Assembly (NCBI GenBank): GCA_963921275.4
Contig: OZ001293.3
Span: forward strand, 4,064,001-4,128,000
Direction of reading: 5' to 3'
DNA from: an uncultured Hormoscilla sp.
GTDB taxonomy: Bacteria; Cyanobacteriota; Cyanobacteriia; Cyanobacteriales; Desertifilaceae
Length of the DNA stretch: 64,000 bases
Part shown: positions 1 to 64,000 of the stretch, in pieces
How the letters are laid out: the number at the start of each line of letters is the position of its first letter
Numbering within the stretch: the first letter of the stretch is position 1
Made by a program: the position numbers and the translations under genes
The notes under the pieces: generated by a model
What the model saw: the letters and a program-made list of their open reading frames with translations, nothing else
Told to the model about the DNA's origin: nothing
The model's database searches: none

Positions 1-2
1 AA

Positions 3-192
3 AGTAACCGCACAGAACACAGAGAATACGATGAAGAAATGTACAAGTGGCGGCATCTAATTGAAAATCTATTCCAAAAACTCAAGCAATACAGGGCTCT
101 GGCGACACGCTACGATAAAACGGCTCGCAATTTCTTGGGTGCCATCTACCTCGCGGCAGCTGTAATATGGCTTAATTGATGACACGCACTAG
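3..192 (+). mobile_element. IS5-family transposase C-terminus and right end (partial, window edge)
   Basis: Frame from nt 3 reads ...YKWRHLIENLFQKLKQYRALATRYDKTARNFLGAIYLAAAVIWLN* (TGA 177-179), the IS5 RxxIE...ATRYDK signature; followed by end-like GATGACACGCACTAG. Confidence 0.8.
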
Positions 193-497
193 TATCCTCC
201 TATCCTCTAACTCTTTATTATAGCATATACAGCGTCTGCGTTTTTTGGTCAAGGAATTGGAACAATTTTAACAAAATTTTAATTCACAAGACATTGAGTT
301 GGCGCCCCTGCCGAAAGTTGCCATAACAGGAGTCCTTGTCAATCGCTGGTGATTCCGGTAAAACAAAATCTTTTGGACGATCGGGGGAGTAGTTAAACCC
401 TGATCGTCTAACTGGTTTGATGCAATTTCTGGTAAACCCGATCGTTTTCCAGTGTCCGACGTACTCACCCCGAGGGCGGTAAACGGGGGAATACTTT

Positions 498-1628
498 TTA
501 GCGGATGTATTCTTTGAGAACGCTGTTGCGGTTGGGATGGCGCAACTTACGCAGGGCCTTAGCCTCGATTTGACGAATCCGTTCTCGCGTCACGTTAAAG
601 ATTTGACCAATTTCCTCTAAGGTCTTCATGCGCCCATCATCCAATCCGTAGCGCAGGCGCAACACATCCCGTTCCCGGGGGCTGAGGGTATCTAGGACCC
701 CTTTGAGGTCTTCCCGCAAGAGACTTTTAGAGACTTGATCTTCTGGCGTTTCACCATCAGATTCAATAAAATCCCCCAATCGAGAGTCTTCCTCTTTGCC
801 GATCGGGGTTTCTAGGGAAATCGGCAGCTGGGCCGATTTGGCTATGAATCGCAGCTTTTCGATTGTCATTTCCATCCATTCGGCGATTTCTTCCTCCGTG
901 GGTTTGCGACTTAGTTCCTGAGACAGCAGTTTTGTGGTTTTTTTGATCCGAGAGATCGTTTCGTACAGATGTACCGGCAGGCGTATAGTCCGAGATTGGT
1001 CTGCGATCGCCCGGGTTATCGCCTGACGGATCCACCAAGTCGCGTAGGTGGAAAACTTATAGCCCTTTTCATGGTCAAATTTTTCCGCTGCTCGAATCAA
1101 ACCCAGACTTCCTTCTTGAATTAGGTCTTGGAAGGACAGTCCCCGATTCATATATTTTTTCGCGATCGACACCACTAGACGCAGGTTGGACTGTACCATT
1201 TTCTCCTTTGCCCGCCTGCCCACATGCAGGCGATGGCGAAACGCTGGCAAGGCCATACTTACAGCTTCTGCCCACTCTCCATCCCTTGGGCAACGATCTA
1301 GCTGCATCTCCAGTCCCTCTCGGATCCGCTCTAATTCCAGCAAGTCCGCTATTTTGCGTGCCAGTTCTATCTCTTCGTCTGCTCGCAGTAGGCGGATCCG
1401 ACCAATCTCTTGCAGGTACAGGCGGATTGAATCCTCCGTATATTGCTTCTTCTTTGCCGCCTGCGTCTTCGTCGTCTTTCGACGACCCGTGCGTTTGCCT
1501 GATTTTCCGTCTATTCCCTCATGCCCTGCATCTAGATAATCATATTGACGGTCTTCTGAATCTAGTAAATCGATGGGTTCCAGCTCAGGCGAATCGATGG
1601 TTTGGAGTAGGTTGTTTGCCTGGGTCAT
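498..1628 (-). CDS. rpoD: RNA polymerase principal sigma factor SigA/RpoD
   Basis: [11 protein letters not shown] region 1.2, [60 protein letters not shown]. Confidence 0.97.
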
Positions 1629-2128
1629 GCCGCGTTCCTCATGCTCCTTATATTAAAGAATACATTTTTTCGGTGAAAGTTGTCCTTTCCGCCTTCTACA
1701 GCTAGTCAGTCATATACTCCTCTTGTTTACAATACCTGTGCTGACTGCCTTTTGCTACGGTTTACTGCTTCCCAACATAGAGCATCATTGGGTAGAAGCA
1801 CCTTGTTTTCCCGGGTTGGATCTGAGGGAAATATTTTGAATATTTTGGTAGCCTCTCTGGTCTAATTGCATTTTCTGGCTGAACCGAGATTTTCAATCTT
1901 CTTTTCCCAAGTCTTTTCCCTTCTTGATGTACGTTAACCCATTTTTTTCCTAAATGGGTGCTGATTTTTTAGTTAAGTTATGTTTCTTTTTCCCAAGGAA
2001 GTTTTTTCACTGTCTGTCAGCCTAGCTGCGATCGGCATGCCAACCACCGCCGCCTCCCTATAGGCTGGTTTTACCATAGATTCCCTCCCGATTATTGTCT
2101 GTTCTCTGTTGTCAATTGTCTCTTGTCC

Positions 2129-3933
2129 GTGTGATTCGTTTGGTGGTCCCCCACGGTGGGGGACCACCAGCAGGGTTCCATTAGCCCTGACAACTTATAG
2201 ATGATGTGGGTGCAAGCCCCACCCTCCAGGTGCAGGAGTGACAGCACCTTCCCGGCGGTAGCGATGGCATCAATCCGTAAAGCGGGAAGGAAAGGCGCAC
2301 GGCTGGCGCCGCGCAGCGCGATCTGGCTGGCAGCCTAAAACCGGTCATCGTCAAGCAAGTAGCCATGGTGAACGCAAGTGAAGGCTCACAAGTGTCGTTA
2401 GACATAACCAGTGAAATAAGGCTGATACACTGGCCCCAAAAGGGGAAGGATATAGGTCGCTGGCCAATGGGCAATGGACGCACCGACAACAAACCCGGCA
2501 TAAAGAGTCCACCTAAAGCTACAACCAATCGTCTATAGGAACGAAGTAACCCGGATATGTACTCTCTACCAAGGTCGATAGGTAGAGTAGCCACCAAAGG
2601 CGCAACATCTGCTTCCATCAGGCAGGTCATAACCGCAAACTCCAGAGATTACTAACGAAGTCCTGGTCAGCAAAATGCCTGGCCGTGCGACGGGTAACAC
2701 AGGATAATAAGGGCAAAAACACCGCCAGCGTTGATGGGGTCAAAACTATTAGCCCTAAAGAGCGCCTAGAGATGGTAAAGGAACTGCGGGTGTCTAACAC
2801 CAGCAAGCCAGCCCGAAGAGTATGGATACCGAAGCCTGGGAGGGCCGAAAAACGTCCACTTGGTATACCCGTTATGTACGATAGGGCCCTACAAGGTCTA
2901 GTCAAGCTAGCACTGGAGTCAGAATGGGAAGCCCATTTTGAGGCTAACTCATATGGATTCATGCCAGACAGGGGATGTCACGATACGATCGGAGCAATCT
3001 TTCTCAGCATCAGACAAAAACCCAAATGGGTACTAGATGCTGACATAGCCAAATGCTTTGACAAAATTGACCATCAAGCGCTACTAGCAAAATTAAATAC
3101 CTCACCTACCTTCCGTAGACAGATACGCGCATGGTTGAAAGCCGGTGTGGTAGATGTAGGACAAATACAACAGACACCCGAAGGAACCCCTCAAGGTGGA
3201 GTCATATCGCCCCTGTTGGCAAACGTGGCCCTACATGGAATTGAGGAGGCAGTAATGTCACTGGCAGGAAACAACAGAGACAGAAGGAGAGAACTGACAG
3301 TAGTCAGATACGCCTCCGACCTTGTAGTCCTGCACAAAGACAAAGGAATGATAGAAAAAGCGCAAGAGGTCATCGCGCGATGGCTAAGGGGAATAGGACT
3401 TGAATTAAAAACGGAGAAAACTCAACCCATACACTCCACGAGGACAACCCGGGATTCGATTTCCTGGGATTCAACGTAAGGCAGTATGAGATAGGCAAAT
3501 ATCACTCTGGAAAATATGCAAATGGGAAACTCCTAGGATTCAAAACTCTGATAAAGCCAAGCGAAAAAGCCATAGCAGAACACATGGAAAAGCTAAAAGG
3601 GATAGTGTCCAAACACAAGGCGGCCCCGCAAGCCGCATTAATCAATCACCTTAACCCGGTAATACGGGGATGGGCGAATTACTACCGGACGGTGGTAAGC
3701 AAGGAAACCTTCTCTTATTTAGACCACTACTTGTGGGAACTGCTATGGAAATGGGCCAAACGAAGACATCCCAACAAAACAGGAAAATGGATAGCCAAGA
3801 AATACTGGTCAAAAAATCAGGATGAACAATGGCGATTCCGAAGCAAAGAGGGTGAAAAGGAAAACGTGCTACTAAAACACAGCTCTGTGGAAATAGTCAG
3901 GCACATAAAGGTGAAGGAAACAGTAAGCCCCTA
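2129..3933 (+). mobile_element. Degenerate group II intron remnant (5' RNA domains plus broken RT ORF, 3' end lost)
   Basis: Starts GTGTGATTCGTT (degenerate GTGCG); 2160-2627 homologous to the 5' RNA of the introns at 33676 and 41769; no domain V/VI before the junction at ~3933. Confidence 0.85.
2630..3933 (+). pseudogene. ltrA: Group II intron reverse transcriptase/maturase pseudogene
   Basis: RPLGIP, LDADIAKCFD, GTPQGGVISPLLAN; catalytic YADD changed to YASD; N-terminus deleted, frameshift near 3425, HNH domain missing. Confidence 0.9.
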
Positions 3934-4272
3934 CGCCCTTTGGGTTTGTTCCAGGGATTGCTTGAGCGTGCTCTGACTGAGTAGAGGAAAGATCTGATGA
4001 GTATATCCATGCAGACCAATCCAATGACTCCGCTGATATACCTGTCTAGCAATAGCAGGCGCTTGCTCCACACAGACGCCTAACCAAAAGAAACTGGCCT
4101 GAATGTCGTAGCTTTCTAGCACTTGTAGCAGTTCCGGGGTGTAATGTCGATGGGGACCATCATCAAAAGTTAGGGTGATCGCCGGTGTATTGCTAGGGCC
4201 AGACCAGAGCCACCTGTTAAAGGCTGGCTGAAGAAGACGATACAAAACGGGATATATTGGTTCGATCGGCAT
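3931..4272 (-). pseudogene. Polysaccharide deacetylase (NodB-like), C-terminally truncated
   Basis: LTFDDGP motif and IGLHGYTH metal motif; ORF stops after ~113 aa where it meets the truncated intron. Confidence 0.85.
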
Positions 4273-4276
4273 CGCT

Positions 4277-4684
4277 CTAACTGTGACAAACTGCAGCATG
4301 CAAACAGCTCTGTCTGGCCCAAGCCGACTGCACCAGAGAGCATAACACATCACCCTCGATCGGCTTGACCAAATACCCATCTACGCCGGGATTCTCCTCT
4401 TGGTGCAACCAACTTGGTGCGTGAAAGTCGCTCAGAGCTACAATCGTGGTGCCGCAAATTCTGGCCATCTGCCGCAGCTGCTTGACTAAATTGGGCGACC
4501 AGTCTTGCAGATCGCCTGAGAGGATTACTAGATATGGCAGGGTTTGACTTGCTTGCGCTACTGCTTGATCTGCGCAAGAAGCCACCGCTACTGAACATCT
4601 TAATCTACTCAGTAAGGACTCTAGGGCTTGAATATCTTCCGATTGCTTACCTAAAACCAAAATGTAATCATTTAACATGTTCAT
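4277..4684 (-). CDS. Single-domain response-regulator receiver-like protein (atypical)
   Basis: Receiver pattern ...LPYLVILSG...TTIVALS...VDGYLVKP; phospho-accepting Asp position appears to be Ser; start MNMLND assumed. Confidence 0.65.
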   Translation of the reverse strand: MNMLNDYILVLGKQSEDIQALESLLSRLRCSVAVASCADQAVAQASQTLPYLVILSGDLQDWSPNLVKQLRQMARICGTTIVALSDFHAPSWLHQEENPGVDGYLVKPIEGDVLCSLVQSAWARQSCLHAAVCHS

Positions 4685-5028
4685 ACTCCACCTGGCACAC
4701 GCTACGCTATTGGTTAGTCTAGGAAACTGCAAAAAAGCTGAATTTTGGCTCCATCACGCAGCACAAAATTCTCTTATCCTTATCCTTTCATACAGAGAAG
4801 CTTTTCGGAAATAATTTCCATTTTTCTTAGGATTTCAGCCAGCAACGCCAATTATCTGTACTGACAGTACCAGTAGCTTTGAGGGTGGGTATTCCCTCAG
4901 ACATTAGTGAGAGTATGTAATCGGAGTATTTATTGAGTTTTATATATTATTTCTCAATATTTCTTAAAGAAATGCTAACAAGCTGTAAAATATTGTGAGA
5001 GTTTTACTTCTGTTAGTTTGATACTGCC

Positions 5029-5934
5029 TCAGTCTCGATCCTGACAGGGGTCTAGACGTTCTGCCATCCTGAGTTTGGCGGAACGCGATCGCTGATTGGC
5101 TGCTAGTTCCTCGCTTTGGGCGGTGATGGGCTTTTTAGTCAGAACCCGCAACAGTGGCGATTCTCGGAAGCTATGCTTTACCAGTCTGTCTTCCAGACTG
5201 TGAAAACTAATGATGGCAATTTTGCCCCCAGGCTTTAACCAATGTGGGGAAATCTTAAGAAACTCTAATAATGATTCCAGTTCTTGATTGACGGCGATCC
5301 GCAAGGCTTGAAATACTCGGGTGGCGGGGTGAATTCGGCCATAGCGGTATTTGCGGGGCACAGATTGGGCGATCACAGTAGCCAATTCGTCAGTTGTCTG
5401 GAAGGGACGCCTCTGGACAATAGATCTGGCAATTCGCCGCGATAACCTTTCTTCTCCATACTGGTAGAAAATATCTGCTAGCTTGACTTCTTCCCAATGA
5501 TTGACGATCTCTGCTGCGGTGAGAGTCTGTCGCCGATTCATCCGCATGTCTATTTCGGCTGGGTGACGAAAGCTAAAGCCTCTTTCTGCTATGTCTAACT
5601 GGGCCGAACTGACTCCTAAATCGGCAACGATCCCATCAAGGAAAAGATGCTGTGGGCGATATTCAGAAAAGTTGATATGGCATAATTGCAGCCGTGAGCC
5701 CTCAGAGGCCAGTAGGGACCGGACATGGGCGATCGCCTCCCCATCCCGGTCCAGAGCGGTGACGCGCAGATCGGAACTGGCATTCAAGAGCAGCTGGGTA
5801 TGTCCGCCTGCGCCAACCGTGGCATCCAGATAATGTCCTGCCGGACGTACCTCTAACCCGGCTATTAACTCGCGACTCAATACCGGTATATGTGCAAACG
5901 CCGGTGTATATCTTGACGGTATGAGGTCAACCAT
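5029..5934 (-). CDS. rsmH: 16S rRNA m4C1402 methyltransferase RsmH (MraW)
   Basis: [57 protein letters not shown]. Confidence 0.96.
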
Positions 5935-5990
5935 AGCCCATATAATTGAAAAGATGTAATAAAGATAAAAATACAAGAGACCTCAAGCAT

Positions 5991-7175
5991 ATGACCAGGA
6001 TTGAGACCAAGACCGAACCAATGGTCATCAACATGGGGCCGCACCATCCCTCAATGCATGGGGTACTGCGGTTAATCGTCACTCTCGACGGCGAGGACGT
6101 GATTGATTGCGAACCCGTGTTGGGCTACTTGCATAGGGGGATGGAAAAAATTGCCGAAAACCGTACCAATATCATGTTCGTCCCCTACGTTAGCCGCTGG
6201 GACTACGCGGCGGGGATGTTCAATGAGGCAATTACTGTCAACGCCCCGGAACAACTGGCAGATATTGAGGTGCCCAAACGCGCTAGCTATATCCGCGTCA
6301 TCATGCTGGAGTTGAACCGGATCGCTAATCACTTGCTGTGGTTGGGGCCATTTTTGGCAGATGTAGGTGCCCAGACTCCCTTCTTCTATATCTTTCGGGA
6401 ACGGGAGATGATTTACGATCTGTGGGAAGCGGCTAGTGGGATGCGGTTGATTAATAACAACTATTTCCGTATCGGTGGCGTGGCGGTGGATTTACCCTAT
6501 GGTTGGGTAGATAAATGCGAGGATTTCTGCGATTACTTTTACCCCAAGGTGGACGAGTATGAGAGGTTGATTACCAATAACCCGATCTTCCGGCGTCGGG
6601 TCGAGGGTATTGGCACAATTTCTCGCGAAGATGCGATTAACTGGGGTCTCTCCGGTCCTATCCTGCGGGCGTCCGGCGTTAAGTGGGACTTGCGGAAGGT
6701 TGACCATTATGAATGCTATGACGACTTTGACTGGGATGTACATTGGGAAACTGCTGGTGATTGTATGGCCCGCTATCTGGTGCGGATTCGGGAAATGCGG
6801 GAATCAGTTAAGATTCTTCGTCAGGCCCTGAAAGGTCTTCCCGGCGGTCCGTTTGAGAACCTGGAAGCTAAACGGATGGCAGAAGGTCGAAAGTCTGAGT
6901 GGAATGGCTTTGATTACCAGTGCATGGGAAAGAAAATATCCCCCACTTTCAAGATTCCCAAGGGAGAACATTATGTTCGTCTGGAAAGTGGCAAGGGAGA
7001 ACTGGGTGTCTTCATTATGGGAGATGATAATATGTTCCCTTGGCGCTTTAAGATTCGTGCGGCTGATTTTAATAATTTGCAGGTTTTTCCCCATATACTG
7101 CGGGGGATGAAGGTTGCTGATATTGTCGCTATTTTGGGCAGTATCGATATTATTATGGGTTCGGTCGATCGGTAG
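5991..7175 (+). CDS. ndhH: NAD(P)H-quinone oxidoreductase subunit H
   Basis: [28 protein letters not shown]-terminal [12 protein letters not shown]; 394 aa from ATG 5991. Confidence 0.97.
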
Positions 7176-7180
7176 GTTGA

Positions 7181-7277
7181 TTCGCTGTCTTCTGGGTAGT
7201 GCGAGTACGATGTCGAGTGGGAGCGCTCAGCCGCGTCGCACTACCCACTCGACATAGAGCGACCAGGAGATAGCGAA
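7181..7277. repeat. Palindromic dispersed repeat (TTCGCTGTCT...AGATAGCGAA), related to 8784-8859
   Basis: Inverted termini and GGGTAGTGCG core shared with 8784-8859. Confidence 0.7.
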
Positions 7278-7922
7278 GCCAGTAGCCCAGAAACCTGGTT
7301 TTTTCAAAAAAACTGGGTTTCTTAATTTAAGTTTAATTTCACTCTTAAGCAATTCAAAATTCTCTCATTCAAAATTCTTGCATGTTGACATATATCAAGA
7401 GCTGGCACCTGTTGCTAATTTTATCATTGTCAGTGAACTAAATTCCGAGACTGACTCAATCGAGTCGAGCGGTTTTAAGTTTTACAACGCAAACTTGATC
7501 GAAGAACTTCAAGCCAACTTTGAAGAACTATAACTCATAAAATTTGGCGATAATTTGTCTCTATAGTAAGTCGTGCAGGAGTTATGTAACTGAGGTGGGG
7601 TTTAAATTATTATCAGGCGGTGAGATTGCTTCGGGATATCTTTATGGGGATCATTAAAATGTTGGTTGGGATCGCTCCTCGTAATGACAAATTATAGTTA
7701 TTGAAATATTAGTACCCACTCCCATAAATTTGCACAAATGATTTAGGCTTGCTATATACCGAGTAAAAGCATGAGGATTGCATCAAAATAATGTCTGACT
7801 CGCAAAAATCCCAGAAACCAGGTTTTTTGTCAAAACCTGGTTTCTTAATTTACAGCATTTTTCATGAGAGTACAGAATTGAATATAGATATGGGAAAAAC
7901 TCGGTAGATAGCATATGTCTTC

Positions 7923-8669
7923 TTAATACTCTCCCATCTCTTTTCCTTCCAAAAATGCTCGTTTGGCGTACTTGCGCATATTCGACTCGGTTATTTTTGC
8001 AAAACAGACCAGTTCGTGGCCTTTGTAATATTCGGGATTGCGTTCTAAAAAATACTTGATATCTGGTTTCTCGCGAAAATTGTCTTTGATTTCAGCCCAT
8101 TGCTCTCGCAAATGTCCTCGGGAAGTGGGGAATTTAACCAGGCCGTTGTTGGGGCTATAATGTTCTCCAAATTTCTCCCCTGCCAGATAATCCATCAAGG
8201 CTTGGTCTTCAGACGGCATAGGATAGCGCCAAGTGGGATAAAATTTTTCTCCAAACACCGGCAAATAGCGATAAGTGCGGTATCCCTTGACAATTAAAAA
8301 CCAATAAAGGGGCACGTCCGGTTTTTGGGCTTTTACTCGACCAGCCAAGCGACACCAGGCCATCGGTAGGGTTTGTTCTCCCCAATAATCATTATGGATA
8401 ATCGTATCTCCAGAAAATAGGGCTCGTCTCGGCTGTCCGTTAAATTCAAATTCCAGAAGAGCCAAGGTAGAAAAGCCTTTCAATCGATGTTGGTCATCCC
8501 ATAATAAAATGACAAAATCTTTGTTTTTTAGGTCGCCAGAAAATATCTCCCAGCTCGTCCCATCGTAATACTGGAAATATAAATAATACATTGAGCGGCT
8601 TATGGGACCTGGTACTACTGGCTCTTTGGGATCTTTTTTTAAAGCAGTTTCAGCGGTTAAGCGACTCAT
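7923..8669 (-). CDS. Hypothetical GNAT-like protein, last gene of the oxidative cluster
   Basis: Intact 248-aa ORF with FSGDTII, YWFLIVKGYRTYRYLP motifs; co-oriented after the GH3 gene; fold call is inference. Confidence 0.65.
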   Translation of the reverse strand: MSRLTAETALKKDPKEPVVPGPISRSMYYLYFQYYDGTSWEIFSGDLKNKDFVILLWDDQHRLKGFSTLALLEFEFNGQPRRALFSGDTIIHNDYWGEQTLPMAWCRLAGRVKAQKPDVPLYWFLIVKGYRTYRYLPVFGEKFYPTWRYPMPSEDQALMDYLAGEKFGEHYSPNNGLVKFPTSRGHLREQWAEIKDNFREKPDIKYFLERNPEYYKGHELVCFAKITESNMRKYAKRAFLEGKEMGEY

Positions 8670-8783
8670 TAGACAACCTCCAAGTAACTGTGGCGTATAA
8701 CTGTTAGATCGCATCCGGATAATCTTAATATGGTAGGTTGGGTTGAGCTAAGCGCGAAACCCAACATGTGCATCTCATTTTTG

Positions 8784-8859
8784 CTTCGCTGTCTCCTGGG
8801 TAGTGCGACGCGGCTGAGCGCAAGGCGTGGATACATCGAGCGACCAGGAGACAGCGAAG
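8784..8859. repeat. Palindromic dispersed repeat
   Basis: CTTCGCTGTCTCCTGG...CCAGGAGACAGCGAAG perfect 16-bp inverted termini. Confidence 0.75.
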
Positions 8860-8992
8860 GCCATCGGAACCAGTAACCCAGAAACCAGGTTTCGCAGGAG
8901 TTCCCTGGTTTCTTAATTCAGTTTTTTAATTCCAAAGTGAGATGCTCCCCCAACAGCCCCAACAGGCGTTGGTGCTGTTGGGTTTCGTGCCT

Positions 8993-9092
8993 GATGCTGT
9001 TGGCGAAATCAGTTTAATTCTCTGAAACCCCTTTTCTACGGTAGACAGCATCAACGATAAATTTGGCTTTCTCCCAATTCGCCAACAGCATC
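8993..9092. mobile_element. 100-bp MITE inserted in a REP-like hairpin
   Basis: TIR GATGCTGTTGGCGAA/TTCGCCAACAGCATC; 7-bp TSD CGTGCCT (8986-8992, 9093-9099); uninterrupted host repeat GTTGGGTTTCGTGCCTCAACCCAACCTAC present at ~23719-23747. Confidence 0.9.
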
Positions 9093-9236
9093 CGTGCCTC
9101 AACCCAACCTACAGCTGCGTTCATTTTATTATGGGCATTCAACTGGATTTCTAGGGGCAAAACCAGAAGCGATCGCCCTCCCACTGACAAGTTTCACGAT
9201 TTATTTAAGACTGCTATTATTCTCAAAATCTAACGC

Positions 9237-10751
9237 TCAAAATTCCGCAAGCAGTTCCGGCGCTATGGGCGTCGTGGCTAAGACATCGTTTTTGATATCG
9301 CCCCACTTGCTTCCAGACCTTGTCTTATATAGTGTAACAATTTCGAGAATTTTTGGCGAGACCAGCACTCGGGCCGTCCCAAGCTGACCGAGAAGCCGCG
9401 CCTGACGGTAGTGGGGCGATCGCATGAGGGCAGCGTCTAGGCGCGACCCAATTTCCTCTGCTGGATCCTCAGCCTTGTCCAGCAAGAGGATGTAATGCTC
9501 GGTAGGTATAATTGCGGGTGCTAGGCTCTTAAAAAAAGTTTTTTCCAATCCTAGATTATCTAAAACTTCCTGCACAAAGTCCTCAGACAGCTTTTCGCCT
9601 ACCAAATCGCTAGTTTTGCCACCGCGCCCGAGGAATTCTAGGCAGGGTGTTTGGCCATAGAAATGGCTGACGCAGACGCGATCGCCCATTCGGTAGCGGT
9701 ATAGACCCCCTTTTTGGGAAATAATTAGCGAGTAAACCCCACCCTTCTCTATTTCCTCCAGGGGATAAATCTTTCCTTCGGAGTCTTCAAATTCAAAAAA
9801 GACTTCATCGAGTAAGGGCACAAATCCAGAAGCCTCGATTAAAGGAAGGGTCATCGGCGCCTCGGTTGCCAGCAGTCCTTTCCCCTGAACCATCGTGCCC
9901 GGGAAGAGCGATCGCCAAAATTGCGCTTTGTTCGCCGCGCGGGCGCTATCCCAGCAAGAAATTAGCTTCAGTTCCGGCCAGAGCTGACTCCAGGGAATCT
10001 CTTCTTCCAAAAGCAGGCGGGAGCGATCGCCGGATATTCCCTTTCCCAGTTTCTCCCGCAAGCGCATCCGATGGGTCTGAATATAATCTAGATGAACCTT
10101 GAGGAAACTGGGACTCCAGATGGAGATTATCTCCAGCTTATCTTCGATGAGCAGAGCGGTACAAAGTTTTTCCTTAAACTCCTCCGGGTCTTGAAGGCGA
10201 TTTAATCCGGGGGGCGAAACTACAAAGGGTGAGACAAGCGATCGCAACCACCCGTCTAAATACTCCGAATCGTCTGCCAATCCTCTTGGGGCCTCCCCCT
10301 TACCGAGCTGGGGAGAGATACAGAAATATACTTTACCCGTGCGGAACTGCGGGCTATGCAAAATTAGGTCCCGTGCCCAGACGCAGAACAAATGGTTAAA
10401 AGAGCGTCTGAGAGATTTTGTATAAGGAATCAACTTTGCTGGCCCGCGACTGCCAGAGGTTTTCTCATAAAATAAAATCGGTTCCGGCGTTAGCAGGCTT
10501 TTTCTGGAATAAGGGCGATCGGCCTCTGGAATAATCCACCCTTCGATATCATCGTAATTCACAATGGGAATGCGATGCCAATCAGCAACAGATTCGATCC
10601 CGAGGTGTTTGCCATATTCGCTCTCGATCAGACGGTTGAGGATTTCGGCTCTAACTATAGCCTGCGCTTCTTGGGGATTGGCCAGCGCCTTGCGAAACTT
10701 TTGAGCGTGAGGCTCAAACAGCCAGGTGAAGAGTTGAAATATCGGGCGCAT
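9237..10751 (-). CDS. GH3 family acyl-adenylating amide/thioester ligase
   Basis: FYEKTSGSRG P-loop, GKGLLATEA, GGLYRYRMGD, GEKL motifs typical of GH3-family proteins. Confidence 0.88.
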   Translation of the reverse strand: MRPIFQLFTWLFEPHAQKFRKALANPQEAQAIVRAEILNRLIESEYGKHLGIESVADWHRIPIVNYDDIEGWIIPEADRPYSRKSLLTPEPILFYEKTSGSRGPAKLIPYTKSLRRSFNHLFCVWARDLILHSPQFRTGKVYFCISPQLGKGEAPRGLADDSEYLDGWLRSLVSPFVVSPPGLNRLQDPEEFKEKLCTALLIEDKLEIISIWSPSFLKVHLDYIQTHRMRLREKLGKGISGDRSRLLLEEEIPWSQLWPELKLISCWDSARAANKAQFWRSLFPGTMVQGKGLLATEAPMTLPLIEASGFVPLLDEVFFEFEDSEGKIYPLEEIEKGGVYSLIISQKGGLYRYRMGDRVCVSHFYGQTPCLEFLGRGGKTSDLVGEKLSEDFVQEVLDNLGLEKTFFKSLAPAIIPTEHYILLLDKAEDPAEEIGSRLDAALMRSPHYRQARLLGQLGTARVLVSPKILEIVTLYKTRSGSKWGDIKNDVLATTPIAPELLAEF

Positions 10752-10784
10752 GGTTGGGTAAAAGGGGATTTTAGGGACAAATTG

Positions 10785-11423
10785 TCAGTCAACATTTTCC
10801 GACATTTTTTTATTGGGAAGCAAATCCGTGGTGACCGGAACGAAGGCGCCATCTTCTATTACGACTCCCGGACCCATGCGCGAAGCAGAACCTAGGAAAA
10901 CATTGTTGCCAATTTTGACTTTTTTCACATAGAGCATCAGGTCTCCTTTCTTGGGTTTGATGACGTGGGAATACATCCCGACCTGGTGCCCGATAATAGC
11001 CCGATCGCCTATTTCAATTAAACCGCGATCGGCGATCGCCAGTCCTAGATTCCAATACACGTTCTGTCCCACCTGGGCCCCCCAAAGTCTCAGCCACGCC
11101 GAGAAAGCGCCGGGAATCAAGCGCAGCAGGGTTTCCAGAGCCGGAAAGGCAATATACACCGCCTGAATCTGGTGACTGCCCCACCAAGGAGAATATTTTT
11201 CTCCCAGCAGATAGCTAATGCCTTCTTCTATGGGATAGAAATATCTGTGGATCCGATAGATCAGGAGCGGCAGTCCATAAAGAGAAAAAATGAGCGCCCC
11301 GACGCTAGCAAATCCTGGAGCTATACAAATCCAGAGGAACGACGCTGCCGCCATTAGCATCACAAAGGCGGGAAAAAAGGACAATAAGGTGCTTAGAGGA
11401 GTCATAAGCAATTCAAAATTCAA
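10785..11423 (-). CDS. Membrane-anchored left-handed beta-helix acyltransferase
   Basis: N-terminal hydrophobic helices, WLRLWGAQVGQNV, hexapeptide repeats (EIGDRAIIG, KIGNNVFLG, PGVVIEDGA). Confidence 0.8.
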   Translation of the reverse strand: MNFELLMTPLSTLLSFFPAFVMLMAAASFLWICIAPGFASVGALIFSLYGLPLLIYRIHRYFYPIEEGISYLLGEKYSPWWGSHQIQAVYIAFPALETLLRLIPGAFSAWLRLWGAQVGQNVYWNLGLAIADRGLIEIGDRAIIGHQVGMYSHVIKPKKGDLMLYVKKVKIGNNVFLGSASRMGPGVVIEDGAFVPVTTDLLPNKKMSENVD

Positions 11424-11602
11424 AATTCAAAATTCTTGCATTTGCAAATACTTGGAGAACAACGATCGAGCGCAATACCTCGTTCGGGGGGCGGACTGGT
11501 TGGGGCCAGAAACCGGGTTATTGGTGGGAAATATTGGTTGGGGTGCCTACATTCTGGCAGAAACCCGGTTTCTCGTTCGCTGTCGCTATAAATTGTCCCC
11601 AA

Positions 11603-12328
11603 TTAAAAAGGCCAGACTAATTTTTGCATGAGAGTGAGATTGGTTTCAATTCCGAGAGCTTCTGGGGCGCGATCGCTTGGGTAATAAGTTCCGTGCAGGC
11701 GGTCCCAGAGTTTGAGATTTGCCCCGTAATTCTGGCGATTAATCTCGGTTTTGGCGTGATGCCATGCATGGTCTTGGGGCAAAATCAGCACTAGCGATAG
11801 CAGCCCATGCAGCCAAGGGATTTCCAAGTCAATCTCGCTATGACGCCACAAGTCCAACGCTGAAGTGAGGCTGACTCCCGCAATATACCAAGTCGGGTCT
11901 TGGAGCAGGTAGATAAATAAAGCGTGAATCCACAAATAAATAATTAAAAAGCTCGTCCACAAACTATTGCGGGATGTTCCCAGCACGTCTCTGTCGGTCA
12001 TGGTATGATGTACCTGATGCAAAGGCCAGAGCCAGGGACTGTGCAGCAGGCGATGGTTCCAATAATAAAGATAATCGACTAACACAAAACTAAGCAAGAA
12101 TGCTATGGCCGGATGCCAGTCCCAGCATCCCCGCGCTGCGGGTAGCAGATAGCGATAGATTTGATAAACTACGGTTATCTGCAGGATGGGGATGAGAATG
12201 CCTTGGAAAAATAAACCGATGGCATCCAGAAGCCAGTCGCCACGACTTTTGGCTAGCATGGTTGCTAAACGGCGATCGTTTTTGGCTGTCAGGGCTATGA
12301 GCATTGCAAAGGCGATAAAAACTTCCAT
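11603..12328 (-). CDS. Sterol desaturase / fatty acid hydroxylase family protein
   Basis: His boxes YYWNHRLLH, LHQVHH, DHAWHH and NYGANLKLWDRLHGT. Confidence 0.9.
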   Translation of the reverse strand: MEVFIAFAMLIALTAKNDRRLATMLAKSRGDWLLDAIGLFFQGILIPILQITVVYQIYRYLLPAARGCWDWHPAIAFLLSFVLVDYLYYWNHRLLHSPWLWPLHQVHHTMTDRDVLGTSRNSLWTSFLIIYLWIHALFIYLLQDPTWYIAGVSLTSALDLWRHSEIDLEIPWLHGLLSLVLILPQDHAWHHAKTEINRQNYGANLKLWDRLHGTYYPSDRAPEALGIETNLTLMQKLVWPF

Positions 12329-12366
12329 AATCCTAAGCGATCGCTCTCCTGTCGCTGCTGCTACGG

Positions 12367-13403
12367 TTAAACCCAGAATGTAATCTCGCGGGAGATTTCC
12401 GGTAGCTTGCGGGGGTCTTTTCCCGCTGCAATGCTATCGCGGATCGATTCTACGAAAACATGGATGGTGTCGGCGGGGGTGTTGGCAAACTTGGTGCCGT
12501 ATTTTTCGATAACCTCCTGCTGAATTCCCATAATTTCTACATCTTGGTTGATAATATACTGAGCCGTCCAACGGATAAAAGGCCGAGCCAGCTTATTCCA
12601 AATTCCGTAGTCGTAGGTGACGTCGGTATAAACTAAGGTCGAATCTTCTGCTTCGGGAATCGATTGGCTAGTAATAAAAAGTCGCCTGTTCTTTCCCAAG
12701 TTGTATTCTACGCTGGTAATGTTGGGCGCGTGAAAGCTATCGGTATGTTTGATTTCGCCACCCCCCGGGTTCAGGAATTTGCTATACCAACCCAGATTAT
12801 TGGTTTCCTTGCGGTACTCGACCAAGACCGAGCCCTTGCGTCGCGATACCGTCATTTCTAGTTTCTGCTGGCGGGGATTTCTAAATACGCCGGGGTGAAC
12901 CGAGGCCGTATGGGGAATATCGATAAAGTTCTCGGCACAGTTGGTGACGTTATTGCGAAAGCGATTAATCACCCGCACGGTTTCCCACCCTGGCTTACCA
13001 TAGTAGGGCATGGCAAAAGGCTCGATTTCTTCGGCGGGCTCCGTACCGGAAAAATCGGATGCTAGCCTCACATAAACATATCCATCCTGCTCTCGGGTAT
13101 CGTATCCCTTGGTTCGCCGCGATGCTAGGGTTTTGAAGTTCTCTCCTTCGGCGGGCACGGCGACAACTTCACCCCTTGGTCGTAGGTCCAGCCGTGGTAG
13201 GGACATTGGATTTTGCCCTTGCTCACTTTTCCCCGAGAGAGACGGCTATTTCTATGCATGCAGCGATCGCGCAGAGCCACTGGTTGGCCATCTTCTCCTC
13301 GAAACACTGCCAGCCATTCCCCCAGCACCGTGCGAGCCAGCACCCTATTGGGTCCCAGTTGCTCGCTCAGGGCGACTATGTACCAGAAATCCTCGAATTT
13401 CAT
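12367..13403 (-). pseudogene. Rieske non-heme iron oxygenase alpha subunit, frameshifted
   Basis: Rieske CMH...CPYH in 13125-13403 and mononuclear-iron ENFIDIPHTASVH in 12367-13206; joined by one missing base in the G run at 13172-13175. Confidence 0.85.
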
Positions 13404-13703
13404 CTAATTTGTTGATAATGTTCTTATCTTAATATCCCCGGTTAAATCTAACTGGCAAGCCAGCCTTGCTTGGGTATTTCCCGCCGCCACAATCTCCAGA
13501 ATTTCTTTTTCCTCTTCCCTGGGCGGCGGGATATCCCCTTCCACTAATACCGCGCAAGTGCCGCAGATGCCCGTCCGACATCCAAACAATACTGGCGAGT
13601 TCTGCACCGTCAGATGCTCGGAAAGGTTCTGGTGCTTTTTCAGGGCGAGCCCCTCCCAATCCGTTCCCGGGAAACTGATAATACAGATTTGCTCGTTCAT
13701 CAA
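13404..13703 (-). CDS. 2Fe-2S ferredoxin
   Basis: CRTGICGTC...RLAC motif. Confidence 0.9.
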   Translation of the reverse strand: MMNEQICIISFPGTDWEGLALKKHQNLSEHLTVQNSPVLFGCRTGICGTCAVLVEGDIPPPREEEKEILEIVAAGNTQARLACQLDLTGDIKIRTLSTN

Positions 13704-13739
13704 TCTGCAATACTCCAGCTTTTCATGATTTCTATTATT

Positions 13740-14788
13740 CTAACCTTTCGGGAAGGCAATTCTCGACCAAATCGACGGTTCCAGTTGATTGACATAATTC
13801 ATGTACTCTATCAAAGAGCGATCGATGCTCAGCAAGACATGGGGATGATAGCGAATATTATCGTAAATCTGTCCGTCTTCCTCCTTGAGGGTATAGTATG
13901 CTAGCCGGTCAGCAGCAGCAAAAATTTGGCAACTAACCATCCCCAAATTCCGTTTCTTTTCTCCGCTACATAAATCGGTTGGATTATAGTTTTGTCGGGA
14001 GCCACTGGCCTATAGGCATAAATCATGTGCAGCGGCGGCAGCAAGCGCACGTTTTTCATAATAGTCAGCAGTCCCATACAGCCATCTGCATACCGCATGG
14101 AGTAGGCGTAGCTGCTGCCAAGTATCCTGCGTCCAATCCGTTCTTTCCAGGTAGTGCTGGGAAACTCGCCGCTCAGGGTAAAATCGACGATATTGCCCCT
14201 TTGATTTTGCTCCAGGGATAGCTCCATGTCAACATGCACTTTGTGGACGGTTTGCAAATGCTGGGCATCGATGTTATTCATCATGCAGATATGGTGATGG
14301 CAAGAGCGATCGAAGGGCTTGTCGGTTTCTACGACTAGAGGTTTGCCTTTGAGTTCGTCAAATTCGACGACGCCCTCCGGCGCTTGGGAGTCGGGATAGA
14401 CCCAAATAAAATCGTATTTTTCGTCGGTGGCATAGGATTGCAGGCGAGCTTTCTCGGGAATATCCGATTGACAAGGGATATCCTGACAGCGGCCAGCACC
14501 GTCAAATGCCCAATGATGAAAAAAACAGCGAATCAGATTTCCATCCACTCGCCCGATCCCTAAGTCCGTTCCTAGATGGGGACAATAGGCATCAATTGCA
14601 CGAACTTTGTCATCCTCTCCTCGGAATACGGCGATTTTTTGCCCGCAGACTTCTACCGATTTGACTTGGCCTCGGGGTAGTTCTCGACTGGGACAGGCAA
14701 TGTACCAACCTTTGGCTACTATATCCCAGTTGTTGAAGATTTTCATCTTCAACAGGGGTTGAGTATTTTGATTCTGAAGAGCCTTCAT
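13740..14788 (-). pseudogene. Rieske non-heme iron oxygenase alpha subunit, frameshifted near C-terminus
   Basis: CPHLG...CFFH, NNIDAQHLQTVH; C-terminal helix (RLAYYTLKEEDGQIY...) continues in the 13740-13946 frame after a 1-nt loss near 13907. Confidence 0.85.
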
Positions 14789-14856
14789 TTTTGGGGGTTA
14801 GTGCGATTTGGGGTGGGCGCGCAGGTGGGACGCCCGCGCTACGGGGGGTTTCTCAA

Positions 14857-16041
14857 TTATGAATTCCAAATTCTCAATGCTTTTCGTTGGATCGCCAGAT
14901 ATTGGGGAATTGAACTTGCCGCCATTATAGACATTTCTCGGTTGCTCTGCTACGCATAGTCTATCCCTTCCAGATAGGCTTTGTATGATTCTAACGCTTC
15001 TCGGTGCGTTTGGTAGCTGCGATGTAGTCCTTCGGATTCTTGGCCGAAGCAGGCTGTTAACATTTCCTTTGCTTCCCGATCGCTCATCTCAAATACAGGC
15101 GATCGCAGCACTTCATAAACCGCTCCATACAGGGCCGGGTCGTACCAAAAAATTCCATTGATCACCGCTGAAAAGTGATAGTGGTCTCGCTGACACCCGC
15201 GCAGTCCCATATTTGCCGCCCACTTCTCGAACTCCGTCGGCGGCTTCAGACATTTCATCACGTCATGGGAAATAATCGTAGAACTATTAAAGTGAAAGCT
15301 CTCATCCATAAAATGATAAAAAGAAATCTGCGAGGGTATGGGTGCCTTCTCCCGATCGGGATGCTTCTGGTAGTAGCTGCTGAGCTTGTGCTGCACTAGC
15401 TTGCCATTTAGGGTCCGCACCCCCCGAACTGTAAAATACTGACAAGCTAGGAAGCTATTGCCCGCCGAAAGCAACCCGAACGCTTGCAGTTGCAGCTTCT
15501 TCCACCAAGTTTTAATCCCGTTGGTGTCCGCATAAATCATCGTCTGGGCAAAGGGCCCGCGCATGGCGTAGGTAAACACCCGTTTTCCAAACAATGCTGC
15601 TTCTACTTGGCTGGATATCTTCTTAAAAGCGCTAATATGCGCTCGCTCCTGGTTGGATTCCAAATCTAGCATATCGCAGACGAGGCGAAAATCCTCTTGG
15701 GCGTAAAGTCCGGCGGCGCTGGTTTGATTGAAAAAGATCGTGGCAATTTCCGCCGAAATAATCTGTGAGTAGTACGCTACCCAGTACAAGTGGTTCAAAA
15801 TCTGCCGCTGGCTCGGACTGGCTTGCTCCCACAAGGCCGTGCCATACAGCAGGGAAAACTCTTTGGGATTCCAGTATTCCTCCCGGCAGTCTTCATATCT
15901 AAAGGCCGCTGCTGCGGAGTCGATCGCCTCTGTTCGATCCTGCTGCTTATTCCGCTTATAGTTAATCTCCAGCTTCCGGTTTGTCTTCTCGCTCTCAGAG
16001 AGAGTATTGGTTTTGGGCTCTTCTAATAAAGTAACGCTCAT
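14857..16041 (-). pseudogene. CylC/AurF-like dimetal-carboxylate halogenase/oxygenase with probable premature stop
   Basis: SLLYGTALWEQASPSQR..LNHLYW, ERAH and HFMDESFH ExxH motifs (family recognised from memory); TAG at 14950-14952 is followed in frame by QSNREMSIMAASSIPQYLAIQRKALRIWNS* to 14857. Confidence 0.75.
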
Positions 16042-16078
16042 AATTTATAACCTTTTTCGATAGATGTTCCCGAGGGAT

Positions 16079-17110
16079 CTACGCCAAAGCCGCGCATTGG
16101 CTTGCGGGGAAAGACTGGAACGCCCCCCGCTCCTCTAATTCCCGGACAATTGTTTTGGGAACTGGCGAGACGTTAGCGCTGCCAAGCATCAGAGAGCGCA
16201 AGGTTGCCAGACGGGCGCTGCTATGAGTTTCTGTATCTAGTTCCTCAAATAGTTTGACTTTCTGGGAACGAGAGAAATGTCCTTTTACTTTCTCCATCGC
16301 AGCTACTACCCTCTGGGGCCCTGCTTGCACCATCCCCAAAAATAGGGTTAAGGTTTCTACGATCGCATCCCGACTTGTTACTGAAACATTGCTCCGGTCA
16401 AATAGGATAACCCCCGTACTGTTGTGACGGGCTTCGTCCTGGAGAAATCCTGTTAATACTTCAGCCACAGAGCGATCGCGACAGCTCCGGGAAATGCTTC
16501 TATAATGGCTCAGCCCCCATCCTTCCAGCACTACCTGAATCACAAACAGCAGCAGAGCTTTATCAGAGCTTTCTCCCAAATCGGATAAAAAGCGCAAAAA
16601 ACCATCGGACGTTGCTACCGGTTCGGAGGGCAAAAACTGCCTAACCTGGGACAGGTGGGTTGCTTCCTCGGCGCTAAATAGTCCGTAGATCATCCGCTCT
16701 TCGGTGCTTTCTGCCAGCAGCAACATTTTCGCCATATAGCCCATGCCGGATTTTTCCACAAAATAGGCTTCTTCTAATAGTCCGCGACTGCATAGATGCA
16801 ATATTTTTTGTTGCTCTTCCGGTCGAGATTCCTGGAATAGCTTGACATTTTTCAAGTCAAAGTATTCAGGATCCCAGTATGTCACACCGCCATCTTCTAC
16901 TTCGGCGTGGCTATTGCAATTCTGGATCTCTGGGGCGATCGTCTCAGAAACCCAACGGCTTTTAAGAGTCGAAGAGAGGACGCGATGTAACTTGTCATTC
17001 TCTCCCAGATTTGGCAAGTCAAATCCCGCTATTGTGTTTTTTATCATCCTCTTTTTTTTAACTATGTCTAATTTATTAGACAACTCTTTGGTTGCAGCCA
17101 ACCCACCCAA
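16079..17110 (-). CDS. Ferritin-like diiron oxygenase (AurF-like)
   Basis: EAYFVE, EEATH, LEGWG, DEARH diiron ligand pattern; start codon uncertain. Confidence 0.8.
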   Translation of the reverse strand: MGGLAATKELSNKLDIVKKKRMIKNTIAGFDLPNLGENDKLHRVLSSTLKSRWVSETIAPEIQNCNSHAEVEDGGVTYWDPEYFDLKNVKLFQESRPEEQQKILHLCSRGLLEEAYFVEKSGMGYMAKMLLLAESTEERMIYGLFSAEEATHLSQVRQFLPSEPVATSDGFLRFLSDLGESSDKALLLFVIQVVLEGWGLSHYRSISRSCRDRSVAEVLTGFLQDEARHNSTGVILFDRSNVSVTSRDAIVETLTLFLGMVQAGPQRVVAAMEKVKGHFSRSQKVKLFEELDTETHSSARLATLRSLMLGSANVSPVPKTIVRELEERGAFQSFPASQCAALA

Positions 17111-17135
17111 GGTTGTTCGGTAGCGATATCCTCAA

Positions 17136-18218
17136 TTAAGATTGCTGAGATGCACAGAATATTTCCCGAGATTTCCCCACAACTTCTCGGGTTAATTCTG
17201 AAGCAGTCGCTGCCTCTATTTCCTCCCAGGTAGCCCACGCCAGAGGTTTTTGGCTTTCCACATGCTCTATTAATTCCACCACTGACTTATCTGGCGCGAT
17301 CGGGGTTTGAAAATCAAAATTAATGGTTTGAAATACTTTCGTATCCCCTTTAGCAAAATAGTTGCCCACCAGTTGCGTCACCAGCAGGACGATGCGATTA
17401 AAAATCCATCCCCATATTCCCGGGCGTTTTTTGGTAATTAGAATCGTTTGCCCCTCGGTTTTTCCCCCTTCTATGAGGCGCAGGGCAAACATAATATAGA
17501 AGTGGAGAAAGTCCGGGCCCAGGGTCACCGTGCCTGTGCTTCCATACCAGTAGCACATGCTGTAGGTGCCTTCGTTCCGGTAGAAGGGGCGGATCAGTTT
17601 TATCAACCAGGAGTCGTCTCCTCCCCGAGTCGTGTTGCTAAAGACGATCGCGTTTTCGTTGAGTTTTTCTTTCTTGAATACGATATCTATGGGAAAGTTG
17701 TGGACGGTATTGAAGTGCTGGGCGTCGATGGCGTTAATCATGACTGCGTTCGGGTGGCAATTTTTAACGAATCTAGACCCAAAGGCTGTATCGCATTCTG
17801 AGTTTTCCAGTTCCGGGATGAAGGGCAGGGGCTGCTTCGGACTGTCACCGGTCCATACCCAAACCATGCCGTATTTTTCCGCCGTCGGCCAGGTTTTGAT
17901 TTTCACCGCCAGGGGCTTCCCCAAGGAGGGAACATCAACGCAAGTGCCAGTTGCGTCGAACTTCCAGTTATGGAAAAAACACCGGATGCCATTGCCATCC
18001 ACGGTTCCCTCCGCTAGGTGCGCCCCCATGTGGGGACAGTAGGCGTCCACCGCCATCGCCTTGCTATCCCCTCTGCGCGCGATCGCCAGCTTCCGTCCCT
18101 GTAGAGTAACTGGCTTTATCTGGCCCATCTTCAGTTCCCGAGACGGTATCGCCCAGTACCATCCCTCAATAAATCTTTCTGGATTGTTAAATGTTGTGGC
18201 TTTACGAATCGTTTTCAT
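17136..18218 (-). CDS. Rieske non-heme iron oxygenase alpha subunit (first gene of cluster)
   Basis: CPHMGAHL...CFFH Rieske motif, NAIDAQHFNTVH facial-triad motif. Confidence 0.92.
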   Translation of the reverse strand: MKTIRKATTFNNPERFIEGWYWAIPSRELKMGQIKPVTLQGRKLAIARRGDSKAMAVDAYCPHMGAHLAEGTVDGNGIRCFFHNWKFDATGTCVDVPSLGKPLAVKIKTWPTAEKYGMVWVWTGDSPKQPLPFIPELENSECDTAFGSRFVKNCHPNAVMINAIDAQHFNTVHNFPIDIVFKKEKLNENAIVFSNTTRGGDDSWLIKLIRPFYRNEGTYSMCYWYGSTGTVTLGPDFLHFYIMFALRLIEGGKTEGQTILITKKRPGIWGWIFNRIVLLVTQLVGNYFAKGDTKVFQTINFDFQTPIAPDKSVVELIEHVESQKPLAWATWEEIEAATASELTREVVGKSREIFCASQQS

Positions 18219-18526
18219 ATAATTCCTATACGCTCAAAAGCCTTTTCTCCAAGGCTAACGCAAATCCGATCGCAGCTGGGCGGTCCCGGGCCGCTGCCCC
18301 CAAAAGCCCCTCGCTGCTCTATCGGGACCACTGCGACCGTTTTTCTGCTATTATAGCAAGCCGTGCAGTATGGCAAGACCTTGTATTTTTCCCACCTTGG
18401 AGGTACACTTTAAAGGGATGGACTTGCGCTTTAAGGCATTGTTGGTGTCCGGAGCGAGGAGGGATCTAGCAGCAGTAACGAAGGTTCGCACAACTGTCAG
18501 ACCCCCCGGCCTTCGCAGCGACGACC

Positions 18527-18761
18527 CTAAGCAATTCGCTCCCAAATCTCATTCAAAATTCACAGGGGGAAAATCTTTGAGAACAAGGATCTCCGCGGCT
18601 CAGCCTATGCAATTTAAATGCACGACAGCTTAATGAAATTTTAATGATTGATATGCGCTAAGCAATTCGCTCATTATTTCTTCAAAATTCACAGGGGTAA
18701 AACAATTGAGAACAAGGGTTTCAGCTTTTTGACCGTAGCAATGTAAATGAGCGACAGCTTA
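18527..18761. repeat. Two diverged tandem copies of a ~105-bp MITE-like repeat
   Basis: CTAAGCAATTCGCTC...AAATTCACAGGGG...TTGAGAACAAGG...AAATG.GCGACAGCTTA-like blocks at 18527-18632 and 18658-18761. Confidence 0.65.
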
Positions 18762-18768
18762 TATAATA

Positions 18769-18920
18769 ACTAAAGTTGCCACCTATAAAAATTATACGTC
18801 CGAAACATTGATTTGGGGTATTGTATCCACAGAAATGCCATTAGGGGGTAATATACAAGGATATATGGGATGATATGGATTGATTGTGACCTTGATTTGC
18901 AATCTTGTTGCAACTTAGGT
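18769..18920. mobile_element. IS982-family-type MITE (152 bp)
   Basis: Ends ACTAAAGTTGCCACCTAT / GCAACTTAGGT match the IS982 TIRs in this window; flanks TATAATA / TATAACT. Confidence 0.75.
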
Positions 18921-19173
18921 TATAACTGGGATCTTGCACCATTCTCGATTAGTTTCATGGCCCGCCGTGGGTTCAAACCCACGGCTAATAGCTTAAGTGG
19001 GTTAAAACCCACTGGAAGCATTGTCGCTGAAAGGATTTCCTCTCGTTCCCTGGCTCCGCCAGGGAACGAGTTCTAGAGGCAGAGCCTCTAGTTGAAAATG
19101 ATGCAAAATATGAGTTATAATAGAGAAAACAGCGAACGCTGGTGGGCACCGCCCACCCTACGGAGGAAAAGTT

Positions 19174-19947
19174 ATGGCTGATGTGATAGATTACAAAATT
19201 TACGGCGGCGACCTGCAATTAGTTGAGGTCGAACTGGACCCCAGGGAAGGGGTGCAAGCTGAAGTTGGCACGATGACCTATATGGAAGAAGGCATTGAAA
19301 TGCAAACTGGTATGGGTGGCGGCGGTCTCTTCTCTGGCTTCAAACGGATGTTGACAGGTGAGAGTTTCTTTATTACTACTTTTGTTAACGGCGGTCGCGG
19401 TAAGGCGCGGGTGGGTTTCGCTGCTACTTCCCCAGGTCAAATTATCCCTCTGGATCTGGGTGCCTTAGGCGGCGAATTTTTGTGTCAGAAGGATGCTTTT
19501 CTCTGTGCAGCTAGCGGGACTGAGATCAGTGTTGCTTTTACTAAACGCTTGGGGGCTGGCTTCTTTGGCGGTGAGGGTTTTATTCTGCAAAAGTTGCGCG
19601 GGGATGGTATGGCTTTCGTGCAAGCTGGGGGCGCTATTGTTGAGAAAGGTCTCGAACGCAGAGAAGAGTTGCGGGTGGATACTGGCTGTTTGGTGGCTTT
19701 CTCCCCCTCGGTGGACTACAGCATTGATTTTATCGGCGGGTTCAGGAATGCTTTATTTGGTGGCGAGGGTTTGTTCTTGGCCAAGCTGAAGGGGCCGGGT
19801 AAGGTGTTCGTCCAAAGTCTGCCTTTCTCGCGGCTAGCTGAACGCATTGGCGGGACTTACTTTAAACAAATAACTGGGGCGGAACAAGATGCCTCTGGTG
19901 CTGCTGGTTTGATTGGTGGACTGCTGGGAAGAGGCGAGGATGGCTGA
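19174..19947 (+). CDS. TIGR00266 / AIM24 family protein
   Basis: DYKIYGGDLQLVEVELDP, GESFF, FFGGEGFILQKL, LFGGEGLFLA, VQSLPFSRLA. Confidence 0.9.
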   Translation: MADVIDYKIYGGDLQLVEVELDPREGVQAEVGTMTYMEEGIEMQTGMGGGGLFSGFKRMLTGESFFITTFVNGGRGKARVGFAATSPGQIIPLDLGALGGEFLCQKDAFLCAASGTEISVAFTKRLGAGFFGGEGFILQKLRGDGMAFVQAGGAIVEKGLERREELRVDTGCLVAFSPSVDYSIDFIGGFRNALFGGEGLFLAKLKGPGKVFVQSLPFSRLAERIGGTYFKQITGAEQDASGAAGLIGGLLGRGEDG

Positions 19948-20471
19948 GTTGGACATGGGGCTTGGGGCTGGGAGGTCATACAATCGCTTGCATTAGTCTC
20001 GTCTATGCCAGAATAAAGCCAGTGTAAAGGATAGGTGATCGATGACTTGGATATCTGGGCAAAGTTTACAAAACGGAAAGTACGTTATTGACAGCGTTCT
20101 GGGCGAAGGTGGCTTTGCGGTTACCTATCGGGCCAAAGACGGTAAGGGACGCTACGTGGCCATCAAAACCCTGAATGACAGGGTACAGCAAGGGCCTGAT
20201 TTTGAGAAGTTGCAGCAGGATTTCCTGAACGAGGCATTGAAGATTCAGAAATGCTGGCATCCCCATATCCTGGAGGTCTACGAGGTCATCCAAGAGGGTG
20301 GCCTGTGGTGCATGGAATGCATTAACGGGGAAGATTTAGCTAGTCGGGTGAGTCGGGAGCTTTTGTCGGAAGGGGAGGCGCTGCAATATATTCAGCAAAT
20401 CGGCGAGGCCCTGATAGTGGTTCACTCTCAAGGTTTGCTGCACCGGGATGTGAAGCCCGAAAATATTATGC

Positions 20472-20584
20472 GGCGTTGCACATTTTGGGGATGATGCCCT
20501 TTTTTGCACATAACTGAAACTGGCTTGTAGTCTAGGTTTAAGACTTCTGCAACTATGCCCATCATCCCATAATTGTGCAACGCC
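20472..20584. mobile_element. 113-bp MITE in kinase gene
   Basis: TIR GGCGTTGCACA..GGGATGATG / CATCATCCC..TGTGCAACGCC; 8-bp TSD TATTATGC (20464-20471, 20585-20592). Confidence 0.92.
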
Positions 20585-20831
20585 TATTATGCTGCGTTCT
20601 GGCAAGTCGGAAGCGGTGTTGATTGATTTTGGCATTGCCCGGGAGTTTACCCATGATGTGGCCCAGACTCAAACTAGCTACCGGACTGATTATTATGCTC
20701 CTATCGAGCAGTATGAGAACCGGGCTAAGCGGGGGGCCTATACGGATATTTATGCCCTGGCGGCGACTCTGTATTTTATGTTGACGGGCCAGTTGCCAGC
20801 TTCTGCTCCCAGTAGGGCTGCGGATACGCCC

Positions 20832-21321
20832 TTAGTGCCTTCTCGGGCTATCTCTCCCCTCGCGGCTTGCGCTTTACATCTAACTTGTCCAATCTAGACA
20901 GCACACGAGAAGTTACTTCGTTCCCTAGTATCATTTCACGATGCTTTTAGGCCCCTGCTATACCCCGGGAGTTCTTAGAGTGCGATACTGGCCAAGTGCA
21001 AGAACCAGCACAAACTACCATTTCCCTTTTGGGCCAGCGCTTTAAGCCTTATTTCGCTGGTTCTAGATAACGAGGCGTACACAGGTTCGCTTGTTCTAGC
21101 CATTAGCATCTTTCCTAGCGGCGTCACTAGCTTAGGCTGCTAGCTATCCTACATTTAAGTCCTTGCTCCGCACCACCGTGATGTGACTCAGCAGCACTAA
21201 GGACCGGTGTTACTCCCACACTTGGAGAGAGGGAATCTAACCCCCATGAATACCAGAGTTACCAGTTTGGACCTGGCCTAGCGTTCCGTAGTTGCCCACG
21301 TTAGACTAGAACGAATCGCAC
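20832..21321 (-). mobile_element. Group II intron 5' fragment (domain I), antisense to kinase gene
   Basis: Minus strand starts GTGCGATTCGTTC at 21321; 20832-20969 is homologous to 37818-37958. Confidence 0.8.
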
Positions 21322-21470
21322 AACACTATTGCTAGTGGCAGTGACGATGAAAAAATTAAGCTGTGGGATGCGAGCAGTGGGGACTTGAAAAGCACTATTA
21401 ATGGTAATTCTGGGTACGTTAATTCTGCTGCTTTCCGCCCGAATAGCAAAGTGGTGGTAATTAGCAGTGC

Positions 21471-22660
21471 GGGTGCATTTCAGAAGGAAACTAAGCAGAA
21501 ATACTCAGGAGAGAGGAATTGTTGAGGTAAGCACATCTCAGATGAAGAATTCTCTGAACATTATCACGCTTCCAACGAGCACCAGAAAGTTTGACACGAG
21601 CAGCAACCTGTTTGATTTTGGACTCAACGGAACCCGAACCGATCTGGATGCCCAATTGCCGATATTGGTGATAGCAAGGAATGCGGTGGCGATGTTTAAA
21701 TAGATAATTTTGAAAATTGCGGGCGCGTTTATTCTTGAGGGTATCTTATTCAGCCATAGCCTTATCAACCCATCCATGCCAGAGAAAGTTTTCCACCCGC
21801 GCTAAACGTTGGATCGACCCGCCGACCTTGTGAAGATTTTCCATCAAATGGAACCAATCTCAAACCTCACGCTTCAGGATGGGACGTTTTCTTCCTAGAC
21901 TCTCGAATACATTCCAGACTCCTGGATGTCCGTCTCCCAAACAAGTAATAAGCCAATCGAGGGGTTGTTTTTCACTCCATTCTTCCAAAGCATCCGGGTC
22001 TTGGAAAAAAGCTTCACAGACTTTACCATGCAGGTTTACTAACTTATAATCGCGCCACTCTCCAAGTCCTGTCTCTTCCGAACGTAGACAAATCTGGCCA
22101 CCATCCACACTGACTGTCGAGGTTTTGTTAATAGCTTGGGCCGGTGGTAATTCTACTCGTTGCACTAAGCGATGCAAAGTGCTGTGTCCAACATTAATTC
22201 CCATCAAGGTTTTAAGTCTTCTTCGGCTTGCTGATCAGAACTCTTGGCACACAATCGCAAACAGCATTTTTTCAAACCGGGGCTGATGGGCGTTTTCCTC
22301 TTCAATCCTAACTTTTTACCTTGAGATGAGCTGATTTTTACCTCTCCTACACAGGTTTTCACCCTTCGTTGCTTTCCTGATGTTTTTTCTCCTCCTTCTG
22401 AAAAAAAAAATTCTCCTACTTTAGGAGCGACTTCTTCAATAACAAGCTTCCTCGCTTCCGCCTCTATGGTCTCGAAATCTTTGAGTTTTTCGGGGTCAGT
22501 ATATTTACGCAAGAGTCGAGATGCTTCCCTAATATGCTCATCCAATATTGCTTGGTCTTCTTGGGGGATGTTTAACATGGTGATTTCCTATTTTTCCCTT
22601 CCATTCTACATCCTGGAGATAGCTGAGTATTTTTACTCATTTTCCTTCTGGGATGCACCC
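21471..22660 (-). mobile_element. ISKra4-family element with decayed transposase
   Basis: TIRs GGGTGCAT(T/C)..AGAAGGAAA at both ends; ORF pieces 22204-22578 and 21860-22207 (VSVDGG, LGDGHPGVWN), IGSGSVESKIKQ; stops and frameshifts. Confidence 0.88.
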
Positions 22661-23063
22661 AGCGTGAGGTTTGAGATTGGTTCCATTTGATGGAAAATCT
22701 TCACAAGGTCGGCGGGTCGATCCAACGTTTAGCGCGGGTGGAAAACTTTCTCTGGCATGGATGGGTTGATAAGGCTATGGCTGAATAAGATACCCTCAAG
22801 AATAAACGCGCCCGCAATTTTCAAAATTATCTATTTAAACATCGCCACCGCATTCCTTGCTATCACCAATATCGGCAATTGGGCATCCAGATCGGTTCGG
22901 GTTCCGTTGAGTCCAAAATCAAACAGGTTGCTGCTCGTGTCAAACTTTCTGGTGCTCGTTGGAAGCGTGATAATGTTCAGAGAATTCTTCGTCTGAGATG
23001 TGCTTACCTCAACAATTCCTCTCTCCTGAGTATTTCTGCTTAGTTTCCTTCTGGGATGCACCC
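22661..23063 (+). mobile_element. ISKra4 3' fragment, inverted 403-bp duplicate of 21471-21873
   Basis: Near-perfect reverse complement of 21471-21873, ending in TIR TGGGATGCACCC. Confidence 0.9.
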
Positions 23064-23286
23064 TGCTAGTGAGTCTCCATATATGATCGAATTGCTAACA
23101 GGTTATGGCGCCATATCTCGCCTGTATTGGTGGGTGGAGATATTTGGAGGGTGACGATAGTTAACGATCTGCTCTCATCGCCCCTGCATCTATTGTACAA
23201 TACCTCCCATCCTCAGAAAATAAATGGTGATCGGGAATTTGCGACAGTAATGCGACAATAAAAATATTCAGTAATTATGTGAGGTA

Positions 23287-23469
23287 GTGATGACAACAAC
23301 GAATGGAACCAAGGGAGAGTTATATCTTGTCATTGAACGAGATGAAGATGGCTATTATGTTGGAGAAGTTCCTCAACTTAAAGCCTATTATAGCCAGGGA
23401 GAAACTATTGATGAGTTGCTGCCCAATATCAAAGAAGTTATCGAACTATGTTTAGAAGCGGCTGAGTAG
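23287..23469 (+). CDS. HicB-family antitoxin-like protein (no adjacent HicA seen)
   Basis: VIERDEDGYYVGEVPQL..YSQGETIDEL..NIKEVIELCLE. Confidence 0.85.
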   Translation: MMTTTNGTKGELYLVIERDEDGYYVGEVPQLKAYYSQGETIDELLPNIKEVIELCLEAAE

Positions 23470-23511
23470 GTTGGGTGGCTATAGCAATTTTATATCAAGT
23501 CGGGCAATTAC

Positions 23512-23640
23512 CAGGGAAAACGCATCTAAATTCCGGAAGCCTTTCCCAGCAAGGGTTTGATACTTTAATAAATATAAATACGCAATCTTGCTGAAACCCT
23601 TGCCCTGTAAGCATTTCAAGAAGAAGATGCGTTCGCCCTG
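23512..23640. mobile_element. 129-bp MITE, ISAs1-like ends
   Basis: CAGGGAAAACGCATC / GATGCGTTCGCCCTG termini; 10-bp TSD GGGCAATTAC (23502-23511, 23641-23650). Confidence 0.88.
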
Positions 23641-23904
23641 GGGCAATTACCCACAATTTGTGAACCTGGGACTTTCATCATCTAGAGTGGAACGCAAAAC
23701 TCAACCGGGTGTTGGGGTGTTGGGTTTCGTGCCTCAACCCAACCTACAGGTGATGCAATTTTTATTATGGGCATTTAATCTGACATGATATTATTAGTCG
23801 GTTGAAACAGACTTGAGTCGCGTTCCCTGGCTCCCGCCAGGGAACGCGGGTGTTTGAAGCCCCGGCGGTCTGACAGCGAAGTGAAGGATTTTAAACTTCC
23901 AAAA

Positions 23905-24900
23905 ATGTTTATTAACTGTGCCACACAACACCGCAAGACAAGGGGAGGTCGATTAATCCTTGCCTTTAGCCTGAGTCTTCTGAGTCTATATCTTCAGGAT
24001 GGGACGACCCTAGCAGCAGTTCCGTCCCAAGCGATCGCCTAAACTTCGACTGGGTTAACTGTCTCTTCAGTTGACGCCCAAGGGCTGCACCAGAGGGTGG
24101 CCCAACTTTCACAGCCTGCTCCAAAACCGACTGGTACTTTTTTACAAGGTCAAGTGACCTCTGTCAACCAGCTCGTAGATGTACGGCCCACAGACTGGGC
24201 TTTTCAAGCTCTTCAGTCTTTAGTCGAGCGCTATAGCGCGATCGCGGGCTATCCCAACGGCCTGTTTGGAGGCAACCGAGCCATCACCCGTTACGAGTTT
24301 GCTGCTGGACTGAACTCAGCCCTCGATCGCATTAACGAACTGATCGCCGCAGGTCTAGCAGAGCGAATCGCTCGGGAAGATGTGGTAGTATTGCAGCGAC
24401 TCCAGGAGGAATTCGCGGCTGAATTAGCGACCTGGCGTGGGCGAGTAGACGCCCTTGAAGCCCGTACTGCCGAGTTAGAAGCGAATCAGTTTTCGACTAC
24501 TACCGTTCTCAAGGGTCTACTCGTCCTTGCTATTAATCAGGGAGGGTTTGCGGGCGATCGCATTTTGAGTGCGACAGGGGCAGAAATTACCACCGACGAT
24601 CCCAATGCCACAATTCTCTATCGAGCTTCTCTGAACTTCAACACCAGCTTTACTGGCACGGACCTGCTGAGAATTATCTTAGATTTCGCTAGCAATGGTC
24701 CTTTTGATAATGTCGCAGGAGTTCTAGAGCCTAGCTTTGGCAGCATTTTGGGCTTCACTGTTAAACCCCCCACAACACAGGCCCTCAGTCGGCTGCACTA
24801 CGATTTTACCCCCTTGAAGGACTTGAGGGTTTCTCTCGGTCCCGCGATCGTGTCTACAGACTACATCGATCGCAATAGCTACGCTAAATGGAGAATGTAA
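23905..24900 (+). pseudogene. SLH-domain OprB-type (iron uptake) porin, broken
   Basis: QVTSVNQLVDVRPTDWAFQALQSLVERY, TRYEFAAGLN, QFSTTT; signal-peptide part separated by stop at 24040-24042 and barrel truncated at 24900. Confidence 0.85.
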
Positions 24901-25066
24901 TCTATAGCCGAGATGTTTTAGCTAAGTGTTGCGAAGAAACTCAGGTGGTGGGAGAGTTGTAAGTTGCTAATCCTAAATCAGTTCTAGAGTCAAAACCAGA
25001 TTCACAAGCTGCTTTAGAATTTGAAGCCCTAGGCGAAGAAGTCTTACAGAAAATCGGAATGGATGC

Positions 25067-25750
25067 ATGCAAAAATTAATGCCTTCACTTATTGCGGTCA
25101 AAAAAATTAAATCCCAGGAGCCTCGCGATCGCTTTCCCGCAGAAGATTTAGAAAGTGCCGCACAACTGAGTTTAGCAGCTAGCGGGTTGATTAATCCGAT
25201 TATCCTGCGCCGCACCAGTTTGCAATCCTACGAAGTGGTTGATGGGCATTTTGAATACTATATTGCAGTCAGGGCCAGAGAAATAGATCCCCGCAAAGGT
25301 GAGACGATCGGGGCATTTATTCTGGAACCGTCCAATTCCGAAGCGATTCTAGAATAAATAAAAGCACTCAGACAGGAAGGAAAGAAAGTGGATATTCCCC
25401 CAGTTCATCCGCCGGAACATTCGATGGAAACGGTTACAGAAATGGCAGTGACTGCTTTAAGTGAGGAAATCAAACAGATTAAATGTTTGGTGAAAATCTG
25501 GAAACCCGTTTTCAGGAGAATGTCGAATTTCTGACTCAAAAAATTGAAACTACCTCGGTCGAGCAAAATCTTTTCGTGGGGATAGAAAAACTTTTCGATC
25601 GCCAACTATAGGCCCTTCGCAATGAAGTTAAGACAGGAAGCGAGTCGCTGCTACTTCAAAAACCAGCTATCGGAAGATGACAGTTGGCGAACTCAAAGCA
25701 TTGGCGAAAAAGCAAGGGATAAGCGGTTATTCTCGCATGAAAAAGCCGAT
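25067..25750 (+). pseudogene. ParB-like N-terminal domain protein with C-terminal Rho-N domain, decayed
   Basis: GLINPIILRR..YEVVDGHFEY; stop at 25357; later fragment MTVGELKALAKKQGISGYSRMKK from ~25677. Confidence 0.7.
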
Positions 25751-25840
25751 CTCCGTAATAAAAAATGTGTCACCAGAATGCTAAATAGCATCGCCCCTTG
25801 ACAAGAACCAAAATTTAGGATAGAATAGAATTAGGACTAG

Positions 25841-26059
25841 ATGAGGTATGGAGAAATGGAGAAGTACATATTGCTGCGCATCAAATCCATTCAAAGAGAA
25901 TTGGATGAATTAAGAAAGATCCTGGAACGGAAGGTAGAAGGGAAGCCGCCGCGCCAGATAAAATTAGAAGGATTGTGGGCGGGCCTTGAGGTGACAGATG
26001 AGGAATTAGAGGAGGCGAAGCGGGAGGTTTTTCGAGATGCTTATCAACTAAAAGAGTGA
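25841..26059 (+). CDS. Putative antitoxin of a VapBC-type pair
   Basis: Small charged ORF ending 5 nt upstream of the PIN gene; IKLEGLWAG motif. Confidence 0.65.
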   Translation: MRYGEMEKYILLRIKSIQRELDELRKILERKVEGKPPRQIKLEGLWAGLEVTDEELEEAKREVFRDAYQLKE

Positions 26060-26064
26060 GGTAA

Positions 26065-26463
26065 ATGATGGAAGTTTATGTAGTCGATAGTCATGCTTTA
26101 CTCTGGTTCCTGACTCGAAACCAAAAATTATCACCGGTGGCAAGGCAAATTCTCAAACAAGCTGAAATTGGAGAGGTTATGGCTTTCGTCCCCACCATAG
26201 TTTTAGCTGAACTTGACAACATTGTTCGCAAGAAAAACCTGGGAATTACTATTGAGGAAATACTCGACCGAATTGCACAAGGTGATGGGTTGGAGATCGC
26301 GGCCTTCGACTTAACTGTTTTCCAGACAGTGCTGAGATTACCACAAAATTGGGAAATTCACGATCGAATAATTGCAGCTACAGCCCTTTACTTGGAAGCA
26401 AAGCTGATTACAAGAGATGAAGTTTTGCGAAATGCGGATGAACTGGAAACAGCATGGGACTGA
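26065..26463 (+). CDS. vapC: PIN-domain (VapC) toxin
   Basis: YVVDSHALLW, VLAE, IHDRIIAATA, LITRD. Confidence 0.9.
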   Translation: MMEVYVVDSHALLWFLTRNQKLSPVARQILKQAEIGEVMAFVPTIVLAELDNIVRKKNLGITIEEILDRIAQGDGLEIAAFDLTVFQTVLRLPQNWEIHDRIIAATALYLEAKLITRDEVLRNADELETAWD

Positions 26464-27001
26464 GGCAAAATATATCAGTTTTCACCTGTATGAGGTACAG
26501 CCTAAACAATGCCTGACCAGTGATAGCCGATGATTATGAACCTGCGCTAGCGGTTAAACCCCTGGCAAGGGTCCAGCAGCAGGGTTGAAACCACTGGCAA
26601 CAGGTAAGGACGAATCTCTGGGAAGTATCTGCTTGACATGGAACAGAATGATGTGTTTAAGTTAGTAGAGGTTAGACTTGTTTGGCGGCCCAAAGGCTTC
26701 AGGCGAGCAGTATGGCGATCGCGATGGGACTGGCGACGAAGCCTTGCCGGTAGTGGTCAAGATGTAGTGATTTGACTGCGGGGAGCCCTGGGTTTCAGCG
26801 GCTAAAATCACGACTTGTGACGCACTACCCACGGTTTCTCGAACCAAATTTAAGTAGGTGGACAAAAATATTTACACATTCCTACGTTGGCTTAACTGCG
26901 ATGGTGGTGGGCGGTGCCCACCCTACGTTTCTCGAAACCAAATTTATTGGAGCAATCCGCGCTCAGTGGGCTCCAGATTAATGATAAAAAGGATTCTCTA
27001 A

Positions 27002-27613
27002 ATGGCTGATTTTTGGCATAATTGTAATTCGCAAACCTGTATGGGTCTTCCAGAAATTTCAGGCAGGCAGCGTTTTCGGTTGGGTGTGATGTTGGTGGCA
27101 ATCTTGCTATTTGCGATCGTGGAATGGTTGGCAGGGTACTGGAGTCATAGCCTGGCCCTGCGATCGGATGCTTGGCACATGGTTGCAGATTCGGGCGCCA
27201 TTTTACTGGCTTTAAGTGCGAGTTTGTTGATGCGCTTGGCCAATGTTGGTCGCCTACCAGGACAGCCTCGCTTGGATGCGATCGCGGCTTTTTTGAATAG
27301 CCTGGCATTGATTCTGATGGCGGGATTGATCGCTACTGAAGCGATTCAGCACTTGATAGAACCTCCACAGCAGATCCTGAGTGGACCAATGTTTGTGACC
27401 GCAGCGAGCGGCCTTGCTATTAATGCGATCGGGATTGTGATGCTGCATGAAAATAGCCAAAATAATCTGAATGTGCGGGGGGCTTTTCTACATATGTTAG
27501 CAGATTTAGTCAGTTCCGTGGGAGTCATGGTCGCGGCGCTCGCCATTTATCTGTTCCAATGCTTTTGGTTAGATGGTGCGATCGGCTTACTCATCTCCCT
27601 ATTCATTGCTTAA
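27002..27613 (+). CDS. Cation diffusion facilitator transporter, possibly truncated by premature stop
   Basis: SLALRSDAWHMVAD, NLNVRGAFLHMLAD; TAA falls inside the last TM helix and the frame continues SAIPLLK... to ~27775. Confidence 0.8.
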   Translation: MADFWHNCNSQTCMGLPEISGRQRFRLGVMLVAILLFAIVEWLAGYWSHSLALRSDAWHMVADSGAILLALSASLLMRLANVGRLPGQPRLDAIAAFLNSLALILMAGLIATEAIQHLIEPPQQILSGPMFVTAASGLAINAIGIVMLHENSQNNLNVRGAFLHMLADLVSSVGVMVAALAIYLFQCFWLDGAIGLLISLFIA

Positions 27614-27752
27614 AGTGCCATTCCTTTGCTAAAGTTAAGCAGGGAACAATGGAACAAGCCATCACTTCCTTTCAATAGCTTGATGATGCCAGAGATTGGT
27701 CGAACAAATATTGCGGATTTGATCGTTGATACGCCCTCTAAAAATACCGATA

Positions 27753-28931
27753 GTGAAAATAAAACATCACAATAACTCAGAACTATGTCGGGAGATCGCG
27801 CAACGCATCGCCGAAACTCCCCAAAATCGGATTACATTTGCGGAGTACATGGATTTAGTGCTATATCACCTCCAGCAAGGTTATTATAGCAGTAACCAAG
27901 TCAAGATCGGCAAGCAGGGAGACTTTTTTACTTCCGCAAATCTCGGTGCGGACTTAGGGGAACTCTTAGCAGTCCAATTTGCCGAAATGTGGGAGATCCT
28001 AGCACGACCAACTCCTTTTATCTTAGTGGAAATGGGTGCCGGGGAAGGACTAATGGCCGCCGATATCTTACAATACCTTCAGCAAAAGCATCCAGACTGC
28101 TTGGCGGTACTGGAATACACGATCGTGGAAAAAGCAACAGGGTTGTCCGCAACACAACAGCAACGCTTGCAAAACTGGCCGGGGGAGAAAGTTCGCTGGT
28201 GCAGTTGGGAGGAAATTCCGCCCAACTCGGTGACTGGCTGTTTTTTCTGTAATGAATTGCTTGACGCCTTCCCCGTCCATCAGATTATCAGAGAAAATGG
28301 ACAGCCCAGAGAAATTTATGTTACCATTGGCCAGGACGATCGGTTTGTGGAAGTCATCGGCGAACTTTCCACCCCCCAGCTAGAAGCATATTTGGCATTA
28401 GTCGGAATTAACTTAACAGGAGATAATTACCCAGAAGGTTATCGCAGCGAGGTCAATCTCGCAGCATTAGACTGGGTAAAGACAGTAGCATCTTCCTTAA
28501 GGCGGGGATATCTGCTGGCGATCGACTATGGTTACAGGGCCGATCGATACTATCACCCCCAGAGGAGTTCGGGCACCTTACAATGCTACTATCGCCACCA
28601 GCGCCATCACAATCCTTATCTAAATGTAGGACATCAAGATATCACGGCTCATGTAGATTTTACGGCCCTGGAGCGCCAAGGCCAATTGAGCGGCCTGGAA
28701 AAACTGGGTTTTACCCAACAGGGATTATTTCTCATGGCTCTCGGATTGGGAGATCGCCTGCATGGACTCTCTACTGCTAAGATGGGGAGAGAACAAGTAT
28801 TGCAGCGTCGCGATGCCCTCCACCAGTTGATAGACCCAATGGGATTGGGCGGTTTTGGGGTTTTGGTCCAGACTAAGGGACTCTCTGAAGTGGAAAAGGC
28901 GCGATCGCTCCTGGGTTTAAGCATACCTTAA
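27753..28931 (+). CDS. SAM-dependent methyltransferase, MidA/NDUFAF7 family
   Basis: ITFAEYMDLVLY, GDFFTS, VEMGAGEG, NELLDAFP, IDYG, QDITAHVDF; start uncertain. Confidence 0.9.
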   Translation: MKIKHHNNSELCREIAQRIAETPQNRITFAEYMDLVLYHLQQGYYSSNQVKIGKQGDFFTSANLGADLGELLAVQFAEMWEILARPTPFILVEMGAGEGLMAADILQYLQQKHPDCLAVLEYTIVEKATGLSATQQQRLQNWPGEKVRWCSWEEIPPNSVTGCFFCNELLDAFPVHQIIRENGQPREIYVTIGQDDRFVEVIGELSTPQLEAYLALVGINLTGDNYPEGYRSEVNLAALDWVKTVASSLRRGYLLAIDYGYRADRYYHPQRSSGTLQCYYRHQRHHNPYLNVGHQDITAHVDFTALERQGQLSGLEKLGFTQQGLFLMALGLGDRLHGLSTAKMGREQVLQRRDALHQLIDPMGLGGFGVLVQTKGLSEVEKARSLLGLSIP

Positions 28932-28994
28932 GGCAGCCGCCTGATCGCGCCTTGCTAGAATTGTAGTTGTAGAATCTGCTATAGTGGGGGAAAG

Positions 28995-29300
28995 ATGAAT
29001 AATAAAGACGATCGGGAATGGCAGCGCAAGCTCCAACAAATGGAAGCCCAAATAAATTCCCAGTTCTCGCCAGAGTTGAAGAGCAAGGTTTCGAGGATGT
29101 CTGAGAAATTAGTCAGCTGGTATCGAGAATTGCCTAGCGTCGGCAAGTTTGCAGTCATTGGCGCGGCGCTATTCATGGGGTTGACAGTCTTGAATATGTT
29201 CGTGCATCTGATGGCCAGTCTGGTGAGTATGGCCTTTCTAGCAGTCCTAGTTTACATAGTCTACAAGATTTTCTTGGCAGATAATCCATCGTCAAATTAA
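28995..29300 (+). CDS. Small hypothetical membrane protein
   Basis: Coiled-coil N-terminus plus two hydrophobic helices. Confidence 0.7.
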   Translation: MNNKDDREWQRKLQQMEAQINSQFSPELKSKVSRMSEKLVSWYRELPSVGKFAVIGAALFMGLTVLNMFVHLMASLVSMAFLAVLVYIVYKIFLADNPSSN

Positions 29301-29308
29301 AGACTCTT

Positions 29309-29390
29309 AAGCGCTCAAGCGCTTACTACGAACGGGGAAGCGCTCAAGCGCTTACTACGAACGGGGAAGCGCTCAAGCGCTTACTACGAA
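29309..29390. repeat. 29-bp tandem repeat x~3 (AAGCGCTCAAGCGCTTACTACGAACGGGG)
   Basis: Direct tandem copies, each with an AAGCGCT/AGCGCTT mini-hairpin. Confidence 0.9.
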
Positions 29391-29446
29391 AGGGTATTGA
29401 CAAAGGGGAAATTTTTAGCTACCAAGAGAAAAATATAGACAGACCT

Positions 29447-31567
29447 ATGGCAAGCCCCACCGTGACGACCGGCAAAAACCAACCAGATAAACCCCTCCTG
29501 CGCATCCCGAAACCGCCACTTGCCATCAGACGACTCGGTGCTTGGGTGGTGGAAGTCTCCCTACTCGCAGCTACGGGTGTGGTTCCTTTCAAACTCGGGG
29601 AGTATACTAGGGTTCACTTCACCTCAGAACAAGTCCCCCTTAATCCTGTCCTGGTCTCAACATCCGAGGCAATCGCCCAAACTCTAGCACAGCCGGTCAC
29701 TTCCCGGGAGCGCCAAGTATCCCCCCTCACTAACTTATTTTGGTCTGTAGCTCTGGCCACGCCGATACTCCTGGCTAGCTGGCAACTGTTCTTACTCAGC
29801 ACGACTGGTCAAACATCCCCCAAGCGCTGGTTCGGCGTCCGGGTCATCGCTGCTAGCGGCGAACATCCAGGTATAATTAGAGCATTTGTCCGGGAAGCGA
29901 TCGGACGCTGGGGATTGCCGGTAGGCACGGCCTATGCGATCTGGCGCTACAGTGGAGCCTTTCCTAACCTGGAAATATTAGCAGGGGTGGTCGGAGTATT
30001 CATGCTGGTAGAAGCCCTCAGCGGTCCCTTAAACCGTCACCGACGGGCAATGCATGATCGCCTAGCTGATACTTACGTGGTTTCCGAACAGGTTGTGATC
30101 GCTCCTGATGATGATAGTATGACAGAGGCGATCGTCCTGACACCAGAGTCCATCAGTAGCAGGCGGAGTCTGTGGAACTGGATGCGCCAACACCCGGGGA
30201 TGACTTTACTGATAGTCTCCGTCGCGGGGATGACATCCGTCTTAGGAACCTTCGTCGGGACTCAGATCTATATCCAAAGTCAAGAAAGTCTCCGAGAGTT
30301 TCGCCGCCGAAACGACCAAGTCTATCTGCAACTGGTTGATAAGTTAAATCCAGATTCGCCACAAGCAGCAGCGGAGCGACGGGAAGCAATTATCGCACTC
30401 GGCACCATCGACGACCCCCGAGCCCTGCAATTTTTAGTCGATCTACTGCTGCAAGAACATTCCCTTAAAAACATCGACGCCGTTCAACAAGCTTTATTCA
30501 GTAGCGGACCTGGGGCCCTCCCCTACCTCCAACGCGCTAATCAAGCTCTCTTAAATGATATTGCTGCTATTAAACCCGGTAGCAACAGGCAACAGCAAAA
30601 AATTCTCCAACTCCGACTGCGGGCCACTAAACAGGCGATCGCGAAAATCCTCAATATTTATAGCGATCGCACTCACGATGCCGATCTGAGTCGGGCACAC
30701 CTAGGAAAAACCAGGGATCCGATGCCCTTCACCCTGATCCTGGACCAAACCGATCTATCGGGAATTAACTTCCGAGGAGCGATCCTCTCCAATGCCAGTT
30801 TCAAATATAGTCGCTTCTATGGAGCAGGAGCAGACGAGCACCTAGGAACCTTCGATGATTGGATAGCGGACCTCAGCGGTGCCAACCTGCAAGACTCTAA
30901 CTTGAGCGGCGCGGTGCTACAGAACGTAGACATCATTCGTACCAACCTGATCCGTGCCAAGCTCAACCAAGCTAACCTCAAGGGCGCGCGCTTGAACGGC
31001 GCTAACCTCAGCAGTGCCCAATTAATAGGAGCATCTTTAGAAAAAGCAGTCTTAGAAAATGCCAAACTCACGGGGGCCGATCTAGACGAGACCAACCTAG
31101 AATGGGCGAATTTAAGCGGCGCGAGGATGGTACAAGTGAAAGGGGTAGCTGCTAAGTTCAAATTTGCGGACTTGAGCAAAACGGAGTGGCAAGGAGCAGA
31201 CCTGTCTGGGGCAGACTTGAGTAATACGAAACTGGAAAATGCTGACCTGAACGCGGCGAAGCTGACTGGCGCTAACATGAGCAAGGCGGTGCTAAAGAAT
31301 GTGAGTCTGCGGAATGCGGACATAACACTTGTAGATTTCCGGGGCGCAACCCTGACGGAAGTTGATTTTAAGGGAGCAATTTTTGCTGACCCGAATATTT
31401 CGGTAGAAGAGATTTCTCAGGAGATGGAATTCCTGAAAAAAGCACCTGCTGGTTCGACAGCAGCTCTTTTGAGTGGGGTGGACTTCACCAATGCCAAAAA
31501 TTTAGATGCGAATCAACTCAGCTATATTTGTTCAAAAGGGGCGATTCATCCCCAATGTCCTCTATAA
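29447..31567 (+). CDS. RDD-domain membrane protein with HEAT-like and pentapeptide repeats
   Basis: RRLGAW...GQTSPKRWFGVRV...HDRLADTYVV RDD domain; A(D/N)LxxA pentapeptide tract. Confidence 0.88.
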   Translation: MASPTVTTGKNQPDKPLLRIPKPPLAIRRLGAWVVEVSLLAATGVVPFKLGEYTRVHFTSEQVPLNPVLVSTSEAIAQTLAQPVTSRERQVSPLTNLFWSVALATPILLASWQLFLLSTTGQTSPKRWFGVRVIAASGEHPGIIRAFVREAIGRWGLPVGTAYAIWRYSGAFPNLEILAGVVGVFMLVEALSGPLNRHRRAMHDRLADTYVVSEQVVIAPDDDSMTEAIVLTPESISSRRSLWNWMRQHPGMTLLIVSVAGMTSVLGTFVGTQIYIQSQESLREFRRRNDQVYLQLVDKLNPDSPQAAAERREAIIALGTIDDPRALQFLVDLLLQEHSLKNIDAVQQALFSSGPGALPYLQRANQALLNDIAAIKPGSNRQQQKILQLRLRATKQAIAKILNIYSDRTHDADLSRAHLGKTRDPMPFTLILDQTDLSGINFRGAILSNASFKYSRFYGAGADEHLGTFDDWIADLSGANLQDSNLSGAVLQNVDIIRTNLIRAKLNQANLKGARLNGANLSSAQLIGASLEKAVLENAKLTGADLDETNLEWANLSGARMVQVKGVAAKFKFADLSKTEWQGADLSGADLSNTKLENADLNAAKLTGANMSKAVLKNVSLRNADITLVDFRGATLTEVDFKGAIFADPNISVEEISQEMEFLKKAPAGSTAALLSGVDFTNAKNLDANQLSYICSKGAIHPQCPL

Positions 31568-31606
31568 TTTGAATTAAGAAACCAGGTTTCTGGGTTACGA
31601 TTGCCC

Positions 31607-32596
31607 TTAGCGTGACTCAACCTCCGACAACCAATTCAACAAATCCTCCAGACTGTTGAACTCGAAAATATCCTCGATTAATGCTTCCAAATCTGACAGC
31701 GACAAACTTTCAACTTGACTGTTGATTTCCGCTGTCAATTCTCCAAATCGCTTTTTGAGCAGACGCATTGCCAAAGCGCACGCTTCATCAATAATACCTT
31801 CTTCGCGCCCTTCTGCACGGCCTTCTTCGCGCCCTTCTGCACGGCTTTCTTCCAATGCTTCTTTCCGTGCTTCCTCTCTTGCATACTGTATCCGCCCTAT
31901 CTCATCTTGCCACTGAATGGCGCGACGATTTACTGCCTCTGCTTCTTCCGGTGTCATGTTCGCTAGCTTTGCTATCCTTGAGGCTTTTTCTATTGCTGCA
32001 ATCTCTCCTAAATTCTCTGGGATTTCCTCGAACTCTGACGCCTGCTTGATGAAATAAATCCATTTCTCTGCTAAAGTAGTCAGGTCTTTCAACTCTTTTT
32101 CAAATCTCGGCAATTCGACAAAGATTAGCTGCAATTCGTGTTCGGGATACGCTGAGGAGTCTTCTTCATCTTTGAACTGGAATTTATGAATTACTTTCTG
32201 GCTTTGATGGAACAGAATAAAATCTGTTCCTGTGACGGAAATCACTGGGGATATCTTCAGGTAATAGTCTCCTGATGTTAACTGATTTGCATAGGCTTTG
32301 CACATGTTGTATATTACCCGCTTGTGAAATGCTGATACCCGTGCTATTTGCATTTCAATTAATACCATTTCATCATTCTGTAGTATAGCTCGGACATCCA
32401 AGTAACTTTCCTTTAATGTCTCTACCTCACCCGGGTTGTAAGGATTGACAATGGTTAAGCTGGAAATTACGCTTTCTCCATTGTAGACGATCGCATTCAA
32501 GAAACTTATCAGAATATCTTCACTTTGGTCGGAGCCAAATATTTTTTTGAAGGCAAAATCGACTTTGGGACTAATGAAGGTTTTCTTGGCTATCAC
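31607..32596 (-). CDS. Rpn family PD-(D/E)XK nuclease / putative transposase with DUF4351-like C-terminus
   Basis: FISPKVDFAFKKIFG, LDVRA, LIEMQ, AEGREEGR repeats, RLLKKRFGEL...DLLNWL. Confidence 0.88.
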   Translation of the reverse strand: MIAKKTFISPKVDFAFKKIFGSDQSEDILISFLNAIVYNGESVISSLTIVNPYNPGEVETLKESYLDVRAILQNDEMVLIEMQIARVSAFHKRVIYNMCKAYANQLTSGDYYLKISPVISVTGTDFILFHQSQKVIHKFQFKDEEDSSAYPEHELQLIFVELPRFEKELKDLTTLAEKWIYFIKQASEFEEIPENLGEIAAIEKASRIAKLANMTPEEAEAVNRRAIQWQDEIGRIQYAREEARKEALEESRAEGREEGRAEGREEGIIDEACALAMRLLKKRFGELTAEINSQVESLSLSDLEALIEDIFEFNSLEDLLNWLSEVESR

Positions 32597-32776
32597 TTTT
32601 TTCTCCTTATTTTATCGGTTCGGCGATTCCTGTCAAGCTTGCTCCACGCTCTGACGCTTAACTGACTATACTATATTAACACATGGAAGTAGTGCTATTC
32701 TTTGCCTAGACACCGGTGCTAGCCTGGGGCAAGAGCGTAGGGCTCACTCCCGCCCCAATACTTCTCGGTAATAACC

Positions 32777-32847
32777 TGTCATTGCGAGGGGGGAAGCTCA
32801 AACCGAGATTGTAGGGATCGCCCCAGGATCCCCCCCTCGCAATGACA
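32777..32847. repeat. Palindromic repeat TGTCATTGCGAGGGGGG...CCCCCCTCGCAATGACA
   Basis: Inverted repeat, same core as 61142-61271. Confidence 0.8.
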
Positions 32848-32999
32848 AATAAGTTTTTTTTCGCTATATCAACGATATTGGTCTCTGCCGTTGTGCTTAA
32901 CCGAGAGGTATTGACTCCCGCCCGCGCTAACTGTATGATAGAGAACAATGAACAATGGCTTTCGGTAATTTTTAATTTTGCATTGCTTCAGAGGTAAAG

Positions 33000-33477
33000 A
33001 TGGTACAGACATCCACCAGTCCCAACACCGAAACTAATACGATCGCACTGCCAGGGACAGTAGCACTGAACATCACCCAGGAGCAGTTTGCGGCCCTAGC
33101 AGCAGCAAACCGAGACATGAGACTGGAAAGAACTGCAGAAGGAGAGTTAATAGTGAATCCACCTACAGGCTGGGAAACAGGAGAACGCAACCGCAGCCTT
33201 ACCGGACAACTCGATCGCTGGTACGAAGAGAACGAAAATTTGGGTAAAGCCTTTGACTCATCGACAGGTTTCATTTTACCAAATGGCGCGACTCGCGCCC
33301 CCGATGCTTCTTGGGTTAGTCGAGAACGTTGGGATGCCCTTACTCCCGAACAAAAAGGAACCTTTGCTAATATCTGCCCTGATTTTATTGTTGAGTTACG
33401 GTCTAGTTCCAATCGGCTGGGAACCCTGCAAGCTAAGATGACCGAATACATCAATAATGGCGCCAGACTGGGCTGGC
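33000..33477 (+). pseudogene. Uma2 family endonuclease, C-terminally truncated
   Basis: RLERTAEGELIV, FDSSTGFILPNGA.RAPDASW, PDFIVELRS, GARLGW then breaks off. Confidence 0.85.
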
Positions 33478-33675
33478 AGGGGCGACGGCGGCTTTGCTAG
33501 GGCAGGTTTTTAAGTTGGCAGTCACTCAACCTTGGTTTGGGGCCCAAAATGTGGACGTGACGGCACCGGAATGGTTGCGGGGTGGCTTGCTACTGCCCCT
33601 CGGAAATAATTTTCAACTGTCTTATGTGAGGCTGTTTATAATTGGGCTCACGGTCCTTTGTATTGTCGGCATTTA
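33478..33675 (+). pseudogene. urtB: Internal fragment of urea ABC transporter permease
   Basis: PWFGAQNVDVTAPEWLRGG...RLFIIGLTVLCIVGI resembles cyanobacterial UrtB; fused to Uma2 upstream and cut by the intron downstream. Confidence 0.7.
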
Positions 33676-36073
33676 GTGCGACTCGTTCAGTGTAAACCAC
33701 CGGTGATAACCGAAGGGGGACCACTGGCAAGGCTCCATTAGCCTTGATAACTTTTAGATGATGGTGGTGAAAGCCCACCCCTCCAGGTGCAGGAGTGACA
33801 GCACTTACCCCACGGTAGCGATGGCATCAATCCGTGAAGCGGGTACGAAAGGCGCCCTGGCTGGTAGCCTAAACCGGTCATCGCCGATTTTTCGCGCAGC
33901 GTGCAAGTAGTCACGGTGAGCGAAAGCAAAGATTTACAGTGTCGTTACGACAAACCAGCGTAATAAGGCTAAACACGCTGGCCCAAAAGGGAAAGGATAA
34001 TGGTCATTGGCGGTTCCTTTTCCGACCAATAAGCACCGACAATAAACCCGGCATAAGGAATCCACCTAAAACTACGACCAATCATCTAGAGGAACGAAGT
34101 AAACCAGGTACATACTCTCAACCACCGGTCGATAGGTTGAGCAGCCACCAAAGGCGCAACATCTGCTTACATTCGGCAGGTTATATCTGGGAAAGATTTC
34201 GCGGAGAAGCTAACGCCTTTCTGTAATGGATGGGATATGCTGACGCCCTCACGGTAACGTCAATTGTAAAGTTGTAAGTAGCAATACATACGTCATGAGC
34301 ACGATGTCAAAATCGATGAATGAATGGAAGGATATCCCCTGGCCTCGGCTGGAACGGGTAGTCTTTAAGTTGCAAAAACGAATTTACAGAGCGGCACAAG
34401 AAGGCAATAAGCAAAAAGTTCGCAGGCTCCAAAGGTTACTGGTAAGCTCCCGGGCTGCCAAATGTCTAGCGGTACGACGGGTTACACAAGATAACCAGGG
34501 AAAGAAGACAGCCGGTGTGGATGGTGTGAAATCACTAACCCCAAAGCAACGCCGAGAACTGGTAGGACAGATTGAAATCTCAAACAAGGCTAAGCCTACA
34601 CGTCGTGTATGGATTCCTAAGCCAGGGAGAGAAGAAAAACGTCCTTTAGAAATACCCACGATGCACGACCGCGCGAATCAAGGGCTCCTCAAGATTGCGC
34701 TTGAACCCGAATGGGAAGCATATATGGAGGGGAACTCATACGGATTCAGACCGGGTCGGGGATGCCACGATGCAATTGCGGCAATATTCAGCAGCATTAA
34801 ACAGAAACCCAAATGGGTATTAGATGCAGATATTGCGAAATGTTTCGACAGGATAGACCACAAAGCGCTAGTCGAAAAATTAAATACTACGTCACCAATC
34901 CGTAAACAAGTACGGGCATGGTTAAAAGCCGGGGTGATTGACAAGAAGATATGGCACACAACTGAGGCAGGAACGCCACAAGGGGGTGTCATATCCCCAC
35001 TGCTAGCCAATATAGCCCTACAGGGGTTAGAGGAAGCAGTAATGGAATTAGCAAAGACACAAAGGGAAAAGCAAAAGCTGACGGTAGTCAGATACGCAGA
35101 CGACTTTGTGATCATGCATGAAGACAGGGAGATGATAGACAGAGCGCAAACAGTGGTGGCAGAGTGGCTAAGAAGAATAGGGCTTGAGTTGAAGGCCGAA
35201 AAGACAAAGATAGCCCACAGGCTAAATGGAGAAAACCCGGGATTCGACTTCCTAGGATTCAATATAAGGCAATATAAAGAGGGAAAATACAGAACCGGCA
35301 AATCAACAAACGGAACACCCCTAGGATTCAAAACCCTAATCAAACCCAGTAATAAGTCCATAGGGAAGCATAAAGAACGGTTATCAGAAATGGTAACTAG
35401 CCATATAACAGCACCACAAGCGGCCCTAATAAGCAGGCTAAACCCGATAATAAGGGGATGGTCAAACTACTTTAGGACAGTGGTAAGCAAGGAAATTTAC
35501 AGCGATATGGACAACTACCTATGGAACATCCTATGGCAATGGGCCAAAAGGAGGCACCCTAACAAGTCAAGTAACTGGATAACCTATAAATACTGGTCTG
35601 TAAACCAGGATGCTAAATGGCGATTCCGAAGCAAGACAAAAGAGGGTGATATGAAGATACGTAAACACTCCGAAACTGAGATAATCAGACACGTAAAAGT
35701 GAAAGGGACCGCAAGCCCATACGACGGGAACCTCACATATTGGAGCACAAGATTAGGCAAAAGCCCCGAACTGAGTAAAAGGGTAGCAACGCTACTCAAG
35801 CAGCAAAAGGGAAAATGCCAACAGTGCGGACTAACGTTTATGGATAGTGACAAATGGGAAGTTGACCATATCATGCCCCTTTCACTAGGAGGTAAGGACC
35901 GGTATGACAACCTACAGTTGCTACACAAACACTGCCACGACAAAAAGACTGCCAGCGATGGCAGTAGCCGTACCCATGACAAGGGTGGCGTGACCGAGGA
36001 GCAGGATGAGGCGAAAGTCTCATGTCCGGTTTTGAAGACGAGTCGGTCCGGTGACGGACTGGCTTAGTTTAAT
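33676..36073 (+). mobile_element. Full-length group II intron (2398 bp)
   Basis: 5' GTGCGACTCGTT; domain V GAGCAGGATGAGGCGAAAGTCTCATGTCCGGTTTTG; 3' end ...TTAGTTTAAT. Confidence 0.95.
34295..36067 (+). CDS. ltrA: Group II intron reverse transcriptase/maturase with HNH endonuclease
   Basis: PQGG, YADD, maturase X domain, CQQC...VDH...DNLQLLHKHCH. Confidence 0.96.
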   Translation: MSTMSKSMNEWKDIPWPRLERVVFKLQKRIYRAAQEGNKQKVRRLQRLLVSSRAAKCLAVRRVTQDNQGKKTAGVDGVKSLTPKQRRELVGQIEISNKAKPTRRVWIPKPGREEKRPLEIPTMHDRANQGLLKIALEPEWEAYMEGNSYGFRPGRGCHDAIAAIFSSIKQKPKWVLDADIAKCFDRIDHKALVEKLNTTSPIRKQVRAWLKAGVIDKKIWHTTEAGTPQGGVISPLLANIALQGLEEAVMELAKTQREKQKLTVVRYADDFVIMHEDREMIDRAQTVVAEWLRRIGLELKAEKTKIAHRLNGENPGFDFLGFNIRQYKEGKYRTGKSTNGTPLGFKTLIKPSNKSIGKHKERLSEMVTSHITAPQAALISRLNPIIRGWSNYFRTVVSKEIYSDMDNYLWNILWQWAKRRHPNKSSNWITYKYWSVNQDAKWRFRSKTKEGDMKIRKHSETEIIRHVKVKGTASPYDGNLTYWSTRLGKSPELSKRVATLLKQQKGKCQQCGLTFMDSDKWEVDHIMPLSLGGKDRYDNLQLLHKHCHDKKTASDGSSRTHDKGGVTEEQDEAKVSCPVLKTSRSGDGLA

Positions 36074-36218
36074 TGTCTCTCTAGCCAGGTGCTCAGCTGG
36101 CTGAACCCTTTGTCGTCGTTGTAGAAGTGTTTTGGTGAGAGTTTTGCCGTTCTCAAGCATCAGAGCGACATGAAATGTCTTTTTGCGCTCTGTCGATGCC
36201 TAGAACTGTTTGTGTCAT
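36074..36218 (-). pseudogene. IS110-family recombinase N-terminal fragment
   Basis: Minus strand ATG 36218: MTQTVLGIDRAQK / (frameshift) TFHVALMLENGKTLTKHFYNDDKGFSQLSTWLER; GID start typical of IS110 DEDD domain; cut by the intron. Confidence 0.75.
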
Positions 36219-36275
36219 AGCGCTGTACCTCAATTTTAACTCAATTTTAAGTGGATAGCATACAAATTGTATGCT

Positions 36276-36472
36276 GACTGGTCAATGCAACTAACCGCGG
36301 TTTAGCAGGCTCAACAAAGCGTGGGTGGCCTAAGATACTGGACAGTATCAGGATCAAACCAGTCGTGATTCACCTGCAGGGAGCTAATCTACACAACAGA
36401 CTTAGCCTTAAGGTGTATTAGGGGCACGCCAGCTTCACCTGACCGAAGTAGAGAGAGTGTTTGAGTGCTCTG
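36276..36472 (-). ncRNA. IS110/IS621-type bridge-RNA-like locus
   Basis: Upstream of the IS110 fragment; two stem-enclosed loops (CAGG..AGCT/AGCT..CCTG and GACTGGT/ACCAGTC) carrying CGTGCCCCT...TGTTGTGTAGATT and CCAGTATCT, paralleling the IS621 bridge RNA layout as recalled. Confidence 0.7.
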
Positions 36473-36671
36473 GTCGGGGTCGAGCTGGGAATCACTCCCC
36501 AACCCTCCAAGAGCGGAACCGGGCTTGCGACTTTCACCGCACCCGGCTACTGGGCAGTAGGGCCTTGTCATTGGTAGGATTACTGGGGATTACTCCCGTT
36601 GTCCCTCATCTCATGTAATTTCTCCCCTTTCCTGGTTGGTAAGTGGCGCTGCCGGATAACCTTTAGTATTA

Positions 36672-37683
36672 ACTCAAGTTGCGACCTATAAAAATTGGAT
36701 ACAAAAAGCTATGATAAAGAGAATTATTTTCAACTCTAATCCCTTAGATGTAACAGCATGAATTGACTTGGGAAACAAATTTGTGATTCGACTAAAACAG
36801 GTTTCAACTTGTTTTCTTGTTACTTTTTGTATATATTCAAAACAAGAATATTCTTTTTTTTTTGAGTTCTTTTTTCGCAAAGGTTTTAACATTATACTTG
36901 ACGACTCTTTTAGTAAATCCTCTAATTGATAATCATTATAAGCTTTATCTCCATAAACTATTGAATTTGATGGTAAGTCAAAGCCAAAAGATTGCAAAAC
37001 TTTAAAATCATTATAACTACCAGGATCTAGATAAAATTCTATTGGCTTTCCATTTTTGTTTACCAACATATGAACTCTTAATCCATAAAAATAACGTTTT
37101 TTACTGGCAATATACCCTCGATATTCTTCCTTGTTATAAATTTGGCATCTATCAATCCTAATATTATCACATACTGGCACCGGGAAACTATCAAGAATAT
37201 ATTCTTGACCCGGATTGAGATATTTAAATGTTTGAGCTATAACTTGGAAGAAAAACATCCAAATTGGTTCGTCAATATTGTGTAATCGACGATTGAACCT
37301 ACTTTTACTTAACAGATTTTTTATATACTTGTGTTGGACCATAAATTGACAAGAGCGATCGTGGTGTCCTCCGAAAAAATATGCAGCAACTAATCCGACT
37401 GTCATCACTTCGGCATTGTTCATTTTTACTTGTGGATCTTCTTTTATATTTAACGCTTTTAGTAGCTCGTCACAAAGAACAAAAATTGTTGTAATCATAT
37501 CTTCCATCATCTACATCCCCCAGCAATTAACTATTATTTTAGTACATTATAACCTATAAACAGCCAACCCGCCGTCTAGCACAAAAAAAATATAATTTTG
37601 TATCAAAAGCTACGAAATATCCCAAATATCTGTAAAGTCTAAGTGGGTAATTCATATTTTTTTTAATAGGTCGCAACTTAGGT
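36672..37683 (-). mobile_element. IS982-family insertion sequence, copy A (1012 bp)
   Basis: TIR AC(TC/CT)AAGTTGCGACCTAT; TSD TATTA. Confidence 0.93.
36686..37510 (-). CDS. IS982 family transposase (DDE intact)
   Basis: ILDSFP, FYGLRVH, GDKAY, RKQVETCFS. Confidence 0.93.
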   Translation of the reverse strand: MMEDMITTIFVLCDELLKALNIKEDPQVKMNNAEVMTVGLVAAYFFGGHHDRSCQFMVQHKYIKNLLSKSRFNRRLHNIDEPIWMFFFQVIAQTFKYLNPGQEYILDSFPVPVCDNIRIDRCQIYNKEEYRGYIASKKRYFYGLRVHMLVNKNGKPIEFYLDPGSYNDFKVLQSFGFDLPSNSIVYGDKAYNDYQLEDLLKESSSIMLKPLRKKNSKKKEYSCFEYIQKVTRKQVETCFSRITNLFPKSIHAVTSKGLELKIILFIIAFCIQFL

Positions 37684-37946
37684 TATTACCAATTTATCTG
37701 AGTCCGTTTCACCAGTTATCCCACCTTCGCATGCTAGGTATTGGGGCGTATTAGGGTTACTTTAGCCCGAGATTTCCTACTGTCACCGACCCCTGTTTGC
37801 TTATCCCAGGCATTAATTAGGGCTTTTGCTTCTTGGGCCATCCCTCCCACCGTAGCTTGCGCTTCACATCTGACTGGTCTCGGTAGACAGCACACGATGG
37901 GTTACTTCGTTCCCTAGTATCATTTCACGATGCTTTTAGGTTCCTA

Positions 37947-38864
37947 CTATACCCCGGGTCTCTCCGTAAAGGAAGAGGGCAGATAGGGGGTCTGCACGCC
38001 CATTTTCTTCGCAGCTAACGCCTCCTCAGCGATGCGATCGCACTTGCGGAGGAACCCGGACCACAAATCTTGTCCCATAACGGGGTTTCTGAGATCGTGA
38101 CTGGCTTTAGAGACTGCTGCTTCTAGGGGTTCTCCTTTGCTAACGTAATATTGAATGCGTTCTTCTTCAAAGGCGGGATAAGGAACACCAGGTTCTATCT
38201 CCCAGTCCCGCTTAACTTTCTGACTTTCACCTAAAGCTATTCCGGCGACAAATTCATCCCAAAAGGGAGACAATAACCCTTTAGTCATGCCATCGATCAC
38301 CTTAAAAACCCATCCCGAAGGGTTAGGATACCCTTGGATCTTAGCATACTCTAATAAAGTCCGTTGAAATTCCTCTAATTCAGCAGGAGACTTCCAGGGA
38401 CCGCTAAATTGATAATTCGGAGTGACTTGCACGGCAATAGCTTGACGTCGCACCGGGAAATATTTATCTTCTTTAATTGTTCTGGGAGTTTTATCTTGAA
38501 CCTGAATTAGAGATGCTTGAGATTCCTCTGGTGTAATCAAATTATCCTCTAATCTTTTTTCTAGGGCCTCCAGGTCCGGCCAAAACTCCAGGGCCCCACT
38601 TTTCCCGCTAACTATTCTCTCTTTCAAGAGCGATCGGGCCTTAAGTTGGCGGCGTGCCAGATCTTGTTCCGAGGAATTCAAACCGGTTTCCGCCTCCATT
38701 TGCTCGACAGTAATGGATATCCATTCTTGAGAATTACCCGAGGAATGACTCTGACACAGTTGACAGAAAAACACGGCAGCAGTTACCCCACCAGTAACTT
38801 TAGCCACCTGAGGATAATATACCATTGGTTGACCTATCTGTCGCCAAAATACTCCTAATTTCAC
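37947..38864 (-). CDS. Hypothetical protein (N-terminal HTH/replication-initiator-like region), probably C-terminally truncated
   Basis: 305-aa ORF; stop codon supplied by intron-remnant sequence. Confidence 0.6.
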   Translation of the reverse strand: MKLGVFWRQIGQPMVYYPQVAKVTGGVTAAVFFCQLCQSHSSGNSQEWISITVEQMEAETGLNSSEQDLARRQLKARSLLKERIVSGKSGALEFWPDLEALEKRLEDNLITPEESQASLIQVQDKTPRTIKEDKYFPVRRQAIAVQVTPNYQFSGPWKSPAELEEFQRTLLEYAKIQGYPNPSGWVFKVIDGMTKGLLSPFWDEFVAGIALGESQKVKRDWEIEPGVPYPAFEEERIQYYVSKGEPLEAAVSKASHDLRNPVMGQDLWSGFLRKCDRIAEEALAAKKMGVQTPYLPSSFTERPGV

Positions 38865-38923
38865 TTTTTTATCCTTATCATTCGTTCGTAGTAAGGACTT
38901 TAGTCCTTACCTCCGTCATGCAA

Positions 38924-39322
38924 TTATGAGAAACAAATTGCTTCTACTTTCACCTCAACCAGCATCGCCGGATCTACTAAAGCGCTAACTTCAACCATTG
39001 TACTGGTTGGGGGATGTTCTGCAAAGAATTCGCGATGGGCCTGAATAAACTCTTGGGCGCGACTAATATCAGTCACAAACAAGCGTACTCGGATAACATC
39101 GCTACAGTCAGCCCCCAAATCCTGCAAAGATTTTTGGATAATTGACAAGCAATATTTAGTTTGGGCGTAAGCATCTCCGGGGGCGAATACGCCTCCAGAT
39201 TGATCGATAGGTGCGGTCCCGGAAACATAAATCTGGTTTCCCACTCTGAGGGCGCGACAGTAACCCGCTTTTTCCTCCCAACTCGTTCCCGAAAATGTCC
39301 TAGTAATTTGTTTATTCGCCAT
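38924..39322 (-). CDS. RidA/YjgF/UK114 family protein
   Basis: SGTSWEEKAGYCRA..VGNQIYVSGT, PTSTMVEVSALVDP..LVEV. Confidence 0.9.
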   Translation of the reverse strand: MANKQITRTFSGTSWEEKAGYCRALRVGNQIYVSGTAPIDQSGGVFAPGDAYAQTKYCLSIIQKSLQDLGADCSDVIRVRLFVTDISRAQEFIQAHREFFAEHPPTSTMVEVSALVDPAMLVEVKVEAICFS

Positions 39323-39324
39323 TC

Positions 39325-40077
39325 TCAATTTTCCATTTTCCATTCGCCATTCTCAATTCGCAACATTTGGTTGCCGCCGCGCTGAAATTCATAATCCACC
39401 TGCCGGGTTTCTACATGATAACCCTGCTGTCTTAATTCCATTATAGTACCTGACAGGTGTGGAGAAGGTTCTCCCGATAGATCCAGCAGGGGGAAGATGC
39501 GGACTGCCCTAGCGACTCGACATAGTTCTAGTATAGCATGGAAATGGAATGCTGCATCAAGTTGGTCGGAATAAAGAAATAATAGATGAGAACAGAGGGC
39601 TAAATCAAATTTTTTTTTATTGAAAGGTAGTACTGGCAATTCAGCTTTCACATAACGCCCTGACTTTTTCCCCTCGGTAAAATCAGCCAAAAACTGCTGC
39701 ATGGCTGCCATTCTCACCTGTCCTAGCTGAGTGGGAGAGGTGATTTCTCTTTGCCAAACATATTGATCTTGATTTGCCTTTACTCCCTCGACAATAACTG
39801 GATAAGTTGCTTGAATGCGTCGGGCAATTTCATCAGCGCTGAATTGATAAACTGGATCGCAGGAAATCACATTATTGTAGCCCTTTCGATGCCCTCGGGG
39901 CACGCTACTCGCACTACCCCTCGCACATCGCCGCGTCATTTCCGCATTAAAGCTAGCAGGACCGCCACCAGAATCAAGGATCTTTAAATCTAACTCTGGT
40001 ATAGTAATGTCGAACATTCTCAGGTATTCAGAGTGCGATCGGCCCCAGGGTACTACGTTATCTAGCTTTAATCCCAT
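39325..40077 (-). CDS. SAM-dependent methyltransferase with in-frame repeat insertion
   Basis: VVPWGRS, ILDSGGGPASF, FDLALCSHLLFLYS, YEFQRGGN; extra CARGSASSVPRGHR encoded by the palindrome at 39887-39930. Confidence 0.85.
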   Translation of the reverse strand: MGLKLDNVVPWGRSHSEYLRMFDITIPELDLKILDSGGGPASFNAEMTRRCARGSASSVPRGHRKGYNNVISCDPVYQFSADEIARRIQATYPVIVEGVKANQDQYVWQREITSPTQLGQVRMAAMQQFLADFTEGKKSGRYVKAELPVLPFNKKKFDLALCSHLLFLYSDQLDAAFHFHAILELCRVARAVRIFPLLDLSGEPSPHLSGTIMELRQQGYHVETRQVDYEFQRGGNQMLRIENGEWKMEN

Positions 40078-40721
40078 TGTTTGGCCTCCGTAAACTGGTT
40101 ATTTTGTATCCCCGGCGACGGTTTTAGTAAATTATATACAGGACTGAGGCAAATTGTCAAACCGAGTCCTAGATTTAGCTTCTGGTGGGCGGTACTGAGT
40201 TATGATATCATCAGGGAGCGCGATCGTTTGCTTTGAGAACGGCGATCCATGGCCTCCCATCCGCCGGTGCGATCGCCGGACATGAGAATCGTTGGAGAGA
40301 TTTGGAATTGTCAAATTGAGGACATTCCCACGAAGCTCAATTAATGGTAAAACCATCTTCACTGATGCAGGGCATCTGCGATGACAATTGTAGACTATAA
40401 TTGATAGATAAGATGGACTATTCCCAAATTCGCGCCGAAGCAGAAAGACTGCTGGAGATACTTTATGTAACACCGTTTGAAGACTGCTGCCCCTTGACCA
40501 AACAATTTTCCCATCTGATGGTTAGACCGGGTTTGTATGCTATCCGTCATCGGGTTGATGGTATATTAACTCAAGTTGCTACCTATAAAAATTGCGACCT
40601 CCCAGACAGCCATTTTGGTAAATTTATTCGCCAAAATGCCGTTTTGGGGTAAATCACAAGGTAATTTTGGCTGATTTTGGCTGATTTTGGCGCTTTGCAA
40701 GGAGTTGAGGTTCTATAGGTA

Positions 40722-41733
40722 ACCTAAGTTGCGACCTATTAAAAAAAATATGAATTACCCACTTAGACTTTACAGATATTTGGGATATTTCGTAGCTTTT
40801 GATACAAAATTATATTTTTTTTGTGCTAGACGGCGGGTTGGCTGTTTATAGGTTATAATGTACTAAAATAATAGTTAATTGCTGGGGGATGTAGATGATG
40901 GAAGATATGATTACAACAATTTTTGTTCTTTGTGACGAGCTACTAAAAGCGTTAAATATAAAAGAAGATCCACAAGTAAAAATGAACAATGCCGAAGTGA
41001 TGACAGTCGGATTAGTTGCTGCATATTTTTTCGGAGGACACCACGATCGCTCTTGTCAATTTATGGTCCAACACAAGTATATAAAAAATCTGTTAAGTAA
41101 AAGTAGGTTCAATCGTCGATTACACAATATTGAGGAACCAATTTGGATGTTTTTCTTCCAAGTTATAGCTCAAACATTTAAAGAGCTCAATCCGGGTCAA
41201 GAATATATTCTTGATAGTTTCCCGGTGCCAGTATGTGATAATATTAGGATTGATAGATGCCAAATTTATAACAAGAAAGAATATCGAGGGTATATTGCCA
41301 GTAAAAAACGTTATTTTTATGGATTAAGAGTTCATATGTTGGTAAACAAAAATGGAAAGCCAATAGAATTTTATCTAGATACTGGTAGTTATAATGATGT
41401 TAAAGTTTTGCAATCTTTTGGCTTTGACTTACCATCAAATTCAATAGTTTATGGAAATAAAGCTTATAATGATTATCAATTAGAGGATTTACTAAAAGAG
41501 TCGTCAAGTATAATGTTAAAACTTTTGCGAAAAAAGAACTCAAAAAGAAAAGAATATTCTTGCTTTGAATATATACAAAAAGTAACAATAAAACAAGTTA
41601 AAACCTGTTTTAGTCGAATCACCAATTTGTTTCCCAAGTCAATTCATGCTGTTACATCTAAGGGATTAGAGTTGAAAATAATTCTCTTTATCATAGCTTT
41701 TTGTATCCAATTTTTATAGGTCGCAACTTGAGT
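40722..41733 (+). mobile_element. IS982-family insertion sequence, copy B (1012 bp)
   Basis: Inverted near-copy of 36672-37683; TSD TAGGTA (40716-40721, 41734-41739). Confidence 0.93.
40895..41719 (+). CDS. IS982 family transposase, probably inactive
   Basis: GDKAY changed to GNKAY and RKQVET to IKQVKT relative to copy A. Confidence 0.88.
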   Translation: MMEDMITTIFVLCDELLKALNIKEDPQVKMNNAEVMTVGLVAAYFFGGHHDRSCQFMVQHKYIKNLLSKSRFNRRLHNIEEPIWMFFFQVIAQTFKELNPGQEYILDSFPVPVCDNIRIDRCQIYNKKEYRGYIASKKRYFYGLRVHMLVNKNGKPIEFYLDTGSYNDVKVLQSFGFDLPSNSIVYGNKAYNDYQLEDLLKESSSIMLKLLRKKNSKRKEYSCFEYIQKVTIKQVKTCFSRITNLFPKSIHAVTSKGLELKIILFIIAFCIQFL

Positions 41734-41768
41734 TAGGTAGCAACTTAGGTTATATTATATATTGGTAA

Positions 41769-42535
41769 GTGCGATTCGTTTAGCATAAACCGCCAGTGAT
41801 AACTGGTGGGGGACCGCTAGCAGGGTTTCATTAGCCCTAACAACTTACAGATGATGGTGGTGAAAGCCCACCCCTCCAGGTGCAGGAGTGAAAGCATATT
41901 CCTTACAGTAGCGATGGCATCAATCTGTAAAGCAGGAATAAAAGGCGCACTGGCCGGTAGCCTAAACCGGTCAACGTCAAGCAAGTAGCCATGATGAGCA
42001 TAAAGCAAAGATTTGCAGCGTCGTAAATATGAACCAGTGTAATAAGGCTGAGACACTGGCCCAAAAGGGAAAGGATAATGGTCGTTGGCAGGTTTATCTC
42101 TGACCAACAAGCACTGACAATAAACCCGGCGTATGGAATCCATCTAAAGCTACAACCAATCATCTGTAGGAACGAAGTAACCCGGTTACGCACTCTCTAT
42201 CACCGGTCGATAGGTAGAGTAGTCACCAAAGACGTAACATCTGCTCTCATTAGGCAGGTCGTAGCCGGAAAAGGATTGAGTGGAGAAGCAAACGCCTATT
42301 TGTAATGAGTAGGATACGCTGACGCTCTCACGGTAATGTCAAAGGTAAAGTTGCAAGTAACAGTACAAACGTTATGAACAAGGTTTCAAAACCGATGTAT
42401 GAATGGAAGACCATCCCCTGGCGAAAGTTAGAACGGAGGGTTTTCAAGCTGCAAAAGCGAATTTACAGAGCGGCACAACGTGGCAATACACTGCCACGAC
42501 GTAAAGACTGCTAACGATGGTAGTTGCCGTACCTA
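41769..42535 (+). mobile_element. Group II intron with internally deleted ORF, 3' end cut off
   Basis: GTGCGATTCGTT start; ORF from 42374 MNKVSKPMYEWKTIPW...RAAQRGN jumps directly to the HNH-tail-like HCHDVKTANDGSCRT. Confidence 0.88.
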
Positions 42536-44933
42536 ATTAAACTAAGCCAGTCCGTCACCGGACCGACTCGTCTTCAAAACCGGACATGAGACTTTCGCCT
42601 CATCCTGCTCCTCGGTCACGCCACCCTTGTCATGGGTACGGCTACTGCCATCGCTGGCAGTCTTTTTGTCGTGGCAGTGTTTGTGTAGCAACTGTAGGTT
42701 GTCATACCGGTCCTTACCTCCTAGTGAAAGGGGCATGATATGGTCAACTTCCCATTTGTCACTATCCATAAACGTTAGTCCGCACTGTTGGCATTTTCCC
42801 TTTTGCTGCTTGAGTAGCGTTGCTACCCTTTTACTCAGTTCGGGGCTTTTGCCTAATCTTGTGCTCCAATATGTGAGGTTCCCGTCGTATGGGCTTGCGG
42901 TCCCTTTCACTTTTACGTGTCTGATTATCTCAGTTTCGGAGTGTTTACGTATCTTCATATCACCCTCTTTTGTCTTGCTTCGGAATCGCCATTTAGCATC
43001 CTGGTTTACAGACCAGTATTTATAGGTTATCCAGTTACTTGACTTGTTAGGGTGCCTCCTTTTGGCCCATTGCCATAGGATGTTCCATAGGTAGTTGTCC
43101 ATATCGCTGTAAATTTCCTTGCTTACCACTGTCCTAAAGTAGTTTGACCATCCCCTTATTATCGGGTTTAGCCTGCTTATTAGGGCCGCTTGTGGTGCTG
43201 TTATATGGCTAGTTACCATTTCTGATAACCGTTCTTTATGCTTCCCTATGGACTTATTACTGGGTTTGATTAGGGTTTTGAATCCTAGGGGTGTTCCGTT
43301 TGTTGATTTGCCGGTTCTGTATTTTCCCTCTTTATATTGCCTTATATTGAATCCTAGGAAGTCGAATCCCGGGTTTTCTCCATTTAGCCTGTGGGCTATC
43401 TTTGTCTTTTCGGCCTTCAACTCAAGCCCTATTCTTCTTAGCCACTCTGCCACCACTGTTTGCGCTCTGTCTATCATCTCCCTGTCTTCATGCATGATCA
43501 CAAAGTCGTCTGCGTATCTGACTACCGTCAGCTTTTGCTTTTCCCTTTGTGTCTTTGCTAATTCCATTACTGCTTCCTCTAACCCCTGTAGGGCTATATT
43601 GGCTAGCAGTGGGGATATGACACCCCCTTGTGGCGTTCCTGCCTCAGTTGTGTGCCATATCTTCTTGTCAATCACCCCGGCTTTTAACCATGCCCGTACT
43701 TGTTTACGGATTGGTGACGTAGTATTTAATTTTTCGACTAGCGCTTTGTGGTCTATCCTGTCGAAACATTTCGCAATATCTGCATCTAATACCCATTTGG
43801 GTTTCTGTTTAATGCTGCTGAATATTGCCGCAATTGCATCGTGGCATCCCCGACCCGGTCTGAATCCGTATGAGTTCCCCTCCATATATGCTTCCCATTC
43901 GGGTTCAAGCGCAATCTTGAGGAGCCCTTGATTCGCGCGGTCGTGCATCGTGGGTATTTCTAAAGGACGTTTTTCTTCTCTCCCTGGCTTAGGAATCCAT
44001 ACACGACGTGTAGGCTTAGCCTTGTTTGAGATTTCAATCTGTCCTACCAGTTCTCGGCGTTGCTTTGGGGTTAGTGATTTCACACCATCCACACCGGCTG
44101 TCTTCTTTCCCTGGTTATCTTGTGTAACCCGTCGTACCGCTAGACATTTGGCAGCCCGGGAGCTTACCAGTAACCTTTGGAGCCTGCGAACTTTTTGCTT
44201 ATTGCCTTCTTGTGCCGCTCTGTAAATTCGTTTTTGCAACTTAAAGACTACCCGTTCCAGCCGAGGCCAGGGGATATCCTTCCATTCATTCATCGATTTT
44301 GACATCGTGCTCATGACGTATGTATTGCTACTTACAACTTTACAATTGACGTTACCGTGAGGGCGTCAGCATATCCCATCCATTACAGAAAGGCGTTAGC
44401 TTCTCCGCGAAATCTTTCCCAGATATAACCTGCCGAATGTAAGCAGATGTTGCGCCTTTGGTGGCTGCTCAACCTATCGACCGGTGGTTGAGAGTATGTA
44501 CCTGGTTTACTTCGTTCCTCTAGATGATTGGTCGTAGTTTTAGGTGGATTCCTTATGCCGGGTTTATTGTCGGTGCTTATTGGTCGGAAAAGGAACCGCC
44601 AATGACCATTATCCTTTCCCTTTTGGGCCAGCGTGTTTAGCCTTATTACGCTGGTTTGTCGTAACGACACTGTAAATCTTTGCTTTCGCTCACCGTGACT
44701 ACTTGCACGCTGCGCGAAAAATCGGCGATGACCGGTTTAGGCTACCAGCCAGGGCGCCTTTCGTACCCGCTTCACGGATTGATGCCATCGCTACCGTGGG
44801 GTAAGTGCTGTCACTCCTGCACCTGGAGGGGTGGGCTTTCACCACCATCATCTAAAAGTTATCAAGGCTAATGGAGCCTTGCCAGTGGTCCCCCTTCGGT
44901 TATCACCGGTGGTTTACACTGAACGAGTCGCAC
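42536..44933 (-). mobile_element. Full-length group II intron (2398 bp), inverted copy of 33676-36073
   Basis: Same termini, same length and identical ORF translation. Confidence 0.95.
42542..44314 (-). CDS. ltrA: Group II intron reverse transcriptase/maturase with HNH endonuclease
   Basis: 590 aa identical to 34295-36067. Confidence 0.96.
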   Translation of the reverse strand: MSTMSKSMNEWKDIPWPRLERVVFKLQKRIYRAAQEGNKQKVRRLQRLLVSSRAAKCLAVRRVTQDNQGKKTAGVDGVKSLTPKQRRELVGQIEISNKAKPTRRVWIPKPGREEKRPLEIPTMHDRANQGLLKIALEPEWEAYMEGNSYGFRPGRGCHDAIAAIFSSIKQKPKWVLDADIAKCFDRIDHKALVEKLNTTSPIRKQVRAWLKAGVIDKKIWHTTEAGTPQGGVISPLLANIALQGLEEAVMELAKTQREKQKLTVVRYADDFVIMHEDREMIDRAQTVVAEWLRRIGLELKAEKTKIAHRLNGENPGFDFLGFNIRQYKEGKYRTGKSTNGTPLGFKTLIKPSNKSIGKHKERLSEMVTSHITAPQAALISRLNPIIRGWSNYFRTVVSKEIYSDMDNYLWNILWQWAKRRHPNKSSNWITYKYWSVNQDAKWRFRSKTKEGDMKIRKHSETEIIRHVKVKGTASPYDGNLTYWSTRLGKSPELSKRVATLLKQQKGKCQQCGLTFMDSDKWEVDHIMPLSLGGKDRYDNLQLLHKHCHDKKTASDGSSRTHDKGGVTEEQDEAKVSCPVLKTSRSGDGLA

Positions 44934-45752
44934 TGAACTAACGGACATAACAACTCAATCAATTTTCACGAGTGGAGAATCTTCTTGCCACTATCAAGTC
45001 CAAGCAACAAGGGCGTCATAGTGCAACATAAAAAAATCAGGCAGGACCCTTTGTTTTAGCAACTAATCAACTTGATAAATTAGCGCTAAATTCAGAAAAA
45101 ATGCTCCACATATATAAAACCGAGCAGCAGGAAGTGAAGCGTTGTTTTAAGTTTGTTAAAGACCCAATGTTTTTTGCGGATAGTGTATTTATTAAATCTC
45201 CAAAATGAATTGAAGTTTTAGGTTTAATTATGGCTCGATCTTTGTTAGTGTATAAAGTAGTAGAGCGACAGATAAGGCAAACACTTAAAGGAACAGGTTC
45301 AGGAGTAAAAAATCAGTTAGGTCCGCTGACGGATAGACCGACCCTACCTTGGATATTTCAATGTTTTCAGTCAATCCATATCTATATATCAGGCGGTAAC
45401 AAACAGATTTCAAATATTAATGAGGAGCGTTTGCACTTTCTGAAATTCTTCCCCCAGCATGGAGCGCGGTACTATTTACTGGCGTAAAATTCAAGAGGGT
45501 AAATTATGTAAAAACACACATTCAATAATGAGTATAACTTAGAGATATTTCACCTCTGAGTAGCTTGATATTGAGCAATAATAGAAAAATTTTAGTAATT
45601 TTATGTCAAGTAAGTTGTTGTTGTTGGTTGGTATAATTTTTTGGGTATTTTAAGGGACGCTGCATTGGATATTTGCCTATATTTGTGATATTGTAAGAGT
45701 TAAAAAGACCGATGTTTTATTTATGTAGTACACTTGTCGTGCGTAATGTAGG
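44934..45752 (+). mobile_element. IS1634-family transposase 3' remnant and right end
   Basis: FVLATNQLD, FKFVKDPMFFADSVFIKSP, LLVY..ERQIR, TDRPTL.WIFQCFQSIH with stops; end-like GTGCGTAATGTAGG at 45739-45752. Confidence 0.8.
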
Positions 45753-45867
45753 TTTTAGCGCTCCCACGAGATGCAGCATCAGGAGACATCGAAGGAACTA
45801 CCAGAACCTGCTTGCCTACGGGGCCATAGCCTCCTAATTTTGTCCGGAGTATTGGCATTAATATCAT

Positions 45868-46230
45868 GCTCAATTCCTCCTTGTCTAAAGATTAATAGTC
45901 ATTTAATATCATATATTTGAAATCCACACGCGCACATTTCTTGCGCGTGAAAACAAATTCCCATTGGTAACCACGAAAATCTGCTCTGGGATTTTGTGCA
46001 ATTCCTCTCCCAGGTTTTTTATAGTCATTTAACGTCATATGTCAGGCTTGACACCCGATTCAGAGATGCGCGTGAAAACAATCTTTCTGTGGGTAGCCAC
46101 GAAAATCTACTCTCGAACCTTGTGCAATTCCTCTTTACTTGTAATTTTATAGTCATTTAATGTCATCTCTAAGAGCCTCGTGTAAGAGATGCGAGTGAAA
46201 ACAGACTCCCCGTTGGTAGCCACAAAACAT
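45868..46230. repeat. Diverged ~126-128-bp tandem repeat, ~3 units
   Basis: ATAGTCATTTAA at 45895, 46021 and 46149; conserved GTGAAAACA, GGTA(A/G)CCAC(G/A)AAA and CAATTCCTC blocks. Confidence 0.85.
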
Positions 46231-46234
46231 GCTA

Positions 46235-46685
46235 CATGTACGAGTAGCTATATCTAGTATAACAAGTTTAGCGACTTGGAGTTTTGGGATGGTGATGACG
46301 CACTCTTCAAGCGTGGATAGGATTTCAGAATTTATTGCACAAATTAACTCCGAAAAACCAAATACAGTTCGGCAAAGATTATGCATAGTGGTATCAAAAC
46401 TCAAAAGTAAAAAAGGGAACATGCATAACAGAAATAGATGTAACTACTTGTTTTGTACCCTTGCTAAAATGGATATTAAGCTTGTGGCCACAAGATTTTC
46501 CTTACTTACCTTTAGCTATAGATGCTACTAATATTGGAGACAACTTTACTATCTTATCAATTAATGTCTTGATTAGAGGTAGTGGTATTCCCGTGGTCGG
46601 GCAAGTAGTGATCGCTTTTACAGAAAAAGCTTCTTGGCAGCCATTATGGAAAGAATTATTTTCTTCATTAAAAGCAATACTCCGG
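46235..46685 (+). pseudogene. IS4-like transposase remnant
   Basis: SEKPNTVRQRL, LLKWILSLW..LPLAIDAT, SWQPLWKELF in broken frames. Confidence 0.65.
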
Positions 46686-47052
46686 ACAGTTTTTAGAGCC
46701 CAGAACCACCCGAAGTGCAAGGGTTGCGGCAAAAGGCGCACTCGATGTCTCCGGAGAGCGCTATTCGCACTACCCCGGAGACATCGTTCGCTAATTTTTT
46801 CTTTGTCAGCCCCAGGGCTAACGTCGCCTATATTGCTCTATTGAGCAAAGGCTTACGCTGCAAGCCAGAAGGCTACGTACAGTCAAAACGGTCCGGACTA
46901 TTGTAAAAGGTATGGTGCCATCTGAGATGATGACCATTGTATCTGCCGTAAGCGGACTGTATGCTCGAACAAGTTGCTGCTGGTGAGACTCGCTATTTGG
47001 GTTCCTTTGCTCAGTATGCAGATTTGGAGATTGACGATTAGCAGAATCCTGT

Positions 47053-47499
47053 TTACAGGTGGATAAAGGCGCGGATGCGATCGGCTATTTTTTGTTGACT
47101 TTTACTGCAACTTTTGTAGCGAACAGTAACAGGTACGCGATCGCCCCTTTTCAGCACTATTACTGTGCGGTAGCCAACCCTAGTATGACCTTTGCTGCGG
47201 GTTTTGTACTGTTCTACTTCTACTGTCCCGATCGCCCCGATCGCATATTCTCTGACTTTTTTACCACACAATCCATATTCTGTCAAGATTACTAATCCCA
47301 GAATTTTGTCAATATAGCAGGTTTCGATTTGAGCGACAAGCAGGAGATAGAGGAGTCCGATAAAAAGTGCGATCGCGCCTATAAATATCACAAACAAGAA
47401 ATAGAGTCCGATAGCAAGCCAAATGCTACCAACGATCCAGGCACTCCAGGGGTAAGCACGGAGTGTCAGGCGAATGGGCGTTTGCTCAATTACTTTCAT
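47053..47499 (-). CDS. Hypothetical membrane protein
   Basis: MKVIEQTP.RL start, two TM helices, soluble C-terminal domain; overlaps the upstream stop. Confidence 0.75.
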   Translation of the reverse strand: MKVIEQTPIRLTLRAYPWSAWIVGSIWLAIGLYFLFVIFIGAIALFIGLLYLLLVAQIETCYIDKILGLVILTEYGLCGKKVREYAIGAIGTVEVEQYKTRSKGHTRVGYRTVIVLKRGDRVPVTVRYKSCSKSQQKIADRIRAFIHL

Positions 47500-50400
47500 G
47501 GTTTGCTGGTAGTTTGGAGGAATATCCTGTAACTCGAGAAAGTCTCAAAGTCCAAAGTCAAGGCCTCCTCATAACTGGCCCCAGTAGCATCGATAGTCTG
47601 GACGCGGATGCTATAACTCGACTGGGTCTCAAAGTCCGGAGAACTGTTAATTCGCAGTGAGTCTCCTACTATGGTGAAGGCGTCATTATCATCATCACCA
47701 ACGCCTGAGACAAGCATATAAGTAAAGCTATCTCCATCCTCGGGGTCGGTAGTAGAGAAAGTCCCCACAACTGCACCCTCAGGCGAGTTTTCATTGATGC
47801 TACTGCTGCTGAGGTTGATGTCCGTCGGAGATTCGGCAACATCGTTCACGTCAATAATCAAGACCGACTCCAAAGCATTATTAGCAGAGTCGGTAGTTTG
47901 GACTTCGATGATGTAAATCTCCTGAGTCTCAAAGTCCAAAGAACTGTTAATTCGCAGTTGGTCCCCTACTATGGTGAAGGCGTTGTTGCCGAAGACTAAC
48001 TGGTAGGTAAAGCTATCGGAATTGTCAGGGTCGGCAGTTCCGAAAGTCCCTACGACTGCACCCAATGGGGAGTTAGAATTGATGCTATTGTTGCTGAGAA
48101 CTAAGTCGGTAGGAGATTCGGCAACATCATTGACGTTAATCATGAAGGCCTCCGATTTTTCCGGAACGGTGTAACTGGCCCCAGCAAAGTCGGTAGTCTG
48201 GACGCGGATGAGGTAACTCGACTGGGTCTCAAAGTCCGGAGAACTGTTAATTCGCAGTTGGTCCCCTACTATGGTGAAGGCGGCGTTATTATCGGCACCA
48301 GCGCTTGAGACTAACTGATAGGTAAAGCTATCCGAAACGTCGGGGTCAGTAGTAGAGAAAGTCCCCACGACTGCACCCGATGGGGAGTTAGAATTGATAC
48401 GGCGGTTGCTAAGGACTATGTCAGTAGGAGACTCGGCAACATCGTTGACGTTAATCATGAAGGCCTTCGATTTTTCCGGAACGGTGTAACTGACCCCAGC
48501 AAAGTCAGTAGTCTGGACGCGGATGATGTAACTCGACTGGGTCTCAAAGTTCGGAGAACTGTTAATTCGCAGTTGGTCCCCTACTATGGTGAAGGCGGCG
48601 TTATTATCGGCACCAGCGCCGGAGACTAACTGGTAGGTAAAGGTATCTCCTTCGTCGGGGTCGGTAGTGGAGAAAGTCCCCACGACACTACCCGATGCGG
48701 AGTTTTCATCAATGTTGCGGTTACTGAGAACTAGGTCGGTAGGAGACTCGTCAATAATATTGTTGACGCTAATAGTCAAGGCCTCCGAGTAACTGAGCCC
48801 ATCAGAGTCGGTAGTCTGGACGCGGATGCTGTAACTGGACTGGGTCTCAAAGTCAGGGGAACTGTTAATTCGCAGTTGGTTCCCGGAAATGGAGAAGACG
48901 TCGTTATTATCGGCCATGCCTGAGACTAACCGGTAGGTAAAGCTATCTCCAATGTCAGGGTCGGTAGTTTCGAAAGTCCCCACAACTGCACCATCATCGG
49001 AGTTAGAATTGATGCTACTGTTGCTAAGGACTATGTCGGTCGGAGGTTCGGGAACATCGTTGACGTTAATAGTCAAAGCCTCCGAGTAACTGAGCCTATC
49101 AGAGTCGGTAGTTTGGACGCGGATGCTGTAACTCGACTGGGTCTCAAAGTCCGGAGAACTGTTAATTCGCAGTGAGTCCCCTACTATGGTGAAGGCGTCG
49201 TTATCATTGGGAACGTCGCCTGTGACTAACTGGTAGGTAAAGGTATCTCCATTATCTTCGTCGCTAGTTTCGAAAGTCCCCACAACTGCACCATCATCGG
49301 AGTTAGAATTAATGCTGCTGTTGCTAAGGACTATGTCGGTCGGAGGTTCGGGAACATCGTTGACGTTAATAGTCAAAGCCTCCGAGTAACTGAGCCTATC
49401 AGAGTCGGTAGTTTGGACGCGGATGCTGTAACTCGACTGGGTCTCAAAGTCCGGAGAACTGTTAATTCGCAGTGAGTCCCCTACTATGGTGAAGGCGTCG
49501 TTATCATTGGGAACGTCGCCTGTGACTAACTGGTAGGTAAAGGTATCTCCATTATCTTCGTCGCTAGTTTCGAAAGTCCCCACAACTGCACCATCATCGG
49601 AGTTAGAATTGATGCTGCTGCCAGAGAGGTTGATGTCCGTAGGAGGTTCGGCAACATCAATGACGTTAATAGTCAAGGCCTCCGAGTAACTGGCCCCAGC
49701 AGAGTCAGTAGTCTGGACGCGGATGCTGTACCTCGACTGGGTCTCCCTAATGTTATTCTGGATGCGGATGATGAAATTCGATGGGTTCTCAAAGTCCAAA
49801 GAACTTTTAGTTAGCAGTTCGTCCCCGGAAATGGTGAAGGCGTCGTTATCATCGTCACCGTCGCCTGAGACTAACCGGTAGGTAAAACTATCGGAAACGT
49901 CGAAGTCGCTAGTTTCGAAAGTCCCCACAACTGCACCATCATCGGAGTTAGAATTGATGCTGCTGCCAGAGAGGTTGAGGTCGGTAGGACTTAGGTTAGG
50001 ACGGGGGCCGCCCGTGCGGGCGATTCGGTTACCGAACAGGTCGTCATTGTTCAGTATGGTGCCCGAGGTGATGGACGCTGGAGTGAGGCCTCCTAAATCA
50101 TTAGCGGCGCTATTGCCCGAGAAGGTTACATCTGTGAGGGCCACGGTCGGCAGGCTGCTGGGCATGCCCTGGTTGTTACTGTTGCTATTGGTGGTGGTAT
50201 CCAGGGCGAAAATGGCGCCCCCCAGACCTTGGCCGTTGTTCGTGCCAGTGCCACCTTGAGCGGTATTGCTGTTAAAGCTGCTGTTCAAAACGCTGAGCTC
50301 GCCCAAGCGGATGAATATGGCGGAGCCCATGCCCGCGCCGCCGCCGCCGGTGCCGCCGCCGGAGCCGAAGTTGACGCTGCCAGAAAATGAGTCGCGCATG

Positions 50401-51073
50401 CCGCCGCCGCTGCCGCCGCCGCCGTTGCCGCCGTTGAAAATGCCGTCGCCGCCGCTGCCGCCGCTGCCGCCGTTGCCGCCGTTGCCGCCGGTTGAGCTGC
50501 TGAAGCCGCCGAAGCCGCCGCCGCCGAAGTCGCCGGGGCCGCCGTTGTTGCCGTTGCCGCCGCCTCTGCGGTCGCCGGCGTTGCCGGCGTTGCCGCCGAA
50601 GCCGCCGGGGCCGCCGTCTTCGTTGAAGCCGCCGTTGCGGCCGTTATTACGAGGAAAAGGAGTGAAATTAGCATTACCACCCGCTGCACGGCCGCCGCCA
50701 TTGCCACCCATGGCGCCATTATTCTGGAAAGTGCTATTGGTCACCGTGACCGTCCCGTTAAAGACAAACAGGGCACCGCCCATGCCTGCCGCCCCGCCGC
50801 CGCCATTGTCTCCCTGGGCCCGGCCGTTGCGAAAGGTCAGGTCATCGAAATTGACTGTACCGTTTCTGACAAAGAACAGCCAGTGTTGGTTGTTGCCATT
50901 AATGGTGTTGTTGTTCCCTTTTATCGTGAGCTGGACGTCTTCTTCAATCAGGGGTAGCAACCCTGCCAGAATAATATTTCCCGTGATGTTAATGGTATCT
51001 GTCTCACCGTTATTACTGGAATTGGTAATGGCTTGGGATAGTTCTGCTGGTGTGTCGCGTCAAATTGAGCCAT
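47496..51073 (-). pseudogene. Large Gly-rich, cadherin-repeat surface protein/adhesin, frameshifted near start
   Basis: ATG 51073 (MAQFDAT) is 113 nt upstream of the 50960 frame (1-nt loss); Gly-rich repeats; eight PTD.LS...VVGTF.T.D.D...DFETQSSY.IRVQTTD cadherin units; last unit broken. Confidence 0.8.
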
Positions 51074-51390
51074 AATATCTCCTAATGTAAGAGATGAACT
51101 TTTTTAGGGGTTGGTCACCAACGACCTTGAGGGAAGCCAGCTTCTAGCTATCTATAGTAGCATTTCCTGCTTTGTTAGGGAAGAAATTAATTATACTTCA
51201 TTTTTTGGTTCCTCATTGGGAACAGCAAGTTCGCCACAGGTGATAAGTAGTAACCGGTGACGTTTTGGGCCCTCAGAAGGGTGCGGTCACAAATAGTTGA
51301 TAGCCGGGTGCATCGATGATGCATGTAATATAGCCCGCAAGGTCGAACTACGAACTACTTACCAACGGGCGCAAAACCACACCCCCGATT

Positions 51391-51455
51391 TTACTCCGGC
51401 TTTGGAGGTGCTTACTCCGGCCTTGGAGGTGCTTACTCTGGCCTTGGAGTTACTT
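51391..51455. repeat. 21-bp tandem repeat x3 (TTACTCCGGCCTTGGAGGTGC), followed by degenerate 21-bp units to ~51635
   Basis: Direct repeats visible in the sequence. Confidence 0.7.
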
Positions 51456-51922
51456 AACTGCCCTTCGGTAATCTTGTCTCACGCCAAAGCAAAAGGTTGT
51501 GACGTCACCGAATGACTCTCGTACTCGGTGGAATGATTCAGTTACTCCTAAAAATGAACAGTTACCCCTGGAAATGACTGAGTTTTCCCGGGAATAACTG
51601 AGTCACTCCCTGGGGTGACTCAGTTATTCCTGGATAAAATATCTCCATTGTTAAGGGGCGTGAGCGCAGGCTGCGACCTTGGAGGCCAATGCCATTTAGG
51701 GAGAAAGCCCAGAGTCGGCTGAGATGCCTAAAGGGCGCACTACTCGTATTGCCCTTACGACATAGACATTTTGTCCCGTCAAGTGATGGGTGCGGCTCAA
51801 CTCGCTAGTCTCCCCCCTCGCTACGGACTTCTAGGCGATTGTTCTATACCACATCAATTTGATATACTACTTACTAATTGTTATTCTAGTGCAGCATAAA
51901 TTGACTTTCAACCATTCTACCT

Positions 51923-54900
51923 ATGGCTTTCTCTGCAATTATTCGCGAAATCGGACGCTCTCAGTTGACGAAGGAACTGCTCAGAAAACTGGAACGGTCC
52001 GGGTGCCTGACTCTCCAGGGTATCCCCCGCTTCTCTAAAGGATTGGTGGCTTCCGCTTTGGCTCAGGCCCAGAAACGCCCTCTGTTCGTAGTTACTGCTA
52101 CTACCGAAGAAGCCAGTCGCTGGGTTACTCAACTGGAGGCGATGGCTTGGCAGACATGGCATTTTTATCCTACTTCGGAAGCTTCTCCCTATGAACCTTT
52201 TGACCCTGAGTCGGAAATGACTTGGGGTCAAATACAGGTCTTGGCTGATTTGGTCGCTAAATCGACTGCCCGGGAATATAATATAGCGATCGTCGCTACC
52301 GAGCGATCGCTCCAACCCCATCTTCCCCCACCTGATGCCCTTAAACCTTACTTTATTCCCCTACAACAGGGGATGTCTTTTGAGCAACAGACCCTCGATC
52401 ATCAACTCACTCAACTGGGTTACGATCGCGTACCCCTGGTGGAAACAGAAGGACAATGGAGTCGCCGAGGTGATATTGTTGATATCTTCCCCGTCGCTTC
52501 GGAATTGCCCGTGCGCTTGGAATGGTTTGGAGATGAACTCGAACAACTGCGGGAGTTTGACCCCAGCACTCAGCGATCGCTCGATTTTTCGCGCAGCGAT
52601 TTTTTGCGCAGCGATTTTTCGCGCAGCGATTTTTCGCGCAGCGATTTTTCGCGCAGCGATTTTTCGCGCAGCGATCACATTAACCAGCTAATCCTCACAC
52701 CCACGGATTTTGCTCCCATTATCAAGGCCCATCTCCAACAGGATGTAGAAGAATCAGAAGAGATCCGACGCTTTCTGGGACTAACTTTTCCCCAACCAGC
52801 TTCTTTACTCGACTACTTGCCCGATCGGACTTTAATTGCTATTGACGAACCCATCCAATCTGCTGCCCATAGCAATAGCTGGTTGGCCCAGGCAGAAGAA
52901 CAATGGTCCCTGGTGAATCGGGAAATATCCTTGCCGAAAATTCATCGTAATTTTGCGGAATCATTGGCAGCAGCAGTCCCATTCAAGCAATTACATTTAT
53001 CAGAACTGGGAACGGAAACCCTCCCGACTGAAGATACTATTAATCTGGCGACCCGCCCCGTGCCAGTTTTGCCCCATCAATTTGCTAAACTGGCCCAAAC
53101 TATTAGAGAACAAGTAGTTAAGCGCTTTTCTACTTTTGTCATCTCCGCCCAACCTTCCCGTTCCGTTGCCCTCTTGCAAGAACATGATTGTCCTGCCCAT
53201 TTCGTCCCTAACCCCCGGGACTATCCTGCCATCGATAAACTGCTATCAACGCATACCCCCATTGCCCTGAAATATTCAGGCGGGGCAGAACTGGAAGGAT
53301 TCCTTCTCCCCACCCTCCCCATGCTAGTGGTGACCGATCGGGAGTTCTACGGTCAGCATTCCCTAGCAACCCCTACCTACGTGCGCAAACGCCGTCGCGC
53401 TGCTTCCAAACAGGTGGACCCCAACAAGCTGCAACCGGGAGATTATGTCGTTCACCGCCATCATGGCATCGGCAAATTTATCAAGCTAGAAAACCTGACG
53501 ATTAATAATGAAACCCGCGAGTATCTGGCGATCGAATATGCCGATGGTTTGCTGCGGGTGGCAGCCGACCAGTTGGGGACTTTGTCCCGGTTTAGAACTG
53601 CTGCTGGCCAGAAACCCCAATTGCATAAGTTAACTGGCAAAACCTGGGAGAAGACTAAGAATAAAGTTTGGAAAAATGTCAAGAAACTGGCAGTTGACTT
53701 GATCGGACTTTACGCCCAGCGATCGCAGCAAACGGGATTTGCCTATCCCGAAGATTCTCCCTGGCAAAAGGAATTAGAAGAATCTTTTCCCTATCAACCC
53801 ACCCCCGACCAGTTGAAGGCCACTCAAGATGTCAAACGGGATCTGGAGTCTCCACGACCGATGGACAGATTGGTTTGCGGTGATGTGGGTTTCGGGAAAA
53901 CGGAAGTGGCCATTAGATGCATCTTCAAAGCCGTTACCGCCGGCAAGCAGGTGGCTTTACTTGCCCCGACCACTATCCTCACTCAACAACATTATCATAC
54001 CCTGAAAGAACGCTTTGCTCCCTACCCCATTCATGTGGGTTTACTCAACCGCTTCCGCACCCCTGAGGAACGCCGGGAAATCCAAAAGCGACTGGCTACG
54101 GGGGAATTAGATGTGGTGGTGGGCACTCAAGCAATTCTCAGTAAGGATGTGAAATTCCGGGATTTAGGCTTGTTGGTAGTTGATGAAGAACAGCGTTTTG
54201 GTGTTAATCATAAGGAAAAGATTAAAGCCATGAAAACTCAGGTGGATGTCCTGACTCTCTCCGCCACCCCTATTCCTCGTACTCTTTATATGTCCCTGTC
54301 TGGCGTCCGGGAAATGAGTCTGATTACTATTCCTCCCCCCGGGCGCCGGTCGATTAAAACTCATCTTTTACCCTATGATAAAGATGCCGTCAAAACTGCT
54401 ATTCGTCAAGAGTTGGATCGCGGCGGTCAAGTTTTTTATGTCGTCCCCCGCATCGAGGGCATTGAAGAAATTAGCAGTAAACTCCGGGAGATGATTCCTG
54501 GGGCCCGAATGGCGATCGCCCACGGGCAAATGCCGGACAATGAGTTAGAAACTATCATGCTGAGATTCAGCAGCGGCGAAGCAGATATCATGGTCTGCAC
54601 TACCATTATCGAATCTGGCTTAGATATCCCCAGGGTGAACACGATCTTGATTGAAGATGCCCAACTATTCGGCCTTGCTCAACTCTACCAATTGCGGGGA
54701 CGTGTGGGACGGGCTGGCATTCAAGCTCATGCTTGGCTATTTTACCCCTATGAGAAACTATCAGATGTGGCCCGCAAGCGCTTACGGGCGATTCAGGAAT
54801 TTACTCAACTGGGTTCCGGTTATCAGTTAGCAATTCGGGATATGGAAATTCGCGGCGTTGGCAATCTCTTGGGCGTCGAACAGTCCGGACAGATGGACGC

Positions 54901-55426
54901 CATCGGCTTTGATTTATATATGGAAATGCTGCAAGAGGCCATCCGCGAAATTCAAGGACAAAAAATTACTCAAGTTGATGATACTCAAATTGATCTCAGT
55001 CTCACGGCCTTTATCCCTGCTAATTATATCCCCGATCTGGAACAGAAAATGAGTGCTTATCGCGCTGTGGCCTCTGCCAGTTCCCGCACTGAGTTGACCC
55101 AAATTGCCGCTGGTTGGAGCGATCGCTACGGTACCATTCCCGCCCCGGCCCAGCAACTATTGCGGGTGATGACAGTCAAGCAGGTGGCTAAATCCCTCGG
55201 TTTCTCTCGCATTAAACCCGAGGGAAAACAGCATGTCGCTATGGAAACGCCCATGGAGGAACCGGCCTGGAATTTACTTAAAGAAAAGCTGCCAACACAT
55301 TTGCGATCGCGCTTTGTCTACAGCAAGAGTAAAGTCACCGTTCGCGGTTTAGCTGTTCTCCCTGCTGACAAGCAACTGGAAAACCTGATTGACTGGTTGG
55401 GTAAGATGCAAGGGGCTTTGCCTTGA
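51923..55426 (+). CDS. mfd: Transcription-repair coupling factor Mfd
   Basis: [70 protein letters not shown]. Confidence 0.97.
52582..52676 (+). repeat. 15-bp in-frame tandem repeat x6 (CGATTTTTCGCGCAG) inside mfd
   Basis: Encodes (DFSRS)x6 with one DFLRS variant, directly after a HIP1 site. Confidence 0.95.
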
Positions 55427-55943
55427 CAATTAGTGAATATTGACATCTTGCTAGGCCGGGTACGTTTCCAGGCGGGAACATTGCGGGAACATTTCCCGAA
55501 CCCTAAAGGGCCCGGCTACACGAACAAAGCCCGCCTGCGCGGGCTAAATTACAAAAGTGAGATGCGCCCAGGAACTCGGCTTTATGATGCAAGGGGCTTT
55601 GCCTTGACAATTAGTGAATATTGACATCTTGCTAGGCCGGGTACGTTTCCAGGCGGGAACATTGCGGGAACATTTCCCGAACCCTAAAGGGCCCGGCTAC
55701 ACGAACAAAGCCCGCCTGCGCGGGCTAAATTACAAAAGTGAGATGCGCCCAGGAACTCGGCTTTATGATGCAAGGGGCTTTGCCTTGACAATTAGTGAAT
55801 ATTGACATCTTGCTAGGCCGGGTACGTTTCCAGGCGGGAACATTGCGGGAACATTTCCCGAACCCTAAAGGGCCCGGCTACACGAACAAAGCCCGCCTGC
55901 GCGGGCTAAATTACAAAAGTGAGATGCGCCCAGGAACTCGGCT
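55405..55943. repeat. 181-bp tandem repeat x3 including the last mfd codons
   Basis: Units begin at 55405, 55586 and 55767 (GATGCAAGGGGCTTTGCCTTGA...). Confidence 0.95.
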
Positions 55944-56614
55944 TATGTCGATTAAAACAGACTAATGACATAATGCCGTGCCTCCGTTAAGAGTTTCCCA
56001 CTAATACAACTACTTTTGACCACACCCCCTGGAAACCGACATCTCTTCTGGGCAATCCTGTGAATTGAGGTAAATTTTATAGAAGTAAATACTTGTAAAT
56101 TTCTGGTAATATCGTGAACCAACCACGCTGCCAGTACATAACCGATGTGGGCGATTGCCAGGGCGATCGAGAAGCTAACAGCATTCCAGCACGATGTCCA
56201 GCATAGTCCAATGACGTATAAGTCTTTATTTTTATACCATAGCTGAGACCTGAATGCAAGCATCTCTTAGGTAAATTTTGCCAAAATCCGCTGCTAAAAA
56301 GCCCTAAAATCCAGATATAGCAATATTTTTACCAATATTTACCAACCTGGCACTTAAGCATTCGGTGAGGCCACTGGTCAGTGACCGGTGACCAGTGGTC
56401 AGACGCACGTCGCTGGTAAGTTATGGGAGCAAACCTGCACTAGAACATGGCTTGCACTGGCGATCGCACCTTTGGGCCAGGGGCCGATCGCGCAGCTATG
56501 TACCGGCGTCTGGCTGTGCTTATCTTGGAACAAGACCTGTCGCGACTATCTTGGTGTTGCGGACAACTATTGTGATATGATTGTCCGAAGAGCATACCAG
56601 GAGTAATAGCCAAG

Positions 56615-57376
56615 ATGAAGTCAATCCGATTTTTGCTTTTATCTTTTCTTGTCGGACTATTGATTATAGTAGTAGTTTCCTGCGCTAAATCAATTAGTCC
56701 GAAAGCAGCTGACTGGGGTTATAATGGGCCTGCTGGACCTAGTAACTGGGGAGAGTTAAGCTCAGAATTTGCCACCTGCCAACAAGGAAAGCAGCAGTCT
56801 CCCGTTGATATCAAGTCAACTACGAGTGCTAACTTGCCGCCGATTGAATTTAATTACAAGTATACCCCGTTTAAGGTGATCAACAATGGTCACACATTGC
56901 AGGTAGAATACGAACCAGGGAGTTCAATCAAGATCGGAGGGAAGCGGTACGAACTGCTTCAGTTTCATTTTCACGCACCCAGCGAACATAGTATTGACGG
57001 CAAAACCTATCCAATCGAAGCACACCTGGTTCACAAAAGTCAAGATGGTGAACTTGCTGTGCTGGGGATTTTCATGCAGTCGGGGCGGGAAAACAGTTTT
57101 ATTCAAGCCCTGTGGTCTAATTTACCAGAAGAACAAGGAGAAAACCAAGTCAGAGGTATTAGCGTTAATGCTAGCGCTATGCCACCAGTTAACAAGTCTT
57201 ATTACAATTATCCGGGCTCATTGACGACCCCTCCTTGTAGCGAAGGAGTTAATTGGATTGTGTTTAAAACCCCGATCGAGGTTTCCCCAGGGCAGATTGA
57301 CGCATTCAAGTCAATTTATAATGGAAATGCGCGACCAGTTCAGCCCCTGAATGGCAGGAATATTCAGGATAATTGA
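56615..57376 (+). CDS. Alpha-class carbonic anhydrase, predicted lipoprotein
   Basis: WGY, QQSPVDI, NNGHT, QFHFHAPSEH, EAHLVH, GSLTTPPCSEGV, NARPVQPLNGR; signal peptide ending VVSC. Confidence 0.95.
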   Translation: MKSIRFLLLSFLVGLLIIVVVSCAKSISPKAADWGYNGPAGPSNWGELSSEFATCQQGKQQSPVDIKSTTSANLPPIEFNYKYTPFKVINNGHTLQVEYEPGSSIKIGGKRYELLQFHFHAPSEHSIDGKTYPIEAHLVHKSQDGELAVLGIFMQSGRENSFIQALWSNLPEEQGENQVRGISVNASAMPPVNKSYYNYPGSLTTPPCSEGVNWIVFKTPIEVSPGQIDAFKSIYNGNARPVQPLNGRNIQDN

Positions 57377-57889
57377 AATGCGATCCATTTCGGTATTGCT
57401 GCGGAGAACTCTGCCATTTATTCTGGGGTGAAATCACTATAATGAGTAATTGAACTGATCGTGTCCGAGAGCACCACCCTATCACACTTTGTGCGATAGG
57501 GTGGTGTCTCTGGACACGATCCCAAGGTCCCGGGTAGACTGGGTACAACAGGATGAGCTCGGGGCCAGATCTGACTATTGTCATCTGTGACAACTGGCGT
57601 AGCACTTGCGTAACTACTCGAGCGATCGTACTAAATACCGTCGCGCCAGTGTAACGACAATATGATTACATAGCGTAGGCATATTGGAATGCCCACCAGA
57701 TCAGGAAGGCGATGCCTCCCAATACTAGGATAGCAGAGATGGCGACTGCTTTCGGGCTATCAGCGCCCTTGAACTTCATGATGCCACGGTTTAAGTCTGA
57801 CATTTTGTTCTCCTCTGTGCGAAAATACAATTGCGATTACATCTGGGGCTGTTATTGCCATATTATTTATAGCTTAGGTGAGCTTGAAT

Positions 57890-58908
57890 GTGAAAATTGC
57901 ACTGATTGTTTTAATAATTGCGATCGGATTGCTGGTAGCCCTAGAGGTAGCCCTGCGGTTGCTGTTTGGCAAAGCCAATCCCCTGATTTATGTTGCTGAT
58001 GAACAAATTGGATATTTGCTGGCACCGGAGCAGCGGACTCGCAGGTTTGGCGGCGTCTTCCGCATACTCTTGTCCTGAAGGACACGGCTGGCGCCGCGCT
58101 GCCGCGAACGGCATGCTCCAGACACCGCCGTCGCATCCAGATTAATCAATTTTATCAGCGCAGTCAAGCTATATCCTCAAAACGGGAACCCTCTACCCTG
58201 CGGGTGTTGCTGCTGGGAGATTCGATCGCCAATGGGGGTTGGTGGACGGACCAGGATAAGACAATTTCTTCTATGATAACACGCCAGCTGACAGAAACAG
58301 GGGATATGCTCTATACTAAAGTGGAAGTTCTCAATGCTTCGGCCAATTCCTGGGCACCGCGCAATGAATTGGCCTATTTACAGCGGTTTGGTACTTTTGA
58401 GTCTCAGGCGGTGGTGTTGCTGCTGAATACTGATGACTTGTTTGGTACTGCGCCTACTTCTGTCCCGGTAGGACGCGATCGCTACTATCCCAGTCGCAAA
58501 CCCCCCTTAGGCATTATAGAAGCTTACACCCGCTTGCTGCTGCCCTACAAGCCCCCGCCGGAAATGGCCGCAGTTAATGCCGAAAAGGGCGATCGGGTGG
58601 GTTTCAATTTAGAAGCAATTGCTAAAATCCAGGAAATTACAACTGTTGCTGGGGCGAAATTCCTCCTAGTCATGACCCCTCTCTTGCGGGAAGTTGGCGC
58701 ACCTGAACCCCGCAATTATGAAATTAAAGCCCGATCGCGACTATTGGAACTTACTTCATCGCAGGGAATAGAATACATTGACTTTTTGCCGATTTTCAAG
58801 GATGCCGAAAACTCTGAATCATTGTATCGCGATCATATTCATCTAAGTCCCGCAGGTAACCAGATGGTGAGTCAAACTATATGCTATGCTATTCGTAGGT
58901 TTGGTTGA
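57890..58908 (+). pseudogene. SGNH/GDSL hydrolase disrupted by a palindromic insertion
   Basis: N-terminal anchor ...RTRRFG, insertion 58049-58129 with stop and frame change, then RRIQIN...LLLGDS...DHIHLS. Confidence 0.85.
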
Positions 58909-58931
58909 CGTTAGGAAACCAAACCAGCGAT

Positions 58932-59503
58932 AAACCAAGGACAAACCTGTTGGGTTTCTGGACGAAACCCAACGCAAGCGCTCTTACTACAAACCAAGGA
59001 CAAACCTGTTGGGTTTCTGGACGAAACCCAACGCAAGCGCTCTTACTACAAACCAAAGACAAACCTGTTGGGTTTCTGGACGAAACCCAATGCAAGCGCT
59101 AAAGCGCTTACTACAAACCAAGGACAAACCTGTTGGGTTTCTGGACGAAACCCAACGCAAGCGCTCTTACTACAAACCAAGGACAAACCTGTTGGGTTTC
59201 TGGACGAAACCTAACGCAAGCGCTAAAGCGCTTACTACAAACCAAGGACAAACCTGTTGGGTTTCTGGACGAAACCCAATGCAAGCGCTAAAGCGCTTAC
59301 TGCAAACCAAGGACAAACCTGTTGAGTTTCTGGACGAAACCCAACGCAAGGGCTAAAGCGCTTACTACAAACCAAGGACAAATATGTTGGGTTTCTGGAC
59401 GAAACCCAACGCAAGGGCTAAAGCGCTTACTACAAACCAAGGACAAACCTGTTGAGTTTCTGGACGAAACCCAACGCAAGGGCTAAAGCGCTTACTACAA
59501 ACC
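58932..59503. repeat. Tandem array of nine 59/65-bp hairpin units
   Basis: Units start 58932, 58991, 59050, 59115, 59174, 59239, 59304, 59369, 59434; each has GTTGGGTTTC-TGGAC-GAAACCCAAC or a near-identical variant. Confidence 0.95.
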
Positions 59504-59628
59504 TATGGAATATGAAGAATCTGCGAGTTTTACTAATCGGCGGTTATGCAGCAATGCTGGCGTATTGCACCCATCTATTATCTCAAAATTTGACTGGCAA
59601 TTCCCAGGTGGCTAAAGCAGAAGCGACT

Positions 59629-59722
59629 CCAGTCATGATTCGGTTCAGGGAGCTAATCTACACAACAGACTTGTCAAAGTGTGTTTGAGTCCTCTTCCAC
59701 CAGACTAATCCTAGCATACAAG
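59629..59722 (-). mobile_element. Orphan IS110 left-end remnant
   Basis: Minus strand CT-TGTATGCTAGG... then GAG.ACTCAAACAC and AAGTCTGTTGTGTAGATTAGCTCCCTG shared with 36359-36470. Confidence 0.75.
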
Positions 59723-59973
59723 GGGCACGGCAGAGCGTAGATTATCGGTGATGATGTAAAAGGTAACAGCTGCCGTGTCCCGGGGCGATCGCAAATGTGA
59801 TTTCGGGACAGGGCATCATTATCGGCTATGATGAGGAAGGAGACAAACAGGCTGCTTTGTGCCCCGGCGCAAGGCGATAGCCAATAGGTGGTCGCAGCAG
59901 GCAGATGAGAGATTGAGGTGCAAGATGAGAGGAAAGGAGACAGGAGGTGATGTATAATGCCAGGAAGTGAAGT

Positions 59974-61083
59974 ATGGCAATAGAGGTCAGCCACGTGGTT
60001 CAAGCACCATTATCAACATTAACAGAAAGCTCTGTTAGCACAGCCAAAGGCGAGTCATTGCGAACGCGCTGCGCGCGCCTAGCTCAAGAGATAATAGCAG
60101 GAAAGCGCCTAGACAGAGAAGAGGCGATCGCCCTGACGGAGATAGCAGGAGAAGAAAACATCTTAGAGCTGTGTGCAGCAGCCGACGTTGTGAGGCAAGC
60201 ATGCTGCGGGAATAAGGTAGACTTGTGCAGCATCGTGAATATAAAATCAGGGAATTGCTCGGAGAACTGTAGCTTCTGCGCCCAGTCAGCCCATCATCCA
60301 GGAGAGGGTTCGCCCATATACGGACTCAAACCCACCGCAGAAATAGTCGCCCAAGGGAAAGCAGCAGCAGCAGCCGGTGCCAAGAGATTTTGCCTGGTAA
60401 GTCAGGGACGGGGACCAAAATATAATAGCCCCAAATCAGGAGAATTCGAGCGCATACTGGAGGCAGTGGGGCAGATCATGGCCCAAACAGATATTAAACC
60501 CTGCTGCGCCCTGGGAGAAGTGACAGCTTCACAGGCCCAAGCCCTAGCAGCAGCAGGGGTGACCCGCTATAACCATAATCTAGAGTCCTCGGAGAACTTT
60601 TTCGGGAACGTCGCCACCAGTCATAGTTGGCGCGATCGGGTAGAAACCATCAAGCAGGTGAAAGCCGCAGGGATGCAAGCCTGCACGGGGGGGATAATAG
60701 GCATGGGAGAAAGCTGGTCAGACCGGGTGGAAATGGCCTTAGCCTTGCGAGAATTAGAAGTAGAATCAGTACCCCTGAACCTGCTGAATGCCCGACCCGG
60801 AACCCCCATGGGCGATCGGCCCCGGATGGATCCCTATGAGGCCCTCAAGGCGATCGCAATCTTCCGACTGATGCTGCCCGAGCAGATCATCCGCTATGCT
60901 GGAGGACGAGAAGCGGTCATGGGCGAACTGCAAGCATTAGGATTAAAAGCAGGCATCAACGCCATGTTAATCGGTCACTACCTGACCACCCTAGGTCAAC
61001 CCCCCGAACAAGACCACGCCATGCTGGAATCCTTAGGACTCCAAGGCGGAGAAGCCCCCATTCCAGGGCTGTATAAAGTATAA
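59974..61083 (+). CDS. bioB: Biotin synthase
   Basis: CSENCSFC radical SAM motif, YNHNLE, CTGGIIGMGE, SVPLN, IRYAGGRE. Confidence 0.96.
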   Translation: MAIEVSHVVQAPLSTLTESSVSTAKGESLRTRCARLAQEIIAGKRLDREEAIALTEIAGEENILELCAAADVVRQACCGNKVDLCSIVNIKSGNCSENCSFCAQSAHHPGEGSPIYGLKPTAEIVAQGKAAAAAGAKRFCLVSQGRGPKYNSPKSGEFERILEAVGQIMAQTDIKPCCALGEVTASQAQALAAAGVTRYNHNLESSENFFGNVATSHSWRDRVETIKQVKAAGMQACTGGIIGMGESWSDRVEMALALRELEVESVPLNLLNARPGTPMGDRPRMDPYEALKAIAIFRLMLPEQIIRYAGGREAVMGELQALGLKAGINAMLIGHYLTTLGQPPEQDHAMLESLGLQGGEAPIPGLYKV

Positions 61084-61103
61084 AGTCAGCAGCTTATGTA
61101 GGG

Positions 61104-61293
61104 TAGAATGTCACGCTCGTTAAGTCGAAGAATACTCATATCTGTCATTGCGAGGGGGGCTCGAAGGAGTTAACTTGTGTTGTAGTCTGATTAACCCCCC
61201 CGTAGCGCTACGGGGGGTCTACCGATGGTGCTCCCACAAAGTCGGTTTGGGTTCCCCCCCTCGCAATGACACCTTAATGAGCGTGACATTCTA
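61104..61293. repeat. 190-bp nested palindromic MITE-like element
   Basis: TAGAATGTCACGCTC.TTAAG / CTTAA.GAGCGTGACATTCTA outer IR enclosing the TGTCATTGCGAGGGGGG IR. Confidence 0.8.
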
Positions 61294-61330
61294 TTACGCT
61301 TTAACCTTCATCATTCACCATTGACCATTA

Positions 61331-61915
61331 GTGATTGCTCCCACAGAAATACTTTGGGCCTTGATAGGCTTAATCCTAACGATCAGCGGCACCTTTATAG
61401 AAGCATTGATCGCGACTCCGACCTGGAGTTGGAGTCAGCATGGCATAGCAATTCGGTCCCTAGAAGTATCCTATCAGGTAGGAGGAGTGCTGCTAGTGAG
61501 CTGTGTAGGAGGGAAAAATGCCGGAGCCTTATCGCAAATAGCCTATTTAACATTAGGGTTAACGTGGCTACCAGTATTTTCACAGGGAGGAGGCTTCAAC
61601 TATTTCCAGCAGCCTAGCTTTGGCTACTTAGTGGGATTCATTCCCGGGGCCTGGGTATGTGGGTTCCTAGCATTTCAGGGACGACCGCGACTAGAGACAC
61701 TGGCATTTAGTTGTGTCTGCGGCCTAGCGTGCATTCATCTCGTCGGCCTCAGCTATCTACTGGTGACTCACCTGTTTAACTGGGCACCGGGAGCGACAAT
61801 ACCCCTAATGGATGCTACTCTCAAATATTCTGTATATCATCTGAGAGGGCAGTTAGCAGTAGCCTGTGCTGCAACGGTTCTGGCTTTTGTCCTGCGGAAA
61901 ATATTGCTCTATTGA
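61331..61915 (+). CDS. bioY: Biotin transporter BioY
   Basis: SQIAYLTLGL..LPVFSQGGG..Y..QPSFGYLVGF; adjacent to bioB. Confidence 0.92.
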   Translation: MIAPTEILWALIGLILTISGTFIEALIATPTWSWSQHGIAIRSLEVSYQVGGVLLVSCVGGKNAGALSQIAYLTLGLTWLPVFSQGGGFNYFQQPSFGYLVGFIPGAWVCGFLAFQGRPRLETLAFSCVCGLACIHLVGLSYLLVTHLFNWAPGATIPLMDATLKYSVYHLRGQLAVACAATVLAFVLRKILLY

Positions 61916-62003
61916 AAGTTGTCAGTTGTCAGAGGATAGTAGTCAGAGGATAGTAGTCAGTTGTCAGTTGGGAATTTGGAATTGGGAATTTGTCAGTTGT
62001 TAA

Positions 62004-62474
62004 ATGAGAATTAAGAACCGCTTTTTCTGGGCGATCGCCCTCGGCAGTCTAATTTTAGACCATCTAACCAAATTTTGGGTAGTAGGAAACTTCGCGCTGA
62101 GAGAAAGTTGGCCAGTATGGTCGGGGGTGTTTCACCTCACCTATGTCAGAAATACCGGTGCCGCCTTTAGCCTATTTAGTGATAACGGCTGGTGGTTGCG
62201 CTGGCTGTCCTTGGGGGTAAGCTTAGGCTTAATGGCACTGGCCTGGTACGGACCCAAGATGAACCGTTGGGAACAATCAGGCTATGGTTTCATCTTAGGT
62301 GGTGCCCTAGGAAATGGCATCGATCGCTTTGTTGCCAGTTACGTCGTAGATTTTCTAGATTTTCGACTGATTCGATTCCCCGTGTTCAATTTAGCAGATG
62401 TGTTCATTAATGTGGGTATTATTTGTCTATTGATTGCTGGTTTTAGCCATACCGGCCCTGACTATCCGGGTTAG
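62004..62474 (+). CDS. lspA: Lipoprotein signal peptidase II
   Basis: DHLTK, NTGAAFS, GGALGNGIDR, VVDF, FPVFNLAD. Confidence 0.96.
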   Translation: MRIKNRFFWAIALGSLILDHLTKFWVVGNFALRESWPVWSGVFHLTYVRNTGAAFSLFSDNGWWLRWLSLGVSLGLMALAWYGPKMNRWEQSGYGFILGGALGNGIDRFVASYVVDFLDFRLIRFPVFNLADVFINVGIICLLIAGFSHTGPDYPG

Positions 62475-62992
62475 ACACGGAAAATGATAGTCTGAAAAAT
62501 TACCTGGCAGCTAACAGTGAGGCTACGATGCCTTCCGGACGCATGGCGAAAACCCGGAAGGCATCGCAAAGTAATTAGATTACAGAATATAATGTATGTC
62601 AATAAAAAAACTAAGATTATAGGAAGCTGCCAATATAGCATTTCTCAGATAGATGCGATCTGATATTAGATAGATGAGGACGGGTGAATTGCAGATATCA
62701 TAAGGGTTGAGCGCGATTTGATCGGAGAACGCACGGGCTCCAGAGAAATGCTATAAAACGATCTCCGAAACTATCATTGTCAGCAAGGGGAAATGCCATT
62801 AATGTTAAGTAGTTGTGCCAAATGATTTTTATATTTGTGGCCGAGGTGATAGAGCAGGAAAATTAGAGCTGAAAGCATTACCCCATAAAGATTTCAGCGA
62901 TTTAAATTCTCGAAAATTTACGGCTGGGAAAAAATATCAAAATAATGCAAGCCTATGTACTTAATCGCCGCCGCCAAGGGTAAGTAAAGCCT

Positions 62993-64000
62993 ATGAGTTC
63001 ACCGCAAAATCAAAATAAGCCTCGGACAATCTTGGGAGCCATTACCCAAGCAGCACAGACGATGCCAGCTAAGGTGGTAAATTTTTCCCAACTGGCCCTC
63101 AAGCAAAAGGCGAGGGTGCCGAAACTGCTAGTACAGGAGGCGGATGGTTCCAAACCAGAAGTATATCCCCTACTGGGCGATCGCTTCTTGCTGGGAAGGA
63201 GTTCGAGCAATTGCGACATAGTAGTGCGAAACACGAATGTCAGCAAAATTCATCTGTCTTTGTCGCGGGACTCCAAGCAGGGCACCCCTTTTACAATCAA
63301 AGACGAAAGATCTACCAATGGCATCTATCGGGGTAAGCGGCGAATTAGCCAGCAGAAGCTGCGCCATGGCGACCAGTTTACTCTCGCACCACCAGAACTA
63401 AAGGATGCCGTCACAATTAAGTATCTGGATCCAGCACCCTGGTATATTCGGGGGGCGATATACACCGGTTACGGGATAGGGGGAGTCACAGCAATAGTGG
63501 TAGCGTTAATTCTCAACGAGTGGCGGAAATTCGACGTTAACCCACTACCAATCTCGGTGCAAGGACCGGTAATAGTCTATGCTCGGGACGGACAGACTCC
63601 CCTAGTACCGCCTCGGAATGACGCTCACAGAGAATTGCAGGAATTATCAGACTTTTCTTCCTACCTGCCAAAAGCGGTAGTAGCATCAGAGGATTCGCGC
63701 TACTACTGGCACCTCGGAGTCGATCCGATCGGGATTATCCGGGCCATAATAGTCAATTGGCGTGGGGGTGAAATCCGGGAAGGAGCGAGCACAGTGACGC
63801 AACAGTTAGCTCGCAGCTTGTTTAGAGACTATGTCGGCACGGAAGACAGCGCGGCCCGCAAGATTCGCGAAGCCCTAGTTGCCCTGAAGCTAGAATTCGT
63901 TTACTCGAAAAAGTATTTGATGCTGGCTTATTTGAACCGGGTATACATGGGCAGTGGCAACTATGGATTTGAAGATGCGGCCCAATTCTACTTCGACAAG
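62993..64000 (+). CDS. FHA-domain class A penicillin-binding protein (transglycosylase), runs off window
   Basis: MSSPQ...; FHA LGRSS..C...VSKIH...STNG; TM helix; SEDSRYYWH, GASTVTQQLAR, RKIREA, YLNRVYMG. Confidence 0.9.
   Translation, partial: MSSPQNQNKPRTILGAITQAAQTMPAKVVNFSQLALKQKARVPKLLVQEADGSKPEVYPLLGDRFLLGRSSSNCDIVVRNTNVSKIHLSLSRDSKQGTPFTIKDERSTNGIYRGKRRISQQKLRHGDQFTLAPPELKDAVTIKYLDPAPWYIRGAIYTGYGIGGVTAIVVALILNEWRKFDVNPLPISVQGPVIVYARDGQTPLVPPRNDAHRELQELSDFSSYLPKAVVASEDSRYYWHLGVDPIGIIRAIIVNWRGGEIREGASTVTQQLARSLFRDYVGTEDSAARKIREALVALKLEFVYSKKYLMLAYLNRVYMGSGNYGFEDAAQFYFDK

Follow-up and report, generated by a model that had tools for sequence, protein, structure and literature searches.

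A probable relic of an IS621-like insertion sequence with readable bridge RNA guides in a cyanobacterial genome

Can the guides of a bridge RNA still be read in a broken copy of an insertion sequence, and do they tell where the element inserts? The question is raised by a short stretch of the 64-kb window analysed here (the window being the whole piece of DNA at its full length). In this stretch the original prediction had placed, on the minus strand, the N-terminus of an IS110 recombinase, preceded by a region with two stem-enclosed loops whose guides were aimed at the target CGTGCCC-CT-ACACA, and it had taken the copy to be probably dead. Our analysis leads us to regard the locus as very probably what remains of an IS110 insertion sequence of the IS621-like kind that is now dead. 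The features discussed below are collected in Table 1, where the locus is called copy 1 and a second remnant in the window copy 2.

Table 1. Positions of the parts of the two remnants and of the mobile elements that adjoin copy 1.
Feature	Coordinates	Strand	Basis or remark
Group II intron A; its RT-maturase-HNH open reading frame spans 34295-36067	33676..36074	plus	domains V-VI at 35997-36073
IS110-family recombinase pseudogene, codons 1-47	36075..36218	minus	tblastn with P0002, P0004, P0006, P0011 and P0014
Left-end non-coding region, with the putative bridge RNA gene inside	36219..36472	minus	alignment with L001 and copy 2; model R1
Promoter-like site TTGACC-17-TATGCT	36257..36285	minus	by consensus match alone; 1 site, 0.6 expected
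3' strand CCAGTC of the donor-loop closing stem	36276..36281	minus	compensatory pairs
Position of the right donor guide, TAAACCGCG	36296..36304	minus	decayed; family ATTNACAAG; columns 231, 233, 235
Inner hairpin of the donor-binding loop (TAGGC ... GCCTG)	36306..36332	minus	alignment, pair counts, model R1
Left donor guide CCAGTATCT	36333..36341	minus	family version ACAGTATCT; first base C here, A in the family
5' strand GACTGG of the donor-loop closing stem	36359..36364	minus	pairs with 36276-36281; compensatory relative to family GACAGG/CCTGTC
AT, placed like the target-loop handshake guide of IS621	36387..36388	minus	position by alignment; complementary to left-donor positions 6-7 (AT)
Right target guide TGTGTAG	36389..36395	minus	GTAG pairs with CT+AC; 5' TGT is an extension unused in the clade
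Inner hairpin of the target-binding loop	36397..36419	minus	one broken pair (family G to T), longer loop (column 104)
Left target guide CGTGCCCCT, 7 nt plus CT core	36420..36428	minus	shares columns with flank-matching guides; equals the copy 2 flank
GGTGAAGCTGG block, conserved and immediately 5' to the left target guide	36429..36439	minus	invariant or near-invariant columns, 31 sequences
Second group II intron, 3' part, domains V-VI at 36551->36473	36473..36669	minus	RF00029 in Rfam, 41.9 bits (gathering score 40)
1016-bp insertion sequence with DDE transposase (PF13612, PF01609)	36670..37685	minus	cuts the upstream part of the second intron
Copy 2, left-end remnant of the same subfamily	59589..59720	minus	R1 20.4 bits, E 4e-4 (59712->59589); alignment
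CGTGCCCCT, left target plus CT core at the copy 2 insertion site	59721..59729	minus	string match

A recombinase fragment between two group II introns

Copy 1 runs from 36472 to 36075 on the minus strand and is the left part of an IS110-family element. Its recombinase fragment starts with an ATG at 36218 and the peptide MTQTVLGID, in which LGID, with the first Asp of the DEDD motif, is kept. Comparison of the window with two 323-aa IS110 proteins (P0002 and P0004) by tblastn yielded a sole match, at 36218-36076 with E values of 6e-6 to 1.4e-5, which bears out the predicted N-terminus and makes the peptide of 36074-36218 homologous to proteins with the domains PF01548 and PF02371. With five family proteins the match covers residues 1-47 and is spread over three frames, and we therefore place two frameshifts in the fragment, near 36191 and near 36127, both overlooked in the prediction. 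The likeness to IS110 ends at codon 47 (36075), where the end of group II intron A adjoins at 36074. The five proteins gave no further significant tblastn match to the rest of the gene in the 64-kb window, and codons 48-323 are absent from copy 1. PF01548 is accordingly not whole, being represented by the frameshifted codons 1-47 and the first Asp only, while PF02371, the C-terminal Tnp domain with the catalytic Ser, is missing from copy 1 and present in full relatives. Pfam searches with single-frame peptides of the fragment gave no IS110 match because these peptides are too short.

The proteins used for these comparisons go back to a one-frame word-based search that led to P0001, a 97-aa fragment with PF01548. 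When the first 58 residues of P0001 served as query, 27 of 28 candidates were found at E <= 0.01, and most of the 27 are 323 aa long and contain both PF01548 and PF02371, which in P0004 extend over residues 6-152 and 194-279, respectively. Among solved structures, residues 6-316 of P0004 match the IS621 transposase (PDB 8wt6) with an E value of 8.6e-74, in agreement with the assignment of the locus to an element of IS110/IS621 type with its RNA gene upstream of the recombinase.

The surroundings are rich in other mobile elements. Intron A cuts the recombinase gene with its 3' end in antisense, and an identical inverted copy of it lies at 42535-44937. The second group II intron, which differs from intron A, adjoins the truncated left end of copy 1, and the 3' ends of the two introns face each other. 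We looked next to both copies of intron A for a continuation of the recombinase gene, but the 5' exon of neither copy carries it on, and for this reason the present flanks probably arose by later recombination between the intron copies. The 1016-bp insertion sequence next to the second intron has a 99% identical inverted copy at 40720-41735. Further group II intron pieces are located at 2158-3935 and 41769-42533, and on a larger scale the surroundings are chromosomal and include genes encoding Mfd, BioB, BioY, LspA and pentapeptide-repeat proteins.

The damage is not restricted to the gene. By alignment with copy 2 and with the closest relative, locus L001, the left end of copy 1 begins at about element position 26, and an intron end has therefore replaced the first ~25 nt. 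Copy 1 has neither element end, and the defined CT-flanked ends that relatives have on both sides are absent. A search of the 64-kb window revealed no right end and no empty target site of the element; in particular, no empty CGTGCCCCTAC site occurs in the window, and matches with at most two mismatches number 13, compared with 12.07 expected. Copy 1 is dead, as had been surmised, because its recombinase is reduced to 47 frameshifted codons and both ends are gone: it lacks codons 48-323, the right end and, at the left end, approximately the first 25 nt, and two intron 3' ends flank what is left. The loss at the left end, the two bracketing introns and the second remnant at 59.7 kb had escaped the original prediction.

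The upstream region, its relatives and its structure

To place the upstream region among related sequences, we relied on an alignment of nine full-length proteins, which was run against genome contigs and gave 595 pattern matches and 340 confirmed relatives, the best 80 of which were kept. The closest of the best 80 of 340 is L001 from Microcoleus asticus IPMA8, with a protein 97% identical to P0004. About 35 further loci among these 80 share 59-69% protein identity and come from Microcoleus, Tychonema, Chamaesiphon, Kamptonema and other cyanobacteria; the remainder of the best 80 of 340, at 47-58% identity, belong to Acidobacteriota, Chloroflexota, Desulfobacterota and Gammaproteobacteria.

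The non-coding stretch from 36472 to 36219 covers 254 nt upstream of the recombinase ATG and is homologous to the upstream regions of the relatives, its RNA region to those of L001 and more than 30 cyanobacterial loci. The window piece and L001 are 73.6% identical over 345 nt by blastn (E 2e-50), with a mean column identity of 79% over the whole alignment. A covariance model of the region, R1, was built from 30 relatives with the window left out. It matches the window at 36445->36273 with 63.8 bits and E 4e-16, a result that is unchanged with the filters off and supports the predicted bridge RNA locus. The model scores 108-210 bits on its training members, by construction, and 20-66 bits on distant relatives outside the training set, always just upstream of the recombinase gene; a plasmid copy in Leptolyngbya boryana reaches 51.6 bits. 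The resemblance of copy 1 to its relatives is thus far beyond chance by both blastn (E 2e-50) and R1 (E 4e-16). No match to the locus was found by blastn among the PLSDB plasmids. Rfam had no match at E <= 10 in the RNA region (searched as 30000-42000 and 36200-36480), and may lack a bridge RNA family; in gathering mode its only matches in the whole window were group II intron domains and three CRISPR-DR28 matches.

When the window is aligned with the upstream regions of 30 cyanobacterial loci (31 sequences), a layout common to the family emerges. Its first part consists of GGTGAAGYTGG, a variable 9-mer ending in CT, a hairpin, and YTGYGTAG-AT-TAGCTCCC; the second part reads GACAGGC ... TGG-ACAGTATCT-TAGGC-hairpin-GCCTG-C-ATTNACAAG-GTTAGT ... 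GCCTGTC. The three strings singled out in the original prediction, CGTGCCCCT at 36428-36420, TGTGTAG at 36395-36389 and CCAGTATCT at 36341-36333, were all found on the minus strand, and in this alignment they share columns with the left target, right target and left donor guides of the family, as proposed.

A structure computed with RNAalifold from the 31 sequences contained the second domain's stems, which show compensatory changes, but was dropped for pairing the guide bases of the target loop with one another. Because of this mis-pairing of the first loop, we used the conserved stems to set up a structure of our own with 26 pairs. In it 95.8% of the cells are paired, a figure inflated by the fact that the structure was drawn from the consensus, and 8 pairs are changed on both sides; none of 500 shuffles reached any of five measures, and controls with the structure slid along the alignment had 21-33% of cells paired. 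Since the structure is drawn from the consensus and the sequences are related, it is the compensatory changes that carry the weight, the clearest being GACAGG/CCTGTC in the family versus GACTGG/CCAGTC in the window and L001. The two stem-enclosed loops of the prediction thus hold at the level of the family, by covariation, and both stems of the donor loop hold in copy 1 itself; the target loop's outer stem cannot be made out in copy 1, and the inner stem has one pair broken by a G-to-T change. Minimum free energies gave no signal relative to shuffled sequences, either for the window RNA (z of -0.35 and -0.29) or for relatives with both ends (-0.30 for L004 and +0.08 for L001), and comparison of folding energy with shuffles does not discriminate for this class of RNA.

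Besides the donor-loop stems, copy 1 retains three guides, namely those for the left target, the right target (with the adjoining AT) and the left donor, as well as the GGTGAAGCTGG block. The AT may serve as a handshake guide, a role taken over from IS621 as described in excerpts of PMC11208158. The CT core is read by three of the four guides (..CT, ..AG, ..CT). The fourth, the right donor guide, had been suspected of decay, and at 6 of its 9 positions it indeed departs from L001, with a CG at its end in place of the AG that a CT core requires. Its sequence, TAAACCGCG, is unable to pair with CT followed by TGTAT, the left end seen in copy 2, whereas the family version ATTNACAAG is able to do so.

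Guides and the sites beside the elements

The proposed guides can be compared with the sequences that flank each element. In L001 the 9-mer of the first loop is CGTGTCCCT, and the left junction reads ...TTGC-CGTGTCCCT followed directly by TGTATGTTAAG, a 9/9 match of the flank to the element's own guide; at the right junction, ...ACAGTATCT is followed by ACAGG.

This comparison was extended to the R1 matches among the best 80 of 340 relatives, 59 of which offer 150 nt or more of sequence on the upstream side and a guide free of gaps. In 36 of these 59 loci the left target guide was found upstream without a mismatch, followed by TGTAT in 31 of the 36, compared with 14 matches in 1475 locus-by-guide combinations when foreign guides were used. 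The 59 loci were not de-duplicated, 29 of them share the guide CCCGCCCCT and some are copies of one element, so that with many near-identical relatives the counts are not independent. Counted as distinct guides, 12 of 26 match their own flank (best 80 of 340), for example CCCACCCCT, ACCCAACCT, GCCCGAATT, GTGTCACCT and ATCCGCCCT. The 23 loci of the same set that have no exact upstream match include 10 with a 1-mismatch and 4 with a 2-mismatch 9-mer directly before T[GA]TAT.

On the right side, 62 of the 80 R1 matches (again the best 80 of 340) extend far enough downstream, and in 40 of the 62 the end of the element repeats the left donor guide exactly. In these 40 elements of the best 80 of 340, the complement of the right target guide agrees with the flank at the two core bases in 40/40 and 39/40 cases and at positions 1 and 2 in 39/40 and 37/40; at positions 3, 4 and 5 it agrees in 19, 17 and 20 of 40. 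The corresponding proportions for foreign guides at positions 1-5 are 0.65, 0.48, 0.27, 0.33 and 0.26. Eight of the 40 elements, all of them distant and with differing guides, match at 7/7 positions (best 80 of 340). The cyanobacterial clade reads only CT+AC on the right side, like the 4-nt guide of IS621.

Two further observations concern the donor side. Five relatives among the best 80 of 340 have the left donor guide GCGGTATCT, a 2-mismatch variant, despite the right end ACAGTATCT, and ATTNACAAG pairs with CT+TGTAT if two bases are allowed to bulge. When the right and left ends are joined, TTGAC[AT]-17/18-TAT[CG]TT appears in 18 of 22 elements.

The window itself contains an independent junction. 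Copy 2 starts with TGTATGCTAGG, and the minus strand there reads ...ctctgc-CGTGCCCCT followed directly by TGTATGCTAGGATTAGTCTGGTGGAAGAG..., so that the first bases of the remnant, TGTATG, stand immediately after a 9-mer identical at 9/9 positions to the left target guide of copy 1. The chance of such a match at a given junction is 4^-9. Copy 2 is 90% identical to L001 over 40 nt, 12 nt of flank included, and 89% identical to copy 1 over the shared pieces (both by blastn), and it has the same right target guide, TGTGTAG. A deletion of ~52 nt has removed its own left target guide, and its donor loop is shortened; the recombinase gene and the right end are missing, and the left junction is the only one present. 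As the flank of copy 2 equals the guide of copy 1, the guide of one remnant predicts the insertion site of the other.

The copy 2 junction confirms the target prediction CGTGCCC-CT inside the window. Of the full string CGTGCCC-CT-ACACA in the original prediction, the left part and core stand with 9/9 positions in copy 2 and the following AC is supported by the right-side counts of relatives; the further ACA falls away, with 19, 17 and 20 of 40 at positions 3-5. For the putative left donor CCAGTAT the window offers no right end, and relatives end in ACAGTATCT. The predicted start of the left end, TGTAT, is seen in copy 2 and in relatives. Bridge RNA guides are therefore readable from raw sequence even in a broken copy, and can be checked within the same 64 kb.

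The target site is of a particular type, namely the arm of a palindrome: L059 has GTAGGGACACGGCA-g-TGCCGTGTCCCTAC and then a T run, and L030 is similar. The majority guide CCCGCCCCT matches an abundant AACCCGCCCCTAC repeat, with 30 occurrences in 13 loci. The target palindromes of the subfamily would be of the type GTAGGGGCACGGCA-N-TGCCGTGCCCCTAC.

Readings of the remnant and comparison with known systems

We propose that relatives with both ends encode, upstream of their recombinase, a bridge RNA that has two internal loops. In the first loop, a 9-nt left target guide equals the left target plus the CT core, and a right target guide is complementary to CT plus the two bases after it. In the second loop, the left donor guide equals the last 9 nt of the element, ACAGTATCT, and the 9-nt right donor guide ATTNACAAG pairs, with a 2-nt bulge, with CT plus the first element bases TGTAT. 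Excision as a circle would join the two ends and produce TTGAC[AT]-17/18 nt-TAT[CG]TT, a likely promoter for the RNA. By analogy with IS621, the family RNA would be transcribed and bound by its protein, and its chemistry would be the same.

The target loop retained in copy 1 would specify CGTGCCC-CT-AC, a type of site that forms one arm in a palindromic, terminator-like repeat, and at such a site an element of the same subfamily did insert in this genome, as copy 2 shows. Full copies of the subfamily would end in (A/C)CAGTATCT at the right end. Copy 1 itself is unable to act, having a frameshifted recombinase cut at codon 47 and no right end; a group II intron end has replaced about the first 25 nt of its left end, the -10 box included, and its right donor guide has ceased to fit the CT core.

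It is conceivable that the remnant is still useful, in that it is transcribed (for example by intron read-through) and its target loop acts in trans as a half-guide or decoy with the recombinase of full copies. We consider this very unlikely. Consistent with such a use, both target guides and the AT are unchanged relative to the family columns, and the bridge RNA functions in trans in E. coli according to excerpts of PMC11208160. In addition, at the 108 columns conserved to at least 90% among the other 29 cyanobacterial sequences, the window deviates alone at only 9, compared with 5 for L001; three of the nine lie in the right donor guide. However, no promoter-like site was found upstream of the RNA, the only such site nearby (Table 1) being 3' of the RNA and 5' of the open reading frame, and both the first hairpin's 5' arm and the -10 part of the junction promoter are gone. 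The target loop lacks its outer stem, and in the predicted fold the 5' region is paired with the mutated donor-guide region; furthermore, the right donor guide misfits the CT core and the window holds no full recombinase gene. A more specific scenario, to which we assign a very low probability, is that an intron-remnant transcript with the orphaned target loop combines with the recombinase of other copies into a target-only half-guide, which occupies or nicks CGTGCCC-CT-AC arms or brings about half-matched rearrangements such as those mentioned in excerpts of bioRxiv 10.64898/2026.08.31.748434. If true, such relics would influence which sites remain open to insertion by the family.

The change in the right donor guide, now TAAACCGCG, could also be viewed as a natural reprogramming to another donor end rather than as decay. 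Its 6 of 9 differences from L001 contrast with the mean column identity of 79% overall, and L002, L013, L014 and L027 are also changed at the same stretch; but the other three guides keep the CT core where TAAACCGCG would need CG, and the only visible left end of the subfamily, that of copy 2, starts with TGTAT like the rest of the family, which makes reprogramming highly improbable. Finally, the notion that the upstream region is a mere mRNA leader or a transposase-binding end with coincidental guide-like strings, with which the uninformative folding energies and the absence of an Rfam match would agree, has next to no probability and is already contradicted, as among the best 80 of 340 relatives the guides co-vary with the flanks (12 distinct left target guides, against 14 of 1475 in the control) and right target guides fit at 7/7 positions in 8 distant elements of different sequence, and the stems show compensatory change.

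The reading of copy 1 as a dead relic of an IS621-like element also has a bearing on its relatives. The clade keeps the donor junction ACAGTAT-CT-TGTAT, and its left target guide varies and leads to different palindromic repeats. Judged by titles, the literature on bridge RNA, IS110 and cyanobacteria yielded no description of an IS621-like cyanobacterial clade, and the supplements of Durrant et al. may list such elements; the clade is now documented in filamentous cyanobacteria (Microcoleus, Tychonema, Chamaesiphon, Kamptonema and Leptolyngbya). Full relatives, for instance of the P0004 type, are candidates for new programmable recombinases.

Comparisons with IS621 of E. coli are based on excerpts of PMC11208160 and PMC11208158. 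The published bridge RNA comprises a 5' stem-loop and then a pair of stem-loops with internal loops (PMC11208160, in excerpts). In IS621 as in the family described here, the RNA gene is in the left end, upstream of the recombinase, and the first of two internal loops is variable and the second conserved, a likeness of layout. The left guides are 9 nt long including the CT core, the working right target guide has 4 nt, and 7 donor bases are paired, discontiguously, with the 9 nt of the right donor guide (PMC11208160). Both have their target in a palindromic repeat, and in both the junction of right and left ends yields a promoter-like motif; the promoter of IS621 is rebuilt upon excision (PMC11208160, in excerpts). 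The donor string of IS621 given in the original prediction has no occurrence in the main text of PMC11208160 or PMC11208158. There are also differences from the IS621 described in these excerpts. The host here is a cyanobacterium, the target is CGTGCCC-CT-AC as opposed to the ATCAGGCCTAC and ATCGGGCCTAC given for IS621, copy 1 is a pseudogene that has been truncated and whose right donor guide is decayed, and many cyanobacterial relatives have 124-489 nt, partly tandem repeats, between the left terminus and the RNA.

A Shewanella relative used as a DNA query had no match in E. coli genomes. L081, an IS110 element on an E. coli plasmid, was considered as a stand-in for IS621 and rejected, being no closer to IS621 than the cyanobacterial family is and scoring only 12.9 bits with R1 in its upstream region.

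Other IS110-related systems share individual aspects with the family. ISPpu9 and ISPpu10 of Pseudomonas putida are IS110 elements that insert into repetitive extragenic palindromes, according to excerpts of PMC12288879 and bioRxiv 10.64898/2026.03.19.712850, and the target here is likewise the arm of a palindrome. The repeat family and the host differ from those of ISPpu9/ISPpu10 as described there. In the IS1111 group the non-coding region is situated downstream of the transposase, whereas the RNA here is upstream of the recombinase. Excerpts of the seekRNA study of that group (Siddiquee et al. 2024, PMC11187229) describe subterminal inverted repeats and, in common with the present family, a transposase of the DEDD superfamily and an RNA-guided choice of target. 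The best match of P0004 among solved structures is the ISCro4 transposase (PDB 9t56; E 8.4e-78, residues 6-316), a comparison at the level of the protein only. Surrounded by a nest of other mobile elements, copy 1 is a relic of an ordinary sort, and the system from which it derives is of a known kind, the IS621 type.

Altered recombinases and donor guides among the relatives

Some of the alterations seen in the IS110 remnant at 36075-36472 of the window (the window copy) have counterparts among its relatives, of which the best 80 of 340 confirmed loci carry L-numbers. The recombinase of the nearest relative, L001 from Microcoleus asticus IPMA8, contains a +1 frameshift near codons 11-12 (L001 positions 2171-2210), at about the site of the first frameshift in the window copy. 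Because the protein of P0004, a 323-aa recombinase of the same family, is intact, this frameshift is a mutation and not the normal reading of the gene. Annotated at 174 aa, the Microcoleus sp. POL10_C6 protein P0011 matches the recombinase over residues 1-49 and diverges beyond. This is close to the break after codon 47 in the window copy, and P0011 may represent another insertion at almost the same point.

The donor guides also vary among these loci. In L002, L013, L014 and L027, the end of the right donor guide that pairs with the core reads TCTYG in place of AAGG, and the window copy is changed at this position too; the recombinase frame and both element ends appear whole in all four. The left donor guide is GCGGTATCT in L015, L017, L019, L027 and L030, where the right end is still ACAGTATCT, a 7/9 match to that guide. 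Either such a disparity between guide and end is tolerated, or these copies form a disabled lineage.

Spacing of left terminus and bridge RNA

The left terminus lies 24-65 nt from the bridge RNA in L001 and in many non-cyanobacterial relatives. In L002-L028 and other cyanobacterial loci the distance is 124 to 489 nt, and tandem repeats of the GGCGATCGTACCGACAAG type occupy part of the interval. If a promoter at the junction drives the RNA, elements with the 124-489-nt spacing would have a much longer 5' leader.

Further introns and repeats in the window

Additional repeats and group II intron sequences in the window are listed in the table. Directly after the mfd-like gene, the sequence looks like a 181-nt tandem repeat, since the matches to the Rfam CRISPR-DR28 model and CCCCTTGCATC both recur at 181 nt; a CRISPR array at the matches was rejected, as this spacing is too wide. 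The array of ~60-nt units directly adjoins the second IS110 remnant.

Repeats and further group II introns in the window
Feature	Position	Details
Third group II intron	2158-3935	69-75% identity to intron A
1016-bp insertion sequence, solo terminal repeat	41736-41752	
Group II intron derivative, no open reading frame	41769-42533	79% identity to intron A over the 5' 734 nt
~100-nt repeats	47508-47983	spaced 300 nt, within a 1154-aa cadherin-domain open reading frame
CCCCTTGCATC at 181-nt intervals	55405-55777	
CRISPR-DR28 matches	55523-55908	3 matches, 36.6 bits (gathering score 35)
~60-nt unit (ggtttgtagtaagcgctttagcccttgcgttgggtttcgtccagaaac...)	59300-59560	at least 3 head-to-tail copies

The reverse transcriptase of the third intron is split over two frames. 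In the derivative, which follows just behind the solo terminal repeat, the 5' part is fused to a piece matching positions 2254-2299 of intron A, the group II intron at 33676-36074, and the second copy of intron A is inserted antisense into this derivative.

Follow-up and report, generated by a model that had tools for sequence, protein, structure and literature searches.

What occupies positions 59629-59722, upstream of bioB in this Hormoscilla contig, and is the point at which it meets the adjoining DNA a site that a bridge-RNA guide would have specified? The first-pass annotation had described this segment as a second IS110 left end, lying in a REP-like palindrome exactly where a guide carried by another copy in the window (the whole stretch of DNA analysed, 64,000 nt) would have directed it. 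The window has a clear cyanobacterial signature: the HIP1 octamer (GCGATCGC), a marker of cyanobacteria, occurs 42 times, against 0.78 expected. Our analysis leads us to conclude, with a probability of about 0.9, that the segment is the stump of a dead, IS621-like element of the IS110 family, inserted at a guide-specified hairpin foot upstream of bioB.

The stump itself (59629-59720, minus strand) is a 92-nt remnant of the left end (LE) of such an element. It reads CT-TGTATGCTAGG on the minus strand from 59722 (hyphens separate the core from its neighbours), giving a CT-TGTAT start, as had been noted from the letters alone; Escherichia coli IS621 starts likewise. Two of its features are required for what follows, L001 being a related copy from outside the window that is described below:

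59721-59722, minus strand: CT core dinucleotide (AG on the plus strand), at the left junction of the stump
59658-59662, minus strand: retained right target guide (RTG) position, TGTAG, within an invariant block; complementary to CTACA and homologous to L001 LE nt 104 and to GTAG at nt 91 of IS621

A 26-nt block, AGGGAGCTAATCTACACAACAGACTT, is present exactly twice in the window (36378-36403 and 59647-59672), where none was expected and any match was found in 0 of 100 shuffles, and the stump and the first copy (hereafter copy 1) align as collinear homologues, confirming that the two loci have blocks in common. The stump corresponds to nt 1 to about 134 of the L001 LE (89.1% over 55 nt and 93.6% over 47 nt), minus an internal deletion of 45 columns with its junction near 59673-59678, and the homology stops after GACTGG at 59629. 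In the alignment, the 45-column segment, which is present in both copy 1 and L001, holds the left target guide (LTG), so the stump has indeed lost its own left guide, as previously proposed, together with the inner hairpin of the target-binding loop. Only the 5' terminus of the LE and the 3' half of the first loop are retained; the guide segment, donor loop, transposase and right end are all missing and, with the last three of these gone, the stump can neither move nor guide. A search with an LE profile (nhmmer) matched 59720-59626 with E=6.5e-19, a value obtained with a profile alignment that itself includes both window copies. A frame opened by the ATG at 59512 reads into the stump, with its stop codon at 59686-59688, and gave no Pfam family in a Pfam search. 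Nine nucleotides ahead of this ATG ends a tandem array (58932-59503) of at least nine units of 59 or 65 nt, each with a hairpin (GTTGGGTTTC...GAAACCCAAC).

Copy 1 is a 398-nt minus-strand piece set between the 3' ends of two convergent group II introns, and it can be divided as follows:

36220-36472, minus strand: LE (bridge-RNA region) of copy 1, without its first ~25 nt; 78.7% over 305 nt to L001
36420-36428, minus strand: LTG of copy 1, CGUGCCCCU, on the 5' side of the first internal loop
36389-36393, minus strand: RTG position of copy 1, UGUAG, at the homologous position in the LE alignment
36333-36341, minus strand: left donor guide (LDG) position of copy 1, CCAGUAUCU; its L001 counterpart, ACAGUAUCU, equals the right end of L001 plus core
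36075-36219, minus strand: start of the IS110 transposase, about the first 48 codons, with two frameshifts; ends at 36074/36075, where group II intron A truncates it with its 3' end

The LDG of copy 1 is given as CCAGTATCT, and its right donor guide (RDG) has diverged. A palindrome about 40 nt upstream of the copy-1 ATG, AGCATACAA-T-TTGTATGCT, was considered as a donor guide and rejected, because the arms of the corresponding L001 hairpin differ, with a compensatory change, and the donor guides lie elsewhere. Searches of the 64-kb window for further pieces of the transposase or LE (L001 as query in blastn and tblastn, the transposases of IS621 and Leptolyngbya in tblastn, and nhmmer) returned none, and no right end of the element family was found in the window. 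A search of the window, allowing up to three mismatches, for the 26 nt absent from the start of the copy-1 LE matched only the stump, and copy 1 (LE plus transposase start) had no match among PLSDB plasmids with blastn in distant mode.

The intron surroundings of copy 1 are complex. Intron A (33672-36074, plus strand) encodes a 590-aa RT-maturase-HNH protein. On the other side, at about 36473, a fragment of a second, different group II intron (36473-36669, minus strand; Rfam domains D5/D6 at 36551-36473, 41.9 bits) meets the LE with its 3' end, and this fragment is interrupted upstream by a DDE insertion sequence (36670-37685). Intron A has a 100% identical inverted twin at 42535-44937 (minus strand), each of 2403 nt and 6.5 kb apart, so that the intervening segment could readily be inverted; the twins have in common the 4 nt (TTTA) before GTGCG and about 7 nt (TTTAATT) past the intron end. 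A degenerate copy of intron A, 79-87% identical and without an ORF, occupies 41768-42533 (plus strand) and adjoins the twin at 42534/42535 in the opposite orientation, pointing to nested or rearranged introns. The DDE insertion sequence is likewise present as two inverted, 99% identical copies of 1016 nt (DDE_Tnp_1, 274-aa ORF; 36670-37685, minus strand, and 40720-41735, plus strand), and a solitary 31-nt copy of one of its termini lies at 40564-40594.

A scan of genome contigs with an exact 22-mer from the shared LE block identified a single locus, L001, in a MAG of Hormoscilla sp. GM7CHS1pb. L001 has a complete LE of 266 nt (3617-3352, minus strand) containing both the terminal block of the stump and the guide segment of copy 1, followed by a broken transposase gene (3351 to about 1991, minus strand) and a 16-nt non-coding right end. 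The transposase matched PF02371 (Transposase_20; E=2.6e-10) and gave three collinear matches to NF033542, "IS110 family RNA-guided transposase" (profile positions 21-66, 212-260 and 291-343), each under the whole-protein cut-off, the gene being fragmented; its match to PF01548 (E=0.017) was also under the cut-off. It is collinear with residues 13-317 of the 326 residues of the IS621 transposase, with 40.9% identity over 171 aa. A tblastn search against plasmids yielded 18 records, all below 60% identity, the closest transposases being those of Leptolyngbya boryana and Kovacikia minuta (53% and 45% over 105 aa), followed by E. coli IS621 (40.5%). The joining of this LE to a broken IS110 transposase and its alignment with the E. 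coli IS621 LE bear out the assignment of the repeat to IS110. All three copies of the Hormoscilla type, the stump included, are decayed.

The flanks of L001 reconstruct the target CGTGCCC-CT-ACAT, which contains CGTGCCCCTAC, the word that had been predicted for the empty site, and CT is present at both junctions. The loci occupied by the stump (upstream of bioB) and by L001 (downstream of RNase P RNA) are unrelated, and their flanks are alike only over the 12 nt next to the element. The RNase P RNA gene (3794-4161, minus strand, 245 bits) lies about 170 nt upstream of the L001 insertion on the same strand, and a T8 run follows the reconstructed target; the insertion may therefore lie in a region resembling a terminator. 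The L001 transposase pseudogene (1988-3351, minus strand) is full of small palindromic inserts, with ...GATCGCGCAGCGTGGCGC... present twice, and contains long GTCGTGTCCGAGAGCACCC-type hairpins resembling the palindrome at 57457-57521 in the window.

The boundary of the element can be placed by comparison. L001, IS621 and the Leptolyngbya and Kovacikia elements all start with CT-TGT and end with ACAGTAT-CT, and the LE homology with IS621 begins exactly at CT-TGTAT. The 7 nt ahead of the left CT differ from one element to the next (ATCGGGT in IS621, CTCACGG in Leptolyngbya, TAAGCCC in Kovacikia and CGTGCCC in the Hormoscilla type), and the boundary is therefore set at the core, with CGTGCCC read as flanking target DNA rather than as part of the element. 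This alignment supports an element end at CT-TGTAT, such that GCCGTGCCC would fall outside the element.

In the published analysis of natural elements, the bridge RNA carries a nine-base LTG and a four-base RTG, with guides including the CT core, and a donor loop built alike; the LTG, 9 nt with its CT core, base-pairs to the target's bottom strand, and the IS621 loop encodes ATCGGGCCTAC (Durrant et al. 2024; PMC11208160). As it pairs with the bottom strand, the LTG is identical to the top-strand left target. In the Hormoscilla family, the first internal loop carries the LTG 5'-CGUGCCCCU-3' and the RTG 5'-(G)UGUAG-3', corresponding to the target CGTGCCCCTACA, and the second carries donor guides for the element's own ends (ACAGTAT-CT-TGTAT). 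Guide matches were scored by a junction-anchored script for L001, IS621 (L002) and Leptolyngbya (L003), and read by eye for one of six Kovacikia copies (L004):

L001 (Hormoscilla), target guides: LTG CGTGCCCCT at nt 69, 9/9; RTG TGTAG at nt 104 against the right flank CTACA (5 nt)
L001 (Hormoscilla), donor guides: LDG ACAGTATCT at nt 155, 9/9 to right end plus core; RDG ACAAG at nt 195, complementary to CTTGT
L002 (IS621): LTG ATCGGGCCT at LE nt 64, 8/9 to the flank of this plasmid copy; RTG GTAG at nt 91; LDG ACAGTATC at nt 137
L003 (Leptolyngbya): LTG 8/9; RTG 7 nt; LDG 8/9
L004 (Kovacikia): LTG TATGCCCCT against TAAGCCCCT, 8/9; RTG TGTAG against CTACA (5 nt); LDG ACAGTATC

For IS621, the combination of ATCGGGCCT and GTAG equals the published specificity.

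The predicted fold is consistent with this layout. RNAalifold, applied to four LEs (IS621, Leptolyngbya, L001 and copy 1), returned two stem-loops with internal loops and compensatory changes in 12 of 28 pairs; as read from the alignment and fold, the helix beside the first loop is GCAU/AUGC in IS621, AGCU/AGCU in the Hormoscilla type and AUCU/AGAU in Leptolyngbya. Part of the RTG block is also paired in this fold, making the limits of the loop provisional. Single-sequence LE folds were no better than shuffles (z=-1.32 and z=-0.49), and no bridge-RNA family was matched in Rfam, either in the window at the gathering threshold or in L001 at E≤1. The Rfam matches obtained in the window and L001 were to group II intron D5/D6, RNase P, a cobalamin riboswitch and CRISPR-DR28, the last being an artefact: three 99-100% identical 181-nt tandem units (55402-55944), directly after an mfd-like gene, each trip this model at 36.6 bits (cut-off 35), and identical units without spacers suggest a spurious CRISPR assignment. 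A 15-nt tandem repeat, CGATTTTTCGCGCAG, with about eight copies at 52567-52686 inside the 1167-aa Mfd/TRCF frame, yields a pentapeptide-repeat Pfam match at residues 221-251 of that frame.

At the stump, the left target flank CGTGCCC (59723-59729, minus strand) plus the core gives CGTGCCCCT, identical at all nine positions to the LTG of both copy 1 and L001, and the reported identity between 59721-59729 and 36420-36428 thus holds in full. The word AGGGGCACG is found at these two places and at 8308-8316, three occurrences versus 0.27 expected, and at least three were obtained in 0 of 100 shuffles. The third CGTGCCCCT 9-mer (8306-8316, minus strand), inside a 263-aa minus-strand reading frame listed at 7923-8714, continues with CTTTAT, not CTACA; it is the left half of the predicted target only, and is unoccupied. 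When anchored at the junction, the 9-mer of copy 1 was reproduced in 164 of 200,000 LE shuffles (about 8 in 10,000), and the corresponding frequencies for the left target and left donor of L001 were 103 and 184 of 200,000. Unanchored matches of at least 9 nt to a 33-nt flank on either strand were much commoner (606 of 20,000 shuffles), so the evidence lies in the anchoring at the junction, the strand and the position in the loop. This reading of the guides follows the published geometry of IS621 and is supported by the sequence comparison, with the guide taken from copy 1 (23 kb away) and L001, and with the comparison in the window covering the target's left half. Upstream of bioB, the empty site is predicted to read ...CTGCCGTGCCCCTAC... 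on the minus strand at 59721/59722.

The flank was also said to be one arm of a palindrome, and this proved correct. Two units can be recognised:

59723-59781, no strand assigned: imperfect palindrome (unit 1), with arms at 59723-59733 and 59770-59781 and a 36-nt loop
59795-59872, no strand assigned: diverged, uninterrupted tandem copy (unit 2) of a ~66-70-nt unit, with an equivalent arm, CCTGTCCCGA, and no guide match

The arm GGGGCACGGCAG (59722-59733) has its inverted partner at 59770-59781, with one mismatch. In the orientation of the element, the order is GGGACACGGCAG, the 36-nt loop, CTGCCGTGCCC and then directly the CT core, placing the insertion at the 3' foot of the unit-1 hairpin, between the tandem array and bioB. 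The DNA fold of unit 1 has an energy of -9.31 kcal/mol (z=-1.98; 6 of 200 shuffles as good), and that of unit 2 was not significant relative to shuffles. No copies of the hairpin repeat beyond the two adjacent units were found in the 64-kb window, in which GGGGCACGGCAG with up to two mismatches occurs six times (4.46 expected; no enrichment) and CGTGCCCCTAC with up to two mismatches 13 times (12.07 expected), with no exact occurrence. The description "REP-like" is therefore only partly sustained: the structure is a short intergenic imperfect palindrome, but its hairpin is modest, it comprises only two adjacent units and it is not enriched in the window. As for the other elements, a strong hairpin (-21.4 kcal/mol, z=-5.36, equalled by 0 of 200 shuffles) has the Kovacikia copy at its 3' foot, an arrangement also known for IS621 in REP elements, the left flank of the Leptolyngbya copy has no hairpin (z=+0.65), and the hairpin in the left flank of L001 is no better than shuffles.

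By analogy with IS621, the insertion would have proceeded through a recombinase and bridge RNA, the guides pairing with both strands of target and donor: the LTG would base-pair to the bottom strand at CGTGCCC-CT and the RTG to the top strand at CT-ACA, and strand exchange at the CT core would place the element at CGTGCCC-CT-AC. The small hairpin repeat ahead of bioB would have received, at its 3' foot, an ancestor with the CGUGCCCCU guide, and later deletions would have left the 92-nt stump, devoid of LTG, donor loop, transposase and right end. The interpretation as guided insertion draws support from the IS110 identity of the element, the junction-anchored guide matches and the published geometry. 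The resulting dead stump has no evident effect on bioB.

Other accounts of the locus must be weighed against this one. The element could have its real terminus in the TGCCGTGCCCCT stretch, which would then not be target DNA; the matching internal sequence would be a donor guide or terminal repeat. The stump and L001 do have these 12 nt in common outside the proposed end, three more than the 9-nt guide would explain, and the internal sequence matches the stretch at 12 of 13 positions in the window and 11 of 13 in L001. However, the homology of the IS621, Leptolyngbya and Kovacikia elements starts at CT-TGT, with a different heptamer before it in each; the donor guides are already accounted for, as ACAGUAUCU equals the L001 right end plus core at 9/9 and ACAAG complements CTTGT; and the flank has its pairing partner 36 nt beyond it, in DNA that belongs to no element. 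We consider such a terminus highly improbable. An unrelated event, either a rearrangement or a deletion, may alternatively have brought the LE stump and a few flanking bases to their place upstream of bioB. Its inner edge at 59629 is a non-homologous break and the DNA around it has undergone much rearrangement, containing IS copies, nested introns and tandem arrays, but the 12-nt flank runs unbroken into the hairpin, with the second arm and the tandem sister unit further out, which favours a left junction still set in the original target and makes this transfer very unlikely.

It could also be supposed that both loci contain a repeat unrelated to IS110 and that the identity of the 9-mers is a coincidence, an outcome that the earlier annotation had itself named as contrary to its reading. 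The transposase remnant in the window gives no domain match, a 41-aa piece of the copy-1 transposase start having none in Pfam, and tblastn of the window with the IS621 and Leptolyngbya transposases returned nothing at E≤1. This supposition is nevertheless contradicted by L001, which ties the LE to a full-length, albeit broken, IS110 transposase, by the alignment of the LE with IS621, and by the low chance frequency of the anchored 9-mer given above; we find it scarcely credible. Insertion of an IS621-like element at a site specified by its guide thus remains the preferred explanation.

The Hormoscilla-type element resembles E. coli IS621 in many respects. In both, the LE begins with CT-TGTAT and the right end finishes with ACAGTAT-CT, the guides follow the same order (LTG, RTG, LDG and RDG at nt 64, 91, 137 and 176 in IS621, and 69, 104, 155 and 195 in L001), the LTG has 9 nt including the core, and the right half of the target is CTAC(A). 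Both occupy the 3' foot of a repeat of the hairpin type; for IS621, the REP queries given in the literature end in ...ATCAGGCCTACG (PMC11208160). The transposases of L001 and IS621 are about 41% identical. The two differ in target word (CGTGCCCCTAC versus ATCGGGCCTAC/ATCAGGCCTAC for IS621), LE length (266 nt in L001 versus 191 nt), length of the non-coding right end (16 nt versus ~105 nt) and the last base of the LDG (U in the Hormoscilla type, A in IS621); unlike E. coli IS621, the Hormoscilla type has a cyanobacterial host and its copies are decayed. The closest intact transposases found are those of the plasmid elements of Leptolyngbya boryana (AP018204.1, CDS annotated as "pilin gene inverting protein") and Kovacikia minuta (NZ_CP083583.1). 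These elements have the same CT-TGT start, ACAGTAT-CT end and guide layout as the Hormoscilla type, but different LTGs (TTCACGGCT and TATGCCCCT, respectively) and intact transposase frames, whereas those of the Hormoscilla type are broken. ISPpu9 and ISPpu10 of Pseudomonas putida, likened here by their description alone, are also IS110-family elements, inserting in REP or conserved intergenic repeats (PMC12288879; 10.64898/2026.03.19.712850). Bridge RNAs have been predicted in 85.7% of IS110 elements, and REP targeting has already been published (PMC11208160). Judged by titles and the first part of abstracts, none of the papers retrieved on IS110, bridge RNA and cyanobacteria was on this subject, and a search on Hormoscilla gave nothing relevant.

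The element belongs to the IS110 group, is IS621-like and has a new target word and a cyanobacterial host; the mechanism itself had already been described in 2024. From decayed cyanobacterial copies it is possible to read the rules of the IS621 bridge RNA (a left guide of 9 nt, a CT core, a short right guide and donor guides), and these rules correctly predict the flank of an independent insertion. Their use here lies in the annotation of stumps and the listing of natural guide-target pairs, with no new mechanism. More tentatively, lineage-specific hairpin repeats might be the equivalents of REPs in filamentous cyanobacteria, serving as landing pads for IS621-like elements, with the 5' part of the LTG tracking the hairpin arm of the host (CGTGCCC in the Hormoscilla type, TAAGCCC in Kovacikia) while no change is seen between E. 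coli and cyanobacteria in the CT-ACA right half or the donor ends; we regard this as possible, although doubtful. If it were true, decayed stumps could be used to date and map families of hairpin repeats in symbiont genomes.
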